From Minisyncoccota bacterium (lineage in GTDB: Bacteria > Patescibacteriota > Minisyncoccia > Phycocordibacterales > UBA9973): a stretch of DNA of 64,000 bases. Location of the stretch: contig JALOQM010000001.1 of the NCBI GenBank assembly GCA_025453495.1, positions 90,732 to 154,731 on the forward strand. The letters are read 5' to 3'. Below are positions 1 through 64,000 of this stretch, piece after piece. Made by a program: the position numbers and the translations under genes. Positions within the stretch are counted from its first letter, which is position 1. Each line of letters opens with the position of its first letter. The notes beneath the pieces were generated by a model, which had not been told where the DNA came from, made no database searches, and saw nothing but the letters and a program-made list of their open reading frames with translations.

Positions 1-197
1 CTGCCCGTGCAGTTGATGCGATCTACAAAAAATATGAAGTAGTGAATAAAAGTGTAATGAGTGAAGTAGAAAACATTCTCAAGCAAGTAAAAAAATCAAA
101 AGTAATTATTCAAAAAAACAAAGTTAGAGCAGACAAAATAAGAAAAATGCTGATTAAAAAATATTTTACTTTTTAATTTGTATCCTTGTATAATCAC

Positions 198-236
198 TAC
201 ACAAAATCCCCGCTTATTGCGGGGATTTTGTGTAGT
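198..236. terminator. Palindromic GC-rich hairpin flanked by A/T runs; bidirectional rho-independent terminator downstream of the minus-strand surface-protein gene
   Basis: Sequence ctacacaaaatccccgcttattgcggggattttgtgtag is a perfect inverted repeat with A-run and T-run flanks. Confidence 0.5.
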
Positions 237-239
237 GAT

Positions 240-2507
240 TTATATCAAGAAGTTTTTATCGATTACTCCCTTCTTCACCTCAAACGGTTCAGATGTATAT
301 ACCGGCACGTAGGAACCATCGGGATTTTTTACTTCGATTTTTGCATAATAGGTACCGTTCGGGACAAGCGCGTAGTACTGACCAAGCGCATTTGCGACCT
401 TGTGGATGATTTCAGGGTTGAGATTTGCTGAGAAGATACGCAAGATTGCAAATGAAAGTGGATTGCCGTACTTGTCCGTAAGCATACCGCGCTTTTTGCT
501 TTTCAAAAGTGTTTCTTTGAGAATGAAAACCACTGCATAAAGCACGACAATGCCGATATTGAGTGGCTCTGGAGCGACTGCAAGCGCGAATCCCGAGAGC
601 GCAAAACCAAACCAAAACAATATATTAGTAATACGAGAAATAATAAGATCACGCTTTGAATAAAATTTCATGAGATGTTGCTCGCGCTTTGCTGTCTCAT
701 TCCAGTCGGCACTGACCGGATCAAGTGGGATATTCTTGGTGATAACATCTCCTTTATTAAGGATGTCGATTGGACCACCAAAATACAAATCTGAATATAA
801 CTCATCACTTGCGCGACCAGAAAGATGTGCCGAAGGGAAGATATAATTTGTCTTATTTGCAACAATTGTAAACTGACCAGCATCGGAGAGAAATCCATAT
901 CGTCCATCAAGATCAGTGATGGAAGTAGTAATCTCACGACCATCAGCACCTTTAAGAACCACATATGCCGGATCAAGTGGCTGTTTAGTAACTGCATCGT
1001 ATACGGTACCCCATGGCTTACGCTTGCGGAATGCAAGCACCGAAAGTGCTGAACGCAACACTGAACCAGGTGTTGAGAGCACGGCACCAAGCGCACCGAC
1101 TAGAGCAACGGTCTTAAATGTAAGATCACCTCGTACTGTATTTATAAATGCGGCAAGATTCTCAAAACCTCGGAAAAGCACAGCGACTGCATCATCAAGT
1201 AGCGACGATCCAGTGATTTCTTCTGAGCGGCTTTCTAAAGGAACAGGCGAAGTCGGTTGCACTACAGCAGTAGATACTGGAGCAGCAACTGAAGGTTCAA
1301 TAGGCGGAAGTACGGGGATCTGAAGTGCTACTGTAGGACTTGTTGTCGGAGTAGTTGGCGAGATTACTGTTGAGGTGCTAGGAATTACAGATGTTGTCGA
1401 TATAACAGAAGTCGCTGAAGCTGTAGTTGTTGTAGAAGTTGCAGTTGAGACCGGTGAACCTCCACCAACTGATGATGGGGTGCTTGCTACTGATGATGAC
1501 GAAGAGCTTGATGTCGTCGTCGCCACGGTAGCAGCAGTATTTCCTCCTGGGCGCCATGCTGTCCGGACGCGAAACGGATCAGTTGCGCAGGTGCCAAGAG
1601 TATCACAGTCAAAAGCAATCCATCCAAGATTTTGACTCCATGCAAGACCCTGGAAAAAACCATCTCCATCAATTGTCACACCACCACCTGTCGGCGCAAA
1701 ATTAATCCATCCTGTACTTTGCCCCCATGCATATCCTGAGAGAGTACCGAACGCATCATTGAAGACACCGCCACCGATAGGATTCATAACAATCGGCCGG
1801 CCGTCTTGATCATATGCTGAGCCAGTCAAGAGATAATCAGAAACAACGACATCACAGTTTGTCAACTGACTTGTAGTAGTACTTGAAGCGACCGACGCCA
1901 TATCCACAGAGAAAAGATTTTCTGCGGTGTATTGTTCGACAGGAATGCCAGGTATTGCTTGTGTAATCGCTCCAACAATCTGAGCGCTGACGGAAGAGTA
2001 GATTTCATTTTGGTCAACAATTCGATATTTAACTGTGTATGTCTTATTTTCTGGAAGCCACTCAAAGTCAGAAAAGACAAGTGTGCCAGTTGCAACAAGG
2101 TCAGGAGACAAGATAATTGTCGGCGGATTGTTTTGATCTATTGACTCAGTAAAAGTGATGATGATCGAGAAAGGTCCTCCAGAAAGAGCATCAGTGATAG
2201 TCGCTGCTGAAACAGACACCGACTCAACACCCGGCACACCAACCGTCGGAACATTTTGTTGAAACGAACTTGTCAGAGAAAAATTCAATGAGGACGCCTC
2301 ACGAGAAAGAGTTTGTGCTGCGGTAGAAGAAGTATTTGCTGCAAGCGTCGAAGACGCGGCTGGACAGCCAAAATCGATATAGCTTCCATCAAGGACAACC
2401 TTTGCACGATAATCAACAGGATCGATATTTGTGGTTGCGACAGACATACTCGCGCTAAATGCAAAAAAGAGAATAAGAGCAATTAGTATTTCAGTTGTTT
2501 TTTTCAT
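240..2507 (-). CDS. Large secreted/surface protein (755 aa). It has a signal peptide, an Ala/Ser/Thr-rich linker, Trp-rich GWI(N/A)F tandem repeats, carboxypeptidase-regulatory-like beta-sandwich segments, and internal TM helices near the C-terminus
   Basis: N-terminal MKKTTEILIALILFFAFSASMS signal; long poly-S/T tracts; repeats YAWGQSTGWINF / LAWSQNLGWIAF; hydrophobic helices FWFGFALSGFALAV and IGIVVLYAVVFIL. Confidence 0.6.
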   Translation of the reverse strand: MKKTTEILIALILFFAFSASMSVATTNIDPVDYRAKVVLDGSYIDFGCPAASSTLAANTSSTAAQTLSREASSLNFSLTSSFQQNVPTVGVPGVESVSVSAATITDALSGGPFSIIITFTESIDQNNPPTIILSPDLVATGTLVFSDFEWLPENKTYTVKYRIVDQNEIYSSVSAQIVGAITQAIPGIPVEQYTAENLFSVDMASVASSTTTSQLTNCDVVVSDYLLTGSAYDQDGRPIVMNPIGGGVFNDAFGTLSGYAWGQSTGWINFAPTGGGVTIDGDGFFQGLAWSQNLGWIAFDCDTLGTCATDPFRVRTAWRPGGNTAATVATTTSSSSSSSVASTPSSVGGGSPVSTATSTTTTASATSVISTTSVIPSTSTVISPTTPTTSPTVALQIPVLPPIEPSVAAPVSTAVVQPTSPVPLESRSEEITGSSLLDDAVAVLFRGFENLAAFINTVRGDLTFKTVALVGALGAVLSTPGSVLRSALSVLAFRKRKPWGTVYDAVTKQPLDPAYVVLKGADGREITTSITDLDGRYGFLSDAGQFTIVANKTNYIFPSAHLSGRASDELYSDLYFGGPIDILNKGDVITKNIPLDPVSADWNETAKREQHLMKFYSKRDLIISRITNILFWFGFALSGFALAVAPEPLNIGIVVLYAVVFILKETLLKSKKRGMLTDKYGNPLSFAILRIFSANLNPEIIHKVANALGQYYALVPNGTYYAKIEVKNPDGSYVPVYTSEPFEVKKGVIDKNFLI

Positions 2508-2531
2508 TTTGTATTTTTTAGAAAGTGGTAC

Positions 2532-3269
2532 CTACAGTATACCTGTTAGCCAAGTAAAGATAAAGAAAATTGCTGGCGCAAAGTATTGCCAGATAAATAC
2601 CAAAAAGACAATGAGGAGGATAAACCCATAGCGCTCAAGCGCTGCCTCGATGGCATGAAATCGTGCTGGCAGAAGTGAGAAAAGTATTTTTGAGCCATCA
2701 AGTGGTGGTATTGGTACGAGATTAAAGACAGCAAGCAATATATTAAGAAACACAATCGTACCAATGAGAGAGATCGCGTGTTCATTGGCGATGCCATAGT
2801 GCGTAAGTATTCGCATCCCAAGTGCAAAGAGCACAGCTATCAATAGATTAGCAAAGATGCCAGCCGATGCGATGGCAAGAGTCCCCCACCGCTTGTTGCG
2901 CAGATTGTTTGGATTGTACGGGACTGGCTTCGCCCATCCAAAAACAAAGCCAGTTTTGGCAACAATCATAATGAAGGGTAAAATCACTGAGCCAAAAGGA
3001 TCGAGGTGTTTGATCGGATTGAGTGTCAGACGTCCAGCATTACGGGCTGTTGGATCGCCAAACATTTCTGCCACATATCCATGAGAAATCTCATGGAGTA
3101 TGACAGAAATAATAAGAATAATTATATAAAAGACAGCATCAAGCTCTTGCATATGTATAGGTTCCATGATAGCATCCTCACCACATATGGCAAAAATCTG
3201 TCCAATTACAAATAAAGGGCCAAAAAAGGCTGGCAAGTACGCAAACCGCACTCGTGCGACTATTTTCAC
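2532..3269 (-). CDS. Site-2 protease family (peptidase M50) intramembrane zinc metalloprotease
   Basis: HEISHG (HExxH) motif within a hydrophobic helix, LDGSK motif, multiple TM helices. Confidence 0.8.
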   Translation of the reverse strand: MKIVARVRFAYLPAFFGPLFVIGQIFAICGEDAIMEPIHMQELDAVFYIIILIISVILHEISHGYVAEMFGDPTARNAGRLTLNPIKHLDPFGSVILPFIMIVAKTGFVFGWAKPVPYNPNNLRNKRWGTLAIASAGIFANLLIAVLFALGMRILTHYGIANEHAISLIGTIVFLNILLAVFNLVPIPPLDGSKILFSLLPARFHAIEAALERYGFILLIVFLVFIWQYFAPAIFFIFTWLTGIL

Positions 3270-3465
3270 TCCTGTACCAAAGAAGTATAAATTGCCTAAC
3301 CTTCAGACAAAGACAATCTACGTGCCTGAGCTCAAGAAGTCTATGACATTGACTGCATCAAACAAGGGATTCCGCACTATCAAGAAAAACGGTGCTTTCG
3401 CAGCACTCACAAAAGCAGGAATCATCAAATAATGCATGACAAAAAGCGTCTTTCGGCGCTTTTTG

Positions 3466-4329
3466 TCATTTCCTCCAAAATGTTTTTCCGTCCGACTGTA
3501 TGACTATCGTCCCTTCTTCATATGTGATGAGTGTCGGGATATTGAGATTTTCCAACCGATGAAGTATTTCCTGTTTCGGTAATCCATACTTATTGTTATG
3601 ACCGACAGAGATAATCGCTAAATCAGGATCTACAGCTTCAAGAAATGAGATGCTTGATGATGTCTTTGACCCATGGTGTCCAACTTTTAATATATCTGAC
3701 TCTAGAGACTCTTTTGTATAATCACCTAATACAATTCTTTCTGTCTTTTCTGTCGCATCTCCAGTCAACATGACTGACACAAGATCATAAACAAGACGTG
3801 AGACGATCGATCCATCATTGCTCTTCCATGTCGACACATCCCTGTCGGGAAAAAGAATATCAAGATAAATAGTATGTTCTTCATCAAGCATAAAACGCAT
3901 CCCTTGCTTTGCAAGTAACGCATGTGTACCACGCTCTCGAACAGAATTTTCAAATCGCGCGAATGTATCTGTACCTGACTGAGTTCCAGGTACAATCACG
4001 GTACCTACGCGATATCGCTCGAGCACATCGATAAATCCAGCATAGTGGTCAAGGTCTGGATTTGTAACAACAAGCATATCTATTGATCGATCATAAAACG
4101 GCATAACTTTGCCAAGCTCAGAAAGAATTGCAGCATTTGGCCCACCATCGACAACAACCTGGGTACCATCGGGTGTCTCAATGTAAAGCGCATCTCCTTG
4201 TCCTATATCTAGAAAGCCAAGTGTCATATACTGTTTGTGCTCTATCTGCCAGAGTATCCACCAAATCAATATAGTCCCAAGCATGAGTATGATAAGCGCT
4301 CCTACTTTATATTTTTTTGTTTGCGTCAT
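3466..4329 (-). CDS. Stand-alone ComEC-type metallo-beta-lactamase-fold nuclease domain protein with its own N-terminal TM anchor
   Basis: N-terminal TM helix ALIILMLGTILIWWILW; MBL motifs LDIGQGDA, PDLDHYAGF, KVGHHGSK typical of the ComEC C-terminal domain. Confidence 0.75.
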   Translation of the reverse strand: MTQTKKYKVGALIILMLGTILIWWILWQIEHKQYMTLGFLDIGQGDALYIETPDGTQVVVDGGPNAAILSELGKVMPFYDRSIDMLVVTNPDLDHYAGFIDVLERYRVGTVIVPGTQSGTDTFARFENSVRERGTHALLAKQGMRFMLDEEHTIYLDILFPDRDVSTWKSNDGSIVSRLVYDLVSVMLTGDATEKTERIVLGDYTKESLESDILKVGHHGSKTSSSISFLEAVDPDLAIISVGHNNKYGLPKQEILHRLENLNIPTLITYEEGTIVIQSDGKTFWRK

Positions 4330-4379
4330 TTTTTTGCTCTAGGTATACTGTGCCTATTAGAAATCTAATTCACTATCGC

Positions 4380-4976
4380 ATGCAACAGTACGCCGAGAAA
4401 AAATTTACCATTCCTGAACTCAAAGGAATATCAGCAAAAAATATAGAAGAGCACATGAAGCTCTATACTGGCTATGTCAAAAATACAAACGGTATACTTT
4501 CGCAGATTGCGGAATTAACAAAAGATAGTGAAAAAAATGCCTATCTATTGGGAGAATTACAGCGACGCTTCGGATTCGAATTTGATGGCATGCGCAACCA
4601 TGAGTACTACTTCCGCTCACTTGAAGGAGGAGCACTACAGCTTGAAAGCGATTCTCTACTCAAAACTGCAATCGAGAAAGAATGGGGTTCATTTGATGAA
4701 TGGCTCACGCGTTTCAAAGCTGTTGCAATGACTCGTGGTATCGGTTGGGCAATGCTCTATTATGATAGACAAGAAAAAAGACTAGTAAATGCGTGGATTG
4801 ACGAGCAGCATCTTGGGCATCTCACTGGACTCTCACCAGTACTTGCACTTGATATGTGGGAGCACGCATACGTTGCTGACTATCAGCCAAGTGGGAAGAA
4901 GCAGTATGTAGAAGACTTTTTCGCTAATCTGAATTGGTCAGTAATTGAGGCGAATTTTAAAGAAGCAGATAGATAA
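4380..4976 (+). CDS. sodA: Fe/Mn superoxide dismutase
   Basis: Fe/Mn SOD signature DMWEHAYV and N-terminal metal-ligand His region; ORF-track start at 4317 is upstream of the conserved N-terminus, so ATG 4380 is preferred. Confidence 0.85.
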   Translation: MQQYAEKKFTIPELKGISAKNIEEHMKLYTGYVKNTNGILSQIAELTKDSEKNAYLLGELQRRFGFEFDGMRNHEYYFRSLEGGALQLESDSLLKTAIEKEWGSFDEWLTRFKAVAMTRGIGWAMLYYDRQEKRLVNAWIDEQHLGHLTGLSPVLALDMWEHAYVADYQPSGKKQYVEDFFANLNWSVIEANFKEADR

Positions 4977-5049
4977 CTCCACTAAACAAAACCCACTTTG
5001 ATCAAAGTGGGTTTTGTTATTTTAGATTTTTAGAGCTTAATTCAAAAAT

Positions 5050-6549
5050 CTACTGTAGCTTCTTAACAACATGTATGCTCTTTTCATTTCGCAGTACCCA
5101 CCATATAAGTAGTATATATATGCCGATCACGACAATAATTGGCATATGGCGGATAGTAATTGCAGAGAATGGCAAATCAGCAAACCACTTCACAACTGTA
5201 AGTATATAGTGCAATAGTCCATACGAAACAAAAGAAAATGGCAGTACTAGAATACTAGAAAGCATGCCTGTGACACCAGTCAAAAATCCCGAAAGCATTA
5301 CCATGGGAACAACCGGCAATACAAGCATATTTGCAGGAAGTGAGACAATCGAAAATACACCCGTCTTGTAGACAATCAGTGGAAATGTCGCAATCTGAGC
5401 TGCGAGTGTACCTGACAAAATATCTCGGATAGCAAAACGAGTGGTCACCCATCCGAGTTTCTCGTCTATGAGCGGCGAGAGATAGACGATGCCTAATGTT
5501 GCAAGAAATGAAAGTTGAAATGATACATCAGAGACAAGAATCTTTGGATTGATAGCAATCATGAGTGATGCTGCAAATACAAGTGCGCGTTCGACAGCAT
5601 ACGTCCGTCCGACATAGCGCGAAAGCACCAGGAGTACTGCCATGATTGATGCACGAAGTACAGTTGATCCACCACCTGCGAGAATTGCAAAGAGTGCAAT
5701 CGCAATAATCCCTGCACTTGATGCAAGCGCGATCGGCAAGAGTGCACACACACGCATGATCATCTCTGCGATAATCGTCACGTTGTAGCCGGAGAGTGCG
5801 ACCATATGGATCGTGCCAGTCTTTACAAAATCTTCCGTCAGAGATTCTGGGAACGATGCACGAGTACCAAGCAGTATCCCGAGCAAAAGCATGTCTTCAG
5901 GTGATGACACAGTACGAGAGATAGACGCAGCAAATGCGTGCTTGATTGTATAGAGACGTGTAACTATCCACGAACCATGTCCAGAAGAGATGTGTGTTAT
6001 GTCCGGGTTTTTTATACTGTAGTGTATGTTATCTTTTGCAAGATAAGAAACATAATCAAACTCCATACCAGAATCAGTCAGGAAATTTTTTGGCGCTGTT
6101 ACTTTCCCTTCTATACGGAGTAAGTCTCCATACGAAATAGTCGCATAGCGATCAGTAGAAATAATGAATTTTGTTTTTGTATCTATTGTTTCAACACCAA
6201 TGCGAGTGGGCTCTAATACAAAGCGAAGATTTTTTTCACGCATTTGTGGCTCATCGACGACAACTCCTTCCAGTACTATTTTCTGACCAAGTGACAGAGT
6301 ACTTGCCGATAAAGGTATAACCGAAGCTACTTGATTGTAACGAATACCGCCAAGCACTACCACAAAGGCACCAATCGCCATAAGTAAAAATATTTTTAAT
6401 TTTTTAGTAAGAAAAAAATAAATTAAAAAAACGGCGAGTGCCGCCGTGGTGATTTTGATGATTAGAGGCATCGGTATCGGTACATATGACCGAATCAATA
6501 CTCCGAGAATAAATGACAGGGTGATTGTATAAAAATAAATACTTCGCAT
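5050..6549 (-). CDS. comEC: ComEC/Rec2 DNA-uptake channel protein (DUF4131 OB-fold plus competence membrane domain), lacking the fused MBL domain
   Basis: N-terminal TM helices, then a periplasmic OB-like segment, then 8+ TM helices typical of the ComEC competence domain. Confidence 0.7.
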   Translation of the reverse strand: MRSIYFYTITLSFILGVLIRSYVPIPMPLIIKITTAALAVFLIYFFLTKKLKIFLLMAIGAFVVVLGGIRYNQVASVIPLSASTLSLGQKIVLEGVVVDEPQMREKNLRFVLEPTRIGVETIDTKTKFIISTDRYATISYGDLLRIEGKVTAPKNFLTDSGMEFDYVSYLAKDNIHYSIKNPDITHISSGHGSWIVTRLYTIKHAFAASISRTVSSPEDMLLLGILLGTRASFPESLTEDFVKTGTIHMVALSGYNVTIIAEMIMRVCALLPIALASSAGIIAIALFAILAGGGSTVLRASIMAVLLVLSRYVGRTYAVERALVFAASLMIAINPKILVSDVSFQLSFLATLGIVYLSPLIDEKLGWVTTRFAIRDILSGTLAAQIATFPLIVYKTGVFSIVSLPANMLVLPVVPMVMLSGFLTGVTGMLSSILVLPFSFVSYGLLHYILTVVKWFADLPFSAITIRHMPIIVVIGIYILLIWWVLRNEKSIHVVKKLQ

Positions 6550-6584
6550 GTGTTACATATCTGATACAAACTCCTTGATACAAC

Positions 6585-7307
6585 TCACAGTCCCCACTCA
6601 CGAATAATCGCTTCCTCATCTGCTTCGGAAAGTGCTTTCTTAAATTTCACTCCTGAGAGACTTTTGACACGTGCTTCACACTCTGCCCATGTCGCATGCT
6701 TTGCAAGCACACCATCGACAAGTGACAAGTACGAATACGCCTTGCCTTGACGTTTTGCAGGCATACCGGCATGCTCAGCAAATACACTACCGCCGATATG
6801 TGCGCTATATTCGTCGACCGTCCCATGGAAAAGCTCGACCTGGTTCTCATCAGCAAATGATGTAGCGATCACATCCGCGCGTTCATTGCCAAGATTACCA
6901 GAGTGGCCTTTGACTTTTTTCCACTCAAGAATTCCCTTTGCATTTCGCTCATGAGTGAGAAGCAAGAGTCGCTGCCACAAATCTTGATTCAAAACGGGTT
7001 TCTTCTGTGCAGTCATCCAATTATTTTTTTGCCATCCATGCACCCACAACGTGATGCCATTTAGTACATAGGCAGAATCCGTGTGTATAGTCACTCTGCC
7101 GATCACACCTTCAAGAGCAATCAGTGCTTCAATTACTGCTGTAAGCTCCATGCGATTGTTTGTCGTTTCACGCGCATAGCCGCCGATCTCGCGTACGATG
7201 TTTTTCTCGCGCCACACAATAACCGCACCAAAGCCCCCCGGTCCAGGATTACCAAGAGAGGAGCCATCAGTCCAGATAATTACATTTCTGTCGTCACTTT
7301 CATTCAT
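6585..7307 (-). CDS. rnhA: Ribonuclease HI with a C-terminal RNA/DNA hybrid-binding-like domain
   Basis: IIWTDGSSLGNPGPGGFGAVI catalytic N-terminus (DEDD RNase H); C-terminal KAYSYLSLVDGVLAKHATWAECEARVKSLSGVKFKKALSEADEEA resembles the Cauli_VI/RNase H1 HBD fold. Confidence 0.85.
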   Translation of the reverse strand: MNESDDRNVIIWTDGSSLGNPGPGGFGAVIVWREKNIVREIGGYARETTNNRMELTAVIEALIALEGVIGRVTIHTDSAYVLNGITLWVHGWQKNNWMTAQKKPVLNQDLWQRLLLLTHERNAKGILEWKKVKGHSGNLGNERADVIATSFADENQVELFHGTVDEYSAHIGGSVFAEHAGMPAKRQGKAYSYLSLVDGVLAKHATWAECEARVKSLSGVKFKKALSEADEEAIIREWGL

Positions 7308-7384
7308 ACTCTTTTTGTTTCACAAAATAATTTGTTCAATTGTCTTTCTGGATTTTATATAAAATACCAGCTACTAAATACTAA

Positions 7385-9130
7385 CTACTGTGTAATGTCT
7401 ACAATTCTAAGCCTGATCTCAGATTTGCGCAAAAATGTCGAAGACTCTATTGTCGCGAGAAGTTCCACTTTACTTCCCTCCTTGAGCGAAACACTGAAAC
7501 GCTCTGGCTCAGTAAAGAAACTAATTGCTTTTACCACACTACCGTCTGGTTTCACAAAACCTATCTCAAGATGTTCTTCTTGTTTGCCAAATTTTTTTAC
7601 ATAGCTGATTTCAGCGCTGTGAAACAAGAACACAGGCTTCGGATTGCCTATACCAAATGGCGCAAACGGTTCAACGCGTTTATATGTCTGCGCTGTGACA
7701 TCTGCGAGCGAAAGTATCGCTTCATAGGTGCCACCTTCGACTACTGCGACAGGTTTCTTCTCAAGAGTGGCGTGTGCCACAGAAAGTCGCTCTTCAAGGA
7801 AGTGCACACTCTCGTGCGAGACAGAAAAACCCCCAGCACCTGCATGTCCGCCAAAATCAAGAAACGTTCCTTCCCCCGCCGCCGTCATGAGTTCGACGAG
7901 GTTTGACCCGTCGCCCGAACGACACGAGCCTTTGATAGTGTCACTGCCTTCAAGTCCCCAGACAAAGACAGGCTTCTTGTGTTCATCTGCGAGTTTTCCT
8001 GCGACAAGTCCGAGAATACCAACGCGCCATACTGGTGAACCGATGACGATAACTGACTGCGCTTCTCGCTCTTTCAATTTCTTTTTTGTTTCTTTGATGA
8101 TAGTTGCGACAAGATATTTGCGTTCGTCGTTTATCTTCACGAGGTGATCAGCAAGCGCGCCAGCTTCATCTTCTTTTTCTGCAGCAAGTAATTCAAATGC
8201 CTTTCGTGGCGAGTCCATGCGCGACGCGGCATTGAGTCTCGGTGCAATCGTAAACGTGATATCTTCCTCAACGAGTCGCTCCGCATCGACTTTTGCTTTT
8301 GCAAAGAGCTTTCGCAATCCTGCACGACGATTCTTCTTGAGCACCTTCATGCCGAAATATGCAATCGCTCGATTCTCCCCTTGGAGCGGCACCATATCAG
8401 AAAGCGTGCCGATCGCCGCCATATCGAGCCACCATTTTTCTTCGCCGTCTTTGATCGTGAAAAATTCTCCGTACTTTTTTGCAAACGCACTCGCAAGCTT
8501 CCACGCGACACCCGCACCGCAGAGCATGTCGTACGGATAGTGATCATCTTCACGTTTTGGATTTACAAGTGCGTACGCATGCGGCACGTTGCCGTGCGGC
8601 AAGTGGTGATCAGTGATGATGACATCAATACCGTTTGCTTGCGCTTCAGCAACTTCATCCACATCAGTTGTGCCGAGGTCGACAGTGATGATAAGTTTCA
8701 CGTCTCCCTCAATCGCTTCTTTAATTGCTTCCATATTGAGTCCGTATCCTTCTTCGTGTCGATCAGGAATGTAGACTGCAAAATTTTCATATTTGATTTT
8801 TTTAAAGAGATCATGCAAGATCACCGACCCAGGAATACCATCACAATCATAATCTCCGTATATCAAAATTTTTTCATTTGCTTGCGTCGCTGCAAAGATA
8901 CGGACAATAGACTTCTCCATATCTTTCATAAGAAGTGGGTCATGAAGATCACGCTCATATGATGGAGTTAGAAATTGTTCAGCTGCTTCACGTGTCGTGA
9001 TTCCTCTATTTTGCAAGAGCGTCTGCACAAGCTCCGGATATCCGGCGAGTTCGTTGTCGGTAGTCATTGAGTCGAGTATAACATTGGCTACATAATTTTC
9101 CCCAAATTGTTTTAAATAGTTCTCGCACAA
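7385..9130 (-). CDS. recJ: Single-stranded-DNA-specific exonuclease RecJ
   Basis: DHH family motifs (YGDYDCDG, ITDHH), DHHA1-like C-terminal region. Confidence 0.85.
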   Translation of the reverse strand: MCENYLKQFGENYVANVILDSMTTDNELAGYPELVQTLLQNRGITTREAAEQFLTPSYERDLHDPLLMKDMEKSIVRIFAATQANEKILIYGDYDCDGIPGSVILHDLFKKIKYENFAVYIPDRHEEGYGLNMEAIKEAIEGDVKLIITVDLGTTDVDEVAEAQANGIDVIITDHHLPHGNVPHAYALVNPKREDDHYPYDMLCGAGVAWKLASAFAKKYGEFFTIKDGEEKWWLDMAAIGTLSDMVPLQGENRAIAYFGMKVLKKNRRAGLRKLFAKAKVDAERLVEEDITFTIAPRLNAASRMDSPRKAFELLAAEKEDEAGALADHLVKINDERKYLVATIIKETKKKLKEREAQSVIVIGSPVWRVGILGLVAGKLADEHKKPVFVWGLEGSDTIKGSCRSGDGSNLVELMTAAGEGTFLDFGGHAGAGGFSVSHESVHFLEERLSVAHATLEKKPVAVVEGGTYEAILSLADVTAQTYKRVEPFAPFGIGNPKPVFLFHSAEISYVKKFGKQEEHLEIGFVKPDGSVVKAISFFTEPERFSVSLKEGSKVELLATIESSTFLRKSEIRLRIVDITQ

Positions 9131-9219
9131 GTAATGATCGAGTGAAATACGACATCTACTTATAAATAAAAATTAAGCCCGACACGTTTATAGTGTCGGG
9201 CTTTTCTTATTGAATTTTT

Positions 9220-9717
9220 TTAGCGGAAACTCTTCAATGTTTTACTCCCACTGAAAAAGATTCCGACACTGAGCATCGGATTTTTATTCTCTGTTTTGAA
9301 CGGAGTTCCGAGTTCAACAAACATTGTCGAACTGAACCATTGAGCTGACCCCAGCCCAAGCATTGCCCCAACACCAATATAGCTACCTCGGTTATTGAAG
9401 TTTTTGGTTGCAACAGTATATAAAGACACCTGTTGCTGTTTAGGAATGCTTCGAAAAAGAAACATACCAAAAGAATTACTTCCAACAAAAAGTGATGTCC
9501 CGGCAGTGGCAGTCACAAATGTAGTAGTAAAGAAAAGACCGTTGACCTGTTGCGGTCTTTCGGCCCCAAATTGATACACAATCTGCGGGGCAAAGGTTGC
9601 TCCTACATTCCACCGTGCTCTTGAGGAAATGTTTGTATCAGATTGAACATTTGACTGTTGGCTCATTGCCAAGGTTGCGCATCCGAAGAACGCAATGAGA
9701 AAAAAGAGAGTTTTCAT
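9220..9717 (-). CDS. Secreted hypothetical protein (165 aa) with alternating-hydrophobic beta-strand pattern
   Basis: Signal peptide MKTLFFLIAFFGCATLAMSQQ; no recognisable catalytic motif. Confidence 0.5.
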   Translation of the reverse strand: MKTLFFLIAFFGCATLAMSQQSNVQSDTNISSRARWNVGATFAPQIVYQFGAERPQQVNGLFFTTTFVTATAGTSLFVGSNSFGMFLFRSIPKQQQVSLYTVATKNFNNRGSYIGVGAMLGLGSAQWFSSTMFVELGTPFKTENKNPMLSVGIFFSGSKTLKSFR

Positions 9718-9820
9718 TTTGAGGGAATTAATTGTTTACGAACTATTTCTATATATATTATATCAGATATAAATAGAAAGTCAATAATACAAAGATTCAT
9801 ATGTATGAAATAATCTATTT

Positions 9821-10231
9821 ATGGATTCTTGCCTATTTTGCAAAATTAGCAACGGAGAAATCCCGTCTACAAAAGTGTACGAAGACGATACCGTTTTGTC
9901 TTTTTTGGATATTCATCCAGTCAATATTGGTCACACACTAGTGATTCCCAAAAAACATTATCCAAATCTATATATGCTTCCGGATGATATCCTCAAAGAA
10001 ATGTCCCCAATGATCAAAAAAATTGCTATCGCTATCAAAGAAAGTCTCGGTTGTGACGGTATCAATATCGCTATGAACAATGACAGCGCTGCCGGTCAGG
10101 TTATTGACCATGCACATATTCACATTATTCCCCGCCACGAGGGCGATGGTTTCGCTCATTGGAAAGGAAAGAGAAAATATACTGAAGATGAAATAGCGCA
10201 AACCGCTATTGCTATAAAAAATCAGCTGTAA
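9821..10231 (+). CDS. HIT-family (histidine triad) nucleotide hydrolase
   Basis: DHAHIHIIPR histidine-triad motif. Confidence 0.85.
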   Translation: MDSCLFCKISNGEIPSTKVYEDDTVLSFLDIHPVNIGHTLVIPKKHYPNLYMLPDDILKEMSPMIKKIAIAIKESLGCDGINIAMNNDSAAGQVIDHAHIHIIPRHEGDGFAHWKGKRKYTEDEIAQTAIAIKNQL

Positions 10232-10250
10232 AAAAAATTATACTCTAGAT

Positions 10251-11024
10251 ATGAAAATAGTCTCTTGGAACACTAACGGCATACGCGCGACGTATAAACA
10301 AGGCTACTTCGAGCCAGTTTTTGCGAAGTTGAAACCAGATATCTTGTGCCTTCAAGAAACCAAGGCAGAACCCGAGCAGATGCCGGAAGAAGTCCGTAAT
10401 GTGAAGGGTTATTTCTCCTACTTTTCATACTCAAAAGTAAAAAAAGGCTACAGCGGCGTCGGCATCTACTCAAAGATTGAACCAAAAAAAGTCGAATATG
10501 GTATCGGTATTCCAAAATTTGACGACGAAGGACGTATTCTTATCGCACATTATGCTGACTTTGTGCTATTGAATGTGTATTTCCCAAACGGTGGCGGTGG
10601 ACCGGAGCGCCTCGCATATAAACTTGAGTTTTATGATGAATTCCTGAAGTTGATAAACAATCTTAAACGGAAAGATAAAAAAATTATTTTTTGTGGTGAT
10701 GTAAATACTGCTCATGAGGCAATTGATCTTGCTCGACCAAAGGAAAATGAAGAGAATACTGGATTCTTACCCGAAGAACGCGCGTGGCTCGATGAGGTGG
10801 TCGCCGCAGGCTATGTCGACGTATTCCGTCATTTCTATCCGACCAAAACCGGAGCCTATACCTACTGGGATATGAAGACGGCTGCGCGAGAGCGCAATGT
10901 CGGCTGGCGTATCGATTATTTTTTCACTTCTACAAATCTCTTACCTACGATAAAAGATATAAAAATCCACTCCAATATCTATGGGTCTGATCATTGTCCG
11001 ATTTCTCTGGAGATACAGCTCTAA
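10251..11024 (+). CDS. xth: Exodeoxyribonuclease III (AP endonuclease, Xth family)
   Basis: MKIVSWNTNGIRA start, QETK, GSDHCPISLE C-terminal motif. Confidence 0.9.
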   Translation: MKIVSWNTNGIRATYKQGYFEPVFAKLKPDILCLQETKAEPEQMPEEVRNVKGYFSYFSYSKVKKGYSGVGIYSKIEPKKVEYGIGIPKFDDEGRILIAHYADFVLLNVYFPNGGGGPERLAYKLEFYDEFLKLINNLKRKDKKIIFCGDVNTAHEAIDLARPKENEENTGFLPEERAWLDEVVAAGYVDVFRHFYPTKTGAYTYWDMKTAARERNVGWRIDYFFTSTNLLPTIKDIKIHSNIYGSDHCPISLEIQL

Positions 11025-11125
11025 AAAATTTATTGACTACAGAATATATTGTGTTATTATGTTTTCTACCTTGAAAAACAAGGTTAGTTCATTCAAAAAA
11101 ATGTCTCATTCTTAAAAAGAACACT

Positions 11126-11587
11126 ATGAATAACCAAGACTTATTTCAGATTGGTAGGCCGATTCTTACCAAGAAGCCTGATGGTACTGAATACCCTGAT
11201 CACTCAAACCACTATCCTGTAAAATTTGATACCGCTGTGACATGCGAAAGATTAAACGAATGTTTAGTAATATTGAGGGAAAAACACTACCTTGTTCCAG
11301 TTCCAGTAACTGAATTCAAAAACACAAGATATCCACGTGGCAAAAATTTTGTGCATCTTATTTTTGGCAATACAATGATTGGGACAGCAGACCCCATCGA
11401 GAATAATACTAGTATGCCTTTTTATATGGTTGCGGAAATCAAATGGAACGGAAAAATGAGCGAACCAAATAAGAATGGTTTACTCTTTAGAAGGACTGGG
11501 GTGCTCTGGAAAAGACACAAGATGCCAGTTCTGATGTTTATCAAACTTACAGATAGAGAAATTGAAGCTATGAATGATAATTCCTAG
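11126..11587 (+). CDS. Hypothetical protein (153 aa) with no recognisable motif, flanked by its own promoter region and two terminators
   Basis: Intact ORF with downstream hairpin terminators at 11651-11685 and about 11788-11808. Confidence 0.45.
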   Translation: MNNQDLFQIGRPILTKKPDGTEYPDHSNHYPVKFDTAVTCERLNECLVILREKHYLVPVPVTEFKNTRYPRGKNFVHLIFGNTMIGTADPIENNTSMPFYMVAEIKWNGKMSEPNKNGLLFRRTGVLWKRHKMPVLMFIKLTDREIEAMNDNS

Positions 11588-11650
11588 CCTAAAGTCGTGA
11601 GCATTACATAATCTGAAATATTGATTTAGCAATAAAAGTACTAACCACCA

Positions 11651-11685
11651 CAATCCCCGTCTGTTTTCATAGACGGGGATTTTTA
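11651..11685 (+). terminator. Rho-independent terminator
   Basis: aatccccgtctgttttcatagacggggattttt hairpin followed by a T-run. Confidence 0.6.
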
Positions 11686-11808
11686 AAATGAAAATATTCA
11701 ACGCTCTAGAATTGAGATAACAATTAATTGAAAGCAAAAAAAATCTGTAGAAGTTTTCAAAACCTAGTATATCTATCACAAAACACTCCCTTTATGGGGC
11801 GTTTTTTA

Positions 11809-13281
11809 TTACACGAAATGTTTTTTACGAATCGCGGCAAGTTCTGCTTCTTCAGCTTCTTCTTTTTTTTCTTTACCCTTATCACCAAGAGATCGTAGCT
11901 CGATATCAGATAATGCATCTAGTTCTCGTGCCCGCTCTACAAGGTACTCAGGAGTATTTTTACTATCATCCGTTAGACATTCTTCAAGCAAAGCGTGGAG
12001 CATCCACCCCATTCGTGGACCTGGTTGTATGCCGATTTCCATAAGTTTTGCCCCATCGATTTTGAGCATACCGACAGATGTTGGTGCGCGCAATGCTTCT
12101 TCAATCATGGCGTGATATTTGCGCAAACGATAGGGTGCCTCTTTTTTCTTCATACCCACACGATCGCACTCTCGAACCTCCATGAGATCCCAAATATTCT
12201 CACGCCCGACATTCACAATCGTTCTTCTGACAGCAGAAAGAGTAATTTGTTCTGTGTCTGAGAAAAACATGTGGTGTCTGACTAGTTTTTCTACTTTCTC
12301 CCCCGTTTCACGTGAAAATTTCAAACGCTCCATAATTTTTCGCACCATACGAGCACCGACAACTTCGTGACCGTAAAACGTATATTTTCCTCTCCCTCCA
12401 GCTTTTGATCCATCCCACCGCCTGGTTCGAGGCTTTCCAATATCGTGAAACAAGGCGGAAAGACAAATATCAAATGGCTTTTCTTTTTGAGCTGCATGGT
12501 CAAGTGCATGCAGCATATGCTCAAAAACATCATAAATATGCTCACCTTTCTGCTCAACACCAACCCCTTCTTCTAATTCTGGAATAAAGTACTTGAGAAG
12601 ACCGTACTTATGAAGCAACCGAATTCCCTTTGCTGGTTCACGTGAAACTACTATTTTGGTGAACTCGTCACGGATTCGCTCGATAGAAATAGCTTTAATC
12701 AAATGACTATTTTCGACAATAGCTCTTTCTGTGATTGGATCAATCTCAAAACCGAGCTGGACAGCAAATCTCACCGCTCGAAGCATACGAAGTGCGTCTT
12801 CTCTAAAACGCTCATTTGCATTCCCTACTGATCGGATAATTTTGTCTTTTATATCTTCTTGTCCTTTATATAAATCAATTATTTGTCCTTTAGAATCAAG
12901 TGCAAGTGCGTTTATTGTAAAATCTCGTCTTTTAAGGTCATCTTCTATATTTTGGCTAAAAATTATGCTGTCAGGGTGCCTATTATCACTGTATTTCCCT
13001 TCTATACGAAATGGTGTAACTTCTATTATTTTTGCTGTTTCATCACTTACTGTTTCATGAGTAACAGCAACTGTACCAAAAATGTTCTCATACACAGTTT
13101 TCGGAAAAAAAGAGATAATTTGCTCGGGAATCGCATTTGTTGTTATATCCCAATCCTTGGGTTTTCTATCCATAAGCAAATCACGGACACATCCGCCGAC
13201 CAAGTATGCCAAAAAACCCTCATTTTCGAGAGTTTTTGTTACTTGTGAAACTTCTACTGGAATGAAAAATTGATGTTTCAT
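11809..13281 (-). CDS. cca: CCA-adding tRNA nucleotidyltransferase (PolyA-pol head domain plus HD domain) with a K/E-rich C-terminal tail
   Basis: GGCVRDLLMDRKPKDWDITT nucleotidyltransferase motif, HDIGKPRT HD motif; start set at MKHQFF (13281) because the longer ORF (to 13416) would overlap tRNA-Arg. Confidence 0.8.
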   Translation of the reverse strand: MKHQFFIPVEVSQVTKTLENEGFLAYLVGGCVRDLLMDRKPKDWDITTNAIPEQIISFFPKTVYENIFGTVAVTHETVSDETAKIIEVTPFRIEGKYSDNRHPDSIIFSQNIEDDLKRRDFTINALALDSKGQIIDLYKGQEDIKDKIIRSVGNANERFREDALRMLRAVRFAVQLGFEIDPITERAIVENSHLIKAISIERIRDEFTKIVVSREPAKGIRLLHKYGLLKYFIPELEEGVGVEQKGEHIYDVFEHMLHALDHAAQKEKPFDICLSALFHDIGKPRTRRWDGSKAGGRGKYTFYGHEVVGARMVRKIMERLKFSRETGEKVEKLVRHHMFFSDTEQITLSAVRRTIVNVGRENIWDLMEVRECDRVGMKKKEAPYRLRKYHAMIEEALRAPTSVGMLKIDGAKLMEIGIQPGPRMGWMLHALLEECLTDDSKNTPEYLVERARELDALSDIELRSLGDKGKEKKEEAEEAELAAIRKKHFV

Positions 13282-13358
13282 GAATAACAAGGGCGAATCA
13301 TGATTTACAAAAACACACAGTACTAAAAAATCATTACTAGTACTGTTTTCTCTATATG

Positions 13359-13430
13359 CGCGCCCGGCAGGATTCGAACCCACAATAACGGTTCCGAAGA
13401 CCGTTGTGATATCCATTTCACTACGGGCGC
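13359..13430 (-). tRNA. tRNA-Arg (anticodon TCG)
   Basis: Cloverleaf folds by hand: acceptor gcgcccg/cgggcgc, T-loop GGTTCGAATCC, anticodon loop cttcgga. Confidence 0.75.
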
Positions 13431-13510
13431 ACTTTTATGATTATTACACAAAATTGTCGATAAATCTATTTGTATAGTTTTTTATACATGCTAGAATTCC
13501 AATGTTAATT

Positions 13511-13584
13511 GCGGGTATAGTTTAGTGGTAGAATGACTGCCTTCCAAGCAGTAGACGGGAGTTCGATTCTCCCTACCCGCACCA
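13511..13584 (+). tRNA. tRNA-Gly (anticodon TCC), CCA encoded
   Basis: gcgggta...tacccgcacca; anticodon stem actgc/gcagt with loop cttccaa; T-loop gagttcgattctc. Confidence 0.85.
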
Positions 13585-14116
13585 TAATAAATTCTATTGC
13601 CGATAGAAAAACTAGACATTTCCTACAGTGTTTTCAAGCACTCCATCCGATTTATATAAATTTACAAATTACATTTGCCATATAAAGTCGCACAAAAGAA
13701 GCAGAAGTAGGATAACTCAGACCAATTTTTATCAAAAATGCATAATTCATTACTGTCCTCGGAAAGATATAAATATTTACTGGTAAATACGTCATGCAGA
13801 CTTTTTTCATCTATAAAAGACAAAAAAGTGTCTAATTAAACTTGAGGCACTATAGAAATAAATCAATAAAACATATGCTGAAATTTCTTATAAAATTCAA
13901 TAAAAATTGTGGATAACTCTGTGCATAGTTTATAAAGGACATAAAAAATGCACTTTAACAAAACTTGAGTCCTTTTGTGTAGAATATGATAATACCCTTT
14001 ATTATCAATACTTTTATAGCAATTTATGATTAGAAAACATATTTATAAAATGATAAATAGTTACATAATAAGTTATTAACAGATTTAGTTTCACATGAAA
14101 CATATAAAAGTTATTC

Positions 14117-14515
14117 ATGAAACTTTTTACTTCAAAAAATCAAAAAATAGGTGAGTTAGGAGAGAATATAGCTTGTAGATTTCTTAAAAATAGAGGTTTT
14201 GAAATACTTGAAAGAAACTACACACGAAGATACGGTGAGATTGACATAGTTGCGAAATATAGCAAAATAATTCATTTTGTCGAAGTAAAGACTGTTTCAT
14301 GTGAAATTACTGATGCTACTTTACCTGAGACAGTAATTCGTCCGGAAGAAAACATGCATGAAAGGAAATTACATAGGTTTCAAAATACAGTCCATTCGTA
14401 TCTTGCAAATAATGAAATTAATGATGGGACACCCTGGCAAATAGACCTTGTTTGTGTCTATCTTGATCTTGATAGCAACAAAGCTAGGGTAAATATACTA
14501 GAAAACATATTATAA
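14117..14515 (+). CDS. yraN: YraN-family (UPF0102) predicted endonuclease
   Basis: N-terminal GE(L)GENIACRFL and GEIDIVA motifs typical of the YraN/PD-(D/E)xK family. Confidence 0.7.
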   Translation: MKLFTSKNQKIGELGENIACRFLKNRGFEILERNYTRRYGEIDIVAKYSKIIHFVEVKTVSCEITDATLPETVIRPEENMHERKLHRFQNTVHSYLANNEINDGTPWQIDLVCVYLDLDSNKARVNILENIL

Positions 14516-14647
14516 GTGTTTTTCTTTTTATAAAATTATGCTAGTATGTGAATCGTCTTTGTTTTTTGAAGTACAACCTACAGACAAGAAATAAGTTCAG
14601 AAGCTAGATTTTCAAAATATATTTACAAAAGGCGCAGAGAGTGATAT

Positions 14648-14720
14648 CGGGGTGTGGTGTAACGGCTAACATTCCTGTTTTGGGAACAGGCGACTCAGGG
14701 TTCGAATCCCTGCACCCCGA
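14648..14720 (+). tRNA. tRNA-Gln (anticodon TTG), tentative isotype
   Basis: cggggtg...caccccg acceptor, anticodon stem cctgt/acagg with loop tttggga, T-loop GGTTCGAATCC. Confidence 0.6.
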
Positions 14721-14735
14721 CCCGGTGAGTGTATT

Positions 14736-14806
14736 GCGGGTATGGTTTAGTGGTAGAATGCGTCCTTGCCAAGGACGAGACGGGAGTTCGATTCTCCCTA
14801 CCCGCA
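14736..14806 (+). tRNA. tRNA-Gly (anticodon GCC)
   Basis: Same acceptor as the 13511 Gly tRNA; anticodon stem cgtcc/ggacg with loop ttgccaa. Confidence 0.85.
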
Positions 14807-14812
14807 CAAAAA

Positions 14813-15646
14813 GTGAAAGAAAAAGATTTCGTTAGGGTTGTTTATCAATATTATAAAAAACATGGCCGAGATAGACTCCCGTGGCGCTTTCCTGCACTAA
14901 AAATTAATAAAAAAGGTGACATCGATCCATATGCCATACTTGTTTCTGAGGTAATGCTGCAGCAAACCCAGGTAGATAGAGTAATTCCGAAGTATCAGGC
15001 ATTCATGAAAAAATTTCCGACAGTTGAGAAATTAGCACAATCGAAACTCGATTCTGTGCTGACTCTATGGAGTGGCCTTGGGTACAATAGAAGAGCTAAG
15101 TTCTTGAAACGTGCGGCAGAGAAAATAGCCCATGAGTATAATGGAAAGTTTCCAAGAAATCGTGCTGCAATTGATGATTTACCAGGAGTAGGAGAGTATA
15201 CTGCCGGAGCCATATGTGCCTTTGCATTTAACCTTCCTGAACTATTTCTTGAAACAAATATTCGTTCGGTGTATATACATCATTTTTTCCCTGGACGAAA
15301 TGATGTTCATGACAAAGAACTCTTGCCATTACTCGAAAAGACGGTGGATAAAAAGAAGCCCCGCGAATGGTATGCCGCACTTATGGACTATGGTGCGCAT
15401 ATCAAATCTCAAACAATAAACCCAAATCGTCGGAGCACTAATCATAAAAGACAACCGAAATTCTCTGGTTCATTACGTGAGGTACGCGGAAAAATACTCA
15501 AATATATGGTCGAAAATGGCTTTTTAGCCACTACTATGGTGTCTTTTATAGAATCAGATGGCGAAAAAGCAAAAGAAGCGATTGAAGGGCTTTTATCAGA
15601 TGGACTTATAAGAGTTGCTGCAAAAGGTTTTCGTCTTTCTAGTTAA
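14813..15646 (+). CDS. HhH-GPD base-excision DNA glycosylase (MutY/Nth-like) without an obvious Fe-S cluster loop; probable GTG start just after tRNA-Gly
   Basis: LPWR...DPYAILVSEVMLQQTQV HhH-GPD N-terminus; no in-frame ATG after the tRNA, GTG at 14813. Confidence 0.65.
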   Translation: MKEKDFVRVVYQYYKKHGRDRLPWRFPALKINKKGDIDPYAILVSEVMLQQTQVDRVIPKYQAFMKKFPTVEKLAQSKLDSVLTLWSGLGYNRRAKFLKRAAEKIAHEYNGKFPRNRAAIDDLPGVGEYTAGAICAFAFNLPELFLETNIRSVYIHHFFPGRNDVHDKELLPLLEKTVDKKKPREWYAALMDYGAHIKSQTINPNRRSTNHKRQPKFSGSLREVRGKILKYMVENGFLATTMVSFIESDGEKAKEAIEGLLSDGLIRVAAKGFRLSS

Positions 15647-15745
15647 TCACAAAATTGAGCTGATTTTCCAGCACTATATTCCCATTGACAGAATTATCTG
15701 CTATTATAAAGATATTATTATTTTTAAATATTTATTTTTAATATT

Positions 15746-16030
15746 ATGGCAACGAAAATGACCAAGTCACAGATCATCAGCACGCTCGCTGACAAGTTTG
15801 GCAAGACAAAAAAGGAAGTGTCAGAAATGATCGACGCGCTCGTTACGATGGCATACCAGGAAACAAAGAAAAACGGTGAGTTCACTATTCCTGGTCTTGG
15901 TAAACTTCAGAAGAAGGCACGCGCAGCACGCATGGGTCGCAATCCTGCAACAGGTGAGCAGATCCAAATCCCAGCCCGCACAGTAGTAAAATTCCGCATC
16001 GCAAAGGCAGCAAAGGAAGCGATTCTCTAA
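15746..16030 (+). CDS. hup: HU/IHF-family nucleoid DNA-binding protein
   Basis: GEFTIPGLGKLQKKARAARMGRNPATGEQIQIPA signature arm. Confidence 0.9.
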   Translation: MATKMTKSQIISTLADKFGKTKKEVSEMIDALVTMAYQETKKNGEFTIPGLGKLQKKARAARMGRNPATGEQIQIPARTVVKFRIAKAAKEAIL

Positions 16031-16049
16031 TTCTCTCAAAGAATTGCTT

Positions 16050-16083
16050 ACAAAAAAACCCGCACCTGCGGGTTTTTTTGTAA
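16050..16083. terminator. Bidirectional rho-independent terminator between hup and rny
   Basis: aaaaaaacccgcacctgcgggtttttttg. Confidence 0.65.
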
Positions 16084-16084
16084 A

Positions 16085-17638
16085 CTATCTCGCGTATTCA
16101 ATAATACGAGTTTCACGAATCATGATAACTTTAATCTCACCAGGATACTTCAAATCACTCTCTATTTTGAGCGCTATCTCGCGTGCAAGATGTTTTGCTT
16201 CAATATCAGATACTTTTTCTGGTGTTGCAAAGACACGTACTTCACGCCCCGCGGAGAGTACATACGACTTCTCCACGCCAGAAAATCCATTAACAACTGC
16301 TTCAAGATCAGCAAGACGTTTGAGGTAATTTTCTACCGTATCGCGACGCGCACCTGGTCTGCCACCTGAGATTGCATCTGCAGTTTGGACAATAATGGAC
16401 TCAATTGTCTCATATGGATAATCTTCGTGATGCGATTTCATTGCAGTAATCACACGTGGATCAGCACCAAACTTCTGGAGGATACGCATACCGATTTCGA
16501 CATGAGTGCCCTGTACTTCGTGATCAAGAGCTTTACCAATATCGTGTACAAGTGCGCCCGCTTTTGCTATCTGCACATCAGCACTGAGCTCTTCTGCGAT
16601 CATGCCTGCAATATGCGCCATTTCTACTGAGTGCTGAAGGACATTTTGTCCATAACTCGTACGGAAGTGTAGACGACCTAAGATAGCGACAATACGTGGA
16701 TCAAAATTAAATATGCCGCATTCATAGACTGCTTGTTCACCTTTTTCTTTTATAATTTTGTTTATTTCTTCTTTTGCTTTTTCTACCATTTCTTCAATCT
16801 TCGCAGGCTGGATACGTCCATCGGCAATAAGGTTTTCAAGTGCAACGCGCGCCACTTGCCTGCGTACTGGATCAAAAGAGGAAATAACAATAGCCCCCGG
16901 TGTGTCATCAACAATAAGCTCAACACCAGCAGCTCTTTCAAATGCTCTGATATTTCGTCCTTCCTTGCCGATCACTTTGCCTTTGATCTCTTCTGAGGGA
17001 ATAGTGACATTTGTTGTCATGAGCTCAGCTGCGGTCGAAGAAGCAAGTCGCTGGATTGATGAGGCTAGAATATCTTTGGCTCGACGGTCTATTTTTTCAT
17101 CATTCGTTTGCTCAAGTTTTTGTGTACGAACAAGTAGATCCTCCTCATATTTTGCTTCCATTTGCTTGAAGAGTACTTCTTTTGCTTCAGTTTCAGAAAG
17201 TCGAGCAATCGATTCAAGTTCAGCAAATTTCTGCTTCTCAAGATTATCTGCTCGCTCTTTTATGAGCTTCACTTCCTCTGCTTTTTCTTTTATATGTTCT
17301 ACTTCCTTGTCTATTTCTGTCTGTCTTGCATCAAGTAATTCTTCTTTTTTGATAAGACGATCTTCTGTTTTTTTGTATTCTAATTCTTTATGTTTCTCTT
17401 CATCACGAAGCTCTGTCATCTTATCGTCTACCTTCTTTTTTGCATCATCGAGAATTCGCTGCGCTTCTTCTTTGGCGCCGATCAGCATCTGCTTGATCTC
17501 AAGCTCCATTGAGCCTCGCTTACCAAGCGAAATGATGAGACGCAGGTAATAGCCCAGCACCAAACCGGTGAGCAGGGCTCCTGCCGATATAAAAATTGTT
17601 AATAAATCCATGTTGGTGTCCGTCAAACGAACCAGCAA
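16085..17638 (-). CDS. rny: Ribonuclease Y
   Basis: N-terminal TM helix, long coiled-coil, KH domain (GKEGRNIRAFE), HD domain (HDIGK). Confidence 0.9.
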   Translation of the reverse strand: MLVRLTDTNMDLLTIFISAGALLTGLVLGYYLRLIISLGKRGSMELEIKQMLIGAKEEAQRILDDAKKKVDDKMTELRDEEKHKELEYKKTEDRLIKKEELLDARQTEIDKEVEHIKEKAEEVKLIKERADNLEKQKFAELESIARLSETEAKEVLFKQMEAKYEEDLLVRTQKLEQTNDEKIDRRAKDILASSIQRLASSTAAELMTTNVTIPSEEIKGKVIGKEGRNIRAFERAAGVELIVDDTPGAIVISSFDPVRRQVARVALENLIADGRIQPAKIEEMVEKAKEEINKIIKEKGEQAVYECGIFNFDPRIVAILGRLHFRTSYGQNVLQHSVEMAHIAGMIAEELSADVQIAKAGALVHDIGKALDHEVQGTHVEIGMRILQKFGADPRVITAMKSHHEDYPYETIESIIVQTADAISGGRPGARRDTVENYLKRLADLEAVVNGFSGVEKSYVLSAGREVRVFATPEKVSDIEAKHLAREIALKIESDLKYPGEIKVIMIRETRIIEYAR

Positions 17639-17836
17639 TCAGTGTACACACTCAACAAAAGCCAGATACTACTGTGCGAAATGTAGGGTAATTCGATTTT
17701 TTCTATTCGTTCATACTGATCTTGAAGGTTGCTAAAACGTCAAATTATTTTTTATAAGGTTGCATGCCCATAATAACAGAAATTTTTTCGATAGCTACTA
17801 CTACAAAAAACCGCCATTGTCGGCGGTTTTTTGTAG

Positions 17837-18436
17837 TTACTTTGTAGATGTGGATAACTTCGCTTTTTCAAGAACTCCGTCAATAATGCCATACTTTTTT
17901 GCCTCATCACTCGACATAAAGAAATCTCGCTCGACGTCCTTTTCGATCTGAGAGAGCTTTTGACCAGTATTTTTGGCAAGTAATTGATTGAGATCAGAAC
18001 GCATCTTAAGGATACGACGTGCCGAAATCTCAATATCGGTCGCTTGGCCTTCTGCACCACCATGTGGTTGATGGATCATGACTTCAGAGTTTGGTAGCGC
18101 ATACCGCTTACCCTTCGCACCACCGGCAAGCAGAAATGCACCCATTGATGCTGCCATACCGACGCAAATCGTAGAAACGTCAGGTTTTATAAACTGCATA
18201 GTATCATAAATGGCAAACCCAGAAGTAATTGACCCACCTGGGGAGTTGATATATAGATGAATATCTTTTTTCGGATCCTCATTTGCAAGGAAAAGGAGCT
18301 GAGCAATGACGATATTGGCGACATGGTCATCAATCGGACCACCAAGAAAGATGATTCGTTCTCGAAGTAGTCGCGAATAAATATCATAGGCGCGCTCACC
18401 GAATTGCGATTTTTCTATAACTGTTGGTATAAGCAT
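17837..18436 (-). CDS. clpP: ATP-dependent Clp protease proteolytic subunit
   Basis: [14 protein letters not shown] active-site Ser region, MIHQP His motif. Confidence 0.9.
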
Positions 18437-18629
18437 GGGTTTATTTTATCTTATTTTTTAAGTGAAAACAGTATACAAGTGCTGATTTTGTCTGTCTAGT
18501 GATATATTGACAAAAATATTGTATATGCTATAATAAGCTCAGATTTAAATAAGCTCTTTGTATATAGAGTAACGGACTTATGCACCTGACGCATATTGAT
18601 GAACAACCTTAAATCAATCCAGACATACC

Positions 18630-19088
18630 ATGAAAACTACTCTCAAACTTTTCCTTTTTCTGATCCTCGCGATTGGAGCAACATCATGCTCATTGAACCA
18701 GAACAACAACGTGGCTGTTCCGATTCATACGACAATTTCTCCTGCTCTTGCAGGTCAAGTCTTTTTTATTGGAGACCCGGGTCATCCTGGAAACTACCCC
18801 GGCGCCTATTCACCCAACGGTCCAGGGATACTTGTTCCTGTAAGTTTTGATGGGTTTACAATAGCACCCATTACTAATTTTACATTCGGACCAGCTCTCC
18901 AGGGGTATACCACACACGAGAGCATAAAGACTGTTTACGACAATGCAGTCAATAACTATTTTCGGTTAAGCGGAGGGATTCGACCCATCGACGATGGGAT
19001 CAAAATTGTTATGAGAATAAATTTTGTACAAAATTCTCAAAACAATAATCAATTAAGTACTGCTATCGAATACTACTATACTCGGTAA
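18630..19088 (+). CDS. Secreted hypothetical protein (152 aa), possible lipoprotein
   Basis: Signal peptide with ...ILAIGATSC; downstream hairpin terminator aaaaacccctgtcaaacgacgggggttttc. Confidence 0.5.
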   Translation: MKTTLKLFLFLILAIGATSCSLNQNNNVAVPIHTTISPALAGQVFFIGDPGHPGNYPGAYSPNGPGILVPVSFDGFTIAPITNFTFGPALQGYTTHESIKTVYDNAVNNYFRLSGGIRPIDDGIKIVMRINFVQNSQNNNQLSTAIEYYYTR

Positions 19089-19178
19089 AAGGAAAAGAAA
19101 AACCCCTGTCAAACGACGGGGGTTTTCTTTTTATATTATTACTCACTCTGAGAAACAGAAGCAGATATTACAGCAAAT

Positions 19179-20252
19179 TTATTCTACTTCTCCTGCTTCA
19201 AGAAATCGGAATACTTTTTCGGTGGTGAGTGTCGCTGTGATATACATTCGCGCTCGCATTGGATCAGCATCCTTGTAGTGTTCAAGTAGATGCTTGAGCT
19301 CATGCTCGACATCTTTTTCATCAGGGACAATCTTTTCTGTTTCAGCTATTTTTTGCACAACAAGCTGGAGCTTGGCACGCTTTTCTGCTTCTGGTAACCA
19401 TTCCTTACGGATATCTTCTTCTGTTTTCTGCATCTGCTTGAGATAGGCATCAAAGGTAAAGCCGATGTTTTCAATATCAGTCTTTAGTCGATGAAGCATT
19501 TTGTCTACTTCAGCATGCGCAAGTATCTCTGGTACATCAATCGTAGACTTTTCGATCAATGCTTCAATGATCGCCAAGCGGCGCTTTTCTTTTGCTTGGT
19601 GTTCTTTTTCAAGACGCATGTTTTCACGAATCTTCGTTTTGAAATCTTCCACGTCATTGAAACTGCCGAGTGTTTTTACAAATGCATCATCAAGTGGTGG
19701 AAGATCTGCTTCTTTTGTTTCTCCAGATTCCTCAAGCGGTGTAGATTCTGCTTGTGTACTTGCGGCTGATTCAGATTGCTCTTTTTTTGCACGCATCTTG
19801 CGTACTTCATCGACAGTCTTTTCGATATCTGCATCCGTCACAGCGACAACTTCTTCTTGTGGTGCATTCTTGGCAATTGTTTTGTAGTCAGGGAGTATCA
19901 CTTCCGGGATGACAGCAGTGACGATCTTGAATGTGAGTGGGTTACCCTTCGCAAGTTTCGTAAGCGTGATCTCTGGGTGTCCAATCGCAGAAATGTTTTC
20001 TTTCTCAAGAATATGTCCGTATGCATCAGTAACTGCGAGTTCTGCCATCTCTTCGAGTATGCGAATTTCAGGAATGTTTTTTCTGAGAATAGTTTCAGGT
20101 ACTTTACCTTTTCGAAAACCAGAAATCTCAGCATGCTCACCAAGATGTGTGAGTGCCTTTGCTTCATACTCAGAAAATGTCTCCGCGTCGATCTCTGCTA
20201 TTATCTCAACTCTGCTCTTATCGAGCTTTTTTACTTCGCTTGTAGTATTCAT
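19179..20252 (-). CDS. tig: Trigger factor lacking the central PPIase (FKBP) domain (N-terminal ribosome-binding plus C-terminal chaperone domains only)
   Basis: GFRKGKVP ribosome-binding signature; the linker TDADIEKTVDEVRK runs directly into the C-domain start LPPLDDAFVKTLG; only 357 aa. Confidence 0.75.
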   Translation of the reverse strand: MNTTSEVKKLDKSRVEIIAEIDAETFSEYEAKALTHLGEHAEISGFRKGKVPETILRKNIPEIRILEEMAELAVTDAYGHILEKENISAIGHPEITLTKLAKGNPLTFKIVTAVIPEVILPDYKTIAKNAPQEEVVAVTDADIEKTVDEVRKMRAKKEQSESAASTQAESTPLEESGETKEADLPPLDDAFVKTLGSFNDVEDFKTKIRENMRLEKEHQAKEKRRLAIIEALIEKSTIDVPEILAHAEVDKMLHRLKTDIENIGFTFDAYLKQMQKTEEDIRKEWLPEAEKRAKLQLVVQKIAETEKIVPDEKDVEHELKHLLEHYKDADPMRARMYITATLTTEKVFRFLEAGEVE

Positions 20253-20839
20253 TAGTTTTCAAGTTTTGGCGCGTATTCTTTGTGATATCGCTCCGTACAC
20301 TCTTTAATAACTTGTATCGCTTCCGCAGGGCCATGGAAGGTTTCGACGACACCGGTACCCGGCTTTTTGAGTGCTTTGTAATTCTCCCAATAATATTTAG
20401 TTTCTTTCTCCCAGTACTCACCAAGGTCAGCATACGAGGTAATGTGATCGGAACGTTTGTCGTCGTTAAGCACCGCGATAATTTTGTCATCAACTTCACC
20501 GCCGTCAATAAATTTCATCACGCCAATAACACGAGCTTCGACAAGTGAGCCTGGCACAAGCGGCTCAGTGATATTGACGATCTCAACATCAAGCGGATCG
20601 CCGTCATAATCCCAAGTCATTGGAATCGCACCGTAGGTAAACGGATAGGCGAGTGATGAATACCCGACACGATCGAGCTTGAGCTGACCGGATTCAGTAA
20701 TGAGTTCGTATTTATTAATACTTCCGGCAGATACTTCGACAATAGTGTTGATCACTCCTTTTTCTTCATCCACAAATGGAGGAAGCGCGTGCAGAAGATT
20801 GAGCATATACTTTGACGGTTTTGCTTTGATGTTGGCCAT
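20252..20839 (-). CDS. ppa: Inorganic pyrophosphatase (family I)
   Basis: IVEVSAGSINKYE and DGDPLDV motifs. Confidence 0.9.
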   Translation of the reverse strand: MANIKAKPSKYMLNLLHALPPFVDEEKGVINTIVEVSAGSINKYELITESGQLKLDRVGYSSLAYPFTYGAIPMTWDYDGDPLDVEIVNITEPLVPGSLVEARVIGVMKFIDGGEVDDKIIAVLNDDKRSDHITSYADLGEYWEKETKYYWENYKALKKPGTGVVETFHGPAEAIQVIKECTERYHKEYAPKLEN

Positions 20840-20952
20840 ATAGTTTTTATATAGATATAGTTAATAATACAAACAAAGAGAGTGAGGCTTCTTATAGCAA
20901 GTCGAGTGCATATGACACAGATACTTACTTTTTAAATGAGGACTGCTACTAA

Positions 20953-22209
20953 CTACGAAGCTGTTTCTTCTGTTGATTCCTCGGCGGATTTTTCTTCTGT
21001 AAGTGTTTGAGGGTCAGCAGTATTCTCTAGAGCTGTCTCAGTCGCGTCAATCTCTTCTTCAGACATTTCTTCTTCATCAGCACCGATTGTCTCATCGGCT
21101 GCAATGCCTTTGATGTCAATTCTCCAGCCAGTCAATTTCGCTGCGAGACGCACATTTTGTCCGCCTTTACCAATAGCAAGCGAGAGTTGGTCATCAGCAA
21201 CATCGATTGCTGCTTTCTTTTCTTCTTCGTTAATATCAATATTGAGGACACGAGCTGGCGAGAGAGAGCTTGCGACAAATGTTGTCGGATCTTCTGACCA
21301 CGGGATAATGTCTATCTTTTCACCAGCGAGTTCATTCATGACAGTCGTAACTCGCACGCCACGCTGACCGACACATGCGCCGACAGGATCGACATTTTCA
21401 TCATGTGACATAACGGCAATCTTTGAACGTGAACCTGGTTCACGCGCGATACTTTTGATCTCGACAGTACCACTTGCGATTTCTGGTGCTTCAAGCGCAA
21501 ATAGTTTTTCGATAAATTTTGGATGGGTGCGAGAGAGACGCAAGTTGATGCCGCGTGGTGTCTCTTCGACACGATACAAGTATGCGCGAATGCGCTCACC
21601 ACGTGCATAGCGCTCACCAGGGATTTGCTCTTCATATGGAAGCACACCTGTCGCACGTGCAAAATCTATAAACACATTGCCACGCTCGATTTTTTGGATA
21701 AATCCATTTATAATCTGCCCTTCTTTGTCACCATATTCACCAAGGATAGACTCGCGCTCAGCTTCTCGAATCTTCTGGATAATAACTTGCTTTGCGGTCT
21801 GCGCAGCGATGCGACCATAGTCATCTTTTGCTTCAAGTGGAAAAACAATTTCGTCCTCAAGCTGTACATCTTTTTTTATTTTCTTGGCATCTTCAAGAAG
21901 GATATGGTGTTCGGGATTGAAACGAGAGCGCTCATCTCCTTCGATAACTGGTTCTTCTTCAGATTCTTCTTCGCCTTCCTCAGGAATACGTACAATGGAT
22001 TCATCAACAACAATTTTTACTTGGAAAAAATCAGTACCTCCGGTTTCAGTATCGAACTTTGCTCGAACAATCTGTCCTTTCTTACCGTAATCTTTTTTAT
22101 AAGCGGCTGCGAGTGCCTGCTCAATAGCTTCAAATATCTTTTCTTTCGGTATTTTGCGCTCTTCTTCAAGTTGCTCAAGCGCTGATTTCATTATTTTTAG
22201 GTCTAACAT
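20953..22209 (-). CDS. nusA: Transcription termination/antitermination factor NusA with an acidic C-terminal tail
   Basis: S1 and two KH domains (GxxG loops, VMSHDENVDPVGACVG), C-terminal E/D-rich tail; start chosen at MLDLKIMKSAL. Confidence 0.85.
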   Translation of the reverse strand: MLDLKIMKSALEQLEEERKIPKEKIFEAIEQALAAAYKKDYGKKGQIVRAKFDTETGGTDFFQVKIVVDESIVRIPEEGEEESEEEPVIEGDERSRFNPEHHILLEDAKKIKKDVQLEDEIVFPLEAKDDYGRIAAQTAKQVIIQKIREAERESILGEYGDKEGQIINGFIQKIERGNVFIDFARATGVLPYEEQIPGERYARGERIRAYLYRVEETPRGINLRLSRTHPKFIEKLFALEAPEIASGTVEIKSIAREPGSRSKIAVMSHDENVDPVGACVGQRGVRVTTVMNELAGEKIDIIPWSEDPTTFVASSLSPARVLNIDINEEEKKAAIDVADDQLSLAIGKGGQNVRLAAKLTGWRIDIKGIAADETIGADEEEMSEEEIDATETALENTADPQTLTEEKSAEESTEETAS

Positions 22210-22313
22210 ATATTCTGTTTTAGTTATTAAGTTTTTTGTAAAAAAGAAAATCCGTTTCGCGACGGACTTTACTTCCTCAATATACTGTCTCAAGAGTGAT
22301 AAGTCAAACGACC

Positions 22314-23654
22314 TTATTGCACTGCCCAGGACCCATCAACTCCAGGATTTTTCGCCCCACGAACCTCAAAGTGCAAGTGCGCACCAGTTGATCTTCCGGC
22401 ACCAAAGGTACCCGGACGACCACCGGTCGTACCGATATTTTGACCTTGTCTGACAGTATCGCCTGACTCTATAGATACCTTGGAAAGGTGTGCATAGAGC
22501 GTTTGTGTTCCGTTCGGATGTGCAATAACGATGTAATTTCCGTAACCGCCATTGTAGCCACCTGAACCACTCGCGACAACAACGGTACCACCTGCTGCTG
22601 CTCGTATTGTTGTACCGACAGAGCAACCCCAGTCAGTACCATTGTGACCATGAAGCCCTTGTGTTCTTGGACACGCAACTGGCTTTATGTAATAGCCATT
22701 TTGAGCTGGACCACCTGAACCAGGAATTACTCTTCTTGAAACAGATCCTTTTGATTTTGAGGCAGGTGGTGCTGCGGCAATAACCCCATCGGGAATAATA
22801 ATAGTATCGCCCACAATAAGCACCGCATTTGGTGCAATACCATTAAAAACAGCTATATCTCCTGCATCAGCACTGTATTTCTTGGCAAGAGAAGCCAAGG
22901 TATCACCTTTTTTAATAGTGTATTGGACACCTGTTACGGGCAAAATAACCAGGGTACGACCTTCTACGAGTGCCTGCCCTCTGGTGAGATCGTTTGCCCA
23001 AAGAATAGTATTTGTTGAGACAGAAAACATCTCAGCAATTGCCGCAACTGTGTCTCCTTTACGTACGGTATAGACACTGATTTGGTCATTTGTAGAAGTG
23101 TCAGCTACATCTGCTGCTGTGCCAAGTGGACCGCTTTCGGCAACAAGCGCTGATCCATCGACAATTTCTACAGCATCAAGTGTCTTTGCTTGAGGGTCAA
23201 TAATTGGCTTTGCTTCAAGAAGAGTGACTGTTTGTGAGTTTTCTTGATTTTCTACTGTCTCATCAGCTTGTACTGTTCCAGCTGAGAAAATACCAAATGG
23301 ATTCCAAGCATGAGTGTCTTTAGGAAGTGTCAACATGCCAAAGACTAGAAAGACGGAAAGAACCACCAAAAATACTCTGGAGTTCAAAAAAATCGATTTT
23401 TCAGTCCGGCTGCGTGAAAAAGCTTTAAAATAGCCGGATTTTGTATTGTAAGATTTGATAAGCCTAGGAAATACCGCGCAAAATAACCCCTCTTTGTTAT
23501 ACGTACTTAGAGATTTACAGGGCGACCTTTTGGAAAAGTGTCTGTAAAGAAAGTTATATTTAAGCGATTTGTTACAGTCATGCAATCGCTCCGACTCAAA
23601 AATACTCCAGAAATAAGGTGTTTTTTGATATTCGGACAGCTGTTTCAGGAACAT
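22314..23654 (-). CDS. Membrane-anchored LysM-domain M23 (LytM) peptidoglycan endopeptidase; true start probably an internal non-ATG codon just upstream of the TM helix
   Basis: Two LysM-like motifs (YTVRKGDTVAAIA, YTIKKGDTLASLAKKY); M23 motifs HGHNGTDW and HLHFEV; no ATG between the ORF-track start and the TM helix. Confidence 0.8.
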   Translation of the reverse strand: MFLKQLSEYQKTPYFWSIFESERLHDCNKSLKYNFLYRHFSKRSPCKSLSTYNKEGLFCAVFPRLIKSYNTKSGYFKAFSRSRTEKSIFLNSRVFLVVLSVFLVFGMLTLPKDTHAWNPFGIFSAGTVQADETVENQENSQTVTLLEAKPIIDPQAKTLDAVEIVDGSALVAESGPLGTAADVADTSTNDQISVYTVRKGDTVAAIAEMFSVSTNTILWANDLTRGQALVEGRTLVILPVTGVQYTIKKGDTLASLAKKYSADAGDIAVFNGIAPNAVLIVGDTIIIPDGVIAAAPPASKSKGSVSRRVIPGSGGPAQNGYYIKPVACPRTQGLHGHNGTDWGCSVGTTIRAAAGGTVVVASGSGGYNGGYGNYIVIAHPNGTQTLYAHLSKVSIESGDTVRQGQNIGTTGGRPGTFGAGRSTGAHLHFEVRGAKNPGVDGSWAVQ

Positions 23655-23729
23655 TTAAAATGCTAACGCACCCTCACTGGCAAGTCAATGCCAAAAAATG
23701 CCCAGTGGGGAAAACTATATATTTGACTT

Positions 23730-25688
23730 TTGAGACACACTAACGAAGAATTGACTCGAATGAACAAAAAAGATGAGCTCAATGTAGCGCAAAAAGAAGC
23801 AGTCCTTCACACTGAGGGGCCACTTTTGATTGTTGCCGGAGCCGGAGCTGGTAAAACAAAGACCCTTACTGCCCGAATCGCGAGCTTGATTGCCTCTGGT
23901 ACCCCGGGAGAGAGTATTTTGGCAGTCACATTTACGAATAAAGCAGCAAAAGAGATGAGAGAACGAGTAGCCGCTCTGATCAGTGCTGATCAGAGCGGCA
24001 GTATGCCATTTGTCGGTACGTTCCATTCTCTGGGTGTGCGGCTTATCCGGGACAATTCCGAGAAACTAGGTGTCACCCGGCACTTTACGATCCTCGACGA
24101 GGAAGATGCACGGTCAATCATCAAAGACTCACTTATATCCCGAGGTCTCGACCCCAAGCAATTTGAACCCCGCAAAATAAAGGCGATTATCTCCAGAAAC
24201 AAAAGCGACTTCGTTACTCGCGAGCAGTTTGCCGAAAAAACCTCCTCCTATATTGAAGAAGTGACGCATGCAGTATGGGAAGAATATGAAGCACGAAAAA
24301 AACGGGAGAACAGCCTTGATTTCGACGACCTCCTGCTTCTACCGACACTACTGCTTAAAAGTGATGCCTTTGTAAGAGAACAATATCAGCGTCTCTGGCG
24401 ACATGTTCATGTCGACGAATATCAAGACACGAACAAAGTGCAGTACACACTCGTCACACTGCTCGCTGAGAAACACAAGAATATCTGCGTGGTTGGCGAC
24501 AGCGATCAGAATATCTACAGCTGGCGCGGCGCGAACATCGAAAACATCCTACGCTTTGAACGCGACTACCCGGGGGCGAAAGTAGTGCTCCTTGAAGAAA
24601 ATTACCGTTCCACCAAAACGATCATCGAGGCGGCAAATGAAGTGATCAAAAAAAATGCAGTTCGTATCCCAAAAAATCTCTTCACCAACAACAAAGAGGG
24701 AGAAAAAATTTCACTCTTTGAAGCCTGGAACGAAGAAGATGAGGCGCGTTTTGTCGCACGCACTGCTGACCGTCTGATCCAAGAAGGGGCACAACCAAAT
24801 AACATCACAGTTCTCTATCGCGCCAATTTCCAATCACGCGTACTTGAAGAAGCATTTCTGATGGCAAATGTCCCGTATCAAGTGCTCGGAACGAAATTTT
24901 TCGACCGCAAAGAAATCAAAGATGTCATATCCTATATCAAGGCTGCACTCAACCGCGAAAGCCTTGCTGATGTGAAACGCATCATCAATACCCCAGCGCG
25001 TGGTATTGGTAAAACCACGATTGCAAAACTATTTGCTAATCAATTTGGTGAATTACCAGCTACCATGCAAAAAAAGATCAATGGATTTTATGCAGTACTT
25101 GCAGAAATAAAAGAAGCGGTAGAAACAACGAAACCCTCCGAGGCGATAAAATTCCTCATCAAAAAGACTGGTATCGAGGAAGTACTTGCAACTGGCAGTG
25201 AGGAAGACAAAGAGCGACTTGAAAATATCAAAGAATTGGTAACGCTCGCAACGCGCTATGACCCGCTTGAAGGAATGGAAGGTGTCGAAAAACTACTTGA
25301 AGACGCAGCACTTGCGAGTGAACAAGATTCGCTTGAGGAAAAAAAAGAAAAAATCGGCGTGAAGCTCATGACCGTGCATACATCAAAAGGGTTGGAATTT
25401 CCACATGTGTTTGTCGTTGGTCTTGAACAAGGACTCTTTCCGCACGACCGCATGGATACACAAAAAACAAAAGATGAAGATGAAGAAGAACGCAGGCTTT
25501 TTTATGTCGCACTTACTCGCGCCCGAGAAAAAGTATATCTCTCATGGGCAAACATGCGTACCATATTTGGTATGAAGCAAGTAAACACGCCAAGCGAATT
25601 TCTTTACGATATTCCTGAGCAACTGATTGAAAGAAAAGAACGTGAGCACGAAAATGAATTTGGAGGGAAAGTGATTTATTTAGATTAA
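23730..25688 (+). CDS. uvrD: ATP-dependent DNA helicase, UvrD/PcrA/Rep family
   Basis: AGAGKTKT Walker A, VTFTNKAAKEMRERV motif Ia, DEYQDTN motif II. Confidence 0.9.
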   Translation: MRHTNEELTRMNKKDELNVAQKEAVLHTEGPLLIVAGAGAGKTKTLTARIASLIASGTPGESILAVTFTNKAAKEMRERVAALISADQSGSMPFVGTFHSLGVRLIRDNSEKLGVTRHFTILDEEDARSIIKDSLISRGLDPKQFEPRKIKAIISRNKSDFVTREQFAEKTSSYIEEVTHAVWEEYEARKKRENSLDFDDLLLLPTLLLKSDAFVREQYQRLWRHVHVDEYQDTNKVQYTLVTLLAEKHKNICVVGDSDQNIYSWRGANIENILRFERDYPGAKVVLLEENYRSTKTIIEAANEVIKKNAVRIPKNLFTNNKEGEKISLFEAWNEEDEARFVARTADRLIQEGAQPNNITVLYRANFQSRVLEEAFLMANVPYQVLGTKFFDRKEIKDVISYIKAALNRESLADVKRIINTPARGIGKTTIAKLFANQFGELPATMQKKINGFYAVLAEIKEAVETTKPSEAIKFLIKKTGIEEVLATGSEEDKERLENIKELVTLATRYDPLEGMEGVEKLLEDAALASEQDSLEEKKEKIGVKLMTVHTSKGLEFPHVFVVGLEQGLFPHDRMDTQKTKDEDEEERRLFYVALTRAREKVYLSWANMRTIFGMKQVNTPSEFLYDIPEQLIERKEREHENEFGGKVIYLD

Positions 25689-25742
25689 CTTTACCTGACA
25701 TATCTATACTTTCATTCCAAGGTTAAACCTTGGAAATAAAAC

Positions 25743-26531
25743 ATGAAGCACATACGACCAAAAAAATCTCTTGGACAGAATTTCCTAAAGTCACACACTG
25801 CGCTCACGCAGATTATCGCTGCTGGAAAATTAAATAAAAAAGATGTCGTGCTTGAAATTGGTCCCGGCAAAGGCGCGCTCACAGAAAAATTACTCGAGCA
25901 CGCGGGTACAGTTATCGCAATAGAAAAAGATACTAATTTGTTTGTCTATCTTTCCGAGAAATTCTCTGACGAGATACAAGAAGGTACGTTCATCTTACTC
26001 AACGATGACATACTTGATTTTTCATTTTCGAACTACAAAATACGAGAGACAAAATACAAACTCATTGCCAACATACCTTACAACATTACCGGTGCAATTC
26101 TTCGAAAATTTCTCTCATTAGAGACGCAACCAGAAAAAATGGTGCTTCTTGTCCAAAAAGAAGTCGCTGAGCGTATCGTCGCTCGTGACAGGAAAGAAAG
26201 CATTCTTTCTATTTCTGTCAAAGCATATGGTACACCGAAATATATTGCCAAAGTACCAGCGCGGTATTTTTCACCGGCACCCAAAGTAGACTCAGCAATC
26301 ATCTCTATTGAAAATATTTCAAAAGCACACTTCGCAAGCATTAAAGAGGAAAGTCACTTTTTTGAACTTCTCCGCGCTGGATTCGCTCACAAACGCAAGC
26401 TTCTTACGAGCAATCTCTCACATCTTGGTATTAATACAAAAACAGTACTCATCGAGTGTAGTATTTCGACACAAGCACGAGCTGAGAATCTGACACTTAA
26501 GCATTGGATTTGCCTCTCAAAGAAGCTATAA
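25743..26531 (+). CDS. rsmA: 16S rRNA (adenine1518/1519-N6)-dimethyltransferase
   Basis: SLGQNFL and EIGPGKGALT SAM-binding motifs. Confidence 0.9.
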   Translation: MKHIRPKKSLGQNFLKSHTALTQIIAAGKLNKKDVVLEIGPGKGALTEKLLEHAGTVIAIEKDTNLFVYLSEKFSDEIQEGTFILLNDDILDFSFSNYKIRETKYKLIANIPYNITGAILRKFLSLETQPEKMVLLVQKEVAERIVARDRKESILSISVKAYGTPKYIAKVPARYFSPAPKVDSAIISIENISKAHFASIKEESHFFELLRAGFAHKRKLLTSNLSHLGINTKTVLIECSISTQARAENLTLKHWICLSKKL

Positions 26532-26538
26532 TATTTGT

Positions 26539-26901
26539 ATGAAGTATTGTATTTTCTTTTTTTCGATTACACTCTTTTCTTTCTTCTTCGCTGCACATAT
26601 CTCGTTTGCCGCACTCGGGACAATGCGCTCATTCGGCGGAAGAGTGATAAGTACGACGACACCAGGTATTACTTGCGGAGCACAATACGGCATGATGAGT
26701 ATTCAGCCTGTCGGAGTATTTCCAGCAACAGGCTATACCATCACTGCAACCACTCAGTCTGTTAATCCTGGAGGTTGGATTTTGGGACTCTACAACGCGA
26801 CACCCACAACTGGTATTTGTTATACCAACACTGCTCCACCAATCCCTGTGCCTTCATTTAACATACTTAAATTTAGCACCTCAAAACCTTCTCTTTTTTA
26901 A
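26539..26901 (+). CDS. Small secreted protein (120 aa), first gene of the T4SS-like operon
   Basis: Signal peptide MKYCIFFFSITLFSFFFAAHISFA; Gly/Thr-rich mature part with two Cys. Confidence 0.45.
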   Translation: MKYCIFFFSITLFSFFFAAHISFAALGTMRSFGGRVISTTTPGITCGAQYGMMSIQPVGVFPATGYTITATTQSVNPGGWILGLYNATPTTGICYTNTAPPIPVPSFNILKFSTSKPSLF

Positions 26902-26912
26902 TTTTTTAAATT

Positions 26913-27854
26913 ATGAAACAAAGCGTAATTGAGAGATATCGAAAATACTTACCAAGCAAGCGATTTATTAGTATCACCATCTCAGTATTTGGAGTGTTGG
27001 CACTTATTCTTCTTGGGAGAGAATTTTTTAGTGGAAGAAAAAAAATAAGCGGCGATACCGAAAATACTTCTGCTTCTAATGGCACACTGATCTCAATCAG
27101 CGAACTTGCCGAGAACGACCGCGACAAAGATGGCGTCGCAGATTGGGAGGAAGCGCTCTGGGGCACCGATCCTAACAATACTGATAGCGATGGTAATGGA
27201 ATAAGTGACAAAGTTGAGATTGATGGAAAAAAAAATACTCTTACTCTTTCTTCTGCAGAACAATCAACCGAGGCACTTGATGAAACAGAAGCTTTTTCTC
27301 GTGAATTGTTTATTTCAATTAGTGCACTAAAAGAATCAGGTAATCTCAATGAACAATCAATACGCGACCTTGCGGAAACTATCAGCCAAAACGCAGGTGA
27401 AAAAGAATTCATTACGCCAGTCTATACAAAGGACTCAATACAAACAACAAATGAGGCAAAGGTAGCTGTCACAAACTATCATTCTGCCCTGCTTACCGTT
27501 TTGAAGCGCTATGACGAGAGCGGTATTGGCACTGAGCTCTCAAGTATAGAGGCTGCGCTATCTACAGAAGACCAATCTACTATTACAGATATTGAAAATA
27601 TCGCCAAAAAATACCAATCGCTTGCAAAAGACCTTATAGGCATAACAGTACCTTCTGCGATAGTAGACACCCATCTAGAGCTTGCAAACAGTGCATCTGG
27701 TATTAGTGTCTCACTTACAAACACTGCAAAACTGTTTGACAACGCCATGCTCGGTTTGATTGGTATCTCACAATACGAGAAACAAAGCTCTGTATTTGAC
27801 ACTACATTCTCAAAACTACAAGAGTATTTTAAATCGCATGGTATACTCAAATAA
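26913..27854 (+). CDS. N-terminally membrane-anchored protein with Asp-rich calcium-binding-like repeats and a helical C-terminal region
   Basis: TM helix ISITISVFGVLALILLG; DKDGVADWEEALWGTDPNNTDSDGNGISD (thrombospondin-type-3/dockerin-like DxDxDG). Confidence 0.5.
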   Translation: MKQSVIERYRKYLPSKRFISITISVFGVLALILLGREFFSGRKKISGDTENTSASNGTLISISELAENDRDKDGVADWEEALWGTDPNNTDSDGNGISDKVEIDGKKNTLTLSSAEQSTEALDETEAFSRELFISISALKESGNLNEQSIRDLAETISQNAGEKEFITPVYTKDSIQTTNEAKVAVTNYHSALLTVLKRYDESGIGTELSSIEAALSTEDQSTITDIENIAKKYQSLAKDLIGITVPSAIVDTHLELANSASGISVSLTNTAKLFDNAMLGLIGISQYEKQSSVFDTTFSKLQEYFKSHGILK

Positions 27855-30530
27855 ATGAAATCTGCCACTCGACCAACACGGATACTTGCCGGCATGTTGC
27901 TCGGAACGATAGCTTTGCAGTCGGCTTTTCTTGCACCACCCACAAAAAGTGCTGAAGCGCTCGACTTTACTGCCGCATCACAAGGAGTTCTTTCTGCTAG
28001 TGTCAGTTGTGGTGTAAACAATCTATTGCAAAGAAACCTTTCGAGTAAACTAGGTGGCCTTATTGAAGGTGAGGCGCTAAGTGAAGTGAGTGGTGCAGCT
28101 AGTGTACAAGTAGGCGACAGAGAAGTAAGAAGGCAACAAGAAGCTTTAACATTTAAAGAAACATGTCTAAAAAAAATTGCTCGCGCTGCTTCACAGGTTG
28201 TCTTGAGAGAGATAACGAGACAGACGGTCAACTGGATTAATACTGGCTTCAATGGTCAGCCACTTTTTGTAAGAAATCCACAATCATTCTTTAAGAGTCT
28301 TGCTGATAGAGAAGTACAGCGTTTAACGTCGACATTTAGAAATAGAAATAACTATCCGTTTGGACAATCGTTTATCAGAGGCTACGTGCGTGCAACACAA
28401 AGAACATTTGAACAAAATAGCGTTTATAGTCTTCGAAATTCTCTTGGCGGCTATACACCACAGCAATTTTATAGTGATTTCAATCTCGGTGGTTGGGATG
28501 GGTGGCTTGCAATGACACAACAGCCACAGAATAATCCTATTGGCTTCAGTATAGAAGCATCACGAGAACTCAGTCGTCGTCTTGCAGGTACACAACAATC
28601 AGTGGCACAAGACATACGAGATGAGCTACAGCAAGGAATGGGATTTCTCTCACCAAAAGTCTGTGTCGACCCAGTCGGCTATATTCCACCATCTGGGGCA
28701 GTGATCAGTATTACTGAAGTCGAAAATCTCGCATTAAATGATCCTATTAGTCTCATAAATCAAATGGGTATAACACCAGAGCAGGCAGCAGCAGCAATCG
28801 GTGTTAGTGTAGCTGATCTCCAAGATCTCAATGAAGAACAAATTGCAAGTCTTATAGGTGCCGCACAAACAGCTGGCTATGACCAATATGTTGATCAGTG
28901 TCGCCGCTATGAAACTACAACTCCAGGAGGTGTAGTTTCAAGTCAACTGACCAAAGTTCTTAATATACCAACAGACAATCTCTTACTTGCACCAGAAGAT
29001 CTCGACAGCAGTCTACAAGCAGTCTTTGATGCACTACTCAACCAGCTTTTCAAAAAAGGTCTTGCTTCACTTTCTGATCTTTCAAATGGTGACACTGGTG
29101 GAACTGGAGCAAGTAATATCGAAGTATATAGCGGTGGCGGGTATGGTTCAAATGCAAGTGCGACGCAAAATTTCTCGGCAACTACAAATGTGAATGATCA
29201 ATGGTTCAATCAAAACCGGCAGTTTGACATTACTAATATTGCTTCAATCCAAGAAATTATTGATACTCAAAATGAGTATATACAAGCAATCATTGATGAT
29301 CCAGCAATTGAATCCCCACTACCAAACCCAACAATAAATTCAGCGAACTACCCTCTTCCTGCAGTGCTCTATACAAGCGCAAAAGGTCAAAATTACTGGC
29401 TGAATAGAATAATCCCTGAAATCTATCAACTTGACTACTGTATACCTGGACCACACCCAGGCTGGGAAAATGAAGCACAAGCAAACTTCTTTGCTATAAA
29501 ATCTAAAATTACTGATACAAAAAATCTTAACGAAACAGCGCTTGGCAGGATATACGATACATTTACCTTTGGTTTAGGAACATCAGTTATTAATTTTTGG
29601 ACAAATGTAGCTACACCGGGTGACGTAAATGCTGATGATCTTAAACATATAAGATACTATGGCGCGCTTATACAGAATCTCACAGGCATACAGGCAGAAG
29701 CTGACAAATACATTCTCTCATACGAAAAAGTGATAAAAATTCTTGATACGCTCTTTGAGCGGTTCGTTGTACAAATGAATAGACAGTTTGATCCAGTCAA
29801 TCTCCCCTCATCCGCAGGTGAAGCAGCACTCCTTTATGCCAAAATTCCTGGATATACATCAATTCTTCAGAAAAATACCCAAGACATTGTATCGCTTAGG
29901 GGTGTTGTACGTAGACTTGAAGAAATCAAACAAGAAATAACACTCATCAACACAGAACAAGCGACACTTGATTCGCAGACGCTCTCTGGTGCTATAAGTC
30001 AATCACAAGCTGAAATTATACAAAATCAACTTGACAACAGGCTTGATTTTGCAAAGCGCTCATTTGGTAATCAAGCACAAAATTTTGTCACAGATGCTAA
30101 TACCTTAGCAATAAAAGATCAAACACGGCAGTTAATTAGTGACATTGTGTATATACACAACACCTTACTCAAAGGTCCAAGCGGGTGTGAAGCACAAATA
30201 CAGTTTGTACCAGTCGAATCTCGAGTACGTGCATGGCCGTACCAGAATCCTCATTATTATGATTATCCAAAAGGTGGAAGTGGTACTACACTAGTTGATA
30301 TTGGTAGTCTTAAACTAGACCCAATCACTAACAACCTTATCGGTGCTCCACTACGAAGCTATACGACCTATTATCCATTTATGGAATACTCTTATTTCGG
30401 TAATTCAAACTGGAGTGGCTATCGACCAACCTGGAGTCAGATTTATATTACAGATCTCATGAATTTTGACACCGGTGAAGTAGGTAACACTGTCGGTATA
30501 TTTGAAGCACGACTTATGTTTGGAGAATAG
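27855..30530 (+). CDS. Large secreted protein (891 aa) of unknown function, translationally coupled to the upstream gene (TAA-ATG)
   Basis: Signal peptide MKSATRPTRILAGMLLGTIALQSAFLA; no recognisable catalytic motifs. Confidence 0.55.
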   Translation: MKSATRPTRILAGMLLGTIALQSAFLAPPTKSAEALDFTAASQGVLSASVSCGVNNLLQRNLSSKLGGLIEGEALSEVSGAASVQVGDREVRRQQEALTFKETCLKKIARAASQVVLREITRQTVNWINTGFNGQPLFVRNPQSFFKSLADREVQRLTSTFRNRNNYPFGQSFIRGYVRATQRTFEQNSVYSLRNSLGGYTPQQFYSDFNLGGWDGWLAMTQQPQNNPIGFSIEASRELSRRLAGTQQSVAQDIRDELQQGMGFLSPKVCVDPVGYIPPSGAVISITEVENLALNDPISLINQMGITPEQAAAAIGVSVADLQDLNEEQIASLIGAAQTAGYDQYVDQCRRYETTTPGGVVSSQLTKVLNIPTDNLLLAPEDLDSSLQAVFDALLNQLFKKGLASLSDLSNGDTGGTGASNIEVYSGGGYGSNASATQNFSATTNVNDQWFNQNRQFDITNIASIQEIIDTQNEYIQAIIDDPAIESPLPNPTINSANYPLPAVLYTSAKGQNYWLNRIIPEIYQLDYCIPGPHPGWENEAQANFFAIKSKITDTKNLNETALGRIYDTFTFGLGTSVINFWTNVATPGDVNADDLKHIRYYGALIQNLTGIQAEADKYILSYEKVIKILDTLFERFVVQMNRQFDPVNLPSSAGEAALLYAKIPGYTSILQKNTQDIVSLRGVVRRLEEIKQEITLINTEQATLDSQTLSGAISQSQAEIIQNQLDNRLDFAKRSFGNQAQNFVTDANTLAIKDQTRQLISDIVYIHNTLLKGPSGCEAQIQFVPVESRVRAWPYQNPHYYDYPKGGSGTTLVDIGSLKLDPITNNLIGAPLRSYTTYYPFMEYSYFGNSNWSGYRPTWSQIYITDLMNFDTGEVGNTVGIFEARLMFGE

Positions 30531-30596
30531 TAGTAGTCATATACGTACTATGGGCATACGCGAAATTGCCATACTCTGATACAATAAAGTGTATTA

Positions 30597-33500
30597 ATGA
30601 ATCGTTTAAAACGAAAAATAAAATCTGGCTTTAAACACTTTGTGCTCACGCTAGTGCTTCTTGGCGTGACTTTTGCATCACTATTCTCTAGTCCGCTACA
30701 AGTACACGCAGCAGACAGTATGCAAGAGGTATTTCCAGCTACCTCTTCCAGTGATTCAGGAGTAGGCGATATTCTACCAATTGGTACTGTACCCTATAGC
30801 GGCAGGGATGGTGATGAATATATCATTAATGAAAATAATCTGAGTTTGACTCTTGAAGGTACACCAACTTCTCAGACAGTCACATTCAAAATGAATCTCC
30901 GCCTTGGTGGTGATTCTATACAGGGTATAAATCCAGGTAGAAATGGCAATAACACTCTTTACGACGAGGAAGAAGACCTTGGTAGTTGGCAATCAATTTA
31001 CGACACCAACAGTGATGGTAGTTGGCCACCTACTAGCGATAGTGGCAGAGGAATATGGCTTGATATTGGCACAAGTGTAGCTCCTGGACAAGCAAGTGTA
31101 GGATTTGGCTCACCTCCAATTGCACCTGTTATAAACGATCTTGTGCAAGAGTATGACCTCGCGACTCTCATTAACTTCAGGTACACATCGCAAGAAATTA
31201 ATATCACTGTAGGCACAGCAGCTGGACTTACCCCAAATACACAATACTACGCTCGCATTCGTGTTGAAGAATCAGATTCAACAGACAATGCCTACAGTAA
31301 GATTGTCGGATTCAAAACAGGTGCTGCTGGTGATACCGGAGAACAAAGCGAGGAAATCACAGCAAGCCTGACGCAATCTGAAATAAACAATGAAGGACAA
31401 CTTATTGATCTTCTTGACTGCGGTATAAGCACTATATTTACTGATTGTTTGGTTATAGGTTTCTATTACCTTTTTTATGTCCCATCATCATGGATTCTCC
31501 GTGCTGCTGGTTGGTTGCTTGACGCATTCGTTACATTTTCAATCAGTACCAAAGTATATAGTGATCCAAGTTTTATAACAGAAGGATGGAAGATCGTCCG
31601 TGATATAGCAAACATATTTTTCATTTTTGTCCTTGTATATATTGCATTTAAGCTAATACTTGGCGTTAGTGGCTCTGATGTGAAACGTATGCTGACCACT
31701 ATTATCATAGTCGGTGTCCTTATAAACTTCAGTCTATTTTTTACCAAAGTCGTTATCGACTCATCAAATATACTGGCACGCATTTTTTATCAACAGATCC
31801 AAATCACTGGTACTGAAGGTAGGGCAATCACAGATGCCTCAAAACTAGGTGTGGAAGAAAAAAGTCTCTCACAAGCTATTGTCAGTGGTGTAAGTGTAAA
31901 CAAAATGCTCTCTGATGAGACTATTACAAAACTACGTACTATGAATTGGCATAGTACTAGTTCAACATTTTTGATTATTATACTTGGCTTAATTGTCAAT
32001 CTCGTTACTGCTTGGACATTATTTATGAGTGCACTGTTTTTTATAGGGAGGATTGTCGCCTTGTGGGTAGCTATGATATTTTCAGCATTCGCCTTTATGT
32101 CAAACATTGCACCTGATTGGTTTAAACAAATTCCTATGATTAATTGGAGTAGTTGGTTCTCTGACCTTTTAAAGGTTTCCTTTTTAGCGCCGATCTTTCT
32201 GTTCTTTATTTATTTGATTATTGCATTTGTGAATAGCAAATTTCTCGATGGGTTACTGCTTAAAGCAAACGATTTTGATTTTACACAACTCCTCGTCTCT
32301 ATTATGCTCCAGTTTGGAATTTTAATTGTCCTTATACAAAAAGCAAAAGATATTGCTGAAAAACTTGCAGGAGACACAGCTGGTGCCGCTGTAAGTGCTA
32401 TAAAAAAAGGAGCTTCCGCTGTTGGTTCAGTAGTTGCTGGAGCAGGACTTGCTGTAGCAACTGCTGGAGCAGGATTTGCACTTCGTGGCACACTTGGCAG
32501 ATATGCCGCAGATCAGATGAATTCTGAAGAATACAAAAAGAAAATGGCCGAACGCATAGAAAAAGGTGGTGTTCGTGGTTGGCTTGCACAACGAGAACTC
32601 AAATCATATGAAAGTTTCAGTAATGCAAGTTTTGATGCTCGTGGATCAAAAAGATTTCAGAGTGCTCTCACTAGGTTTGGTGGTGCAACTGGTATAAATA
32701 TAAACACTGGAACTGGACACGAGGGAGGACATCTAAGTGATAAAGAAAAGAAAGAAAAAGAGCATCTTGCTATGGTAGAGCTCCTGCGATCAAAGAAAAG
32801 CGATGAGGAGTGGATGGAGTCACTCAGCGAGGATGATCCAGAAAAGAAAAAGTACATGGATGCAAAAAAGAAATACGAGACTGAGAAAGCTGTGTTTGAT
32901 GAGTATGAAAACAAATACAGAGAAGCATACGAGGCTGCAAAAAACTTGCCTGGCTTTAATCTTGACAAATTTAGAATTGACTATGAAAAAGCAAATGGAA
33001 AAGCACCAGATGCGCCAAAGGAAGTCAAAGCATCAGACTATGTTGATGTTTCAAAAATAAACAAAGAGCGCGAACTTAAATATGCAAGATACCTTAGAGA
33101 GAATACATTGCGCGCAAAGATAGAGCGTGCAACAGGTGATGGAGATCTGCTTGGCACGGAGCGTAGCGCACAATTGTCAGCAGCCAAAAAGATCGAAAGA
33201 GAAGCAGCAATGACTGAGAAATCATCAGTAAGTATGTCGAAACTTGCTCGCGCCGCAGAACAAGCAGAATACGATATTGGTCGCCTCAATAGAGAAATTG
33301 AAGCACATCAAACTAAATACTCTGGTACGCCTGAAGAAGTAAAACAAAAAATTACTCTTGAGATAAATACGGCAAAGAATGAACTGAAAGATATTGATCT
33401 AAATGCTGAAATGATGAAACAAAAATATGAAAGTGTAAAAAAGAAAGGTGGAAATACTGCGAGACAAGCTTATATTGCATGGCAAGCTGCTGAAGACAAG

Positions 33501-33632
33501 AGAAAAGAGAAACAAGAAGAAATCGCGGCTCTTGGTAGGGTAACAGAAGATCAGAAAAAACGTATAAGCGAACTTGAAAAGAAAGAAGGAGATCTTGAAA
33601 AGCTCCGAGAAAAGATAGACAAACTTAACTAG
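30597..33632 (+). CDS. VirB6/TrbL-like polytopic inner-membrane protein (1011 aa) with an N-terminal secreted domain and a K/E-rich coiled-coil C-terminal tail of about 450 aa
   Basis: Signal peptide; about 270-aa exodomain; at least 7 TM helices (e.g. IFFIFVLVYIAFKLILGV, TIIIVGVLINFSLFF, FLAPIFLFFIYLIIAF); Gly-zipper AGAGLAVATAGAGFA; C-terminal heptad-like KKKYE/EKKEGDLEK repeats. Confidence 0.55.
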   Translation: MNRLKRKIKSGFKHFVLTLVLLGVTFASLFSSPLQVHAADSMQEVFPATSSSDSGVGDILPIGTVPYSGRDGDEYIINENNLSLTLEGTPTSQTVTFKMNLRLGGDSIQGINPGRNGNNTLYDEEEDLGSWQSIYDTNSDGSWPPTSDSGRGIWLDIGTSVAPGQASVGFGSPPIAPVINDLVQEYDLATLINFRYTSQEINITVGTAAGLTPNTQYYARIRVEESDSTDNAYSKIVGFKTGAAGDTGEQSEEITASLTQSEINNEGQLIDLLDCGISTIFTDCLVIGFYYLFYVPSSWILRAAGWLLDAFVTFSISTKVYSDPSFITEGWKIVRDIANIFFIFVLVYIAFKLILGVSGSDVKRMLTTIIIVGVLINFSLFFTKVVIDSSNILARIFYQQIQITGTEGRAITDASKLGVEEKSLSQAIVSGVSVNKMLSDETITKLRTMNWHSTSSTFLIIILGLIVNLVTAWTLFMSALFFIGRIVALWVAMIFSAFAFMSNIAPDWFKQIPMINWSSWFSDLLKVSFLAPIFLFFIYLIIAFVNSKFLDGLLLKANDFDFTQLLVSIMLQFGILIVLIQKAKDIAEKLAGDTAGAAVSAIKKGASAVGSVVAGAGLAVATAGAGFALRGTLGRYAADQMNSEEYKKKMAERIEKGGVRGWLAQRELKSYESFSNASFDARGSKRFQSALTRFGGATGININTGTGHEGGHLSDKEKKEKEHLAMVELLRSKKSDEEWMESLSEDDPEKKKYMDAKKKYETEKAVFDEYENKYREAYEAAKNLPGFNLDKFRIDYEKANGKAPDAPKEVKASDYVDVSKINKERELKYARYLRENTLRAKIERATGDGDLLGTERSAQLSAAKKIEREAAMTEKSSVSMSKLARAAEQAEYDIGRLNREIEAHQTKYSGTPEEVKQKITLEINTAKNELKDIDLNAEMMKQKYESVKKKGGNTARQAYIAWQAAEDKRKEKQEEIAALGRVTEDQKKRISELEKKEGDLEKLREKIDKLN

Positions 33633-33649
33633 CCAGATAAGAAAAAATT

Positions 33650-34339
33650 ATGATAGATTTTACTGAACAACAAATGGAAGAAAAATTCAATGCGGTCCCG
33701 CGCTCGGTGCGCGCGTTGATCTTTGATCCTATAGTTGGAGAAAAAACACAAAGTATCGGCAAGAAGTATGGATTACTGCTTGATGCATCAAGTGACTTGC
33801 TTGCAATTGTGCAATTTGCTCTTTTTGGATTCATTACTCAAGAAGATATCAAAAAAGAAATTATCGAAGCACTCAAAGTAAGTAATACTGTAGCATCTGC
33901 CATTACTGTAGATATAAAAAACGAAATAGTAGCGCCTATTTTTGAAAAAATGCGCAAGCAACAAGAAGAAACTACTACAGAAAAAATAACTGACGAAGAA
34001 ATTGCACTCCTTCTTACTGAACCTGAAGATGACAGTAGTGGTTTTGCGCAAGCTGGTATTGAAATACAATCAGAGAAACCTTTCATTGGCGACGAGGAAA
34101 AGGAAGCCTTTGAGGAGCATAAGGTATTGCTCAAGCAAATAGAACGTACTACCTCGCCAATACAAACGTCAAACGAGATACAGCGAGGTATTACAGGTGA
34201 AAAATTTTCTGGTAATTTCAAAATTCCTCATGAAGAGCGAGATTATTCGATAAATAAGCAGTCTGACGCAGATACAGTTTCACTCAAAGTAATAAGGCAT
34301 CGTGACCGTGTCGATCCATACCGAGAACCTCTTGAATAA
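33650..34339 (+). CDS. Acidic cytoplasmic hypothetical protein (229 aa)
   Basis: Intact ORF in operon; hairpin aaaatgcccgtagtttgcgggcatttt immediately downstream. Confidence 0.45.
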   Translation: MIDFTEQQMEEKFNAVPRSVRALIFDPIVGEKTQSIGKKYGLLLDASSDLLAIVQFALFGFITQEDIKKEIIEALKVSNTVASAITVDIKNEIVAPIFEKMRKQQEETTTEKITDEEIALLLTEPEDDSSGFAQAGIEIQSEKPFIGDEEKEAFEEHKVLLKQIERTTSPIQTSNEIQRGITGEKFSGNFKIPHEERDYSINKQSDADTVSLKVIRHRDRVDPYREPLE

Positions 34340-34404
34340 CAAAATGCCCGTAGTTTGCGGGCATTTTGCTTTGCCGGCAGTGGAAGATACCATATAATGA
34401 ATAT

Positions 34405-34842
34405 ATGCGATTTGAAGTGCCGCAATTCATTGACGTCGAAGACAAGATTTTCGGCCCATTCACTTTTAAGCAATTTTTATATCTTGCCGGAGGAGCGGGT
34501 ATCATCTATGTCCTTTGGAAACTTCTCCCAGCGATCATCGCCATACCACTCATACTTCCTGTCGCTGGACTCGCACTTGCTCTGACATTTTACAAAGTAA
34601 ATGGTCGACCATTCGCACAAACTATTGAGTCTTGGATGAAATACATCACTCAGGACAAACTCTATCTTTGGAAAAAAAGAGAGCGCAGAAAGACGCCAGA
34701 AAAAACACCAATGCCTGAGACAGAACAAGTACCAATTCAAGCACCACGTCTTTCTGGGAGTAAACTCAAAGACATCGCATGGAGTCTTGATGTTCTTGAT
34801 ATGCAAGAGAACGCAAAGCTCGATAAACTCGACACAAGATAA
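34405..34842 (+). CDS. PrgI-family-like small membrane protein of Gram-positive-type T4SS (functional VirB3 analogue)
   Basis: MRFEVPQFIDVEDKIFGPFTFKQFLYLAGGAGIIYV then a second TM helix; classic PrgI-family N-terminus and two-TM topology directly upstream of VirB4; start moved to ATG 34405 because the upstream in-frame Met lies inside the preceding hairpin. Confidence 0.6.
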   Translation: MRFEVPQFIDVEDKIFGPFTFKQFLYLAGGAGIIYVLWKLLPAIIAIPLILPVAGLALALTFYKVNGRPFAQTIESWMKYITQDKLYLWKKRERRKTPEKTPMPETEQVPIQAPRLSGSKLKDIAWSLDVLDMQENAKLDKLDTR

Positions 34843-34849
34843 CTAACAT

Positions 34850-35488
34850 ATGGCTATCAACGCAAAAGCATCACAAGAATTTGTACCTGTTAAAGAAGTG
34901 CGCGACGGTATCGTCGTCTTAAAAGATGGCAGCCTTCGTGCTATTTTGCTTGCTTCATCAATCAATTTGTCACTCAAGTCATATGAAGAACAACAGGCAG
35001 TTCTTTTACAATTTCAGAACTTTCTCAATTCAATAGATTTCTCAATGCAGATCGTCGTCCAATCTCGCCGACGTGACATGCGTCCATATCTTACACTACT
35101 TGAAAACAGAATGCGTGAACAAACTGAACCACTCTTGAAAGTGCAGACGCGCGAGTATATTGAATTCATCAAAAGCTTCACGGAGTCAGTGAGTATTATG
35201 ACAAAAAACTTTTTTATCATCGTTCCGTATTCATCAGTATCATTGCCTTCAGCTGAGGGTGTTATAAAAAAACTATTTGGTGGCACAAATAAAAAAACAG
35301 TAGCTCAAGAAGAATTAGCAAGCTTTGAAGAAAAACGTACACAACTTGAGCAAAGAGTTGGCACTATCACACAGGGACTTTCCCGTATGGGTGTCAGAAC
35401 AGCACAGCTTGGTACTGAGGAGGTTATAGAACTTTTCTATAAGATATTTAATCCGGGAGAAATAACTGCAAGTATTAAATCACAATAA
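34850..35488 (+). CDS. virB4: VirB4/ConE/PrgJ N-terminal domain encoded as a separate ORF (first part of a split VirB4)
   Basis: EFVPVKEVRDGIVVLKDGSLRAILLASSINLSLKSYEEQQAVLLQF matches the conserved Gram-positive VirB4 N-terminus; TAA stop 1 nt before the ATG of the ATPase ORF. Confidence 0.6.
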   Translation: MAINAKASQEFVPVKEVRDGIVVLKDGSLRAILLASSINLSLKSYEEQQAVLLQFQNFLNSIDFSMQIVVQSRRRDMRPYLTLLENRMREQTEPLLKVQTREYIEFIKSFTESVSIMTKNFFIIVPYSSVSLPSAEGVIKKLFGGTNKKTVAQEELASFEEKRTQLEQRVGTITQGLSRMGVRTAQLGTEEVIELFYKIFNPGEITASIKSQ

Positions 35489-35489
35489 T

Positions 35490-37538
35490 ATGGGCTTTTT
35501 TGATACATTGTTTGGGAATAAGTCAAAAGTAAAAGAAGCGGAAAAAACGCCAGTGCTTTCTGTCTTACCTGAACAAATCTATGAATCAGCAACCCTCGAA
35601 TTCCAAGACATCATCGCACCATCTGCTCTTAAAATAGAGTCGAAATCTCTAAATCTTGGCGAGAAAATAACACGCACGTTTTTTGTTATTTCCTATCCAA
35701 GATTCCTGACCGATAATTGGTTCTCACCGATAATAAACCTCGACAAGATTTTTGATGTATCAATCTTTATTCATCCTATAGATTCACAGAAATTGCTTCG
35801 CGATTTCCAGAAAAAAGTCGCAGAAGTTCAAAGTCAGATCAACACCAGAGAAGCAAAAGGACTTGTCAGAGATCCAATGCTTGATACTGCTTACCGTGAT
35901 CTTGAGGCGCTTAGAGACAATCTCCAACAGGCGCAAGAACGGGTCTTTGAGGTTGGACTGTATATCACAGTATATGCTGACAATGAAAATGAGCTTTTCA
36001 AAGTTGAAAATGAGATAAAAACTATCCTTGAATCACGCCTTATTTATCTAAAACCAGCACTCTTTCAGCAAGAAGAAGGATTTAAGAGTGTTTTACCGAT
36101 CGGTAATGATCTTCTCTCAGTACACCAAAAACTCAATACTGAGCCGCTTTCGTCTATTTTTCCATTTGTGTCCTTCGACCTCACAAGTGACAATGGGATC
36201 CTTTATGGCGTAAATCGACACAATGCGTCACTTGTTATCTTTGATCGTTTCTCCCTTGAAAACTATAATTCAATTATCTTTGCAAAGTCCGGAGCTGGAA
36301 AGTCGTATGCGACGAAGCTTGAGATTATCCGTACACTTATGTTTGATACTGACGTGATCGTTATCGACCCAGAACGTGAGTATGAGTATCTTGCTGAAGC
36401 AGTCGGTGGACGCTATTTCAATATAGCGCTTTCTTCTGATCACCACATCAACCCATTTGATCTACCAATTCCACGTGAAGATGAAACGACAGCTGACGTG
36501 CTTCGCTCAAACACAATCAATCTTGTCGGCTTGTTTCGTATCATGCTCGGCGGACTAACACCAGAAGAGGACGCGCTCATAGACAGAGCGATTACAGAAA
36601 CATATGCAATAAAAGATATTACTGCTGATTCAGATCTCAGTGACATAGAACCACCACTGTTGTCTGATTTTGAGCTTGTTCTTGCTGGTATGGAAGGAAG
36701 CGAAAAAGTACTCCAACGTCTGACAAAATATACTAAAGGATCTTGGTCAACCTTTATAAACCGCCCATCAAACGTCGACATCAACAAGAAATTTGTCGTC
36801 TTCTCTGTGCGCGACATGGAAGATGAGTTGAAGCCTGTCGCTATGTATATTGTCACGCACTTCATCTGGAACGAAGTGCGTAAATCAATAAAAAAGCGCC
36901 TACTTGTCGTCGACGAAGCATGGTGGATGATGAAATCAGAAGACACCGCTTCATTTCTCTACTCAATCGCAAAAAGAGGGCGTAAATACTATCTTGGCCT
37001 CTGTACTATCACCCAAGACGTTGGAGACTTCATGAGAAGTCCCTATGGTGTGCCTATTGTAACAAACTCTTCATTGCAGCTTCTCCTTAAACAATCACCG
37101 TCATCGATTGATCTTCTACAGAAGACATTTAATCTCACCGATGAAGAAAAATATCTTCTTCTTGAATCTGCCGTTGGTGAGGGCATCTTCTTTGCAGGAC
37201 TCAAGCATGTTGCCATAAAGATCATTGCCTCATACACCGAAGATCAAATTATTACCTCAGATCCATCACAAGTACTTGCTATAAAACGCGCTAAGGAAGA
37301 ATTTGAAGCATCTGAAACGCAAAGAGAACAAGCTATTGTTTCAGAGACAGAAATAGTAAGAGCGCAACCATTTGAAACAACAATAGCACCTAAAACAATA
37401 CCTGAGACAGAAGAAACAATAGACGCAGCTGAAATGACACCTGTCCGACAAAAAACAAAGGAAGAGTCACAACTTGATGAGCTTGCCATCCTTGATGAAG
37501 ACCTCAAAGAAATCGAAGAGGATATTGTCGGAAAATAA
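35490..37538 (+). CDS. virB4: VirB4/TrsE/CagE-family T4SS ATPase (central and ATPase domains)
   Basis: Walker A IIFAKSGAGKSYATK; HINPFD motif; Walker B LLVVDEAWWMM; RKYYLGLCTITQDVGDF motif. Confidence 0.85.
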   Translation: MGFFDTLFGNKSKVKEAEKTPVLSVLPEQIYESATLEFQDIIAPSALKIESKSLNLGEKITRTFFVISYPRFLTDNWFSPIINLDKIFDVSIFIHPIDSQKLLRDFQKKVAEVQSQINTREAKGLVRDPMLDTAYRDLEALRDNLQQAQERVFEVGLYITVYADNENELFKVENEIKTILESRLIYLKPALFQQEEGFKSVLPIGNDLLSVHQKLNTEPLSSIFPFVSFDLTSDNGILYGVNRHNASLVIFDRFSLENYNSIIFAKSGAGKSYATKLEIIRTLMFDTDVIVIDPEREYEYLAEAVGGRYFNIALSSDHHINPFDLPIPREDETTADVLRSNTINLVGLFRIMLGGLTPEEDALIDRAITETYAIKDITADSDLSDIEPPLLSDFELVLAGMEGSEKVLQRLTKYTKGSWSTFINRPSNVDINKKFVVFSVRDMEDELKPVAMYIVTHFIWNEVRKSIKKRLLVVDEAWWMMKSEDTASFLYSIAKRGRKYYLGLCTITQDVGDFMRSPYGVPIVTNSSLQLLLKQSPSSIDLLQKTFNLTDEEKYLLLESAVGEGIFFAGLKHVAIKIIASYTEDQIITSDPSQVLAIKRAKEEFEASETQREQAIVSETEIVRAQPFETTIAPKTIPETEETIDAAEMTPVRQKTKEESQLDELAILDEDLKEIEEDIVGK

Positions 37539-37570
37539 GAAAAGCAATGTTTTAATGGTATACTCTCTGT

Positions 37571-37996
37571 ATGGATGAGATATCAGCTAATACTACAAGC
37601 GATCAAATACAACCAAGTGCAACAGCACAAGACGATACTATAACACAAATGACAACCGTGAGCGCTATTGAAGAGGAGGTGGCGAAAGAACTCGGCACTG
37701 GTGATACAGTTGCTCCTGCAGATAGCTTACAAGACAAAGCAAAAAAACTTGCTACTGCTCGCCTTGCCCTTGAAGAGAAAATTATAGCTCTTGAGCGAGA
37801 TGTCAAAGCAAAGCTTGCGGCGCTAAAAGAGCTCAAAGCGGCACTAGAAGAAGAGATAGGGAAGATCAAAGAACTCAAAGAAACTGAAGGAAAAATCGAT
37901 ATACAGTTACAGAAAATCGATGATCTTGAGAAAAAGCGAGAAGAAATCGAGAATGAAATAAAAAACATCGAAGCCACTACAGCAGGTGTCTCATAA
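37571..37996 (+). CDS. Acidic coiled-coil protein (141 aa)
   Basis: ALEEKIIALERDVKAKLAALKELKAALEEEIGKIKELKE heptads. Confidence 0.45.
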   Translation: MDEISANTTSDQIQPSATAQDDTITQMTTVSAIEEEVAKELGTGDTVAPADSLQDKAKKLATARLALEEKIIALERDVKAKLAALKELKAALEEEIGKIKELKETEGKIDIQLQKIDDLEKKREEIENEIKNIEATTAGVS

Positions 37997-38022
37997 CTGC
38001 ATATAAGTGATATAATCAAAAC

Positions 38023-39033
38023 ATGCATCGTATCGGCAAAATCATACTCCTTGGCACACTCTTGATGGGCGTACTTTTGTTTTCCCCAGTTACTATAGAT
38101 GCACAATTTACTGGAAATACTGACATCACAGTAAATGTTAGTCCTACTATTCCAGGTCCAAATGAAGAAGTAGTGGTGACTCTCACTAGTCTTTCAGTAA
38201 ATCTTGATACAATTACTATTAGGTGGGAAATAAATGGAAAAACAGAACTTAGTGGTGTTGGAGAGAAAACGTTGACATTCAAAACTGGTGGAGTCGGATC
38301 AACAACGACAATTGAAGCTTCAATTGATGTTCCAGGTGTGCCGACCATAACCAAGCGTATAGTTATCCAACCACTAGCAATCGACCTGCTTTGGGAAGCA
38401 ACTGACTCGTATACACCTCCGTTTTACAAAGGAAAAGCACTGCTTCCGTCTGAAGGAGTAGTAAAGGTAGTTGCCATACCTGAGATTAAAACAACTAGCG
38501 GAAAGATGCTAAAACCATCTGATTTTACTTATACATGGAATCGCAATCAAAGGGAACAAGCCATTAACTCAGGAAATGGAAGAAATTATTTTTCTTTCCA
38601 GCAGAATTACCTGACAAATGAAGAAGTTATAACAGTAACAGCAAAATCAGTTTCTGGTAACTATCAAGCAACAAAGAAAGTAACAATTACACCTCGTGCC
38701 TCAAAAGTGTTATTCTATGAATTTGATCCAGCGCTTGGAGTCAGATATGAACGCATGCTTCAAGATATTACTGGTGTACAGGTAAATAAAGAAGGACTAA
38801 TTATTACCGCTGAGCCGTATTATTTTTCAGCAAATACTGCTGATACAGCACAGCTTTCATTTGAATGGAATGTGAACAATGAGGAAATTACGTCGCCAAC
38901 AAAAAAACATATGTTACCAGTACAAGTAACCACAAACGGCGTAGCAGAAATTCGAGTTAAGACAGAAGCTAGGATGAAATTATTCCAGGAGGCAACACGG
39001 TCGCTGTTCGTTAATCTTGAAGCAAATGAGTAA
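38023..39033 (+). CDS. Secreted beta-rich (Ig-like repeat) protein, 336 aa
   Basis: Signal/anchor MHRIGKIILLGTLLMGVLLFSPVTIDA; repeated VTxTxK beta-strand patterns. Confidence 0.5.
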   Translation: MHRIGKIILLGTLLMGVLLFSPVTIDAQFTGNTDITVNVSPTIPGPNEEVVVTLTSLSVNLDTITIRWEINGKTELSGVGEKTLTFKTGGVGSTTTIEASIDVPGVPTITKRIVIQPLAIDLLWEATDSYTPPFYKGKALLPSEGVVKVVAIPEIKTTSGKMLKPSDFTYTWNRNQREQAINSGNGRNYFSFQQNYLTNEEVITVTAKSVSGNYQATKKVTITPRASKVLFYEFDPALGVRYERMLQDITGVQVNKEGLIITAEPYYFSANTADTAQLSFEWNVNNEEITSPTKKHMLPVQVTTNGVAEIRVKTEARMKLFQEATRSLFVNLEANE

Positions 39034-40135
39034 TATATTTTTAGTAATTCGTATTCTAGCAATTAGCAGCTCTTTATTAAGTGTGCTTCTTTTCCAAACC
39101 GTAGATTTGGTTTTTGCTCAGGTGCCAACAAGTGACACTACTTCAATTGTAAAAGAAATTTGTGACAACAATATTGACGATAATGGCGATAATCTTGCAG
39201 ACGGAAAAGATCCTCAGTGTTATTTTCTTCTTGCTCCTCTCCCTGGTCTTTCAACAATCAATACAACACAAGGGCTTCCTGCATATCTAAAGGTATTATA
39301 TCGACTAGCAATTGGTATTGCTGGTGTTATCGCAGTAGTTATCATCGTATGGGCAGGTATAGAATATATGATGAGTGATGTTGTGTTTAAAAAAGATGAT
39401 GCAAAGCAACGAATTTGGAACGCACTCGGTGGTCTTGTCTTGCTTATCGGATCATTTGTATTACTCAATACAATCAACCCTGATCTTCTTAATCTAAATC
39501 CTCGGGTGCCCATTAAGGAAATCAATATTGAAGAGGAAGTAGGTGGCGATACTGGTGATGTATTTATCGCAAATTATACTTCTCCGTCAGGAATCTTCTA
39601 TCCACGAAGTGGTGGAGCATCACAAATAAGTCGCATTGTCAGCAGTCTTGATGGAAAAGTTACCTACCGCTTTGGCGGTAAAGGCGGCCCAGCACCGTAT
39701 CCAAGTGATACAAAGATGTGCGAAAATGGTCCGTGCAAAAATTACTGCCCACCGGGAACTGTTTGTCTTGATTGCTCTGGATTTATAAATTATATATATG
39801 TTGGTGCAGGTATTGCACCTATTAATGGCGGGACAGGAACGATATTTTCGTCATCTGAAAAAATTACAAAGATAGAAAACAGAATTATTAACGGAGAAAC
39901 TGCTACGTACGTCAACGATATAGCTCTTAAAACAGGGGATCTTTTAGGATGGGTGGCAAACGAAAATGGAAATAAGGTCGGACATGTTGTTATGTATATT
40001 GGTAATGGTCAAGCAGTAGAATCTACCTCAGGTGGGAATGGGAGAAGCTCTGGTAATGGGTTAAAAAAATTAGAGGTAACACAAAAGTATCTTCGAAAAG
40101 AAGTCCAGCTTTTGACAAGAGTTAAAAGACTATAA
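39017..40135 (+). CDS. Fusion of a pilin-like (VirB2/TrbC-like) two-helix hydrophobic hairpin with a C-terminal NlpC/P60 (C40) cell-wall peptidase
   Basis: Long signal peptide; hydrophobic hairpin LAIGIAGVIAVVIIVWAGIEY ... ALGGLVLLIGSFVLL; NlpC/P60 catalytic motifs CLDCSGFINYIY (Cys) and GDLLGW...GHVVMYIGNGQAVES (His); Asp-rich CDNNIDDNGDNLADGKD loop. Confidence 0.7.
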   Translation: MKQMSNIFLVIRILAISSSLLSVLLFQTVDLVFAQVPTSDTTSIVKEICDNNIDDNGDNLADGKDPQCYFLLAPLPGLSTINTTQGLPAYLKVLYRLAIGIAGVIAVVIIVWAGIEYMMSDVVFKKDDAKQRIWNALGGLVLLIGSFVLLNTINPDLLNLNPRVPIKEINIEEEVGGDTGDVFIANYTSPSGIFYPRSGGASQISRIVSSLDGKVTYRFGGKGGPAPYPSDTKMCENGPCKNYCPPGTVCLDCSGFINYIYVGAGIAPINGGTGTIFSSSEKITKIENRIINGETATYVNDIALKTGDLLGWVANENGNKVGHVVMYIGNGQAVESTSGGNGRSSGNGLKKLEVTQKYLRKEVQLLTRVKRL

Positions 40136-40144
40136 TTAATCATT

Positions 40145-41716
40145 ATGAACAAGCGACAGCGTCTTATACTTATCACAGCAATAGTGCTCCTTGCTCTATG
40201 TGGAGTCTTTGTTTTCTTTTCTATTAGCCAAAAAAGAGTTTCTCTTGAAACTCCAACACTGCGTGAGTTTTTTACTTTTGGAAGATCAAACCAAATTCAA
40301 ACAGAAAGGATGAGTGAACCATCTTCACAAAGAGGAGAAGAAATCGATTCAGAAGCAAGAGGAGGTTCTTTTTTTCTAAAACAAATTACGTCTCGTCCTG
40401 TTGCAGGGGCTGCGGCTGTCAGTGTATCGCGCAAAATAATTAATACAGAAATAAATACAACAGAAAATGAAACTACTGCGCAATGGACAAGAGACCTTAA
40501 GGAAGGTGACACTGGTGAAGATGTTAGAGAATTACAGATATTTTTGAACACCAATATAGAACCTAGTGGTGGTAGTGATAAAACAACCATTGTCGCTATA
40601 AAAGGTGCTGGATCTAAAGGAAATGAGACGACGTATTTTGGTACAGCAACTACAGCTGCGCTTCGTATTTTCCAAGAAAAATTCGAAATAGAAAGCACTG
40701 GGATTGCTGACGAAAGAACAAGAAAAAAAATATTTACACTACAACAAAGTATTCCAAAAGAAGAAAAAGTAACTGCAGTGCGATACGTTGATAAGAGAGA
40801 TGGGACTATTTTTCAAACATTTATAGATACTATTGAAGAAAAAAAAATATCTGGGACCAAGATTCCGAAAATACATGAAGCGTATTTTGGCAAAGATGCC
40901 CTAACTACACTTTTGCGTCTTGTGGAAGAAGATGGTGTAACTATTGCAACCTACGCTGGTACACTTCCAAAGATTATTGAGGGAGGGGATTCAATTACAA
41001 ACATGAGAGGTTCTTTTATAGAAAGAAATATAGAATCACTTTCTTTTTCTCCTGATAAAAGTAAATTCTTTTACCTTGTGAGTTCTGGTCAATTTACAAA
41101 TGGGATCATTGCAAGCGCAACAGGTGGATCAAAGATACAAGTATTTTCATCTCCATTTAGTGAATGGTTACCTCAATGGGTAGATGATCGTACTATCGCA
41201 CTAACAACAAAACCAGCAGCATCTTTTGGTGGTTATCTCTATACGCTTGATACAAAAACCAAAGAATTCAAAAAAGTGATGAGTGAGGTACCGGGACTTA
41301 CCACCCTCTATAGTCCGAATGGTAAAAAAGTACTATACTCTCGGGCAACAAAAAATAGAAACAGCTTTCTTACTGCGATATACGATACAGAAACAAAAAA
41401 ATCTACTGATCTTGATGTGCACACACTTCCTGAAAAATGCGTATGGTCTAATGATAGTATTACACTCTACTGCTCTGTACCTAAATATATAAACGGAGGA
41501 GAGTACCCGGACGTGTGGTATCAAGGAATACAATCGTTTAGTGATATGATCTGGCAAATAAATACAAAAGACGGAATTCTAAAAAGAGTGTCTGATCCTT
41601 TCCAAGAAGCAGGAATCGAAATTGATGGAATACATCTTTTCCTTGATACTGAAGAATCAAATCTTTTTCTCACCAATAAAAATGATTCTTCTCTATGGAC
41701 ACTCACACTCAACTAA
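40145..41716 (+). CDS. Membrane-anchored protein with a peptidoglycan-binding domain (PG_binding_1-like) and a C-terminal TolB-like beta-propeller
   Basis: TM helix LILITAIVLLALCGVFVFF; GEDVRELQIFLN...TTAALRIFQEKFEI PG-binding helix pair; YSPNGKKVLYSR / TAIYDTETKK propeller blades. Confidence 0.6.
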   Translation: MNKRQRLILITAIVLLALCGVFVFFSISQKRVSLETPTLREFFTFGRSNQIQTERMSEPSSQRGEEIDSEARGGSFFLKQITSRPVAGAAAVSVSRKIINTEINTTENETTAQWTRDLKEGDTGEDVRELQIFLNTNIEPSGGSDKTTIVAIKGAGSKGNETTYFGTATTAALRIFQEKFEIESTGIADERTRKKIFTLQQSIPKEEKVTAVRYVDKRDGTIFQTFIDTIEEKKISGTKIPKIHEAYFGKDALTTLLRLVEEDGVTIATYAGTLPKIIEGGDSITNMRGSFIERNIESLSFSPDKSKFFYLVSSGQFTNGIIASATGGSKIQVFSSPFSEWLPQWVDDRTIALTTKPAASFGGYLYTLDTKTKEFKKVMSEVPGLTTLYSPNGKKVLYSRATKNRNSFLTAIYDTETKKSTDLDVHTLPEKCVWSNDSITLYCSVPKYINGGEYPDVWYQGIQSFSDMIWQINTKDGILKRVSDPFQEAGIEIDGIHLFLDTEESNLFLTNKNDSSLWTLTLN

Positions 41717-41719
41717 GCA

Positions 41720-42226
41720 CTATTGTGAAGTATAAGAAATTATAATTCTTCTTTGCTCACCTTCTCCTACAGATTCAGTCTTGATATATTCTCTTTCTGA
41801 TAAAAATTCATGAACAATACGCCGCTCAAAAGAGTTCATCGGGTCAGTTGAGATAGTTGAAGCAAAAAACTTTGCTCGTTCAGCGAGCATGTGTGCCACG
41901 CTTTGTATTTCTTCGATTCTTTTTTGCTGATACCCGTCAATATCAATAATCAGATTTTCTTCTAGTGCCTTATCTTTTCTCATATACTGAACCTGCTTTT
42001 TGTTGATGATCTTTTTTACTAGGTGATTAATACAGGCAAGTACTTCTCCATGCTTGCCGATTAAAGAACGAGGATCAGACACAGTAACACAATAGAGCAA
42101 CGTATGCTCTTTGAGACTATGGGGCACGGGCACTACCTCAACACTAGTAGTAGGAAAAGATAGTTTTTCAAAGAAATCACTGATAGTGCTTCGTATTTCC
42201 TTCTGTGCATCCATGTAACTACTCAA
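41720..42226 (-). CDS. jag: Jag/KhpB RNA-binding protein (KH plus R3H domains)
   Basis: R3H motif ERRIVHEFLSER; conserved position downstream of yidC. Confidence 0.8.
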   Translation of the reverse strand: MSSYMDAQKEIRSTISDFFEKLSFPTTSVEVVPVPHSLKEHTLLYCVTVSDPRSLIGKHGEVLACINHLVKKIINKKQVQYMRKDKALEENLIIDIDGYQQKRIEEIQSVAHMLAERAKFFASTISTDPMNSFERRIVHEFLSEREYIKTESVGEGEQRRIIISYTSQ

Positions 42227-43001
42227 TAACTTTTGCTTGTACAGACACAGTGTTTCCTTCTGTCTTTTTTGCTAACCTGCGACGTATTATGATTTCTTGA
42301 AAAATAGTGAAAATATTACTTGTTGCCCAATAAAGTGCTACTGCTCCAGCAACTTGATATGAAATAATTCCGACGAAAATAGGAAGTACATACTGCATTT
42401 GCATTTGCATACTTTTAGCAAACTGTTTTTGAAAAGATCCGTCATTCGTTTGTTGCTTTTGTTTGGGAAGTGTTAATCTAGCCTGTATAAACTGGGTGAC
42501 AGCTGCCAAAATAGCAAGAACAATACTTTTCCCACTCATATCAAGAAATCCTAGAAATTGTGTATTTATAACAGGCGGAAAGGAGACACCCTGATACAAA
42601 AGACCAGCATCCAAAGAAAGTGCTCCAAGAAAAACCTTATAGAGAGCAAAAATGACAGGAAGTTGGAGAAGTACTAGTAGGCATCCTGAAAACGGATTAA
42701 CTTTATATTGTTTATATAATTCAAACGTTCTTCTAGATTGCTCAAGCTTATCAGTATATTTTTCTTTTATTGCATCAATCTCTGGCTGCAGGTTGCGAAG
42801 ATGTATTTGGCTTTCAATCGATTTTTTAGCTATAGGATACAAGATAAAACGAACGAGTATTGTTAAAAGAATAACAGCAACACCAATATCTCCTCCAGGG
42901 ATTAAAGATACCAAAAAAGCAAGAGCGTTGTAGAGCGGTTCGTAAAAAATATTATTCCAAAGAGTAGTAATCATTTGCCTATTGTATCGAAAAAAGAGCA
43001 A
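42219..43001 (-). CDS. yidC: Membrane protein insertase YidC (short monoderm type)
   Basis: 5-TM YidC/Oxa1 core, conserved synteny with yidD-rnpA-rpmH. Confidence 0.85.
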   Translation of the reverse strand: MLFFRYNRQMITTLWNNIFYEPLYNALAFLVSLIPGGDIGVAVILLTILVRFILYPIAKKSIESQIHLRNLQPEIDAIKEKYTDKLEQSRRTFELYKQYKVNPFSGCLLVLLQLPVIFALYKVFLGALSLDAGLLYQGVSFPPVINTQFLGFLDMSGKSIVLAILAAVTQFIQARLTLPKQKQQTNDGSFQKQFAKSMQMQMQYVLPIFVGIISYQVAGAVALYWATSNIFTIFQEIIIRRRLAKKTEGNTVSVQAKVIE

Positions 43002-43015
43002 AAATCAATCCCATT

Positions 43016-43237
43016 CTATACTGGGTCAATGTGGTTTTTTTGCCATGGATGACATCGTGAAATCCTGCGGACTGCACGCAGTGTTCCTGAAATCCATCCA
43101 TATTTCTTAATTGCGTCAATTGCATACATTGAACAGGTCGGGTAAAAGACACAGTTGTCTTTTAGGATGCCAAGTTTTTTTAAAACACCAACACTATATT
43201 GATACATTCGTATACACCCGATAAGTAAATACTTCAT
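43016..43237 (-). CDS. yidD: Membrane protein insertion efficiency factor YidD
   Basis: YQ...CRF/YPTCSMYA Cys motif of the YidD family. Confidence 0.85.
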   Translation of the reverse strand: MKYLLIGCIRMYQYSVGVLKKLGILKDNCVFYPTCSMYAIDAIKKYGWISGTLRAVRRISRCHPWQKNHIDPV

Positions 43238-43239
43238 TT

Positions 43240-43587
43240 TTATTTTCTCAATTCTATAAGAGTATCTCTTAATTCATGTACTAAAAGATCATAACTTATT
43301 TTATGAGATCCTTTTTTAAAAAACAAAATACAGAACATGGGTTTTTTTGGCCATAACAGAGAAAGCTCTCGGAGGGCACTATATACTCTACGACGAAGAG
43401 TATTTCTAGAAACTGCTTTTTTTGCGATGGTTTTTGGGACAACAACAGCAAATGCAGTTTGTCTAGTTATTTTTTGTTCAGGTATTACAACACAAGAAAA
43501 AGCGAAAAAACGCTTGTGCAGCAAGCGGGTATTTCTCGTATTTCGGGGAAACTCAGAGCTCCGTATTCTGTTTTTTGACGGGAGCAT
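43240..43587 (-). CDS. rnpA: Ribonuclease P protein component
   Basis: Basic RNR-like motif SRNTLRRRVYSALRE; synteny. Confidence 0.8.
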   Translation of the reverse strand: MLPSKNRIRSSEFPRNTRNTRLLHKRFFAFSCVVIPEQKITRQTAFAVVVPKTIAKKAVSRNTLRRRVYSALRELSLLWPKKPMFCILFFKKGSHKISYDLLVHELRDTLIELRK

Positions 43588-43598
43588 GAATAAAAAGC

Positions 43599-43733
43599 TT
43601 ATACAGAAAGCTTCTTGCGGCCTTTTTGTCTTCGCGCTTTAAGTACTTTTTTGCCGTTTTTTGTTTTTGTTCTGACGAGAAAACCGTGTGTAGTCTTTCT
43701 TTTTCGCTTCGAGGGATTGTATGTTTGCGACAT
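43599..43733 (-). CDS. rpmH: 50S ribosomal protein L34 (44 aa); not in the ORF track
   Basis: Manual translation of the minus strand: [44 protein letters not shown], matching the L34 consensus. Confidence 0.85.
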
Positions 43734-43789
43734 GTGGGTAGTCTAGCGTATTATTAAGAATAAGGCAATTAGCTTTTTTACTACTCTCA

Positions 43790-43855
43790 GATTTTAGTTA
43801 TACACATATTATCAACAAAGTAATCCAGTGATTGTATTTTTTTATCAATCAACAC
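43790..43855. promoter_or_regulatory. DnaA-box-like cluster in the rpmH-dnaA intergenic region (candidate oriC part 1 / dnaA promoter)
   Basis: ttatacaca (43798-43806), ttatcaaca (43809-43817), ttatcaatc (43842-43850); each within 1-2 mismatches of TTATCCACA. Confidence 0.5.
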
Positions 43856-43897
43856 CCATACTATAATGATTCCCAATAGCCACTGGCTAAAAAACCT

Positions 43898-45253
43898 ATG
43901 ATTGATTCAAAAAGAATTTGGGACACCGCCCTTACTGAAATAGAAGCTGTTGTTTCAAAAGCGAATTTTAATACTTGGTTTAAAAATACCCGTATTGTAC
44001 GTGAAGATGGAGGTACTATATTTATAGGAGTACCAAATGAATTTGTCAAAGATTGGTTGAACAAAAAATATCATAAATTGATAGCAAAAACACTCAGGGA
44101 CTCCTATGAGCAACTGCGTTCTGTTGAATATATTATTGCTAAATATGACCAAAAAGAAGAAAAACAAGAACCTGTCAAAGAGCACACAGTGACCATAAAC
44201 AAAGAACTTCCTTTGGGGGACTTGTACATAAACAAAGAGGACAACCTTAATCCCAAATATACTCTTGATGCATTCATTGTGGGTTCTTTTAATGAACTCG
44301 CGCATGCTGCATCACAAGCAATCATCCAAAATCCTGGCACGAATTACAATCCTTTTTTTATCTACGGCGGCACTGGTCTTGGAAAAACACACTTAATTCA
44401 AGCTGTAGGTAATGAAATAAAGAAAAAATTTTCTGACAAAAAAGTACACTACGTCTCATTTGAAAAATTTTCAAATGATTACATCAGTGCTGTTCAAAAC
44501 AAAACTATAAATATATTTAAAGAAAAATATAGAAAATACGATCTTCTTATTATTGATGATATTCAATTCATAACTGGTAAAGAAAAAACACAAGATGAAT
44601 TGTTTCATTTGTTTAATACTTTATACGAAAAAAATAAGCAAATTGTCTTTTCATCAGATAAACACCCAAACTTTATTATTGGACTTGAAGATCGTCTCAA
44701 GTCACGTTTCTCCGCTGGGATGATAGTAGATGTGCAAGAACCTGATTATGAATCACGTGTCGCTATTTTAAAGGCAAAAGCACGTGCTAATGGGCTTGAA
44801 ATAGGGGATGATATTATTGATTATCTTGCTTCTTCAATACAAGGAAACATTCGTGAACTTGAAGGGACACTAAATTCAATTATCTGTCATATTCAACTCA
44901 AACAGCGACCTCTTTCGGTACTCGAAGTAAAATCACTTATAAAAAACAATATAAAACCAAAGAAAAATGTAGCAGTAAAGGATGTAGTAAAAACAATTGC
45001 TGATTTTTTCAACATAGAAGAAAACACTATTTACGAAAAAACAAGAAGAAAAGAGATAGTAAAAGCACGACAAATAACAATGTATGTACTCCGTGAGGAT
45101 TTCAATGTGTCATATCCATCAATAGGACAAAAACTTGGTGGAAAAGATCACACAACTGTAATTCATTCTTGTTTAAAAATAAAAAATGATCTTAAAAACA
45201 ATCCTTTACTTGTACAAGAAATAGAACAGATACGAGCGTTGTTTAAAAGTTGA
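43898..45253 (+). CDS. dnaA: Chromosomal replication initiator protein DnaA
   Basis: AAA+ Walker A GGTGLGKTHL, Walker B LLIIDDIQF, C-terminal DNA-binding HTH (SYPSIGQKLGGKDHTTVIHS). Confidence 0.95.
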   Translation: MIDSKRIWDTALTEIEAVVSKANFNTWFKNTRIVREDGGTIFIGVPNEFVKDWLNKKYHKLIAKTLRDSYEQLRSVEYIIAKYDQKEEKQEPVKEHTVTINKELPLGDLYINKEDNLNPKYTLDAFIVGSFNELAHAASQAIIQNPGTNYNPFFIYGGTGLGKTHLIQAVGNEIKKKFSDKKVHYVSFEKFSNDYISAVQNKTINIFKEKYRKYDLLIIDDIQFITGKEKTQDELFHLFNTLYEKNKQIVFSSDKHPNFIIGLEDRLKSRFSAGMIVDVQEPDYESRVAILKAKARANGLEIGDDIIDYLASSIQGNIRELEGTLNSIICHIQLKQRPLSVLEVKSLIKNNIKPKKNVAVKDVVKTIADFFNIEENTIYEKTRRKEIVKARQITMYVLREDFNVSYPSIGQKLGGKDHTTVIHSCLKIKNDLKNNPLLVQEIEQIRALFKS

Positions 45254-45491
45254 TAGCAGTGTGTATAGACTGTTAAAAAAATAAACAATATATGTGAATT
45301 AAGAAGAGTAATTATGTAAAACAAACCATCTATTCAAACACAGCACACAACACAGTATTGTTTTTACACACATATGTATATCAATCTATATTAAAATGTT
45401 CAGTAATAACAACACTATTAGTATCTATCCACATATCCACAGGTCTTTATAGTAGTAGTATGTATTTAATTAATAAATAATATAAAAATAT
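45254..45491. promoter_or_regulatory. AT-rich dnaA-dnaN intergenic region with tandem DnaA boxes (candidate oriC / DNA-unwinding element)
   Basis: Two adjacent TATCCACA 8-mers at 45426-45433 and 45435-45442; very AT-rich flanks (aattaataaataatataaaaatatatg). Confidence 0.55.
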
Positions 45492-46589
45492 ATGAAAATA
45501 GAATGCTCAGCAGAAAAACTAAAAAATGGACTTATGCTAGCTGAGCGTATAACCGGAAAAAATCTCAGTCTTCCTGTTTTAAATTCAGTTCTTATAGATG
45601 GCTCAAGGAAATCGTTAAAAATAAGAGCCACAAATCTCAGTCTTGGTATTGAAATAGAAATTCCAGGAAAGATTACAGTTCCAGGAATCGTTGCTGTTCG
45701 TGGAAATGTTATTACGAGTGTATTTTCGAACATTACGACCAGTTCTCAGGTGGTACTTGAAACAGCAAATGATAATTTGGTAGTTGAGACAAAAAAAGAC
45801 AAACTAGTCTTGAAAAGCCAACCTACAGATGATTTTCCAACCCTACCGTCCGTTTCAGGTGTTGAGTTTTCACTACCAGCACATTCCTTTATTGAAGGGC
45901 TTAAATCGGTGTATTATAGTGCTGCTGTTTCTGATATAAAACAAGAAATAGCCACTGTATACATATATCCAGATGGAGAGTATTTAGTTTTCGTTTCTAC
46001 AGACTCGTTTAGGTTGGCTGAGAAAAAAATTAAAATAAAGAAAATCACTGAATTTGAGGGGTTTCTTATTCCATTTAAAAATATAAACGAAATAATAAGA
46101 ACGTTTAGTGGTCTTGATGAGGATATTCGTATAATAATAAGTAAAAATCAAGTCTCTTTTTTTACCCAGTATATATATCTCACCTCTCGTGTTATAGATG
46201 GAGTGTTTCCAGATTATAAACAAATTTTACCCAAAGAATTTAAAAGTACTCTTGTGGTGCTTCGAGAAGATCTTCTGGCAGCACTTAAGATGGCAACTGT
46301 TTTTTCTGACTCATTCAATCAGATTACACTTTCGCTTATGCCAAAAGAGAAAAAAGTTGAGATCTATGCAAAGAGTGCCGATATAGGAGAAAATAGAACC
46401 GCACTTGATGCCGCGGTGAATGGTGAGTCTGTTGAGGTAAATATAAATCTGCGCTATCTTCTGGATTGCTTCCAGTCAATTACTAGCGATAGCGTGACTA
46501 TCTCACTGAATGAATCAACTCGCCCGATTGTAGTCAGTGGTGTTTCAGATACGTCCTTCTTGTATCTTATTATGCCAATGAATCGCTAA
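45492..46589 (+). CDS. dnaN: DNA polymerase III beta sliding clamp
   Basis: MKIECSAEKLKNGLMLAERITGKNLSLPVLNSVLI N-terminus; three-domain length; synteny after dnaA. Confidence 0.9.
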   Translation: MKIECSAEKLKNGLMLAERITGKNLSLPVLNSVLIDGSRKSLKIRATNLSLGIEIEIPGKITVPGIVAVRGNVITSVFSNITTSSQVVLETANDNLVVETKKDKLVLKSQPTDDFPTLPSVSGVEFSLPAHSFIEGLKSVYYSAAVSDIKQEIATVYIYPDGEYLVFVSTDSFRLAEKKIKIKKITEFEGFLIPFKNINEIIRTFSGLDEDIRIIISKNQVSFFTQYIYLTSRVIDGVFPDYKQILPKEFKSTLVVLREDLLAALKMATVFSDSFNQITLSLMPKEKKVEIYAKSADIGENRTALDAAVNGESVEVNINLRYLLDCFQSITSDSVTISLNESTRPIVVSGVSDTSFLYLIMPMNR

Positions 46590-46680
46590 TATAGACTCTT
46601 TTCGAAACCTACTTTGAGTAAAAATACGGGTATGAATATAGTGCTTACAAACAGAGGTTTCTTTAAGAATTTCTAATCAA

Positions 46681-46941
46681 ATGGAATATCACAGACTTAC
46701 TACGTTTTTAGAAAAGATACAGTCGGTTATTTCAGCAAAATACCTAGAAAAAAAGCATATTATAGAGAGTGTGTATCTTTATGCAAAGATTGAAATAAAA
46801 GAAGAAAATATAGAGGTGCAAGGTAACATACTTAGGATAAAAATAAGTGGCTCGCAAAAAGCGGCACTTATTCTCCGTAAAAAAGAAATACTTGAAAAAA
46901 TAAATCTCTCAAGAAAAAACACTTTAGTAAATATTCTTTAA
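46681..46941 (+). CDS. DUF721/DciA-like small protein downstream of dnaN
   Basis: 86 aa; VQGNILRIKISGSQKAALILRKKEILEKINL resembles the DUF721 motif; conserved position after dnaN. Confidence 0.45.
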   Translation: MEYHRLTTFLEKIQSVISAKYLEKKHIIESVYLYAKIEIKEENIEVQGNILRIKISGSQKAALILRKKEILEKINLSRKNTLVNIL

Positions 46942-49490
46942 TTACGTGATGGGTCAACAAAGAATGAACTCTCAACTTCAGCACTATTGTATACAACATC
47001 ATAAGCGACAACTCGTATATTATTGTTTCCTTCTGTAATACCAAAATTAGAAGGAGTAAATGAAAAAACAAATGGCTGGTTTTTGACACTACCCACAAAT
47101 TGCCCATTTATAAAGATATCTCCTTTTACCAATGGATATCTCCCGGAACTAGTAATGGCAATAGTTACCCGTTCGTTGGGAAGATAGGAAGTACCGACTA
47201 CAGGAGAAGTAATCGCAATTTTCGGGACTGTTTCGAGTGTGTGTATATCATCAAAAGTTGTTGGTATATCTGATGCTCGGATGATTGGGTATCGAGCTCT
47301 ATTCTGTTCCCACCATTGTCTAATAGGGAATTCCCAATTTCTAAACTGAGGATCTTTTTCTGGTTCTTCAGGTCTTGCACCAAGTGGGTCATTTTTGTTT
47401 ACCCAATACAAAATTGAGCGGACATCGGTAATAACTTTTTCTTCAAGTGTTTCCTTTGGAGTAAAACTAGTAGCACGTTTCCCGGAAATTGTGTCAACAA
47501 GAAAACTTTCTCCACCAAGCCAAACACCTCTGATAACTGGTTTAAGTTTTTCTAAGTCATTTGGTATAACCGGCGGCTCAAATTCTTCTTCTGGAAGCAA
47601 TGGAAGCACTTCTTCCATAAATGCACGCCACAATGGAGCTATAATAGTTCCTGATGTTTTTTTGACCATTGGTGAATTGTCATTATTTCCAGCCCAAGTA
47701 CCTACTACAAGCGATGGGGTATACCCAACTGTCCATACATCGCGGTAATCGTTGGTAGTACCTGTTTTTGCCGCAACAGCACGTTCTCTAAAATAGAGTG
47801 GTGAGTTCGCCCCAAATAGGGGAGTTCTCGCGGTGTTATCAGAAAGAATATCAGAGATCATAAGTGCAACATTTTTTGGAAGTACTGTCGCCTCGGCGAT
47901 GATTGCTTCTTCTAGTACACTACCATTTGCATTTTCTATTTTTAATATAGAGCGATATGGATTTCTTACGCCACCATTTGCAAAAACACCATACGCGGAA
48001 GTGATATCAAGTAGTGATACTTCACCACCACCAAGCACAAGAGTCAGTCCATAGCGCGAAGGATCAGTAAGTGTTTTTATTCCCATATCCTTTGCTGTTC
48101 GCAACGCATCCTTTATACCGACAAGATACAGTGCTTTGACTGCCGGGACGTTTATTGACTGTGCGAGCGCATTGCGTAGGTTTATTGGTCCACGATAGAG
48201 GCCATCATAGTTTTCTGGCATATAGCAGTCATTTTGATTGTAGCCAGGGTAGGCGCGACCAAGTGGATCACAAGTAGTTTGGAATTCTGTCGGCAGATCA
48301 AAGAGCACAGTATTTGGCGTATATCCTTTTTCAAATGCTGCTGCGTAGACGAATGGTTTAAATGCTGAGCCAGGCTGTCGCTTTGCAAGGGCAATATTGT
48401 AATTCCCATCAATTTCCTTATCGAAATAATCTTTTGAACCAACCATTGTCAAAATGTCTCCATTTTTGGGGTCAATAGCAACAAGAGAAGCGTTTGAAGC
48501 ATTAAATTTTTCTTTGTTCAGCGTCGCATATTCTTTAACAACCGCTTCACCTTTTTGTTGCATTGTGTAATCAAGTGTTGTTGTGACCTTTAGACCACCA
48601 GTTTCTAAAGTATCTTTTCCGTATTTGCTCTCAAGATATTCTTTTATAAAAAACACAAAATGTGGTGCTTTGATGCTGCTTGGTGACTGTGGAAGGAATG
48701 CAACAGCTTCTGCTTGTGCGATTTCATTCTCTGTTTTTGTGATAAATCTAAGAGCTTCCATGCGATCAAGTACTAGATTTTTTCTCTTATCAAGATCTGC
48801 ACGATTCTTTCCATAAGGAGAATAGTACGTAGGGAGTTGTGGAATCGCGGCAAGATAGGCTGCTTCGGCAAGAGTAAGGTCTTTGGCAGCTTTGCCAAAG
48901 TATTGTCGTGATGCTTCTTGTATACCGTATATAGTGCCACCATATGGAGCCTCGTTTAGATATAAAGCAAGAATATCGTCTTTGCTCATTGAGGCATCGA
49001 GCTTTATAGCAAGTACCCATTCTTTTGTTTTTCGCGCAATTGTTTTTTCTGGAGACAACAGTGTCATTTTTATGACTTGTTGGGTAATGGTTGAGCCACC
49101 TTGTGTTGAGCCACCCGGGATAGTATTTGAGAGCACTGCGCGTATGATTGAAGTAATGCGGATACCATGGTGGCTATAAAATTCCGCATCTTCAATCGCA
49201 ATAGTAGCGTTTTTTGAATACTGGCTTATTTCCGAAAGTGGTACAACAGTTCTCTTTTTATCTTGATGTAGATCATAGAGAAGTATCTCTCCTGTACGAT
49301 CATATATTTTTGTTGATCCTTTTGTATTGATATCCTCAAGTACCTTAAAATCAGGGATTTTTACCGTCGCAATCCAGACAATAAGAGTTCCAATGAGTAA
49401 AACACCAATACTCATAAAAAGAAGGGCGAGGTTTGTCGCAGTGCTTCGGTGTTTGTGCCAGTGTTTCTTGAGTTTTGTATTAAGCTTCAT
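46938..49490 (-). CDS. mrcA: Bifunctional class A penicillin-binding protein (glycosyltransferase plus transpeptidase) with a C-terminal extension of about 200 aa
   Basis: GT51 motifs (EDAEFYSHHGI, GGSTITQQ); transpeptidase SAFK, SIN and KTGT motifs; N-terminal TM; start chosen at MKLNTKLKK. Confidence 0.9.
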   Translation of the reverse strand: MKLNTKLKKHWHKHRSTATNLALLFMSIGVLLIGTLIVWIATVKIPDFKVLEDINTKGSTKIYDRTGEILLYDLHQDKKRTVVPLSEISQYSKNATIAIEDAEFYSHHGIRITSIIRAVLSNTIPGGSTQGGSTITQQVIKMTLLSPEKTIARKTKEWVLAIKLDASMSKDDILALYLNEAPYGGTIYGIQEASRQYFGKAAKDLTLAEAAYLAAIPQLPTYYSPYGKNRADLDKRKNLVLDRMEALRFITKTENEIAQAEAVAFLPQSPSSIKAPHFVFFIKEYLESKYGKDTLETGGLKVTTTLDYTMQQKGEAVVKEYATLNKEKFNASNASLVAIDPKNGDILTMVGSKDYFDKEIDGNYNIALAKRQPGSAFKPFVYAAAFEKGYTPNTVLFDLPTEFQTTCDPLGRAYPGYNQNDCYMPENYDGLYRGPINLRNALAQSINVPAVKALYLVGIKDALRTAKDMGIKTLTDPSRYGLTLVLGGGEVSLLDITSAYGVFANGGVRNPYRSILKIENANGSVLEEAIIAEATVLPKNVALMISDILSDNTARTPLFGANSPLYFRERAVAAKTGTTNDYRDVWTVGYTPSLVVGTWAGNNDNSPMVKKTSGTIIAPLWRAFMEEVLPLLPEEEFEPPVIPNDLEKLKPVIRGVWLGGESFLVDTISGKRATSFTPKETLEEKVITDVRSILYWVNKNDPLGARPEEPEKDPQFRNWEFPIRQWWEQNRARYPIIRASDIPTTFDDIHTLETVPKIAITSPVVGTSYLPNERVTIAITSSGRYPLVKGDIFINGQFVGSVKNQPFVFSFTPSNFGITEGNNNIRVVAYDVVYNSAEVESSFFVDPSRN

Positions 49491-49558
49491 CTTTGCATAA
49501 TACCATGGAATACCTAGACGAACGGACAAATTCGTACAGTTGTGGTACAGTACTACGT

Positions 49559-50764
49559 ATGAAAAATACGCGCAAAGAGGGCGAAAAACTGTGGGCATTT
49601 CTGGAGAGGGGGGTTGCCTCTGTATATCCAAGCAAGGAATATGTCACCGCGCGTTTGCTGGAAGGCAAAAAACTAAAAGTGTATTTTGGTATAGATCCGA
49701 CCGGGCCAACATTGCATCTTGGCCATATGATTGGAATTAAAAAACTGGCTGAATTTCAAGAGCTTGGGCACTCTGTTGTTCTCCTCATCGGTGACTTTAC
49801 TGCGATGATTGGAGATCCGACGGACAAAGGAGCGACACGCAAACAACTTTCACGGAAGGAAATTCTCACAAACATGAAGCTGTATAAAAAACAGGCCTCG
49901 GCACTTCTGCGGTTTTCCGGAAAAAACAAGGCAGAGATCGCGTATAACTCAAAATGGCTCGGCAAAATGAAATTCGGAGATGTGCTTGATCTTGCATCAA
50001 AGATGACCGTTCAGCAAATGCTCGAACGCGATATGTTTGAGCGCCGAATAGAAGAGGGGAAGCCGATACATATACACGAGTTTCTCTATCCGCTCATGCA
50101 AGGATATGACTCGGTTGCCATGCAAATAGACGGAGAAATCGGCGGCAACGACCAGACATTTAATATGCTCGCCGGCAGAACACTTGAAAAACTTCTGCTT
50201 GATAAAGAAAAATTTGTCATTGCGACGAAGTTACTTGAAGACGCAACAGGCAAGAAGATGGGAAAAACCGAGGGCAATATGGTAAGCCTTATCGATACAC
50301 CAAAAGACATGTTTGGAAAGATAATGAGCTGGACCGACGGATTGATTATCCCAGCATTTGAACTGTGCACCATGGCAACAATGGAAGACATTGAAGCAAT
50401 CAAAGAGTCTTTGGTAAACGGTGCGAATCCGCGCGATGCCAAAGCGCGACTCGCCCGAGAGATTGTCTCCTTGTATCACGGAGAAAAAAAGGGAAAAGAA
50501 GCGGAAGACGCTTTCTTCCAGACGTTTCAGAGGGGAGAAGTGCCAACCGATATCCAGACTGAGAAAGCAAAAAAAGACGAGCAACTTGTCGCCGTATTGT
50601 TGCGCTTGGGGGTTGTTTCGTCAAAAAGTGAATGGCGGAGACTTGTAGAGGAGGGTGCAGTGACACATCTTGAAAGTGATACTAAAATAACTGATCCACA
50701 AGCGAGCCCTGAACTAGGAACCTACAAAATCGGCAAAAAACGCTTCCTAAAGATTACTAAATAA
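49559..50764 (+). CDS. tyrS: Tyrosine--tRNA ligase
   Basis: GIDPTGPTLHLGH (HIGH), KMGKTEGN (KMSKS), C-terminal S4-like domain; the upstream alternative start at 49493 would put the two divergent gene starts (tyrS 49493, PBP 49490) only a few nt apart. Confidence 0.85.
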   Translation: MKNTRKEGEKLWAFLERGVASVYPSKEYVTARLLEGKKLKVYFGIDPTGPTLHLGHMIGIKKLAEFQELGHSVVLLIGDFTAMIGDPTDKGATRKQLSRKEILTNMKLYKKQASALLRFSGKNKAEIAYNSKWLGKMKFGDVLDLASKMTVQQMLERDMFERRIEEGKPIHIHEFLYPLMQGYDSVAMQIDGEIGGNDQTFNMLAGRTLEKLLLDKEKFVIATKLLEDATGKKMGKTEGNMVSLIDTPKDMFGKIMSWTDGLIIPAFELCTMATMEDIEAIKESLVNGANPRDAKARLAREIVSLYHGEKKGKEAEDAFFQTFQRGEVPTDIQTEKAKKDEQLVAVLLRLGVVSSKSEWRRLVEEGAVTHLESDTKITDPQASPELGTYKIGKKRFLKITK

Positions 50765-50767
50765 TAA

Positions 50768-50797
50768 AACTCCCACAATGTGGGAGTTTTATTATTT
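50768..50797. terminator. Bidirectional rho-independent terminator
   Basis: aaaactcccacaatgtgggagtttta palindrome between tyrS and the acidic ORF. Confidence 0.6.
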
Positions 50798-51011
50798 AGT
50801 AGTTTTGGTCGGCGTCGCCTCCTATGAACTCTTCTTCCTCTTCCTCATCTTCATCATCAAGGTCGAAGTCTTCGTCTTCATCATCTTCGTCATCCATAGC
50901 GTCGTCATCTTCAGTCATATCATCTTCATCATCTTTGTCGTCTTCGCCATTATAACCAAGTACTTCCTCTTCTTCATCTCCTTTTGAATAATTTTCGTCG
51001 TCGTAACTCAT
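50796..51011 (-). CDS. Hyper-acidic small protein (71 aa, about two-thirds Asp/Glu)
   Basis: MSYDDENYSKGDEEEEVLGYNGEDDKDDEDD...; intact ORF bracketed by a terminator and an AT-rich upstream region. Confidence 0.45.
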   Translation of the reverse strand: MSYDDENYSKGDEEEEVLGYNGEDDKDDEDDMTEDDDAMDDEDDEDEDFDLDDEDEEEEEEFIGGDADQNY

Positions 51012-51173
51012 GTACTAATTTTTTTATCTAGTAATCGGTATATATGTAACAAAAACTTTTTCGCTTTGCAATGAAAAATTCAATTTTATGTGGATAACCC
51101 AGTAGGTCATTTTGTGAACCATATTGGCACTCAGAAGCATTGTTACAATCAACAGTAAAGTATCTACATTCGG

Positions 51174-51653
51174 CTATATACGATCGATTGCAAGCGAAGT
51201 GATGGCGATTGCAATTGCGTCCATTTCATCATCTGAATGCACTTTTTTGTCGAGTATTGCTAGTTTTTCAGTCATACGCATAACCTGTTGCTTGTCCGCG
51301 CCACCTGCGCCAGTTACTGCCACTTTTATCTGTATTGGGGTGTACTCAAAGATAGGAAGACCGACTTGCGCGGCGCTATACAGAATCACACCACGTGCTT
51401 CAGCTACCGCGATTGCAGTTTTTCGGTTCTTTTCCATAAAAAAGAGTGTTTCTGTGGCTAGCCGTTCAGGCGCGTACTCTCTTATAATTCGCGTGACTTC
51501 TGCGCCAACAAGAGCGAGACGTTCGGGATGGGGGAGTTTTGCACTTGTCTTAAAACAATCTGAATAGATAACATGCTCCTTTCCAGTGCCGTTTTTTTCG
51601 ACGATTGCAATTCCAAGGCGCTCATATCCAGGATCAATAGCAATGATTTTCAT
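51174..51653 (-). CDS. ruvC: Crossover junction endodeoxyribonuclease RuvC
   Basis: MKIIAIDPGYERLGIAIVE N-terminus with catalytic Asp; RNase H-like fold length. Confidence 0.9.
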   Translation of the reverse strand: MKIIAIDPGYERLGIAIVEKNGTGKEHVIYSDCFKTSAKLPHPERLALVGAEVTRIIREYAPERLATETLFFMEKNRKTAIAVAEARGVILYSAAQVGLPIFEYTPIQIKVAVTGAGGADKQQVMRMTEKLAILDKKVHSDDEMDAIAIAITSLAIDRI

Positions 51654-51740
51654 ACTGGTGTTTTTACAAGTAGTGTAGTTTACTATTTTTTAATACTTAT
51701 TTTTACTATACGCAAAATACCAGAAAGATCCAATTTTATT

Positions 51741-52045
51741 TTGACAATATATATAGGTTTATATATATTGTAGTTAGGGAAATACTTTGAAGAAAATAAT
51801 AAATGATTCCTTGGTACAGGGAATAGGACAAACCAGACCCTCTGGGATAGATTGATTGGAGAAATCCACAAAAAAATCGATGCTTCTGGGGTTGTAGGAC
51901 CTTAATGCAAGGCTCCTGAGTATGCTCTATGTTAGAACGTACGAAAGTATTAAGACTAACTTAGCAGAACCTGCGTGCTTGCAACACGCAATCCTAAACG
52001 AAGTTATTTCTCTTGCCTGCTCTTGTAGCAGGCTTTTTCTTTTTG
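51741..52045 (+). ncRNA. Candidate small RNA in the ruvC-ruvB gap: sigma70-like promoter, several stem-loops, strong terminator
   Basis: TTGACA (51741-51746), then 17 nt, then TATATT; terminal hairpin gcctgctcttgtagcaggc followed by tttttctttttg (about 52015-52045); no ORF over 62 aa; no gene on the plus strand upstream. Confidence 0.25.
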
Positions 52046-52064
52046 TAAGTATTGTTTTGTTTGA

Positions 52065-53093
52065 TTAACACTCATTCGAATCTTTATTTTCTGGATAATC
52101 AAAACCAAGATGGTCATAGGCTTTTTGGGTCGCAACGCGACCTTTTGCGGTGCGCTCGAGAAGTCCAAGTTGGATAAGATAGGGTTCAGTTACTTCTTCA
52201 ATTGTTGCCTCTTCTTCAGCAGTTGCTGCGGCAATAGTCTTGAGTCCCACTGGGCCGCCATCAAATTTATCGATAATTGTTTCGAGTACTTTTCGGTCAG
52301 ATGAGGAGAGACCAAGTTCGTCGATACCAAGTAGCGAGAGCGCTTCATGGACAGTTTTTTTTGATAAGGATTTTTTGTGGACTTGGGCAAAATCACGCAC
52401 TCTTTTTATAAGATAGTTTGCGGTACGTGGAGTGAAGCGACTTCGTCTAGCTATTTCCTCAAGCGCATCATCTTCGAGTGTATGTTCTGTGCCGAGAATA
52501 GAGAGTGATCTGCGAGCGATTTCCTTGATCTCTTCATCAGTATAAAATTCAAGACGAAATACACCACCAGAAAATCGCGATCGCAGTGGAGAAGAAAGAA
52601 GTGCAATCCTTGTGGTTGCTGCAACAAGCGTGAATGGTGGCAAATCAAGCTGGATAGTACGTGCTGATGGCCCTTTACCGATGATAATATCGAGTGAGCC
52701 GGATTCCATAGCAGGGTAGAGAATTTCTTCCACCATTTTATTGAGTCGATGAATCTCATCGATGAAGAGAATATCTCCTGGAGAGAGGTTTGTGAGTATT
52801 GATGCAAGGTCACCAACCTTCTCAATTGCGGGTCCAGAAGTGACTTTCATCTGTCGTCCAGTCTCGTGTGCAATCAAGTGGGCAAGGGTAGTTTTCCCCA
52901 GTCCAGGCGGTCCGTAAAAAAGGATATGTTCGGGTGGTTGATTGCGCCCTCGAGCAGCTTCCAAGAGGATGTGTAGATTATCCTTTATCTGTTTTTGACC
53001 AATATATTCAGCCCATTTCGAAGGTCTAAGCTTTGAATCAAGGAAAATGTCATCTTCTCTCTTTTCTTGTTTTTTTTGTGTTGGACTTGACAT
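52065..53093 (-). CDS. ruvB: Holliday junction branch-migration ATPase RuvB
   Basis: AAA+ Walker [12 protein letters not shown], Walker [12 protein letters not shown]-terminal winged-helix region. Confidence 0.9.
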
Positions 53094-53496
53094 AATAATT
53101 TAGTATGCTATACTTACTCACAGTAAATCCACAAAGTGACTTTTGTGAGTTACGAATCGTGATACAGTATACCACGTTGGTTCATTACATGAATTTTGAA
53201 ATAAAAGAGAATATGAATCTCTAAGCAATCAGGCTCCGGTCATAGGAGTCTAAAAAGGACGTCTTGGTTATTATTTATAATCTACTGGGGCTATCCTCTG
53301 AGGACTTCTTACTTTTGCGGTATAACTGCAAAAGGATTGTTTGGAGATTCATGCTCTTTTTAAAAAATGTATCAGAGTCGTATCGCGGACTTTGGTTGTA
53401 ATTAGGACAGCGATATATCGCTTGGTGTCAGGCTACCGACCTTGCGATGAAGAAGAGTAGCGTGTTTGATTGCGACCGTGGCAGTAGGCCTCGGTG

Positions 53497-53530
53497 TCCA
53501 AAAAGCGGTTCATTTCTGAACCGCTTTTCT
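53497..53530. terminator. Palindromic hairpin (bidirectional terminator-like) in the ruvB-pilB intergenic region
   Basis: aaaagcggttcatttctgaaccgctttt. Confidence 0.5.
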
Positions 53531-53582
53531 TTTTTATATATATTCCACCGATTCCGTTTCAAAATGTCTGGTTGGGCAAGTT

Positions 53583-53620
53583 TTGTAGTTTTTGCTTTTG
53601 CAAAAACTACAAAAGTGAAG
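53583..53620. repeat. Perfect 15-bp inverted repeat hairpin downstream of pilB
   Basis: ttttgtagtttttgc tttt gcaaaaactacaaaa. Confidence 0.5.
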
Positions 53621-53710
53621 CGACCCTGAGGGCTTTTGAAACAGAACGGTAGAAAAAAGAACACAGTATGTATGTTTGTCCTTAAATGATGAACGAGCGG
53701 AGCGAGGTAT

Positions 53711-55408
53711 CTAGTCTTCCTCAATATCTACCACACTTCTGACTTCTTCAAGTGAGGTAATACCATGTAGTGCTTTGATGATACCGTCTTCTTTCATATC
53801 GAGTATGCCTTGTGTTTGGGCGACGCGTTTGATTTCTCTCTCACTTGGATTTTCTGGAATAATTTTTTCGATAGCCTCATTTGTCAGTATCGCTTCAAAG
53901 ACGCCAATACGTCCTTTGTAGCCGGTGTTATCACATTTCTCGCAGCCAACAGGTTCCCACAGTGTGATTTTCTGATCAGGTGTGACACCGTAGCGAGACA
54001 ACTCTTTGCCTTTTTGCGCTGCCGACTCTAGTATTTTGCGCAGTAGGGTGTCATCTGGTTGTGTTGCTGTACGTTCTTTTTTGCAGTGTTCGCAGAGTTT
54101 TCTGATGAGACGCTGTGCCATTGAGACAGAAAGAGCACTTGGGATAATTTTTGGATTGACTTCAAGGTCAATCAGACGAGGAATGACGCCAGCAGCATTG
54201 TTGGTATGTAAAGTAGAAAATACCATATGGCCAGTAAGTGCTGCTTCGACTGCGATTTTTGCTGTTTCAGCGTCGCGGATTTCTCCCACCATTACCACAT
54301 CAGGATCTTGTCTGAGTGCTGAGCGAAGACCCTCAAGAAAGGTAAATCCTTTTTTGTGATCAGCTTGTGTTTGCGTGATACCGGTAATGTGATATTCTAT
54401 CGGGTCTTCGATAGTGATGATTTTTATCTCAGGATTGTAAATTTTTCGAAGGAAGGCGTAGAGTGTCGTTGTTTTACCACTACCTGTCGGACCAGTGAGT
54501 AAGATGAGACCGTGCGGTTTTGTGATTTCTTTGTTTACGATCTCAAAGAGCCGCGGTTCCATACCAAGGTCTTCGAGTTTTCCTTTTATTGATTTTGGAT
54601 TGAGGACACGCATGACGATCGTCTCGCCATACGCAGATGGTATTGTTGAGGTGCGAATGTTTACTTCTTCACCAGATTTCAAAAATATACTGAAGCGGCC
54701 ATCTTGTGGAGTATTTTCTGCAGTAATCTTCATACCAGAGAGCAGTTTGATACGCGAGTTTAGTAAACGATTCGTTTTTTGCTCAAGGACCATAGCGTCA
54801 TGCAAGAGTCCATCCAAACGATAGCGTAGACGAACTGTTTCTTGTTCAGGCTCTATGTGTACGTCTGAGGCATCAAGCGCAATAGCACTACCAAGGAGCA
54901 CTTCGAGAAGCTGTGATGTTTTGTGTGTTTCCCTAGTTACTTCTTCGACGACACCTTTTATGTCAGTTATAGATCTGACTTTGTCGGCGATAGAAAGCAG
55001 TATTTGATTAGAAATATCAAGACCGCCCGATTTTGAGGCTGAAGCAAGAGAGATTTCATGGTAGCGCTTCCAGACTTTTTCGACGCTGGCATGTGATGCC
55101 ATATAGAGCACTGGAGAGAAGCCTTGTCCTTCAACGCGTTTTTCTACTGATGAGACAAGCTCAGGTCGAGGAGAGAGTATGGCAACGTGCGCTTTTTTAC
55201 CCACTAATTTGAATGGTGCGATACCAAGCACACGCGCCTCATCTTCTGGGATAATACGCAGTGCTTCATTGTCGATAACAACACCAGCAAGATTGATATA
55301 GGGAATGTTGTATTTTGATGCAGCCAGGATGGACACCAGATCTTCCTCTTCTTGTTGTTTCAAATCCTCAAGCTGTTTTTGTTGTTTTTCTTCGTCAAAT
55401 TGGAGCAT
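53711..55408 (-). CDS. pilB: Type IV pilus assembly ATPase PilB (GspE/T2SS-E family)
   Basis: N-terminal T2SE_N-like domain, Walker A GPTGSGKTTT, Asp/His boxes, tetracysteine CEHC...CEKC motif. Confidence 0.9.
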   Translation of the reverse strand: MLQFDEEKQQKQLEDLKQQEEEDLVSILAASKYNIPYINLAGVVIDNEALRIIPEDEARVLGIAPFKLVGKKAHVAILSPRPELVSSVEKRVEGQGFSPVLYMASHASVEKVWKRYHEISLASASKSGGLDISNQILLSIADKVRSITDIKGVVEEVTRETHKTSQLLEVLLGSAIALDASDVHIEPEQETVRLRYRLDGLLHDAMVLEQKTNRLLNSRIKLLSGMKITAENTPQDGRFSIFLKSGEEVNIRTSTIPSAYGETIVMRVLNPKSIKGKLEDLGMEPRLFEIVNKEITKPHGLILLTGPTGSGKTTTLYAFLRKIYNPEIKIITIEDPIEYHITGITQTQADHKKGFTFLEGLRSALRQDPDVVMVGEIRDAETAKIAVEAALTGHMVFSTLHTNNAAGVIPRLIDLEVNPKIIPSALSVSMAQRLIRKLCEHCKKERTATQPDDTLLRKILESAAQKGKELSRYGVTPDQKITLWEPVGCEKCDNTGYKGRIGVFEAILTNEAIEKIIPENPSEREIKRVAQTQGILDMKEDGIIKALHGITSLEEVRSVVDIEED

Positions 55409-55526
55409 ACACGATATTTACAGTATAGCCTGTAATTCTTTTTCTATAACTTGACAGAATTATTTTATTATGCTAATCTTTGTACGGAAAAATCGAAAAA
55501 TAAATAAACTCAAAAAACCAACGATT

Positions 55527-56807
55527 ATGAAACACTTCATTATCCTCCTTCTGACGATGCTTCTCGGAGTTTCTGCGTTCGCGCAGGTAAAAGGACTTGC
55601 CTTTGAAAAAAAGGGCGAACAAAAAGAACTGCCTGACGTATGTGATGGCCGTGCTAAAAAGGTAAACAATAGCAATACTTTAAATTGTACTCAGGAAATT
55701 ATGAATGAGGCAATCGATGTAGGTTTTGCGCTTAATCGACCGCTTTTTTTAAGTGAACCGAAAAATAGCTGGATGACTAAAAGGGACGCTTTCGGCAGTG
55801 ATCAAATTCTGTTTATTATGGAGCGTTCAAAAAAAGTGATTATCACCTTTAAAAAAGGTCAGCTTAACATCTCTCGCGTTCTTGTTAATGATAACGGTCC
55901 GAATACTTTTGAATTCAATTATTTTCGCGAACCACGCGGAATAAGGGAATTTAGGGGAGATTCAATTGTTGAGGCACTTGATGTTGCAACTGGCCGTATG
56001 GTCAAAATTGCAGCTCAATTTACTGAGTATGCTTTTGCGTATCAACCACCCGGAGGAACGGTTATCGTTCCTTGGATGTTGTACGACTGCAAAAATCCTT
56101 GTGCAGTTGTAATGACTCAAAAAAGAGTTCAATACACAGAAGAAAATGAAAGCGAAGATGATCCACAATCCGAAAGTATTGTAACTCAAGATCCGCTTTT
56201 GAATGCAGGAGGTCCGGATGGCGCGACGATTTACCGCGATTCATTGGATTTCAGAAAAGTAGCTTCTGTGCAGCAGACTGGAGGCAGCGGAGATGTCAAC
56301 GTCTTTGTCGATGCACGTTCTTATCAGAATGTGAATGCCGGCAATAACAATGGCAATGGAACTGTAGCTTCGTCTCCGCAACGTGACAGTGTTGTTGTCC
56401 GTCTTGAACCGATTCCTACATACCGTCTCTGCACTCAAGTCGACAACCAGGGGTATTATGCATATAGTCCAAGTCAACCACCACCGCAAGCACAACAACA
56501 GTGCTACAACTATTATGATCCACGGTACGGCACTCAGCCACAACAAGTGTATCGTAATAGAAACGGTATTTGGTATTTTTTGGGAGGTGCTGCAGTGGGT
56601 GCTGGTACAGCATTATTGCTGGATCATCTTTATGGTGGCGGTCGCGGTGGTAATACCGTAATTCACAACACTTTTGCCCCGCCTTTACTGAATACCCCTG
56701 GAGTTATTTCCGGTGGACCAGTTAATCCGCAAAATGGAGGACCAGTTATTTATGGTCCTGGGTATGGTGGGCCCGGAAATCCGGGCAACAGGATGATGAG
56801 ATTTTAA
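55527..56807 (+). CDS. Secreted protein with a Gln/Pro/Gly-rich low-complexity C-terminus and a C-terminal hydrophobic segment
   Basis: Signal peptide MKHFIILLLTMLLGVSAFAQ; QPPPQAQQQ and GGGRGG tracts; IWYFLGGAAVGAGTALLL helix. Confidence 0.55.
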   Translation: MKHFIILLLTMLLGVSAFAQVKGLAFEKKGEQKELPDVCDGRAKKVNNSNTLNCTQEIMNEAIDVGFALNRPLFLSEPKNSWMTKRDAFGSDQILFIMERSKKVIITFKKGQLNISRVLVNDNGPNTFEFNYFREPRGIREFRGDSIVEALDVATGRMVKIAAQFTEYAFAYQPPGGTVIVPWMLYDCKNPCAVVMTQKRVQYTEENESEDDPQSESIVTQDPLLNAGGPDGATIYRDSLDFRKVASVQQTGGSGDVNVFVDARSYQNVNAGNNNGNGTVASSPQRDSVVVRLEPIPTYRLCTQVDNQGYYAYSPSQPPPQAQQQCYNYYDPRYGTQPQQVYRNRNGIWYFLGGAAVGAGTALLLDHLYGGGRGGNTVIHNTFAPPLLNTPGVISGGPVNPQNGGPVIYGPGYGGPGNPGNRMMRF

Positions 56808-56931
56808 AGTATATTTTTGTTTTCAAAAACAAAGACGCGTATTGGATATTCCATACGCGTCTTTTTTCATATCTATTGACAATTATCACGATATATGATA
56901 ATATACACTCATCCATTATTGGAGTAATTAT

Positions 56932-58863
56932 ATGAAACATTTTATGAGAAAAAAAATACGTATCGCAGGGCTTGCTCTTGCGCTCTCGCTTTTTGGAGGG
57001 CAAGCAGCTCATGCAGCAACGACATTCAATACCAACTCGCAAGATTTTGCGACGGTACGTGTGTCAAACTATACCTTGCACCCGAATTCATCTACTAACT
57101 GGAATAGTTCAGTAAATGCGACACCAGGGCAGATTATCTCGGTTGCAATTTATTATCACAACACTGGTACAGAGCCAGCGACAAATACTACTATCAGACT
57201 CTTTGGTGGTTCATCAATGGGTTCATCGATGTATCATTCAATCTCAGGTTCTGTCGGTGCATCAAATGCAACAACTGCATCAGGACAAGCACAAGTCATT
57301 CTCTCAAATGCGCAGACACTGACGTTTATCCCAGGAAGTGCTTCATGGCATCCAAACCAGACTTCGGTCGGACAAAATTTGCCAAATGGTCAGAGTGGTC
57401 TTGAACTCTTCAGTGGTGGCTTGAACATCGGCACTATCGCTCCAGGATGGGGTGCACAGGGTTCAGTCGTGCTGCGCTTCCAGGTTGGCGGCTCACAGCA
57501 GCAAACTGCTGCATGTAATGACGGTACTGACAATGACGGTGACGGCCTTGTCGATATGAACGATCCAGGTTGTACATCTACAAGTGATACCGACGAATAT
57601 AACTCTACCAACAATAACGGCTCTTCTCCTGATGTCACCACCAACAATGCAACTGGTATTGATGTTGACGAGGCAATACTCAGAGGAACGTATGATGCAA
57701 ATAACGCTTCAACGACAACATGGTTTGAGTATGCTCGAGATTACGACGATGTTGCTGATGGAGATGGCACACGAGTTGGTTCCCAAAATCAGGGCACAAG
57801 CTCAGGTTCGATACAGTATCGCCTAACTGGTCTTCGTGAGAACACTACGTATTATTTCCGTGCAGTCGCACAAAATAGCCATGGCACTGATTACGGTAGC
57901 ATCAGATCTTTCAAGACTGATGTTGAAGAAGAGGAGAACACTGGCTCAGTTACTGCGCTTACATCTCTTTCGACTGCAGTCACTCAGACATCAGCGACCA
58001 TAAACGGGGTTGTTACCAATTCGACAGATGCTAGTGCGACTGGTTGGTTTGAATACGGACGCACGACATCACTTGGTGCAAAGACACCTACTCGCTCTCT
58101 TGGCACATCATCATCTCGTTCCATGATAGAGACAGTCACTGGTCTTAGCTCAGACACTATTTACTACTTCCGTGCAGTCGCAGAATCAGACAATGGAGAG
58201 ATTTCACGTGGTGATATTCTCACATTCAAAACTGCTGGAGTGCAAACAGTACAAGTCGTAACCACTCCGACAACAGTAGTGACTACACCAACTACGGTTG
58301 TTACCTCACCAATGACAGTTGTCTCAACTGGTGCATCTCGTTTTGTCTTCATAAAGATTGAAAACCGTTTCGAGAATGTCGCAGTCGGAGATACGATTGA
58401 CTATACAGTAACGTACAGAAACATCAGCTCTCGTACTCTTCAGAAAGCGGTGATTGAAGTTGTATTTCCTAAAGAAGTAAAATTCGTCCGCTCAAGCGAT
58501 GGTGAATATGACGACAAACGTAATGTACTTGTCGTTCCTATCGGTACGCTTGTCCCTGGTGATGAAGGTACTATCACTATTGATGCAAAAGTACTCTCTG
58601 TTGCAAGATCAAAAGATGCACTCCTTACCAATGCACTCTTTAAGTACACCAATCCGGTGACAACAGTGCAGGAAGAAGCGATTGCATATGTCATCAATAG
58701 AGTTGAGAACCAGAATGGTACAAGTCTTGGCGCAGCATCTATCTTTGGAGATGGAAGCTTCCTCCCAACAACGTTGCTCGGATGGCTTTTCCTTATCCTT
58801 GTGATCTTTGGACTTATTGTTCTTGGTCGCATGCTCTACAACAAGAGTCAGCTCGGTAGATAA
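56932..58863 (+). CDS. Cell-surface protein with fibronectin-III/Ig-like repeats, a DxDxDG Ca-binding-like motif, and a C-terminal TM anchor with basic tail
   Basis: Signal peptide; repeated TTYYFRAVA.. Fn3-like modules; CNDGTDNDGDGLVDMNDPGC; C-terminal FLPTTLLGWLFLILVIFGLIVLGRMLYNKSQLGR. Confidence 0.6.
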   Translation: MKHFMRKKIRIAGLALALSLFGGQAAHAATTFNTNSQDFATVRVSNYTLHPNSSTNWNSSVNATPGQIISVAIYYHNTGTEPATNTTIRLFGGSSMGSSMYHSISGSVGASNATTASGQAQVILSNAQTLTFIPGSASWHPNQTSVGQNLPNGQSGLELFSGGLNIGTIAPGWGAQGSVVLRFQVGGSQQQTAACNDGTDNDGDGLVDMNDPGCTSTSDTDEYNSTNNNGSSPDVTTNNATGIDVDEAILRGTYDANNASTTTWFEYARDYDDVADGDGTRVGSQNQGTSSGSIQYRLTGLRENTTYYFRAVAQNSHGTDYGSIRSFKTDVEEEENTGSVTALTSLSTAVTQTSATINGVVTNSTDASATGWFEYGRTTSLGAKTPTRSLGTSSSRSMIETVTGLSSDTIYYFRAVAESDNGEISRGDILTFKTAGVQTVQVVTTPTTVVTTPTTVVTSPMTVVSTGASRFVFIKIENRFENVAVGDTIDYTVTYRNISSRTLQKAVIEVVFPKEVKFVRSSDGEYDDKRNVLVVPIGTLVPGDEGTITIDAKVLSVARSKDALLTNALFKYTNPVTTVQEEAIAYVINRVENQNGTSLGAASIFGDGSFLPTTLLGWLFLILVIFGLIVLGRMLYNKSQLGR

Positions 58864-58907
58864 AGATCTAGTCGCCAACTAAAAACGCGCAAAAAATAAT
58901 TACTTCA

Positions 58908-58934
58908 ACACAAAACCCCGAAAGGGGTTTTGTG
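58908..58934. terminator. Rho-independent terminator after the surface-protein gene
   Basis: acaaaaccccgaaaggggttttgtgtg. Confidence 0.6.
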
Positions 58935-59251
58935 TGTTTTTATGGACTCGCTCCGCTCGCTTCCACTTCAGTAACATTACTCACTACGTGTATTTTTTTT
59001 CGCTACCCCGCTTTTTTCTAGCTGCAGGTCTGCGTATGTATTTCTGTGTATTTTTTTATTTGCGATATAAAATAAATTTTTGCTTTATTTTAAGTAGTGT
59101 ATGCAGACCTGTTCTCACTACGAAAGAAAGCGGGTGCGGGCAAAAAAGAGCACTGAACCGTAGAATGAGTACAGTAGTAACAGCGAGATATCGAGCCACT
59201 CTACCCAAAACGCCACTTTTGCCTTACAGTAGTCGCATGAGACGAAAACAC

Positions 59252-59695
59252 ATGACCGCCACACATCTTGATCATACAAAAGCATTTGCTGCACATGTCA
59301 TCCGCGAACTTGCGTCTTGTGGTCCCGGGAAGCAGGCGACAGTCATTGGTCTATATGGAGAGCTTGGCGCAGGGAAGACGACGTTTACAAAAGAAGCAGC
59401 ACTCTTGCTCGGCGTTAGACGAACCGTGTCTTCACCAACATTTGTCCTTGAGCGAATCTACACACTATCGCCGAAATACACATTTTCAAAACTCATTCAT
59501 ATTGATGCATACCGTCTCAAAGATGGTACCGAGCTTGCCCATCTTGGGTGGGCAGAATTGCTTGCAGATCCCAAGAATCTCATTTTTATCGAATGGCCAG
59601 AAAAAGTGATGGATGTCATGCCAGTGCGACATATTGGTATTTTCTTTACCCACAAAGGAGAGAATGAGCGTACTATAGAGCTTCGACGTGTATAG
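59252..59695 (+). CDS. tsaE: tRNA threonylcarbamoyladenosine biosynthesis protein TsaE (YjeE P-loop)
   Basis: GELGAGKTTFTK Walker A and SPTF motif; start set at MTATHL because upstream residues are low-complexity hydrophobic. Confidence 0.75.
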   Translation: MTATHLDHTKAFAAHVIRELASCGPGKQATVIGLYGELGAGKTTFTKEAALLLGVRRTVSSPTFVLERIYTLSPKYTFSKLIHIDAYRLKDGTELAHLGWAELLADPKNLIFIEWPEKVMDVMPVRHIGIFFTHKGENERTIELRRV

Positions 59696-59704
59696 ATGCT
59701 CTGA

Positions 59705-62116
59705 ATGCTATACTTAGTCTATATGCCAAAGAGCGTCCAAATAAAAAATAAAAACACAGTAAAATCAAAAACTAAGAAGACGCTAGTACTCTTGGATGCG
59801 CATGCGATTATTCATCGCGCGTATCATGCACTTCCAGAATTTGCTTCAAGCAAAGGTGAACCGACAGGTGCCCTCTATGGTGTCGTGACAATGGTGCTTC
59901 GTATTGTCGCTGAATTTAAGCCAGACTATATAGTCGCCTGCTACGACTTGCCTGGAAAAACATTTCGCCACGAGAGCTATGAAGGATACAAAGCAGGGCG
60001 CAAAAAAACTGATGACGCACTTATGGTCCAGATTGAACGCTCGCGTGATGTTTTTGCCGCACTTAATATTCCAATCTATGCAGAACCAGGATTTGAGGCT
60101 GATGATATACTCGGTACAATCACTTCAAAGGTTGCAAAAGATACACAGATAGAAATTATCATCGCGTCAGGTGATATGGATACTCTTCAACTTGTTGATG
60201 CTGCCCGCGTACGGGTATTTACGCTCAAAAAGGGTCTCAATGATACTGTACTTTATGACGAGAAAGCCATTATTGACCGCTTCGGCTTTGGCCCATTACA
60301 AATTCCTGATTTCAAAGGGCTCAAAGGTGATCCTTCAGACAATATTATTGGTGTGCCAGGAATTGGAGACAAGACAGCAACGACACTTATACAAGCCTTT
60401 GGCACTGTCGAAGGTATCTATAGAGCACTCAAGAAGGATCATTCAGCACTGCTTGCAGCAGGTATTACCGAACGAATCATGCATATTTTGAAAGAACACG
60501 AAGAAGAAGCGATATTTTCAAAAACACTCGCAACCATACGTCGTGATGCACCGATCGAGTTTATTCTTCCTCATAAAGAATGGAAAGAAGGAATAGTTAA
60601 AGAAAATATCCAATCTCTTTTCAAAGAGCTTGAATTCAAGAGCCTTATAGATCGCTTTGAGCGTAGTATCGATAGTGAAGAGATAAAAGAAGAACCAGCT
60701 CTAGTGTCAACGGAAGACAAAGAACATATAAATCAAGATGCATTACAGAAGCTTGCAATCGCGCTCTGGCTCATTAATTCTGAAAGTACTAATCCAACTC
60801 TTGATGACATCTATGCATATGCTGGAACTCACATCTTTGCTGACGCAGAAAAGAAAATTCTCGCTGAAGTAAAAGCCCAAGGACTCGAAAAAGTCTATAC
60901 TGACATTGAAGTACCACTTATCCCAATCATAGAAGCTGCAAAGAATTGGGGTGTATGTATTGATCCAGAGCATTTTGCAAAACTTTCCAAGAAATATCAT
61001 GTGGAGCTTTCTGGTATTGAAAAAAAGATATACACGCTTGCTGGGAAAAAATTCAACATCAACTCACCAAAACAGCTCGGAGTGATCCTTTTTGATGATC
61101 TCAAACTTGTGGTTCGTGGACTCAAGAAAACTGCTGGTGGCGCAAGATCAACACGTGAATCAGAGCTTGAGAAGTTAAAAGATGCACATCCTATCATTGA
61201 GAAGATTCTTGAATACCGTGAATTGCAAAAATTACTCTCAACCTACATCGATACCATCCCAGCAATGGCAGACGAAAATGGCAGACTGCATAGCACACTC
61301 AATCAAACTGGGACGACAACCGGTAGGATGTCTTCACAAAATCCAAATATGCAAAATATTCCCGTGCGTGGAGAAATTGCACGTGAAATTCGCAAAGGGT
61401 TTGTCGCAAGTCCTGGACATGTATTTGTTGCATGTGATTATTCTCAGATTGAAATGCGAGTGCTCGCACTTCTTTCTGAAGACGAGAAATTGCTTGATAC
61501 ATTCAAAAAAGAAAAAGATGTACACGCAAGTGTTGCCTCATTTGTCTTTAAAGTTCCCGAAGCTGCAGTTACTTCTGACATGCGTCGACAGGCAAAAGTT
61601 ATAAACTTCGGCATCATCTACGGCATGGGGGTCACTGCACTCAAAGCGACTCTTGGTTCAACTCGAGAAGAAGCAGAGCGCTTTTATAATGATTATTTTG
61701 AAACATTTCCAAGTATTCGCATGTATTTTGAAAAAGTGAAAAATGAGGCAGCACGACGTGGGTATACTGAGACACTTTTTGGTCGCCGTCGGTATTTCCC
61801 AGGATTAAAATCGAAAATTCCATATGTCCGAGCGATGGCAGAGCGCATGGCAATGAATGCACCACTACAGGGTACTGCTGCTGATATCATCAAGATTGCT
61901 ATGCGAGAAGTTGACAGAGAACTCAAACAGCAAAATCTTGTGGAGCATGTACATTTGGTGATGCAAATTCATGACGAACTCATCTATGAAGTGGCTGAGT
62001 CAGTAGAAATAGCTACAAGAGAGCTCGTTCGTCGTGTTATGGAAAATGCTATCGAAGCACGATTACCCTTTTCTGCAAATGTTTCCAGTGGCAAAAATTG
62101 GGGGGAATTAGCATAG
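59705..62116 (+). CDS. polA: DNA polymerase I (5'-3' exonuclease plus polymerase domains; reduced proofreading region)
   Basis: N-terminal 5'-nuclease LLDAHAIIHRAYHA; pol motif A DYSQIEMRVLA, motif B RRQAKVINFGIIYG, motif C VMQIHDEL. Confidence 0.9.
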   Translation: MLYLVYMPKSVQIKNKNTVKSKTKKTLVLLDAHAIIHRAYHALPEFASSKGEPTGALYGVVTMVLRIVAEFKPDYIVACYDLPGKTFRHESYEGYKAGRKKTDDALMVQIERSRDVFAALNIPIYAEPGFEADDILGTITSKVAKDTQIEIIIASGDMDTLQLVDAARVRVFTLKKGLNDTVLYDEKAIIDRFGFGPLQIPDFKGLKGDPSDNIIGVPGIGDKTATTLIQAFGTVEGIYRALKKDHSALLAAGITERIMHILKEHEEEAIFSKTLATIRRDAPIEFILPHKEWKEGIVKENIQSLFKELEFKSLIDRFERSIDSEEIKEEPALVSTEDKEHINQDALQKLAIALWLINSESTNPTLDDIYAYAGTHIFADAEKKILAEVKAQGLEKVYTDIEVPLIPIIEAAKNWGVCIDPEHFAKLSKKYHVELSGIEKKIYTLAGKKFNINSPKQLGVILFDDLKLVVRGLKKTAGGARSTRESELEKLKDAHPIIEKILEYRELQKLLSTYIDTIPAMADENGRLHSTLNQTGTTTGRMSSQNPNMQNIPVRGEIAREIRKGFVASPGHVFVACDYSQIEMRVLALLSEDEKLLDTFKKEKDVHASVASFVFKVPEAAVTSDMRRQAKVINFGIIYGMGVTALKATLGSTREEAERFYNDYFETFPSIRMYFEKVKNEAARRGYTETLFGRRRYFPGLKSKIPYVRAMAERMAMNAPLQGTAADIIKIAMREVDRELKQQNLVEHVHLVMQIHDELIYEVAESVEIATRELVRRVMENAIEARLPFSANVSSGKNWGELA

Positions 62117-62173
62117 TAGTATTGCAATAGAGCTATTCCTATACAGTCAGAGTCGTGGTAGAATCATGAAGTC

Positions 62174-62647
62174 ATGTCTGACAAAAATACTAAGAAGCCA
62201 GTACCTGGGGTACATGCAGTCCTTGCGCATTCGTACTTAATGTATTTCTTTGCAGTTGTCGCTGGACTCCTTCTCGATCTCACGATTCCAATAAAAATAA
62301 TTCCTGATCATATTGCCACAGCAATTGGTATGGTATTTCTTTTTGCTGCTCCGGCACTTATCATCTGGGCACAGATGACATCGCATCGTTTTGAAAAGGA
62401 GAAAAACAAGACTGATGCACTCAATTTCTTTAAGGGGCCATACGTCTTTACTAGAAGTCCGACACATCTTGGTCTTGATATGTTGGTTATCGGATTTGCG
62501 CTCATTTTGAATTCTCTTTTTCTTGTTGTCTTTTCTCTTGTTTCGTTTTTTCTTACTCGCTCTATTTTTGTCCGCAAAGAAGAACGGATACTTGGTCAGA
62601 AGTATGGTGATCAGTATCACAAATATCGTAAGTCAGTCCGTGCATAG
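62174..62647 (+). CDS. ICMT/PEMT-family membrane methyltransferase-like protein
   Basis: 4 TM helices; GPYVFTRSPTHLG resembles the GxYxxxRHPxYxG motif of isoprenylcysteine carboxyl methyltransferase-like enzymes. Confidence 0.55.
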   Translation: MSDKNTKKPVPGVHAVLAHSYLMYFFAVVAGLLLDLTIPIKIIPDHIATAIGMVFLFAAPALIIWAQMTSHRFEKEKNKTDALNFFKGPYVFTRSPTHLGLDMLVIGFALILNSLFLVVFSLVSFFLTRSIFVRKEERILGQKYGDQYHKYRKSVRA

Positions 62648-62659
62648 TTTTTATTTCAC

Positions 62660-63376
62660 ATGCTCTATCTTATAGCAGGTACAGATACAGAAAAAAAAAG
62701 AAGCGCCGCAGGGCGCCTTTTTGAAACGTATGCCAAAGGGAATGTATTTTTTGTCCGTAAGGGTGAGTCGTATAGCGCACTCTTAGATGAACATATAGGA
62801 AGTACGTCTTTGTTTGGTGCACCGACGGTTGTTTTTCTTGATGAAGTGCTTACCGAAAAAGAAGCACGAGCGTATATACTTCCACGCACTCCAGAGCTTG
62901 CGAATTCTCTCAATGTGTTTGTTTTCTCTGAAGAAAAACCAGTAAAGGAGATTATAGATGCATTCAAAAAATCTGACGCGGAAATGATTTCATTTGAAAA
63001 GCTAGAAAAGAAAGAGGTAAAAAATGATAGTGTCAATTTGTTTGCTCTTACTGATGCCGTCGCTTCACGTGACAAGAAGTCAGCATGGATTTTGCTTCTT
63101 GGTGCATTCAAAGCAGGCAAAAGCCCAGAAGAAATTGCAGGACTCCTATTGTGGCAGATAAAGAATCTGATTCTTGTAAAAGATCTCCGCGCATCAGCGT
63201 CGTCTCTTGGCATGAAACCTTTTGTATACTCAAAAGCCTCAAGTGCCGCAAAGAAATGGGAGATTGCTGATCTTGAACGATGTATGGGTGCAATCATCTT
63301 TGCTACGCATGAATCTCGTCGCGGTGAATCTGATCCTGAGACGGCGCTAGAAACAATTATTTTGCAGTGTGTGTAA
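62660..63376 (+). CDS. holA: Putative DNA polymerase III delta subunit (HolA-like), short form
   Basis: MLYLIAGTDTEKK N-terminus resembling the delta 'LYLLYGEE' start, alpha-helical C-terminal region; weak assignment. Confidence 0.4.
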   Translation: MLYLIAGTDTEKKRSAAGRLFETYAKGNVFFVRKGESYSALLDEHIGSTSLFGAPTVVFLDEVLTEKEARAYILPRTPELANSLNVFVFSEEKPVKEIIDAFKKSDAEMISFEKLEKKEVKNDSVNLFALTDAVASRDKKSAWILLLGAFKAGKSPEEIAGLLLWQIKNLILVKDLRASASSLGMKPFVYSKASSAAKKWEIADLERCMGAIIFATHESRRGESDPETALETIILQCV

Positions 63377-63391
63377 GCACAAAAAAGAAAA

Positions 63392-63418
63392 AGCGCTCAA
63401 GAGAAGAGCGCTTTTTAT
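63392..63418 (+). terminator. Rho-independent terminator
   Basis: aaagcgctcaagagaagagcgcttttt. Confidence 0.55.
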
Positions 63419-63655
63419 ATATTAAGTTTTTTGCCTGTTTATTTATTGTACTATGTTTTGATGAAAAAGAATTTTCTTTTATATAAATCCTGTTGCCGGA
63501 CCGTGGCTTAGAAAATTTTTGCTCATAAAATCTGCATATAGTATACCTCCGCTTTTAGTTTCTCACAAAACAAATATGTGGATAAATAAAAATGTAGTAT
63601 TACTAAGCGTATTTCATTGACCCTGAGAGCGTAGTATGGTATTTTGCCTTAGTAT

Positions 63656-63728
63656 CCGCTCGTAGCTCAGTCGGTAGAGCACCTGCCTTTTAAGCAGAGG
63701 GTCGCAGGTTCGATTCCTGCCGAGCGGA
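63656..63728 (+). tRNA. tRNA-Lys (anticodon TTT)
   Basis: ccgctcg...cgagcgg acceptor, D-arm GCTCAGTCGGTAGAGC, anticodon loop cttttaa, T-loop GGTTCGATTCC. Confidence 0.85.
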
Positions 63729-63730
63729 CA

Positions 63731-64000
63731 ATGAAAAAAATAAGTGCCGTACTTATCCTCCATGACATTAGGAGTGCGCATAATGTCGGCGCGATATTTA
63801 GGACTGCAGATGCTGTTGGTATTACAAAGATATACCTGACAGGTATCACACCACTACCAATCGATCGATTTGGTAAGGCACGCAAGGATATCACAAAAGC
63901 GGCACTTGGCGCGGAAAATACTATTCCCTGGGAAAGTAAAAAAATGATCCAACCACTTATCACCACACTACAAAAAGAAGGTTTTTTCGTTGCTGCTATT
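63731..64000 (+). CDS. SpoU/TrmH-family RNA 2'-O-methyltransferase (5' partial, runs off window)
   Basis: Manual translation MKKISAVLILHDIRSAHNVGAIFRTADAVGITKIYLTG... (SpoU motif 1); begins 3 nt after tRNA-Lys. Confidence 0.7.
   Translation, partial: MKKISAVLILHDIRSAHNVGAIFRTADAVGITKIYLTGITPLPIDRFGKARKDITKAALGAENTIPWESKKMIQPLITTLQKEGFFVAAI

Follow-up and report, generated by a model that had tools for sequence, protein, structure and literature searches.

Does a ComEC channel that lacks its nuclease domain do without a nuclease, or can that domain be encoded by a second gene close by? DC-type ComEC, i.e., ComEC without the nuclease domain, accounts for almost half of the sequenced ComECs (Pimentel & Zhang, 2018; Silale et al., 2021), and the fate of the non-transforming strand in these nuclease-less forms is an open question (Silale et al., 2021). 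In the CPR, the ComEC family has been reported not to be fused to a metallo-β-lactamase (MBL), the fusion being essentially absent (Meheust et al., 2019). The question is raised by a locus in a 64-kb stretch of DNA (hereafter, the window), for which an earlier note, made from the sequence alone, had proposed a ComEC divided over two genes, one for the channel and one for a membrane-anchored MBL nuclease that stands alone.

Two genes match complementary parts of ComEC

The channel gene (5050–6549, minus strand) is listed among the open reading frames as encoding 499 aa. A Pfam scan of this protein identified DUF4131 (PF13567, 6.5e-20), which covers the OB fold (aa 26–181, nt 6007–6474), and the Competence channel domain (PF03772, 4.1e-50; aa 225–488, nt 5086–5877), and found no Lactamase_B. 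By hydropathy, three hydrophobic spans lie within aa 1–72, and the final hydrophobic span (aa 461–489) is followed by a short basic tail, RNEKSIHVVKKLQ. The aromatic motif of the OB helix, DYxxY, is retained as DYVSY (aa 165–169) and corresponds to the Y169/Y172 motif of the ComEC structure (PMC13539106). Considered alone, this gene belongs to the DC type. The second gene (3466–4329, minus strand; 287 aa in the same list) encodes the C-terminal part: a basic N-terminus, MTQTKKYK, one transmembrane (TM) helix, and an MBL domain of the ComEC type at aa 35–287, with a Lactamase_B match in Pfam (5e-12). The distribution of domains over the two genes is thus as the earlier note had described it.

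On the model TIGR00361 (ComEC_Rec2), the channel protein matched positions 65–415 of 663 (E 2.7e-24, 85.3 bits), and the MBL protein matched positions 419–661 in one contiguous stretch over its aa 15–271 (E 1.2e-35, 122.8 bits). The two matches are complementary and abutting; their bit scores sum to 208, and the equivalog cutoff of 190 is reached by neither. Because there are two reading frames, each below that cutoff, we file the locus as a split variant and not as a canonical ComEC/Rec2. In HMMER alignments with the solved 801-aa ComEC 30bt_A, the channel protein covered residues 8–488 and the MBL protein residues 509–791, and both proteins were also colinear with five full-length ComECs from metagenomes, of which one is named Anaerolineae. 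The AF2 model of the MBL protein (pLDDT 93.8) had as its best match in the PDB the MBL domain of ComEC, 9ic4 (E 2.3e-25, TM 0.86, rmsd 2.4 Å); the next family in the fold search followed at 5e-15 (Pce/CbpE, ten orders of magnitude worse). By sequence profile and by predicted fold the MBL is therefore of the ComEC type, and not the glyoxalase II- or RNase J-like hydrolase that the earlier note had named as the outcome that would speak against its proposal. The complementary profile matches, the colinear alignments and the fold match to 9ic4 all support the proposed split.

The anchor of the MBL protein and the cut site

Hydropathy placed the TM anchor of the MBL protein at aa 7–30 (4240–4311, minus strand), within a helix modelled by AF2 at residues 2–30. 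In the HMMER alignment, residues 7–33 fall on residues 509–535 of 30bt_A, i.e., on the TM segment just ahead of the MBL domain, and we read the anchor as the probable equivalent of TM11 of full-length ComEC. The N-terminal TM helix reported in the earlier note is thus present, but it is not private to this protein. The TM span occurs in 231 of 239 stand-alone homologues, with a net charge of +2.2 before the span, and basic residues lie on both sides of the cut point, in the channel tail and in the N-terminus of the MBL protein. The predicted topology of the MBL protein is that of an N-in/C-out anchor. In cryo-EM of ComEC, TM11 comes after a cytoplasmic helix, leads through a flexible linker into the MBL domain, and was not seen in the map of one protomer (PMC13539106); given these three features, the cut site is structurally permissive.

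Metal-site residues of the MBL domain

The residues D46, D61, D92, D94, H95, N171, D191, H218 and H219 are invariant in the best 120 homologues of the MBL protein (46–70% identity, all 248–338 aa long), showing that the protein is under constraint. Motif II reads N90-P-D92-L-D94-H95 (4045–4062, minus strand), where canonical ComEC has H-x-D-x-D-H. Its first position is Asn in 112 of the 120 homologues and His in the other 8, while D92, D94 and H95 are each present in 120/120. The residues that mark a ComEC-type MBL in motifs II–V (Asp, Asn171, Asp191 and His) are all in place, the sole departure being the His>Asn change in motif II (N90). Alanine at the two corresponding Asp residues of motif II abolished nuclease activity in Moorella ComEC and impaired transformation in B. 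subtilis, and ComEC of S. pneumoniae, in which the CTD is possibly inactive, has the same His>Asn change (PMC8579336).

An antisense SOD gene lies between the two halves

The stop codon of the channel gene and the start codon of the MBL gene are 720 bp apart. Between them, as the earlier note had said, an intact Fe/Mn superoxide dismutase (SOD) gene (4380–4976, plus strand, 198 aa) runs antisense to both halves, so that its 3′ end faces that of the channel gene and its 5′ end that of the MBL gene. The open reading frame on the plus strand spans 4317–4976; the likely start is the ATG at 4380, and the JGI gene call likewise gives 198 aa. Sod_Fe_C was matched at 1e-24 and Sod_Fe_N weakly (22.2 bits vs. 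a cutoff of 27), and the best PDB match was the Aquifex Fe-SOD 1coj (1.5e-25), in the alignment with which the protein appears to retain the canonical His, His, Asp, His metal ligands.

A palindromic terminator-like hairpin with a 15-bp stem, AACAAAACCCACTTTGATCAAAGTGGGTTTTGTT, occupies 4985–5018, in the gap where the channel and SOD genes converge, with a T-run inside or behind the stem on both strands; it is a candidate bidirectional terminator. The start codons of the SOD and MBL genes are separated by a divergent spacer of only 50 bp (4330–4379). Judged from the hairpin and this spacer, the two comEC halves are separate transcription units, and the MBL promoter must be located in the spacer or at the beginning of the SOD gene. 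A consensus scan of 4330–4400 found no clear minus-strand sigma-70 site for the MBL gene, the overall count being that expected from shuffling. The equivalent spacer in relatives has a median length of 57 bp and often carries a –10-like hexamer 5–7 nt before the MBL ATG. As a side observation, the divergent SOD/MBL spacers often have overlapping –10-like boxes beside both start codons.

Upstream on the same strand are recJ (7385–9130, minus; TIGR00644, 2.6e-150) and rnhA (6585–7307, minus; RNase HI, 4.7e-51). The gaps are only 77 nt from recJ to rnhA and 35 nt from rnhA to the channel gene, so the three genes may form one operon and be co-transcribed. On the downstream side, Pfam/NCBIfam and the JGI calls place rpmB, encoding L28, antisense at 3166–3432 (plus), and an M50 site-2 protease gene at 2532 to about 3152 (minus). 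A second terminator-like hairpin (3436–3469, 13-bp stem) lies between the MBL gene and rpmB, whose 3′ ends face each other. An Rfam gathering scan of positions 1–12000 gave zero ncRNA matches, and tblastn found no second copy of ComEC or of the MBL within the window.

The split arrangement is common to a class-level clade

To place the locus among its relatives, we compared 80 species-representative loci from Parcubacteria/Paceibacteria, of which 76 have at least 0.9 kb of upstream sequence. A fused ComEC was found in 0/80 loci, and the channel gene was found upstream of the MBL gene, on the same strand, in 63/80. The halves match complementary parts of TIGR00361 and the pair is syntenic in dozens of species, which puts a split ComEC beyond chance. 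The order of channel gene, antisense SOD gene and MBL gene was the majority pattern (46 of the 76 loci), so the SOD insertion, which the earlier note had left as possibly lineage-specific, is not peculiar to this genome but holds for most loci of a class-level clade. Among the 57 loci with a gap between the channel and MBL genes, 50 have an antisense SOD-homologous reading frame in it; across the 80 loci, a DedA/VTT gene occupies the SOD slot in 4, and the channel and MBL genes are directly adjacent in 5. Channel, SOD and DedA genes were all unseen in the available upstream sequence of 10 of the 76 loci, which indicates that linkage of channel and MBL is not obligatory. The order recJ-rnhA-channel is conserved in most of the 80 loci, as is, on the other side, the MBL gene followed by antisense L28 and M50. 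At a Terrybacteria-like locus, the channel and MBL genes are 30 bp apart, and the pair is located among genes for RNR, ThyX, NDK and dCMP deaminase. An independent assembly (L002) has an MBL-gene locus identical to that of the window.

The nearest fused forms include an Anaerolineae ComEC. In a neighbor-joining tree without support values, fused forms are basal, together with the Moorella outgroup, and stand-alone forms derived; two stand-alone proteins (P0232 and P0251) fall among the basal fused forms in this same tree, so more than one fission is possible. In the gene tables of Southlakia, a naturally transformable member of the Saccharibacteria, ComEC is a DC-type protein of 482 aa, and a ComEC-type MBL is not among the annotations, which list only one MBL-fold protein, of 211 aa (PF13483). 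Thus, a nuclease partner is not universally required in the CPR.

Discussion

We consider it probable that ComEC has been naturally split here by an ancient gene fission and that the anchored nuclease works in trans at the mouth of the channel. This reading draws on the homology of both halves, the position of the break, the predicted topology, the conservation of the metal ligands and the clade-wide synteny. The ancestral protein would have carried everything on one polypeptide, from three N-terminal TM helices and the OB fold through the competence channel to TM11 and the MBL nuclease, and the cut would have fallen in the cytoplasmic TM10-TM11 loop. Gene 1 (the channel gene) would then supply the OB fold and channel, and gene 2 (the MBL gene) would supply TM11 and an Mn-type MBL nuclease. 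Since TM11 would act as an N-in/C-out signal anchor, the nuclease would sit at the outside of the membrane, just where the fused protein has it. From there it may diffuse in the membrane and bind the channel non-covalently at its outer mouth, using the interface between OB loop and MBL known from full-length ComEC, so that the two halves would associate physically. The docked nuclease would degrade the non-transported strand and the channel would import the other, for transformation and/or nucleotide salvage. The two genes are read as separate transcription units and, in most of the clade, have the antisense SOD gene between them, with a very short divergent spacer that it shares with the nuclease gene.

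An alternative that we hold to be unlikely accepts the origin of the MBL by ComEC fission and makes of it an independent surface DNase, which would break down DNA from the environment or from a host so that nucleotides can be scavenged, with neither docking nor strand selection. The CPR lack nucleotide synthesis and are thought to be DNA scavengers (PMC6744442), and secreted tandem ComEC-like MBL proteins are known elsewhere (P0144); the separate transcription of the two genes, the 10 loci in which the surroundings of the MBL gene showed no channel gene, and the neighbors of the Terrybacteria-like pair would suit such an enzyme as well. However, the channel and MBL genes have remained syntenic in the majority of species-level loci at only about 40–50% protein identity, the anchor that was kept is TM11-like and not a cleavable signal peptide, and the OB aromatic motif is conserved at the channel mouth. 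Nor does the His>Asn change of motif II make it anything but very unlikely that the MBL is catalytically dead or much weakened, and serves only as a DNA guide or scaffold while another nuclease degrades the second strand, as EndA does in S. pneumoniae. NPDxDH does replace HxDxDH in nearly all of the close homologues, and Silale et al. (PMC8579336) name Asn for His as one of the changes of the pneumococcal CTD, which may be inactive. Motif II of that CTD, however, additionally carries Asp>Glu, and its motif IV carries Asp>Asn, whereas here the Asp pair of motif II, Asp191 of motif IV and the HH of motif V are all invariant. Furthermore, the ancestral stand-alone forms are H-type in the neighbor-joining tree without support values, so the fission would have preceded the substitution. 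In active MBLs of subclass B2, Asn at the corresponding position is a metal-site residue, which likewise argues against a dead enzyme.

It is most improbable that the 287-aa protein is unrelated to ComEC and nearby only by chance, whether as some other MBL hydrolase or as an effector of phage defence (Avs1a, LmuA, DRT or 6A-MBL type). Defence models do give partial matches (LmuA 74 bits, RTasMBL 69 bits, Avs1a about 44–45 bits), but these fall in two partial stretches and are weaker than the contiguous 123-bit match to ComEC_Rec2, and the best fold match is to the MBL domain of ComEC. Around the MBL gene there is neither a protease nor a STAND or RT partner; its neighbors are SOD, L28, M50, RNase H and RecJ, and this neighborhood is a conserved housekeeping synteny that includes the channel gene. 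Identity as a defence effector was rejected, the PADLOC/NCBIfam matches being partial and that to Avs1a reaching 44 bits vs. a cutoff of 420. There is practically no chance that the split arose from misassembly, from a frameshift or from recent pseudogenization of a fused comEC; we found no point in favor of it. The halves are set apart by a complete, conserved and oppositely oriented SOD gene and by two terminator-like hairpins, the independent assembly has the identical MBL-gene locus, and the split, with its own start codon on each half, recurs in dozens of species. The intact SOD gene, the second assembly and the many split species together refute it.

An ancient fission with the nuclease acting in trans, our preferred reading, leaves the protein close to full-length ComEC/Rec2 of Moorella/Neomoorella (PDB 30bt, 9ic4) and B. 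subtilis, which agrees with it in the three domains, their order and the predicted topology. Also shared are the ComEC-specific ligand set, in which motif II has Asp instead of His and motif III has Asn, and the OB aromatic motif. In contrast, full-length ComEC is one polypeptide and its motif II starts with His, whereas here there are two genes, probably cut in the TM10-TM11 cytoplasmic loop and transcribed separately with the antisense SOD between them, and motif II starts with Asn. The difference from DC-type ComEC, in which the nuclease is lacking, is that here a separate gene at a distance of 0.7 kb encodes it with a membrane anchor. EndA and NucA are also membrane-anchored, EndA being a ββα-Me nuclease unrelated to MBLs. 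Their analogy with the present protein is functional, i.e., a separate, N-terminally anchored extracytoplasmic nuclease that would process DNA at the ComEC channel; EndA of S. pneumoniae and NucA of B. subtilis are competence nucleases that act beside ComEC (PMC8579336). Unlike EndA, the protein in the window would be the nuclease domain of ComEC itself, freed by fission. The anti-phage MBL effectors (Avs1a, trypsin-MBL modules, LmuA-MBL and the DRT RT-associated MBL) have the ComEC/Pce-like MBL fold in common with it and are stand-alone DNases, but they are cytoplasmic, with protease or sensor partners and inhibitory loops, whereas the present protein has a TM anchor and housekeeping synteny with a channel gene.

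Public annotation already calls some of these proteins ‘ComEC’. In the full text of the ComEC and CPR literature, a scope outside which most subscription journals fall and in which absence is not proof, we found no description of a split ComEC, and the literature examined does not link DC-type ComEC to a separately encoded MBL. In a large part of the Parcubacteria/Paceibacteria, the nuclease would have been relocated to a second gene with its own membrane anchor kept, and surveys of domain architecture that score the Competence-containing protein alone under-count the systems equipped with a nuclease. The natural cut at the TM10-TM11 loop offers a design for splitting ComEC in model organisms, through which the importance of covalent tethering of the nuclease could be probed, and the channel and nuclease parts become separately expressible for biochemistry. 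The gain is a modest one, in that a known machine is refined and no new machine is added.

That a separately encoded nuclease might mean ‘modular regulation’ of DNA import, as the earlier note proposed, is speculation. We regard as quite doubtful a wider version of it, in which the ComEC nuclease of Parcubacteria is a dissociable subunit with a supply governed separately from that of the channel, its dosage is co-regulated through the head-to-head pair with SOD and with an oxidative-stress or Mn/Fe response so that it switches modes of DNA handling, and many ‘nuclease-less’ ComECs of other phyla have overlooked ComEC-derived nucleases in trans. If it were true, changes in nuclease dosage could toggle DNA handling between strand-selective import for transformation and bulk degradation at the surface for nucleotide salvage. 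Elsewhere in the window, the pilB and T4SS-like genes listed in the earlier note are indeed present: 53711–55408 encodes a PilB/T2SSE ATPase, and 35490–40135 carries TraG/VirB4-like P-loop and T4SS-pilin genes.

ComEC is divided between two genes

The channel gene (5050-6549, minus strand) encodes a 499-aa protein in which Pfam recognized DUF4131 (6.5e-20) and Competence (4.1e-50) domains and no metallo-beta-lactamase (MBL) domain. The 287-aa product of the gene at 3466-4329, on the same strand, carries a Lactamase_B domain (5e-12), and the plus-strand ORF between them, which starts with the ATG at 4380, encodes a 198-aa protein matching Sod_Fe_C (1e-24) and, weakly, Sod_Fe_N. The three ORFs are thus as first noted. 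Given its alignment with the Aquifex Fe-SOD 1coj (1.5e-25), in which the four canonical metal ligands have matching aligned residues, the middle gene is on sequence grounds an intact Fe/Mn superoxide dismutase (SOD). At the channel mouth, the OB helix of the channel protein still has its aromatic DYxxY motif (aa 165-169). The window belongs to a metagenome-assembled genome of Candidatus Pacebacteria/Paceibacterota (Patescibacteria, CPR). The 287-aa protein is 100% identical to the NCBI entry ‘MBL fold metallo-hydrolase [Candidatus Pacebacteria bacterium]’; it is encoded on a JGI contig of 211 kb and, independently, on a Logan contig.

The earlier note had proposed that ComEC is split here into a channel gene and a stand-alone MBL nuclease gene, and three independent tests support this. 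The NCBIfam profile ComEC_Rec2 (TIGR00361; 663 positions, cutoff 190 bits) matched the channel protein over positions 65-415 (2.7e-24, 85.3 bits) and, adjoining this stretch without overlap, the MBL protein over positions 419-661 (1.2e-35, 122.8 bits); each match scores below the cutoff while their sum exceeds it. Aligned to the solved 801-aa full-length ComEC 30bt_A, the channel protein covers residues 8-488 and the MBL protein residues 509-791, and the same colinear split was seen on five full-length ComECs from metagenomes (623-797 aa), among them one named Anaerolineae ComEC. The AlphaFold2 model of the 287-aa protein (pLDDT 93.8) had as its closest structure 9ic4, the crystal structure of a ComEC beta-lactamase-like domain (E 2.3e-25, TM 0.86, rmsd 2.4 A), followed by the Pce/CbpE phosphorylcholine esterase family (5e-15), with RNase J, RNase Z and true beta-lactamases far behind. 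The MBL protein is therefore the missing part of ComEC by profile, full-length alignment and predicted fold. That it might be an unrelated MBL hydrolase of the glyoxalase II or RNase J kind was ruled out, because TIGR00361, 30bt_A and 9ic4, the best match, all point to ComEC.

In an alignment of 120 homologues of the MBL protein (46-70% identity), D46, D61, D92, D94, H95, N171, D191, H218 and H219 are invariant. D92 and D94 match the aspartates of motif II, whose replacement by alanine abolished the Mn-dependent nuclease activity of the Moorella domain and lowered B. subtilis transformation 10-100 fold; the motif III Asn is ComEC-specific (PMC8579336). The sole departure is at the first position of motif II, where 112 of the 120 homologues have Asn (NPDxDH) and 8 have His. 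The same His>Asn substitution is among the changes of the possibly inactive pneumococcal domain (Silale et al., PMC8579336), but that domain also lacks two acidic ligands, both of which are retained in the MBL protein of the window.

The break lies in the loop before the last transmembrane helix

The N-terminal transmembrane (TM) helix of the MBL protein, which had been described as private to it, is not an addition: HMMER aligned it (residues 7-33) with ComEC 509-535. According to the cryo-EM study of Neomoorella ComEC (PMC13539106), the protein has 11 TM helices, TM10 and TM11 are separated by a short cytoplasmic helix, and the competence and MBL domains are connected by a flexible linker; the map of one protomer lacks TM11. 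We read the anchor helix as TM11, a numbering that no source ties to the residues of 30bt_A. The last hydrophobic span of the channel protein (aa 461-489) is followed by a basic tail, RNEKSIHVVKKLQ, and the MBL protein opens with MTQTKKYK, followed by a hydrophobic span at 7-30. Since the channel protein ends after its last span and the MBL protein begins with basic residues and then a span, the break on this reading falls in the cytoplasmic TM10-TM11 loop. The basic residues that flank the cut on both sides fit the positive-inside rule; the anchor would be oriented N-in/C-out, with the MBL domain on the outer side, where it also lies in fused ComEC. Of the stand-alone homologues whose N-terminus is complete, 231/239 have a TM span, preceded by a mean net charge of +2.2.

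The split arrangement is conserved in many Patescibacteria

The best 120 matches among 5.8 billion proteins were all 248-338 aa long, and those named to an organism came from Patescibacteria, Paceibacterota or Nomurabacteria. Among the best 150 representatives in a library clustered at 50% identity, nearly all were about 285 aa long, and five were fused ComECs. One homologue from this library, P0144 (721 aa), is secreted or lipoprotein-like and combines a tandem pair of ComEC-type MBL domains with a C-terminal extension, which shows that in other contexts ComEC-derived nucleases also exist without the channel.

When one genome per species was scanned, >581 relatives were confirmed, and neighbourhoods were counted in the best 80 loci, all of them from Patescibacteria (Nomura-, Kaiser-, Taylor-, Yonath-, Campbell-, Vogel-, Wolfe-, Sung-, Nealsonbacteria and others). 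None of these 80 loci holds a fused ComEC. The arrangement of the window, with channel, antisense SOD and MBL, recurs in 46; in 4 the antisense gene is a DedA/VTT-domain gene (VTT confirmed). The channel gene directly adjoins the MBL gene in 5 loci, where stop and start codons overlap and the reading frames differ, and lies upstream with other content between in 8. At 3 loci SOD or DedA adjoins MBL and the channel is outside the available upstream sequence, which at 4 others is shorter than 0.9 kb; in the remaining 10, neither channel nor SOD nor DedA was found in the available sequence upstream of MBL. The conserved wider order is recJ, rnhA, channel, antisense SOD, MBL, antisense rpmB and M50 protease.

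A neighbour-joining tree of the MBL domain (Moorella root, without support values) placed fused forms at the base, followed by a grade of His-type stand-alone sequences and, nested within it, an Asn-type clade; two stand-alone sequences fell among the basal fused forms. One Terrybacteria-like locus, which has the ancestral His-type motif, carries a channel gene (505 aa) and an MBL gene (295 aa) on the same strand, 30 bp apart. The simplest history is that a fused ancestor underwent fission with the genes still adjacent, and that an antisense gene, SOD in most lineages and DedA in one, was then inserted, the His>Asn change arising along the way. SOD is thus the majority state of a class-level clade (46/76 loci with at least 0.9 kb of upstream sequence), and its insertion is not specific to this genome, which answers the question of lineage specificity raised in the earlier note.

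In one subclade (L041, L051, L064, L068; also L046, L054) the antisense slot holds a DedA/VTT membrane protein of ~196 aa (PF09335, 4.8e-16) in place of SOD. Antisense genes that differ in kind but are of similar size have thus come to occupy this slot on at least two occasions. Locus L048 has an ORF homologous to the DedA/VTT gene and a second ORF, both between channel and MBL.

The genes for RecJ, an ssDNA exonuclease, and RNase HI (rnhA) lie directly upstream of the channel gene in the window (6585-9130, minus strand; gaps 77 and 35 nt), an order kept in most of the 80 related loci, and the three may form an operon joining ssDNA import to ssDNA degradation or processing. The 240-aa RNase HI has a C-terminal extension of ~80 aa (6585-6830, minus strand) with a weak match, below cutoff, to the RNase H1 hybrid-binding domain (Cauli_VI, E 0.0026), a domain whose usual place is N-terminal; the extension is kept in about half of the related loci (matches to query residue ~238).

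The two halves belong to separate transcription units

The convergent channel and SOD genes are separated by a palindromic hairpin with a 15-bp stem and T-runs on either strand (4985-5018), and a second hairpin (3436-3469) separates the MBL gene from rpmB; this stretch is enriched in terminator-like sites (11 observed, 3.4 expected). The MBL and SOD start codons stand head to head, 50 bp apart, and the MBL gene therefore needs its own promoter. A consensus scan of the window found no promoter for it. Among relatives the median length of the SOD-MBL spacer is 57 bp, and some spacers measure only 8-21 bp. Across loci L003-L082, the 80 related loci, 33/80 MBL start codons (41%) are preceded by a -10-like hexamer that ends 5-7 nt upstream and often has a TGn extension, against 22.6% of 1,040 other starts of ORFs of at least 150 aa (Fisher p = 3.5e-4). 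Of the ORFs of this size, only 4.5% have a Shine-Dalgarno-like motif before them. These patterns in the sequence suggest leaderless transcripts and overlapping divergent promoters, and that leaderless mRNAs are common in these Paceibacteria. The MBL gene of the window itself departs from the -10-like pattern, with 12 extra nt before its ATG.

A nuclease that may act in trans on the channel

Taking the fission, its break point, the predicted topology, ligand conservation and synteny as demonstrated, we propose that the anchored nuclease would bind the channel protein non-covalently at the outer face of the membrane. Docking would use the small conserved interface between OB loop and MBL domain that, in full-length ComEC, sets the active site at the channel entrance, and the nuclease would break down the non-transported strand while the other is imported. 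The main rival explanation keeps the fission and has the nuclease working alone, as a surface DNase for nucleotide scavenging; the conserved linkage of the MBL gene with the channel gene speaks against it. On the Terrybacteria-like contig (L083, 1-12888) the adjacent channel/MBL pair lies amid genes for a class II-like RNR, ThyX, NDK, NUDIX and dCMP deaminase, surroundings that fit a link between DNA uptake and nucleotide salvage. Together with the upstream recJ, this neighbourhood fits a salvage role for the whole system. A nuclease docked on the channel would differ from trans-acting enzymes of the EndA/NucA type in that the trans enzyme is here the ComEC domain itself.

Pimentel & Zhang (2018) based their classes of ComEC architecture on the Competence-containing protein alone and did not mention split genes; Meheust et al. 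(2019) reported that CPR bacteria essentially lack a ComEC fused to an MBL domain, and Silale et al. (2021) left strand degradation in ComECs lacking the C-terminal nuclease domain as an open question. The words ‘split’, ‘stand-alone’ and ‘separate’ are absent from the 2025 and 2026 NAR papers on ComEC, and our full-text literature search found no description of a split ComEC. JGI annotates many of the 287-aa proteins as ‘competence protein ComEC’ and NCBI as ‘MBL fold metallo-hydrolase’; annotation pipelines thus recognize the split form in part. It is no new kind of system, but a well-known machine in a confirmed split-gene variant, which is conserved throughout a large uncultivated clade and which the literature searched apparently does not discuss. 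For that clade it gives part of an answer to the explicit question of strand degradation, and it could serve as a natural model for dividing ComEC in experiments.

In the naturally transformable Saccharibacterium Southlakia epibionticum ML1, ComEC is a 482-aa protein of the DC type, without the nuclease domain (supplementary gene tables of PMC10633639, SEML1_0132-0134 and SEML1_0777). The same tables list a 211-aa MBL-fold gene (PF13483) immediately upstream of an antisense rpmB and a site-2 protease gene, in the same syntenic slot as the ComEC-type MBL gene of the window.

Other transfer and surface genes in the window

The earlier note had also listed an orphan pilB and T4SS-like genes, and both were found. 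The PilB/T2SSE ATPase (53711-55408, minus strand; 5.9e-120) lies apart from the T4SS-like cluster, and no pilus genes were identified adjoining it. The cluster (27855-41716, plus strand) encodes a TraG/VirB4-like P-loop ATPase (35490-37538), a T4SS_pilin + NlpC/P60 protein (39017-40135) and a PG-binding protein (40145-41716), all on the plus strand, along with two large proteins of 891 and 1011 aa that had no Pfam match; it resembles the Patescibacteria T4SS of PMC12102498. Downstream of the M50 protease, a 755-aa protein (240-2507, minus strand) combines a long Ser/Thr/Pro-rich low-complexity middle with hydrophobic spans; its only match was a weak CarboxypepD_reg-like one (6e-4), and it is probably a surface protein.

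Follow-up and report, generated by a model that had tools for sequence, protein, structure and literature searches.

Nearly all ultra-small Patescibacteria (CPR) carry a chromosomal, non-conjugative T4SS cluster beside the replication origin. We asked what such a cluster is made of, and what its machine might do, in a Paceibacteria (Parcubacteria) MAG represented by a 64-kb window, the whole stretch of DNA analysed here. ORF calls agreed with an earlier note on this DNA in placing 12 co-directional genes at 26539-41716, all on the plus strand (g1 to g12). The spacings from g1 to g12 are 11, 0, 66, 17, 26, 7, 1, 32, 26, -17 and 9 nt; the overlaps or gaps below 30 nt described before hold for most of them and not for two (66 and 32 nt). 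Both reported flanks, rsmA and the jag-yidC-rnpA-rpmH/dnaA origin module, were also recovered, the upstream one reading uvrD-rsmA and the downstream one jag-yidC-yidD-rnpA-rpmH/dnaA-dnaN.

The T4SS block and its chromosomal site are conserved in about 50 species-representative Paceibacteria genomes, in the order uvrD-rsmA-g2-g3-g4-PrgI-g7-VirB4-g10-g11-g12-jag-yidC-dnaA-dnaN. Counts refer to 51 related loci for the genes from g1 to g7 and to 55 for g9, g10, g12 and dnaA. Core genes were present in 51/51 or 54/55 loci, and dnaA lies downstream in 51/55. This conserved order and site fit vertical inheritance, not an integrated conjugative element (ICE).

Components of the translocon and envelope

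The g8 gene (35490..37538) encodes a VirB4 ATPase, as proposed earlier from its DEAW and INPFD motifs. The protein matches PF19044 (8e-25), AAA_10 and DUF87, its best PDB match is Thermoanaerobacter VirB4 (4ag5, E=4.7e-42; TrwK, 1.9e-5), and the sequence keeps intact Walker A (GAGKS) and Walker B (DEAW) motifs as well as INPFD. A lineage-specific acidic extension of ~70 aa forms the C-terminus. Homologues number more than 8000, and the named top matches are nearly all from Patescibacteria. The protein is 75-87% identical across 80 species-representative genomes and identical to the VirB4 of a Ca. Pacebacteria MAG; in a neighbour comparison, as distinct from a tree, its nearest neighbours are almost all Paceibacteria/Patescibacteria (75-100% identity). 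The nearest plasmid relatives are monoderm VirB4 proteins of the CD1110 family, at 28-36% identity. Both comparisons are consistent with a place in the monophyletic Patescibacteria VirB4 clade nested in MPF-FATA.

Two small genes precede virB4. The first, g6 (34405..34842), encodes a PrgI/VirB3-like protein with a hydrophobic hairpin reading as two TM helices; it matches PrgI (PF12666) at 2.2e-11, over the gathering score, and TcpE weakly, and was found in 51/51 related loci. The earlier assignment to the PrgI family therefore stands, but the protein is not directly upstream of VirB4, since g7 (34850..35488) intervenes. The g7 product is TrsD-like and homologous to the N-terminal domain of VirB4, here encoded as a separate protein. 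It matches NCBIfam TrsD (NF041427, 1.1e-8) and, over their N-terminal portions, three VirB4 models (NF045975, 1.3e-11; NF045971, 1.7e-7; TIGR00929, 2e-4), and it too is present in all 51 loci, with a median identity of 62%.

The g4 gene (30597..33632) encodes an extended VirB6-like polytopic membrane protein. An N-terminal signal/TM segment is followed by an ectodomain with a weak FN3-like match, a core (residues ~270-630) with ~7 hydrophobic segments and a charged, coiled-coil-like C-terminal tail of ~380 aa. The window protein itself gave no direct Pfam match to VirB6 families; profile and structure comparisons nevertheless support the VirB6-like call made before. Sequence identity to VirB6/TrwI of R388 and DotA of Legionella Dot/Icm is 11-12%, and g4 differs from these in its additional ectodomain and tail. 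Together, g4, g6, g7 and g8 encode a cytoplasmic-membrane translocon. The cluster contains three of the features sought for a VirB4-based T4SS, namely a VirB4 with intact Walker motifs, a VirB3/PrgI-like small membrane protein near it and a VirB6-like polytopic channel protein.

This translocon is accompanied by conserved envelope proteins, among them the secreted or anchored products of g2 and g3. The g2 product (26913..27854) is a single-pass membrane protein (TM 17-35) with an acidic, TSP3-like calcium-binding repeat; TSP3/CglD repeat matches are weak, the family profile matches the biofilm surface protein 7c7r in the repeat only (E=3e-4), and the C-terminal region is without a recognised fold. 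It occupies the same position in 37/51 loci. The 891-aa product of g3 (27855..30530) is a secreted protein with conserved Cys and Trp motifs, found in 46/51 loci, whose family spans 3502 representative clusters (50% identity) at E<=1e-3. Searches with two family profiles of g3 found neither a Pfam core domain nor a match among PDB sequences.

The conserved envelope components g10 and g12 lie 3' of virB4, each in 54/55 loci. No Pfam, NCBIfam or PDB-sequence match was obtained for g10 (38023..39033). Its AF2 model (pLDDT 91.6) is all-beta and predicts a TM/signal helix at the N-terminus and, after it, a tandem array of three beta-sandwich domains of Ig/FN3-like type, for which Foldseek returned generic Ig-array matches only, such as Hoc and SiiE. 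We considered g10 as a VirB8 candidate and rejected it on the all-beta, Ig-like model. Neither this structure nor comparison of the g2 and g12 profiles with VirB8, TraM and PrgL revealed a VirB8-like (NTF2-fold) bitopic protein, in agreement with the scarcity of VirB8 in Patescibacteria-clade T4SS described in PMC12102498. The g12 product (40145..41716) combines an N-terminal TM anchor and a PG_binding_1 domain (PF01471, 5e-10) with a weakly TolB-propeller-like C-terminal region. Of its description as a peptidoglycan-binding propeller protein, the first part is well supported, while the propeller similarity is weak (best PDB match of the family profile TolB 7mx5, E=0.007); PG_binding_1 occurs in only 7/60 orthologues. 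The statement that most partners of VirB4 lack a detectable family holds only in part, as family or domain matches are available for seven of the 12 genes (for g11 and g12 over part of the protein) and an eighth, g10, has a confident fold.

A VirB2-like module fused to a wall hydrolase

The g11 gene (39017..40135) encodes a 372-aa protein, described earlier as a pilin-like/NlpC-P60 wall hydrolase, in which a signal peptide, a short acidic Cys-rich head, a VirB2-like pilin hairpin (~residues 65-162) and a C-terminal NlpC/P60 endopeptidase follow one another; translation may start at ATG 39026. The description is borne out by matches to NlpC/P60 (PF00877, 3.6e-8), to T4SS_pilin (PF18895, 4.9e-5, slightly under the gathering score) and to the Mbov_0395 pilin-like family (NF045849, 9e-6). 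The sequence retains both catalytic residues, Cys in DCSGF and His in GHVVMY. Among the orthologues, PF18895 was detected in 51/61 (best 9e-10) and TrbC/VirB2 (PF04956) in 5/61, and an HMM built from the pilin module scores g11 at 1.8e-35. A VirB2-like pilin gene near virB4, a feature of the Patescibacteria-clade T4SS, is thus present, with mainly family-level support.

No known polymerising pilin resembles this arrangement, in which the VirB2-like module is one part of a multidomain protein of 372 aa. Hydrolase tails are swapped rapidly among close relatives, and glycosidase and peptidase tails occur in pairs reminiscent of autolysin sets. The sole VirB2-like module of the Paceibacteria T4SS may be a constant carrier for interchangeable wall-cleaving domains, which may include NlpC/P60, VanY, YkuD, amidases, SLT and 3D. 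The domains may be exchanged by recombination right after a conserved LNTINPxL motif, as in polymorphic toxin systems.

Relatives and proposed function

The cluster shares its parts (VirB4, TrsD, PrgI/VirB3, VirB6 and VirB2-like), its relaxase- and T4CP-free locus, its probable monoderm ancestry and its chromosomal position by dnaA, dnaN, ksgA, rnpA and rpmH with the Patescibacteria-clade T4SS, as set out in PMC12102498 and PMC10633639. [quoted passage not shown] In the Saccharimonadia T4SS (Southlakia epibionticum SEML1_0006-0019), by contrast, PMC10633639 describes six VirB2-like pilins, small and divergent, encoded in an array, with separate peptidase and lysozyme genes, where the window cluster has one VirB2-like module, fused to a hydrolase. 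With conjugative MPF-FATA systems of Gram-positive bacteria (pGO1 Trs, pCF10 Prg, CTn2 CD1110, ICEBs1 Con) the cluster has in common a CD1110/DUF87-type VirB4, a PrgI-like VirB3, a VirB6-like polytopic protein and a membrane-anchored wall hydrolase of NlpC/P60 or CHAP type (CwlT, PrgK, TraG); its TrsD is shared with the pGO1 subclass. It differs from them in the low VirB4 identity given above, in being outside any mobile element, in lacking a relaxase, a T4CP (PcfC/ConQ), a VirB8-like NTF2 protein (PrgL/TraM/ConB) and an adhesin, and in its VirB2-like module, which is absent from the Gram-positive systems. A likeness to Mycoplasma ICEs is seen in g7, which in NCBIfam best matches Mbov_0397-type VirB4 over its N-terminal portion, and in the match of the g11 hairpin to Mbov_0395; both scores, however, are far under the family cut-offs, and the mycoplasma genes lie in mobile ICEs with DNA-processing genes.

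Calling the composition of such machines largely uncharacterised, as the earlier note did, was an overstatement: clade, location, parts and the missing relaxase are published (Quinonero-Coronel 2025, Microb Genom, PMC12102498; Wang 2023, Cell, PMC10633639; PMC12857230), and a 2025 FEMS review describes the clade, its origin-proximal site and the missing relaxase. What is new is at the component level, the kind of system having been described in 2023-2025. In the portions of the literature on this clade available to us we found no single VirB2-like carrier with swappable wall-cleaving domains, no identification of g10 as three Ig-like domains rather than VirB8, no large g3 family lacking Pfam and PDB-sequence matches and no internal leaderless-type promoters; nor are g2, g3, g10 and g12 named as T4SS partners in those of PMC12102498 and PMC10633639.

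We regard the cluster as very probably a vertically inherited chromosomal Patescibacteria T4SS, in its Paceibacteria form, which would serve contact-dependent exchange with a host. The previously suggested non-conjugative contact/secretion machine is supported by the components, the synteny and the absence of DNA-processing genes from the window. It would derive from monoderm (MPF-FATA) conjugation machinery that lost its DNA-processing parts. VirB4, docked via PrgI and TrsD, would drive assembly of the VirB6-based channel and power that of a VirB2-type conduit crossing the wall, while the fused hydrolase would cut open peptidoglycan, its own or the host's. On contact, macromolecules would be exchanged with the host cell, with effectors sent out or host material brought in, and not by conjugation. 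We infer the function from homology and from experiments in Saccharimonadia, a different class. Two findings speak against this reading, the lack of a VirB8-like protein among the candidates compared and the multidomain setting of the VirB2-like module. In Southlakia, the T4SS genes (pilin array, PrgI, TrsD, VirB6) are essential for epibiotic growth, according to PMC10633639 and PMC12857230.

The very high conservation, the fixed place among core housekeeping genes, the wall-active or wall-binding conserved partners and the autolysin-like tails would also suit a host-independent envelope machine that inserts or secretes the surface proteins and wall-remodelling enzymes which the cell needs for its own growth and division, and forms no host channel. 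We think this unlikely. No VirB4/VirB6 machine is known to serve wall growth, and fast swapping of hydrolase tails fits varying targets better than a constant self wall. Tubules where parasite and host meet, put forward as T4SS pili, have moreover been reported alongside uptake of host RNA (bioRxiv 10.64898/2026.06.21.733656).

A competence system like Helicobacter ComB or archaeal Ced, taking up DNA from the environment or the host as a source of nucleotides or for recombination, is a decidedly unlikely reading. Relaxase and T4CP are absent as in ComB, the organisms are without nucleotide synthesis, ComEC (5050-6549) and RecJ are encoded in the same window, and comF, recG and radA co-localise with ABY1-class loci (PMC12102498). 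The window, however, also encodes a separate T4P-type ATPase (53711-55408), which with ComEC forms the usual competence route. PMC10633639 and PMC12857230 further state that Southlakia competence requires T4P and ComEC, and that comEC is dispensable, its deletion stopping transformation and not viability, in contrast to the essential T4SS.

An ICE or its decayed remnant, serving now or formerly in DNA transfer between cells, is very improbable and already largely refuted: VirB4, PrgI, TrsD and NlpC/P60 do correspond to the components of conjugation systems in Gram-positive bacteria, and the nearest non-CPR VirB4 relatives are on conjugative plasmids, but the same genes occupy the same site across species, the cluster proteins, flanking genes and window ORFs of at least 400 aa include no relaxase, T4CP or integrase, the flanks hold only short imperfect chance repeats and no direct repeats, and composition is native (GC 0.399 against 0.410 for neighbouring housekeeping genes; codon-frequency correlation r=0.93). 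The earlier note had likewise seen no relaxase, VirD4 coupling protein, integrase or att repeats and a native composition, and the tests it had named as able to overturn its reading (signs of an ICE; HMMs failing VirB4, PrgI, VirB6 or NlpC/P60) all turned out in its favour. The survey in PMC12102498 counts 109 relaxases in 3035 genomes, 15 of them near virB4, and reports T4CP homologues as common elsewhere in Patescibacteria genomes.

Within the preferred reading of a contact-dependent T4SS, it is conceivable, though rather doubtful as a whole, that a carrier with exchanged domains, an enzyme-armed penetration conduit and uptake of host macromolecules go together. If the carrier reading is true, the conduit would be a penetration device matched to host wall chemistry, by which the host envelope is opened and host macromolecules, for example RNA, are taken up.

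Variable genes and transcription units

Three genes vary among the loci. The g1 gene (26539..26901) is a lineage-specific accessory gene, detected in only 4/51 loci, for a small secreted protein (120 aa, 2 Cys) with a hydrophobic, signal-like N-terminal segment and no Pfam or NCBIfam match. The soluble acidic protein of g5 (33650..34339; 229 aa, no TM segment) has no Pfam or NCBIfam family match and is fast-evolving, being detectable by sequence in 9/51 loci while most loci have space for an ORF there. The acidic, coiled-coil-like protein of g9 (37571..37996; 141 aa, weak coiled-coil-type matches only) is a lineage-specific insertion, seen in 1/55 loci; in most, g10 directly follows virB4.

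The cluster was earlier called an operon, but a single operon is probably not the arrangement. A terminator-like hairpin (34341-34367, plus strand), read directly from the sequence, is followed on the same strand by a promoter-like TTGCCG-16-TATAAT (34371-34398; promoter scan score 10 of 12), whose -10 element ends 6 nt before ATG 34405 of g6. The longest ORF of g6 begins at TTG 34366; because hairpin and promoter-like element both precede it, the ATG is the likelier start. Internal leaderless-type promoters are thus predicted, and because of them the cluster probably comprises several transcription units. Upstream of g1, a TATAAT likewise ends 6 nt before the ATG.

Gene content of the cluster

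Twelve forward-strand ORFs, g1 to g12, were called across 26539-41716 of the window; the gaps between them are, in order, 11, 0, 66, 17, 26, 7, 1, 32, 26, -17 and 9 nt. The product of g8 (35490-37538) matches PF19044 (8e-25), AAA_10 and DUF87 in Pfam, and among PDB sequences 4ag5, the Thermoanaerobacter VirB4 (4.7e-42), and TrwK (1.9e-5). The product of g6 (34366/34405-34842, two candidate starts) is PrgI/VirB3-like by its match to PF12666 at 2.2e-11. Both proteins had been named VirB4 and PrgI in an earlier note made from the sequence alone, and both names hold. That note had left g7 (34850-35488) without assignment. Matches to NF041427 (TrsD, 1.1e-8) and NF045975 (1.3e-11) identify it as a TrsD-like protein, homologous to the N-terminal domain of VirB4 but encoded on its own; the relationship is visible by HMM only, and BLASTP of g7 against the N-terminus of the g8 VirB4 found no similarity. 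For the VirB6-like g4 (30597-33632), Pfam was insufficient by itself, with one of 59 orthologues matching TrbL at 0.0017; structural evidence supports an extended VirB6. Together the genes encode a membrane translocon of the VirB3/TrsD/VirB4/VirB6 type, a wall endopeptidase borne on a VirB2-like protein, and partners outside the cytoplasm that are conserved.

The VirB2-like hairpin and the NlpC/P60 domain, with catalytic Cys and His intact, are both found in g11 (39017-40135), in agreement with its earlier description as a pilin-like wall hydrolase. The product of g12 (40145-41716) had been called a peptidoglycan-binding propeller protein. It is anchored and carries PG_binding_1, a domain that just 7 of 60 orthologues have; the propeller stands only as a weak TolB similarity of the region that follows. 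An AF2 model of g10 (38023-39033; pLDDT 91.6) consists of an N-terminal helix and three Ig/FN3-like domains. The candidacy of g10 as the missing VirB8 was ruled out by these three Ig-like beta-sandwiches and by a profile without PDB-sequence match. The g3 (27855-30530) family is large, with 3502 clusters (50% identity) at E<=1e-3, of which 493 reach E<=1e-30, and nothing in Pfam, NCBIfam or the PDB sequences matches its core. Pfam searches with two sets of members, 41 and later 44, and two PDB-sequence profile searches, returned peripheral Ig, FN3 or coiled-coil matches only. The Cys, Trp and Gly residues that are invariant in the family hint at an extracellular fold stabilised by disulfides. 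In g2 (26913-27854), a Ca-binding repeat is the sole part matching anything.

The g8 VirB4 has an acidic C-terminal extension of ~70 aa (37290-37538), giving 682 aa versus ~610 in most relatives, and an acidic coiled-coil-like ORF, g9 (37571-37996), is inserted 3' of it. Extension and insertion are both common to a few close relatives only.

Function and inheritance of the system

The central claims of the earlier note, a chromosomal, non-conjugative T4SS-like system near the origin, are correct and were already published (PMC12102498, PMC10633639), so that existence, location and non-conjugative nature were known. In a survey of 3035 Patescibacteria genomes (Quinonero-Coronel et al. 2025, PMC12102498), VirB4 is reported in 2417 of the 3035, forming a monophyletic clade nested in MPF-FATA. 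Genes near virB4 encode TrsD, PrgI/VirB3, VirB6 and VirB2-like proteins, with hardly any VirB8 and few relaxases; dnaA, dnaN, ksgA, rnpA and rpmH are close to the locus, notably in Paceibacteria (PMC12102498). The cluster is probably a well-preserved Paceibacteria member of this recently described, actively studied clade, and its interest lies in component-level details rather than in the existence of the system. The window offers a clean, complete example with a fuller parts list, to which are added the TrsD-like protein, the extended VirB6, a three-Ig envelope protein in place of the expectable VirB8, a wall-binding protein, anchored, whose C-terminal region is weakly TolB-like, and a large family without known domain.

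The VirB4 ATPase would power assembly of a wall-spanning conduit, and this conduit may serve macromolecule exchange during host-cell contact. Among T4SSs, that of the Patescibacteria is the first demonstrated to be essential to the bacterium carrying it. According to Wang et al. 2023 (PMC10633639), the Southlakia T4SS genes SEML1_0006-0019, a set without coupling protein and relaxase, are essential to epibiotic growth. Tubular structures, possibly T4SS pili, have been described at a parasite-host interface together with host RNA uptake (2026 preprint, bioRxiv 10.64898/2026.06.21.733656). A machine working on the envelope independently of any host appears unlikely. A ComB-like DNA-uptake system is a quite improbable reading. 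The window also carries ComEC (5050-6549, minus strand), RecJ (7385-9130, minus) and a PilB/T2SSE-type ATPase (53711-55408, minus), a competence and type IV pilus apparatus distinct from the T4SS, and in Southlakia comEC deletion abolishes competence while viability is kept (2025 FEMS review, PMC12857230). That the cluster is the remnant of an ICE is scarcely credible: in agreement with the earlier note, no relaxase, coupling protein or integrase was found in the cluster, its flanks or any window ORF of at least 400 aa, and the window contains no att-like or flanking direct repeats.

Its composition is native, as had been judged by eye: GC, at 0.399, is like that of the flanking housekeeping genes, codon usage agrees with theirs at r=0.93, and no anomaly relative to them was found. 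The flanks also agree with the earlier description. They comprise NusA, an M23/LysM peptidase, UvrD/PcrA and RsmA on the 5' side, and on the 3' side, on the opposite strand, Jag (R3H), YidC, YidD, RnpA and RpmH (43599-43733), with DnaA and DnaN beyond. The placement next to the replication origin stands mainly on these marker genes and on the GC minimum of the window (0.32-0.34) at 43-46 kb. DnaA boxes are only suggestive of an adjoining origin. Two DnaA-box-like nonamers lie in the rpmH-dnaA spacer and two in the dnaA-dnaN spacer, and window-wide enrichment is weak (25 matches versus 16 +/- 4 expected, a count equalled or passed in 2 of 100 shuffles). Nor is there an abrupt switch in GC skew.

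A protein database search found a 100% match of the g8 VirB4 in a 'Candidatus Pacebacteria bacterium' MAG, on a contig of 251 kb; more than 8000 proteins match at E<=1e-20, and the top matches among those listed are 75-87% identical. We scanned one genome per species with VirB4, which gave 548 confirmed relatives, and took the best 80 loci further. Record titles of these 80 are mostly Paceibacterota, Nomurabacteria or Parcubacteria, with about two dozen uncultured Saccharibacteria. By tblastn of window proteins, the conserved order in related loci is uvrD-rsmA-(g1)-g2-g3-g4-(g5)-PrgI-g7-VirB4-(g9)-g10-g11-g12-jag-yidC-rnpA-dnaA-dnaN. Counted over loci with full flanks (51 or 55), g4, PrgI (g6) and g7 are each present in 51/51, g3 in 46/51 and g2 in 37/51, while g10, g11 and g12 are each found in 54/55 and dnaA in 51/55. 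The remaining genes, g1 (26539-26901; 4/51), g5 (33650-34339; 9/51) and g9 (1/55), are either lineage-specific or diverging too quickly for detection. That different species carry the cluster at the same place in the chromosome speaks for its vertical inheritance.

The M23 peptidase, secreted and bearing LysM repeats, is encoded two genes 5' of the cluster (22314-23654, minus strand). M23 and LysM are listed among domains joined to VirB1-like proteins in Patescibacteria in PMC12102498, and a tie of this peptidase to the T4SS is possible.

Pilin module, heads and tails of the g11 family

An HMM of the VirB2-like pilin module detected 78 proteins in the 80 loci plus the window; most loci have a single one. 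By homology all modules group together, whereas clustering splits the C-terminal tails into 25 unrelated groups and the N-terminal heads into 31. Pfam domains in tails of 61 orthologues are NlpC/P60 (13), VanY (8), YkuD (5), Amidase_5 (4), M15_4 (3), SLT/SLT_2 (3) and Amidase_2 (1), and the enzyme domain is C-terminal to the module wherever domain positions were reported.

Five genomes encode two paralogues each, with module DNA 94-100% identical over 390-820 nt and tails that split abruptly 15-25 residues past a conserved LNTINPxL motif. The tails are NlpC/P60 and unknown in L003 (12871-14619 and 15982-17871) and L048 (12768-14234 and 14254-15681), SLT and Amidase_2 in L058 (3557-5044 and 5080-6879), 3D and NlpC/P60 in L067 (12555-14297 and 15659-17359), and NlpC/P60 and SLT in L078 (13748-14839 and 14870-15868). 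Near-identical module DNA joined to unrelated tails at a sharp break suggests gene conversion or a cassette-like exchange. The g11 family has the appearance of a VirB1-VirB2 fusion whose cassettes are exchanged, in which both functions would be joined in one modular protein and the enzymatic tail swapped between, and even within, genomes. A constant VirB2-like carrier with variable ends was not found in the literature searched. PrgK, TraG and CwlT are bifunctional hydrolases (see also PMC12857230), and the pairing of glycosidase and peptidase tails in the g11 family may echo them. Processing of g11, specificity of the tail for host or self wall, and the partners of g10 and g12 are targets for the few cultivated Paceibacteria-host pairs.

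Transcription units and other features of the window

The earlier note had treated the cluster as a single operon, which it probably is not. A TATAAT-like -10 hexamer ends 5-12 nt 5' of the start codon in 11 of 50 window genes, an arrangement seen at 3.2% of all ATGs (p=4.5e-7). Six of the 11 are g1, g3, g4, g9, g10 and g12, with boxes at 26527-26532, 27843-27848, 30580-30585, 37559-37564, 38011-38016 and 40131-40136, all on the plus strand, as is a box 5' of g6 (34393-34398). Others precede genes at 10251, 17837 (minus), 23730, 42219 (minus) and 62174. Just 2 of the 50 genes have a Shine-Dalgarno-like motif. In the 80 related genomes, the box precedes 72% of the orthologues of g10, 43% of those of g3 and 39% of those of PrgI. 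We predict that these boxes are leaderless-type promoters; a generic sigma-70 scan gave no enrichment (31 found versus 41 expected).

In the stretch 34341-34407, 3' of g5, a terminator-like hairpin, AAAATGCCCG-TAGTTTG-CGGGCATTTT, is followed by TTGCCG-16-TATAAT, a 10-of-12 sigma-70-like promoter whose -10 ends 6 nt before ATG 34405. Given this placement, the true start of g6 is probably ATG 34405 rather than TTG 34366. Hairpin and promoter between g5 and g6 would divide the cluster, which probably comprises several transcription units; such an organisation was not found in the literature searched.

Elsewhere, Pfam gave nothing at E<=1e-4 for two large ORFs, at 240-2507 (minus, 755 aa) and 55470-56807 (plus, 445 aa); the latter adjoins the gene of a surface-type protein of 643 aa with DUF11/FN3 (56932-58863). 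Rfam found only tRNAs in the window, including a cluster of four at 13358-14807 (Arg-TCG, Gly-TCC, Pro-TGG and Gly-GCC). The start of a 305-aa ORF (14729-15646) overlaps tRNA-Gly and is therefore probably miscalled.

Follow-up and report, generated by a model that had tools for sequence, protein, structure and literature searches.

The closest described systems to the locus analysed here are the Patescibacterial T4SSs, which are related to MPF_FATA and lie proximal to the origin, near dnaA and ksgA (PMC12102498; PMC10633639). The published descriptions do not name any of the three genes considered below (orfA, orfB and orfC), list no adhesins and report few VirB8 homologues (PMC12102498; PMC10633639), which leaves those roles vacant. 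An earlier note on this DNA had called orfA, orfB and orfC the least characterised part of the system, and the published survey of Patescibacterial T4SSs, which does not mention them, bears this out. In the Saccharibacterial cluster SEML1_0006-0019, which has been studied experimentally, the gene set is different, and no equivalent of orfB or orfC was recognised when the two loci were compared by annotation.

The T4SS locus and its gene calls

The window, that is, the whole 64,000-nt stretch analysed, comes from a Candidatus Pacebacteria MAG, an ultra-small bacterium of the CPR/Patescibacteria, and carries a monoderm-type Patescibacterial T4SS, of an already published type, adjoining dnaA. The cluster is chromosomal and origin-proximal, with dnaA at 43898, dnaN at 45492 and rsmA (ksgA) at 25743, and rnpA is also near. 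A VirB4 ATPase, an adjacent PrgI/VirB3-like gene and a TrsD-like gene identify the cluster as a T4SS. It also has a wall hydrolase, a putative VirB6-like protein and a putative pilin domain of the VirB2 type (Table 1), as the published Patescibacterial systems do; the hydrolase and the pilin domain are fused in a single gene whose T4SS_pilin match reaches 23.8 bits, under the cut-off of 26.6. The locus as a whole is a bona fide Patescibacterial-type T4SS, and the T4SS context that the earlier note had assumed for orfA to orfC is found directly downstream of them. The VirB6-like protein comprises a signal peptide, an ectodomain of ~250 aa, some 7-8 TM segments and, in the cytoplasm, a coiled-coil tail; about 8 hydrophobic segments were counted in it. 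Only its orthologues match, weakly, TrbL_4 (6.5e-5) and TrbL/VirB6 (0.045). A scan of the window's 10 other large ORFs found no relaxase or VirD4 coupling protein.

Table 1. Features of the locus, with positions counted from the first nucleotide of the window
Feature	Position	Strand	Basis or remark
rsmA/ksgA	25743..26531	+	ORF; RrnaAD Pfam match at orthologous position in L001-L003
orfA, 120 aa	26539..26901	+	ORF, hydrophobic segment, family alignment
orfB, 313 aa, predicted bitopic membrane protein	26913..27854	+	ORF, TM prediction, alignment
orfB TSP3-type Ca-binding loops, residues 62-100	27096..27212	+	motifs, conservation, pLDDT 84-96
orfB extracellular helical domain, residues 124-308, four-helix-bundle-like	27282..27836	+	predicted structure
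orfC, 891 aa, predicted Sec-exported protein	27855..30530	+	ORF, homologues, hydrophobic segment
orfC signal peptide, residues 1-35 (cleavage between AEA and L)	27855..27959	+	only hydrophobic segment 10-28
orfC conserved N-domain, residues ~97-410	28143..29084	+	invariant columns in family alignment
orfC variable loop between C270 and C349, residues 271-348	28665..28898	+	gappy alignment
orfC lineage-specific C-terminal helical domain, residues 446-790	29190..30224	+	pLDDT mostly 80-95, long helices
VirB6-like polytopic membrane protein, 1011 aa	30597..33632	+	hydrophobic segments, synteny, weak orthologue matches
p229, acidic soluble protein	33650..34339	+	fourth member of orfB-orfC-VirB6L-p229 module
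PrgI/VirB3-like	34366-34842	+	Pfam PrgI 2.2e-11
TrsD/TraC-like VirB4 N-domain gene, 212 aa	34850-35488	+	NCBIfam TrsD 1.1e-8 and VirB4 N-terminal matches
VirB4 ATPase	35490-37538	+	Pfam P-loop_TraG 8.1e-25
p336, exported partner	38023-39033	+	3' of VirB4
T4SS_pilin-NlpC/P60 fusion, exported	39017-40135	+	Pfam
PG_binding_1 protein, exported	40145-41716	+	Pfam

The coordinates and lengths given earlier for the three ORFs were exact, as was the TAAATG junction, in which the orfB stop codon (TAA, 27852-27854) abuts the ATG of orfC at 27855; 11 nt separate the orfA stop from the orfB ATG. All three are real genes, since they have homologues: 34 in the word index for orfC (5,388 representative clusters at 50% identity), 123 for orfB and, for orfA, a family present in 26 of 71 sources. 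That they head the operon, as claimed earlier, was not confirmed. The end of rsmA lies only 7 nt from the orfA ATG on the same strand, with no match to a sigma-70-like promoter or a terminator-like site between them, and the two genes probably share a transcription unit. rsmA adjoins or overlaps orfB in many relatives, with a gap of -72 to +10 nt.

Sequence features of the three proteins

Each protein has a single N-terminal hydrophobic segment and no other (residues 1-26 in orfA, 17-35 in orfB and 10-28 in orfC), and all three are predicted to be extracytoplasmic, in agreement with their earlier description as secreted or anchored. No C-terminal hydrophobic segment was found in any of them, nor an LPxTG motif near the C terminus, the sole loose match being IPPSG at orfC residue 277. 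None gave a Pfam, NCBIfam, PHROG or PDB sequence match above threshold, and because of this the earlier statement that they lack a recognisable catalytic motif holds. The orfC family as a whole was likewise without a Pfam, NCBIfam or PDB match, and the family is not carried on mobile elements, plasmid, phage and viral collections giving no matches.

orfA appears to carry a Sec-type signal peptide (residues 1-24, cleaved between ISFA and A), followed by a small domain with an FGG motif (residues 32-34), Cys 46, Cys 94 and an LGLY motif. The family, found in about a third of loci, keeps FGG, the two cysteines and LG.Y, and its gene, where present, always lies in the gap between rsmA and orfB, on either strand. 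In one locus (L152), orfA is fused to PG_binding_1, and in several others it stands beside PG_binding_1 genes; peptidoglycan-binding proteins are its only functional link. A VirB7-like lipoprotein was rejected, as no lipobox with Cys at +1 was present in the first 45 residues. orfA counts as an accessory gene of the locus, not a universal one; judging from its sequence, its product is a small disulfide protein. It may act as a Sec-exported, disulfide-bonded partner of peptidoglycan-binding proteins at the cell wall.

In orfB, a conserved N-tail (KYLPSK+F) is followed by a predicted TM helix (residues 17-35), two putative TSP3 Ca-binding loops and a helical ectodomain. The positive-inside rule predicts an N-in orientation, K+R being more numerous before the TM than after it in 71 of 91 members. 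The DxDxDG-like repeats pointed out earlier are present as DRDKDG (residue 69) and DSDGNG (residue 91), and they correspond to predicted thrombospondin type-3 Ca-binding motifs, in which D69, D77, W78 and E80 do not vary across 92 sequences. An extracellular location is typical of TSP3 repeats. With 13.5 bits, the window orfB stays below the Pfam threshold for TSP3_bac (cut-off 25); relatives exceed it with 27.5-43 bits (43 in locus L070), and precomputed PF18884 matches and NCBI names of relatives agree with this. A sub-threshold match was also found between residues 67-108 and the TSP3 region of CglD.

The signal peptide of orfC has a conserved cleavage site in the family, with Ala at -1 in 48/48 members and A, V, T, S, G or I at -3 in 48/48. 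Apart from A35 at this site, all invariant columns fall inside the N-domain, which carries the motifs WINTGF.G.P.FV.NP, YPFG, GGW.GW, PQNNP.GF, LQQG.GFLS.K.C and C...ETTTPG and which, alone among the parts of orfC, finds matches in distant loci. The N-domain is modelled by AF2 with low confidence (pLDDT below 50), so fold searches say little about it. Mature orfC contains six cysteines (C52, C104, C270, C349, C529 and C778); C270 and C349 never vary, and C104 is conserved without exception among closer relatives. The distance from WIN.GF to the first of the two invariant cysteines (Cys1) is fixed at 139-155 aa, and the inter-Cys length ranges from 16 to 167 aa across 90 members. The tail after the second (Cys2) measures 87-1841 aa, with sporadic C-terminal TIG, GH5 and SprB fusions; the C-terminal helical domain seen in the window is common only to closer relatives.

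Gene order in relatives and possible roles of orfB and orfC

The reading we favour, with a probability of about one half, is that orfB and orfC serve the T4SS as extracytoplasmic subunits specific to the lineage (Paceibacteria-type), and that orfC may fill a VirB5-like, host-contact role. Because they always stand beside the VirB6-like channel gene and yet look like no secretion-system component described so far, they are good candidates, though unproven ones, for the missing outer, host-facing pieces of the machine. The two genes are adjacent to each other and directly upstream of the VirB6-like gene, the constant 3' neighbour of orfC, in about 90 related loci collected with three independent anchors. 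With orfC as the anchor, this order was found in 67 genome loci. With TrsD, an independent anchor, orfB was found in 19 and orfC in 18 of 22 metagenome loci, and three further loci had a truncated, a frameshifted and a divergent orfC, respectively. Two loci anchored on a distant orfB showed the same gene order. Stop and start codons often overlap or directly adjoin, the gap being 0 in the window and -4 nt in many relatives. The earlier note had proposed that absence of the three genes from otherwise conserved T4SS loci of relatives would refute its reading; orfB and orfC were present in essentially every related locus, and orfA in about a third.

Mere synteny with rsmA is a live rival, although we regard it as unlikely. 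It holds that orfB and orfC (and orfA) are general Paceibacteria envelope proteins of the wall, surface layer or division apparatus, whose adjacency to the T4SS reflects a frozen origin-proximal gene order, as for uvrD and rsmA. These two genes, which are not T4SS parts, are as constantly adjacent to orfB and orfC as the VirB6-like gene is, the order uvrD-rsmA-orfB-orfC being as invariant as orfC-VirB6L, and rsmA overlaps orfB in several loci. The tie of orfA to peptidoglycan-binding proteins and a LysM/M23 gene also conserved nearby point the same way. Two divergent loci bear on the question. In L070 (Campbellbacteria), rsmA is accompanied by two copies of orfB, a divergent orfC and a gene resembling p229, and the next 8 kb downstream contain neither VirB4 nor a VirB6-like gene; L152 keeps the orfB-orfC-VirB6L-p229 block intact with no PrgI, TrsD or VirB4 within 10 kb. 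Since orfB and orfC thus occur beside rsmA with no VirB4 nearby, their T4SS link rests on gene neighbourhood, the source of all functional evidence, and is unproven. However, more than 85 loci have orfB/orfC inside the T4SS block with codons overlapping or abutting the VirB6-like gene, and even in L152 they stay with that gene, itself a TrbL_4 match. Neither matches any known envelope-biogenesis family, and the variable C terminus of orfC, together with the extra adhesin-type genes (FN3/CARDB surface proteins) inserted at its 3' spot in some relatives, fits an outward-facing organelle better than a housekeeping function.

It is less probable still that the orfC N-domain is a new enzyme, a VirB1-like helper that would open a path for the T4SS or pilus by remodelling the cell's own wall or attacking the host envelope. 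In favour of this, the polar residues N129, E153, N226, N227, T356 and D392 vary little or not at all, helices dominate the predicted secondary structure, as they do in lysozyme-like folds, a GH5 cellulase domain occurs in one member of the family, and many wall-active proteins are encoded at the locus (NlpC/P60, PG_binding_1 and LysM/M23). Nevertheless, no SLT, lysozyme, CHAP, NlpC/P60 or LytM domain was matched with Pfam in 48 members, so orfC as a known VirB1-like wall hydrolase (PrgK, TraG or CwlT) was rejected; nor was there similarity to the SLT, CHAP and LytM in PrgK (hhalign probability 0.1%), to the R388 lytic transglycosylase or to Pfam/NCBIfam hydrolases, or a PDB fold match. Moreover, the locus already has an NlpC/P60 hydrolase, fused to a pilin.

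The effector reading, in which orfA to orfC would be effectors or toxins for the host cell and orfC a polymorphic toxin whose conserved N-domain serves trafficking and whose variable C terminus is toxic, is favoured by the resemblance of orfC to such an architecture, by the finding of no relaxase or coupling protein in the window's large ORFs and by the view that Patescibacterial T4SSs export proteins rather than DNA, but it is disfavoured and very improbable, given the Sec-type signals on orfB and orfC (the invariant cleavage site of the latter would place it outside a monoderm cell without any T4SS), the invariant N-domain, the single copy of orfC at a fixed position in every locus, always followed by a VirB6-like or FN3/CARDB surface-protein gene, the fact that no small immunity-like partner gene was recognised in the gene-order tables, and the absence of a toxin domain from 48 diverse members and of a toxin match from the long helical bundle that forms the window C-terminal domain. 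Of the earlier suggestion that the three proteins are adhesins, tip proteins or effectors, the extracytoplasmic location, the T4SS context and the uncharacterised status stand; fold and profile searches for VirB5, adhesin and toxin folds gave no similarity, and orfA is inconstant.

If orfB and orfC are T4SS subunits, as we favour, orfB, orfC, the VirB6-like protein and p229 would be encoded as one module of the chromosomal Patescibacterial T4SS. Sequence features suggest that orfB inserts with its KYLPSK tail in the cytoplasm and its two Ca2+-binding TSP3 loops and four-helix bundle outside, and that orfC is exported by Sec and cleaved at the invariant AxA site. The rigid, Cys-stapled N-domain of orfC may then dock on the extracellular face of a VirB6-like/orfB platform, and its variable inter-Cys loop and C-terminal helical or adhesive extension would reach out across the thin wall in the direction of the host cell or of the VirB2-like pilus.

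Comparison with known secretion-system and surface proteins

No sequence or fold similarity of orfB or orfC to any T4SS component was found, the orfC N-domain model being poor; in particular, neither showed sequence similarity to the R388 VirB or pCF10 Prg proteins. The comparisons that follow therefore concern architecture and gene order. Like the pCF10 adhesins PrgB/Asc10, PrgA and PrgC, the proteins are associated with a monoderm T4SS and putatively located at the surface, but they differ in having no LPXTG and no sequence similarity, and in a helical rather than an Ig-like/polymer-adhesin fold class. An LPXTG-anchored conjugation adhesin (PrgB, PrgC or TraO) was rejected, there being neither a C-terminal sorting signal nor a hydrophobic tail. 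orfB resembles bacterial TSP3 proteins (TSP3_bac and Myxococcus CglD) in its two D-x-D-x-D-G-type loops with invariant Asp; unlike CglD, it has only two repeats, set on a membrane anchor and a helical bundle, and the remainder is unrelated.

orfB is predicted to be bitopic and N-in, with a single TM helix between a short N-tail in the cytoplasm and a domain outside it. In this topology it is similar to VirB8/PrgL/TraM/TcpC, and its gene lies inside the T4SS block of a system where VirB8 is otherwise undetected. The modelled ectodomain, however, is a four-helix bundle after TSP3 Ca-loops and not the NTF2-like alpha+beta fold of VirB8. Since there was also no sequence similarity to TrwG or PrgL, orfB was rejected as a VirB8 homologue. 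By elimination and gene order, it may nonetheless fill the slot of a VirB8-like bitopic scaffold, as an analogue.

For orfC, the nearest counterpart is VirB5/TraC/TrwJ, the Sec-exported helical stalk and pilus-tip protein of Gram-negative T4SSs, whose fold in TraC of pKM101 is a three-helix bundle with a globular appendage. Sequence homology of orfC or orfB to VirB5 was rejected: with profiles, hmmsearch against R388 TrwJ gave 1.0 and -0.7 bits, respectively, the hhalign probability was below 1%, and there was no Pfam/NCBIfam match. orfC is also far larger, at 375-1230 aa versus ~220 aa for VirB5. Yet orfC is predicted to be Sec-exported, soluble and largely alpha-helical, and its gene lies immediately 5' of a VirB6-type gene, as virB5 precedes virB6 in R388. 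The window T4SS also has a putative VirB2-like pilin, for which a tip or nucleator would be required. By elimination and gene order, orfC may thus occupy the VirB5 slot as an analogue rather than a homologue.

Gene order around the VirB6-like gene

The three ORFs listed by an earlier note, orfA, orfB and orfC, which encode candidate exported proteins, matched ORFs of the window exactly in position and length, and the TAAATG junction between orfB and orfC that it described was read in the sequence. The same note had these three genes heading the operon. This could not be confirmed, with rsmA ending just upstream of orfA. A scan for sigma-70-like promoters and terminator-like sites showed no enrichment and gave no signal at the rsmA-orfA junction, and rsmA frequently touches or overlaps orfB in related loci.

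Downstream of orfC, a 66-nt spacer is followed by the gene for a 1011-aa polytopic protein (VirB6L), whose VirB6-like identity comes from its topology together with weak TrbL_4 and TrbL matches in orthologues. Its N-terminal ectodomain in the window gave weak FN3-type matches, similar to extra surface proteins of relatives. Next come, in order, the genes for a 229-aa acidic protein (p229), PrgI/VirB3, a TrsD/TraC-like protein and the VirB4 ATPase, and then those for a 141-aa coiled-coil protein, a 336-aa exported protein (p336), a T4SS_pilin-NlpC/P60 fusion and a PG_binding_1 protein, beyond which lie jag-yidC-rnpA on the minus strand and dnaA-dnaN. This type IV secretion system (T4SS) is the chromosomal, origin-proximal, monoderm-type Patescibacterial system of Quinonero-Coronel et al. 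2025 (PMC12102498). Database matches with identical proteins belong to a "Candidatus Pacebacteria bacterium" MAG.

Several other features of the window were recorded. The TrsD/TraC-like gene corresponds to the VirB4 N-domain, VirB4 being split into genes of 212 aa and 682 aa (ATPase) that lie 1 nt apart; a separate N-domain gene has been reported as typical for Patescibacteria (Quinonero-Coronel et al. 2025, PMC12102498). The fusion gene joins a VirB2-like T4SS_pilin domain with two TM helices (23.8 bits, just under the cut-off) to an NlpC/P60 peptidase, and it overlaps the preceding p336 gene by 17 nt. A LysM/Peptidase_M23 gene, whose position is kept in relatives, may be the wall hydrolase counted as VirB1-like with extra domains in the published survey. 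Genes for a ComEC competence channel and a PilB/T2SSE-type ATPase share the 64-kb window with the T4SS.

Coordinates of features in the window and in related loci (L-numbers)
Source	Feature	Coordinates	Strand	Remark
Window	ComEC gene	5050-6549	minus	
Window	tRNA cluster	13358-14807		Arg-TCG minus; Gly-TCC, Pro-TGG, Gly-GCC plus
Window	LysM x2 + Peptidase_M23 gene	22314-23654	minus	divergent from uvrD
Window	uvrD/pcrA	23730-25688	plus	
Window	rsmA	25743-26531	plus	stop 7 nt 5' of orfA
Window	orfA	26539-26901	plus	120 aa; 11 nt from orfB
Window	orfB	26913-27854	plus	313 aa; stop TAA abuts orfC ATG
Window	orfC	27855-30530	plus	891 aa
Window	VirB6-like gene	30597-33632	plus	1011 aa
Window	split VirB4	34850-37538		
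Window	T4SS_pilin-NlpC/P60 fusion	39017-40135		
Window	PilB/T2SSE-type ATPase gene	53711-55408	minus	
L006	extra orfC-VirB6L-interval gene	12673-16557		
L008	extra orfC-VirB6L-interval gene	12604-15540		
L037	extra orfC-VirB6L-interval gene	12469-13776		
L079	extra orfC-VirB6L-interval gene	194-2611		
L152	PG_binding_1-orfA fusion	7864-8910	minus	
L152	orfB-orfC-VirB6L-p229	8940-14805		rpsL-rpsG-fusA-tuf follow directly
L070	orfB-orfC region	7691-12670		Campbellbacteria
L002/L003	PrgI + TrsD-like genes	17297-18378	minus	CP060230.1
L028	VirB4 ORF	15570-19370		~1,267 aa
L040	VirB4 ORF	9503-13306		~1,267 aa

Gene order in relatives was followed from three starting points independent of one another. 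Anchoring on orfC gave 67 species genomes, among them Nomura-, Zambryski- and Campbellbacteria, Paceibacterota and Minisyncoccia; TrsD gave 80 metagenome contigs and distant orfB two loci. Six-frame HMM annotation gave the conserved order uvrD, rsmA, a variable gap, orfB, orfC, VirB6-like, p229, PrgI, TrsD, VirB4, p336, pilin/NlpC-P60 and PG-binding protein. Of the TrsD-anchored loci, 22 extended far enough upstream to be inspected; 19 of these had orfB and 18 had orfC. The four loci with no direct orfC match comprised one limited by its flank, one cut by the contig end, one apparently frameshifted and one divergent, the last of which encodes in the orfC slot a 1225-aa protein with weak likeness to the OrfC motifs (hhalign E = 5.5e-4). 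Overlaps of 4 nt are frequent at the orfB-orfC and orfC-VirB6L junctions of relatives. About ten lineages carry, between orfC and the VirB6-like gene, an extra gene for a surface protein of 400-1,300 aa with a signal peptide and FN3-like/CARDB character (in L006, L008, L037, L079 and others). Judged from sequence, orfB and orfC are core genes with exported products, tied to the VirB6-like gene.

Two loci break the cluster. In L152, the most divergent, orfB-orfC-VirB6L-p229 lies beside rsmA and runs directly into ribosomal protein and elongation factor genes, with PrgI, TrsD and VirB4 absent within 10 kb; these four genes therefore form a separable module. L070 has two tandem orfB copies containing thrombospondin type-3 (TSP3) loops, a divergent Cys-rich orfC lacking the GGW and PQNNP motifs, and a short p229-like gene, followed by rpsL-rpsG. 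No VirB6-like gene adjoins orfB/orfC there, which shows that the pair can be retained with no channel gene next to it. A 781-aa protein of L070 was considered as an OrfC/VirB6-like fusion and rejected, having zero TM segments.

Other rearrangements were seen within the T4SS genes. In the complete 619-kb genome of Candidatus Nomurabacteria CP060230.1, the PrgI and TrsD-like genes are inverted in an otherwise colinear cluster. VirB4 ORFs of about 1,267 aa occur in two Zambryskibacteria/Parcubacteria-type loci. In L028 the sequence ahead of the P-loop domain is interrupted by an intein containing a LAGLIDADG homing endonuclease (Intein_splicing 1.7e-19, LAGLIDADG_3 3.6e-21), and an intein in L040 is suggested solely by the similar ORF length.

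Export and conserved regions of the three families

Hydropathy analysis found one N-terminal hydrophobic segment, and no further one, in each of OrfA, OrfB and OrfC, all of which are predicted to be exported. OrfA has a putative signal peptide (MK, a hydrophobic core and ISFA↓A) and no lipobox. In OrfB, which lacks Cys, a basic tail of 16 residues precedes a TM helix at residues 17-35; for 71 of 91 family members the K+R count was higher on the N-terminal side of this helix than on the C-terminal side, favoring an N-in, C-out orientation. The predicted signal peptide of OrfC is 35 residues long, with Ala at position -1 in all 48 diverse relatives and A, V, T, S, G or I at -3 throughout, and the mature protein contains six Cys. 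The JGI gene call (P0001, 871 aa) starts 20 codons downstream of 27855. We favor the ATG at 27855, since homologues share an invariant M1 and can be aligned through the n- and h-regions.

A word-indexed search returned 34 OrfC homologues, all Patescibacterial or unnamed, the closest with only 62-64% protein identity. With a cut-off of E <= 1e-3, a profile search returned 5,388 representatives (50% clusters); with E <= 1e-30 it returned 2,241. Except for A35 at the signal peptide cleavage site, all invariant residues fall within 121-402, the region that carries the motifs WINTGF.G.P.FV.NP, YPFG, GGW.GW, PQNNP.GF, LQQG.GFLS.K.C and C...ETTTPG, and distant loci aligned at residues ~97-410 only. 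WIN.GF lies at a fixed distance (139-155 aa) from the first invariant Cys; the length of the segment between the invariant C270 and C349 varies from 16 to 167 aa, and that of the tail past the second invariant Cys from 87 to 1,841 aa. A hydrophobic segment past the N terminus was absent in 116 of 139 representatives. These alignments point to an architecture with a conserved N-domain and a variable C terminus. In 48 diverse members no Pfam/NCBIfam domain was found, save isolated C-terminal TIG, SprB, GH5 or anchor-type matches. The N-domain had no relatives on plasmids or phages (tblastn) or on viral contigs (pattern scan), and no fusion of OrfC to VirB6-like TM segments was present among the 139 representatives.

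The DxDxDG repeats that the earlier note saw in OrfB proved to be real (DRDKDG, residue 69; DSDGNG, residue 91), and D69, D77, W78 and E80 were invariant in 92 sequences. We assign them as predicted TSP3 Ca-binding loops; the TSP3 score of the window protein was below the Pfam threshold and those of orthologues were above it. For OrfB, 123 homologues were listed, and the entries of some bear the name "thrombospondin type 3 repeat-containing protein." The modeled fold of OrfB is helical, not NTF2-like.

A word-index search with OrfA found one relative, and the family was recovered from positional homologues in related loci. Its layout is signal peptide, FGG[RK], Cys, LG.Y, Cys and GTS. OrfA was present in 26 of 71 sources, on either strand, always as a single copy between rsmA and orfB. 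In several loci orfA adjoins a PG_binding_1 gene, and a PG_binding_1 protein of L152 carries the OrfA domain (E = 6.9e-15) as a C-terminal fusion. We regard OrfA as an accessory domain with a link to peptidoglycan binding.

Searches of all three proteins against Pfam, NCBIfam and PHROGs gave only sub-threshold or sporadic matches, and PDB searches with single sequences and profiles gave only coiled-coil noise.

Possible roles of OrfB and OrfC

We consider it about an even chance (roughly 0.5) that OrfB and OrfC are lineage-specific extracellular T4SS subunits, in which the OrfC N-domain would dock on a VirB6-like/OrfB platform and the variable parts would point to the host. This reading is based on their constant presence and fixed position, the coupling to the VirB6-like gene, predicted Sec export, a rigid disulfide N-domain with a variable loop and tail, and the adhesin-gene hot spot at the same place. 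The evidence on orfB and orfC is all neighborhood based, in a lineage whose gene order is frozen, and uvrD and rsmA are equally constant neighbors. Adjacency to the T4SS could be frozen synteny only, with OrfA, OrfB and OrfC being general envelope proteins, and L152 and L070 fit that rival, both keeping orfB and orfC beside rsmA, L152 with no VirB4 nearby and L070 with no adjacent VirB6-like gene. A less likely reading is that the OrfC N-domain is a novel wall- or host-envelope-active enzyme; E153 and D392 are conserved and the domain is predicted to be helical, but it has no similarity to known hydrolases. Classical effectors, an option raised in the earlier note, are argued against, since a Sec-exported protein of a monoderm leaves the cell without a T4SS, and no toxin domain turned up in 48 diverse OrfC members and no immunity-like gene in the gene-order tables.

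Among T4SSs, only the Patescibacterial one has been shown to be indispensable for its owner's growth, on a host cell; in Saccharibacteria, epibiotic growth requires the corresponding system (Wang et al. 2023, PMC10633639). How this system contacts the host is a question on which OrfB and OrfC give a testable lead, not a demonstrated mechanism. In Paceibacteria, which form the largest class, the genes of these two large, phylum-restricted families with predicted export are closely tied to the VirB6-like gene, and the families are concrete candidates for extracellular components still missing from the system and for host-range determinants. Should synteny be the whole explanation, they would still be a large unannotated CPR envelope protein family, OrfC alone exceeding 5,000 50%-identity clusters. 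Both are obvious targets for Pfam curation and structure determination, and for genetics once a Paceibacteria coculture becomes tractable.

Comparison with known T4SS components

The T4SS itself is already known; the products of orfA, orfB and orfC are unannotated "hypothetical proteins" whose families have no curated model, and the genes are unmentioned in the published survey, which detected VirB8 in very few Patescibacteria and adhesins in none and suggested that the role may fall to another protein (Quinonero-Coronel et al. 2025, PMC12102498). The three family profiles were compared by hhalign and hmmsearch (hmmsearch --max for the OrfB family) with the full set of R388 VirB-type proteins and, from pCF10, with PrgA-PrgM and PcfA. 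All scores were below 5 bits and all hhalign probabilities below 1%, and on this basis OrfC was ruled out as a member of the VirB5, VirB1/PrgK or PrgB families. OrfB was ruled out as a VirB8/PrgL member by its modeled helical fold versus the NTF2-like one. Fold searches with OrfC were uninformative, the model of its conserved N-domain being unreliable. New here are the core, VirB6L-tied status of OrfB and OrfC, the conserved-N/variable-C build of OrfC, the accessory, peptidoglycan-linked OrfA and, by sequence comparison, the placing of all three outside any known T4SS family.

Likenesses of another kind were found. OrfC resembles VirB5 in being helical and predicted to be Sec exported, with its gene just upstream of a VirB6-type gene, like trwJ in R388, and OrfB resembles VirB8 in being bitopic with a domain predicted to lie outside. 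A fuller proposal, which we regard as rather unlikely as a whole, is that OrfC is the missing host contact element, with a new fold, and serves as a functional analogue of VirB5 that arose independently. Its invariant, Cys-stapled N-domain would cap the VirB6-like channel or nucleate the VirB2-like pilus, and its hypervariable loop and C terminus would set which host bacterium or archaeon the symbiont attaches to and draws material from. OrfB would serve as a Ca2+-dependent membrane socket, and OrfB-OrfC-VirB6L-p229 would make up an "outer" module complete in itself, in a T4SS that differs from all those with a characterized structure.
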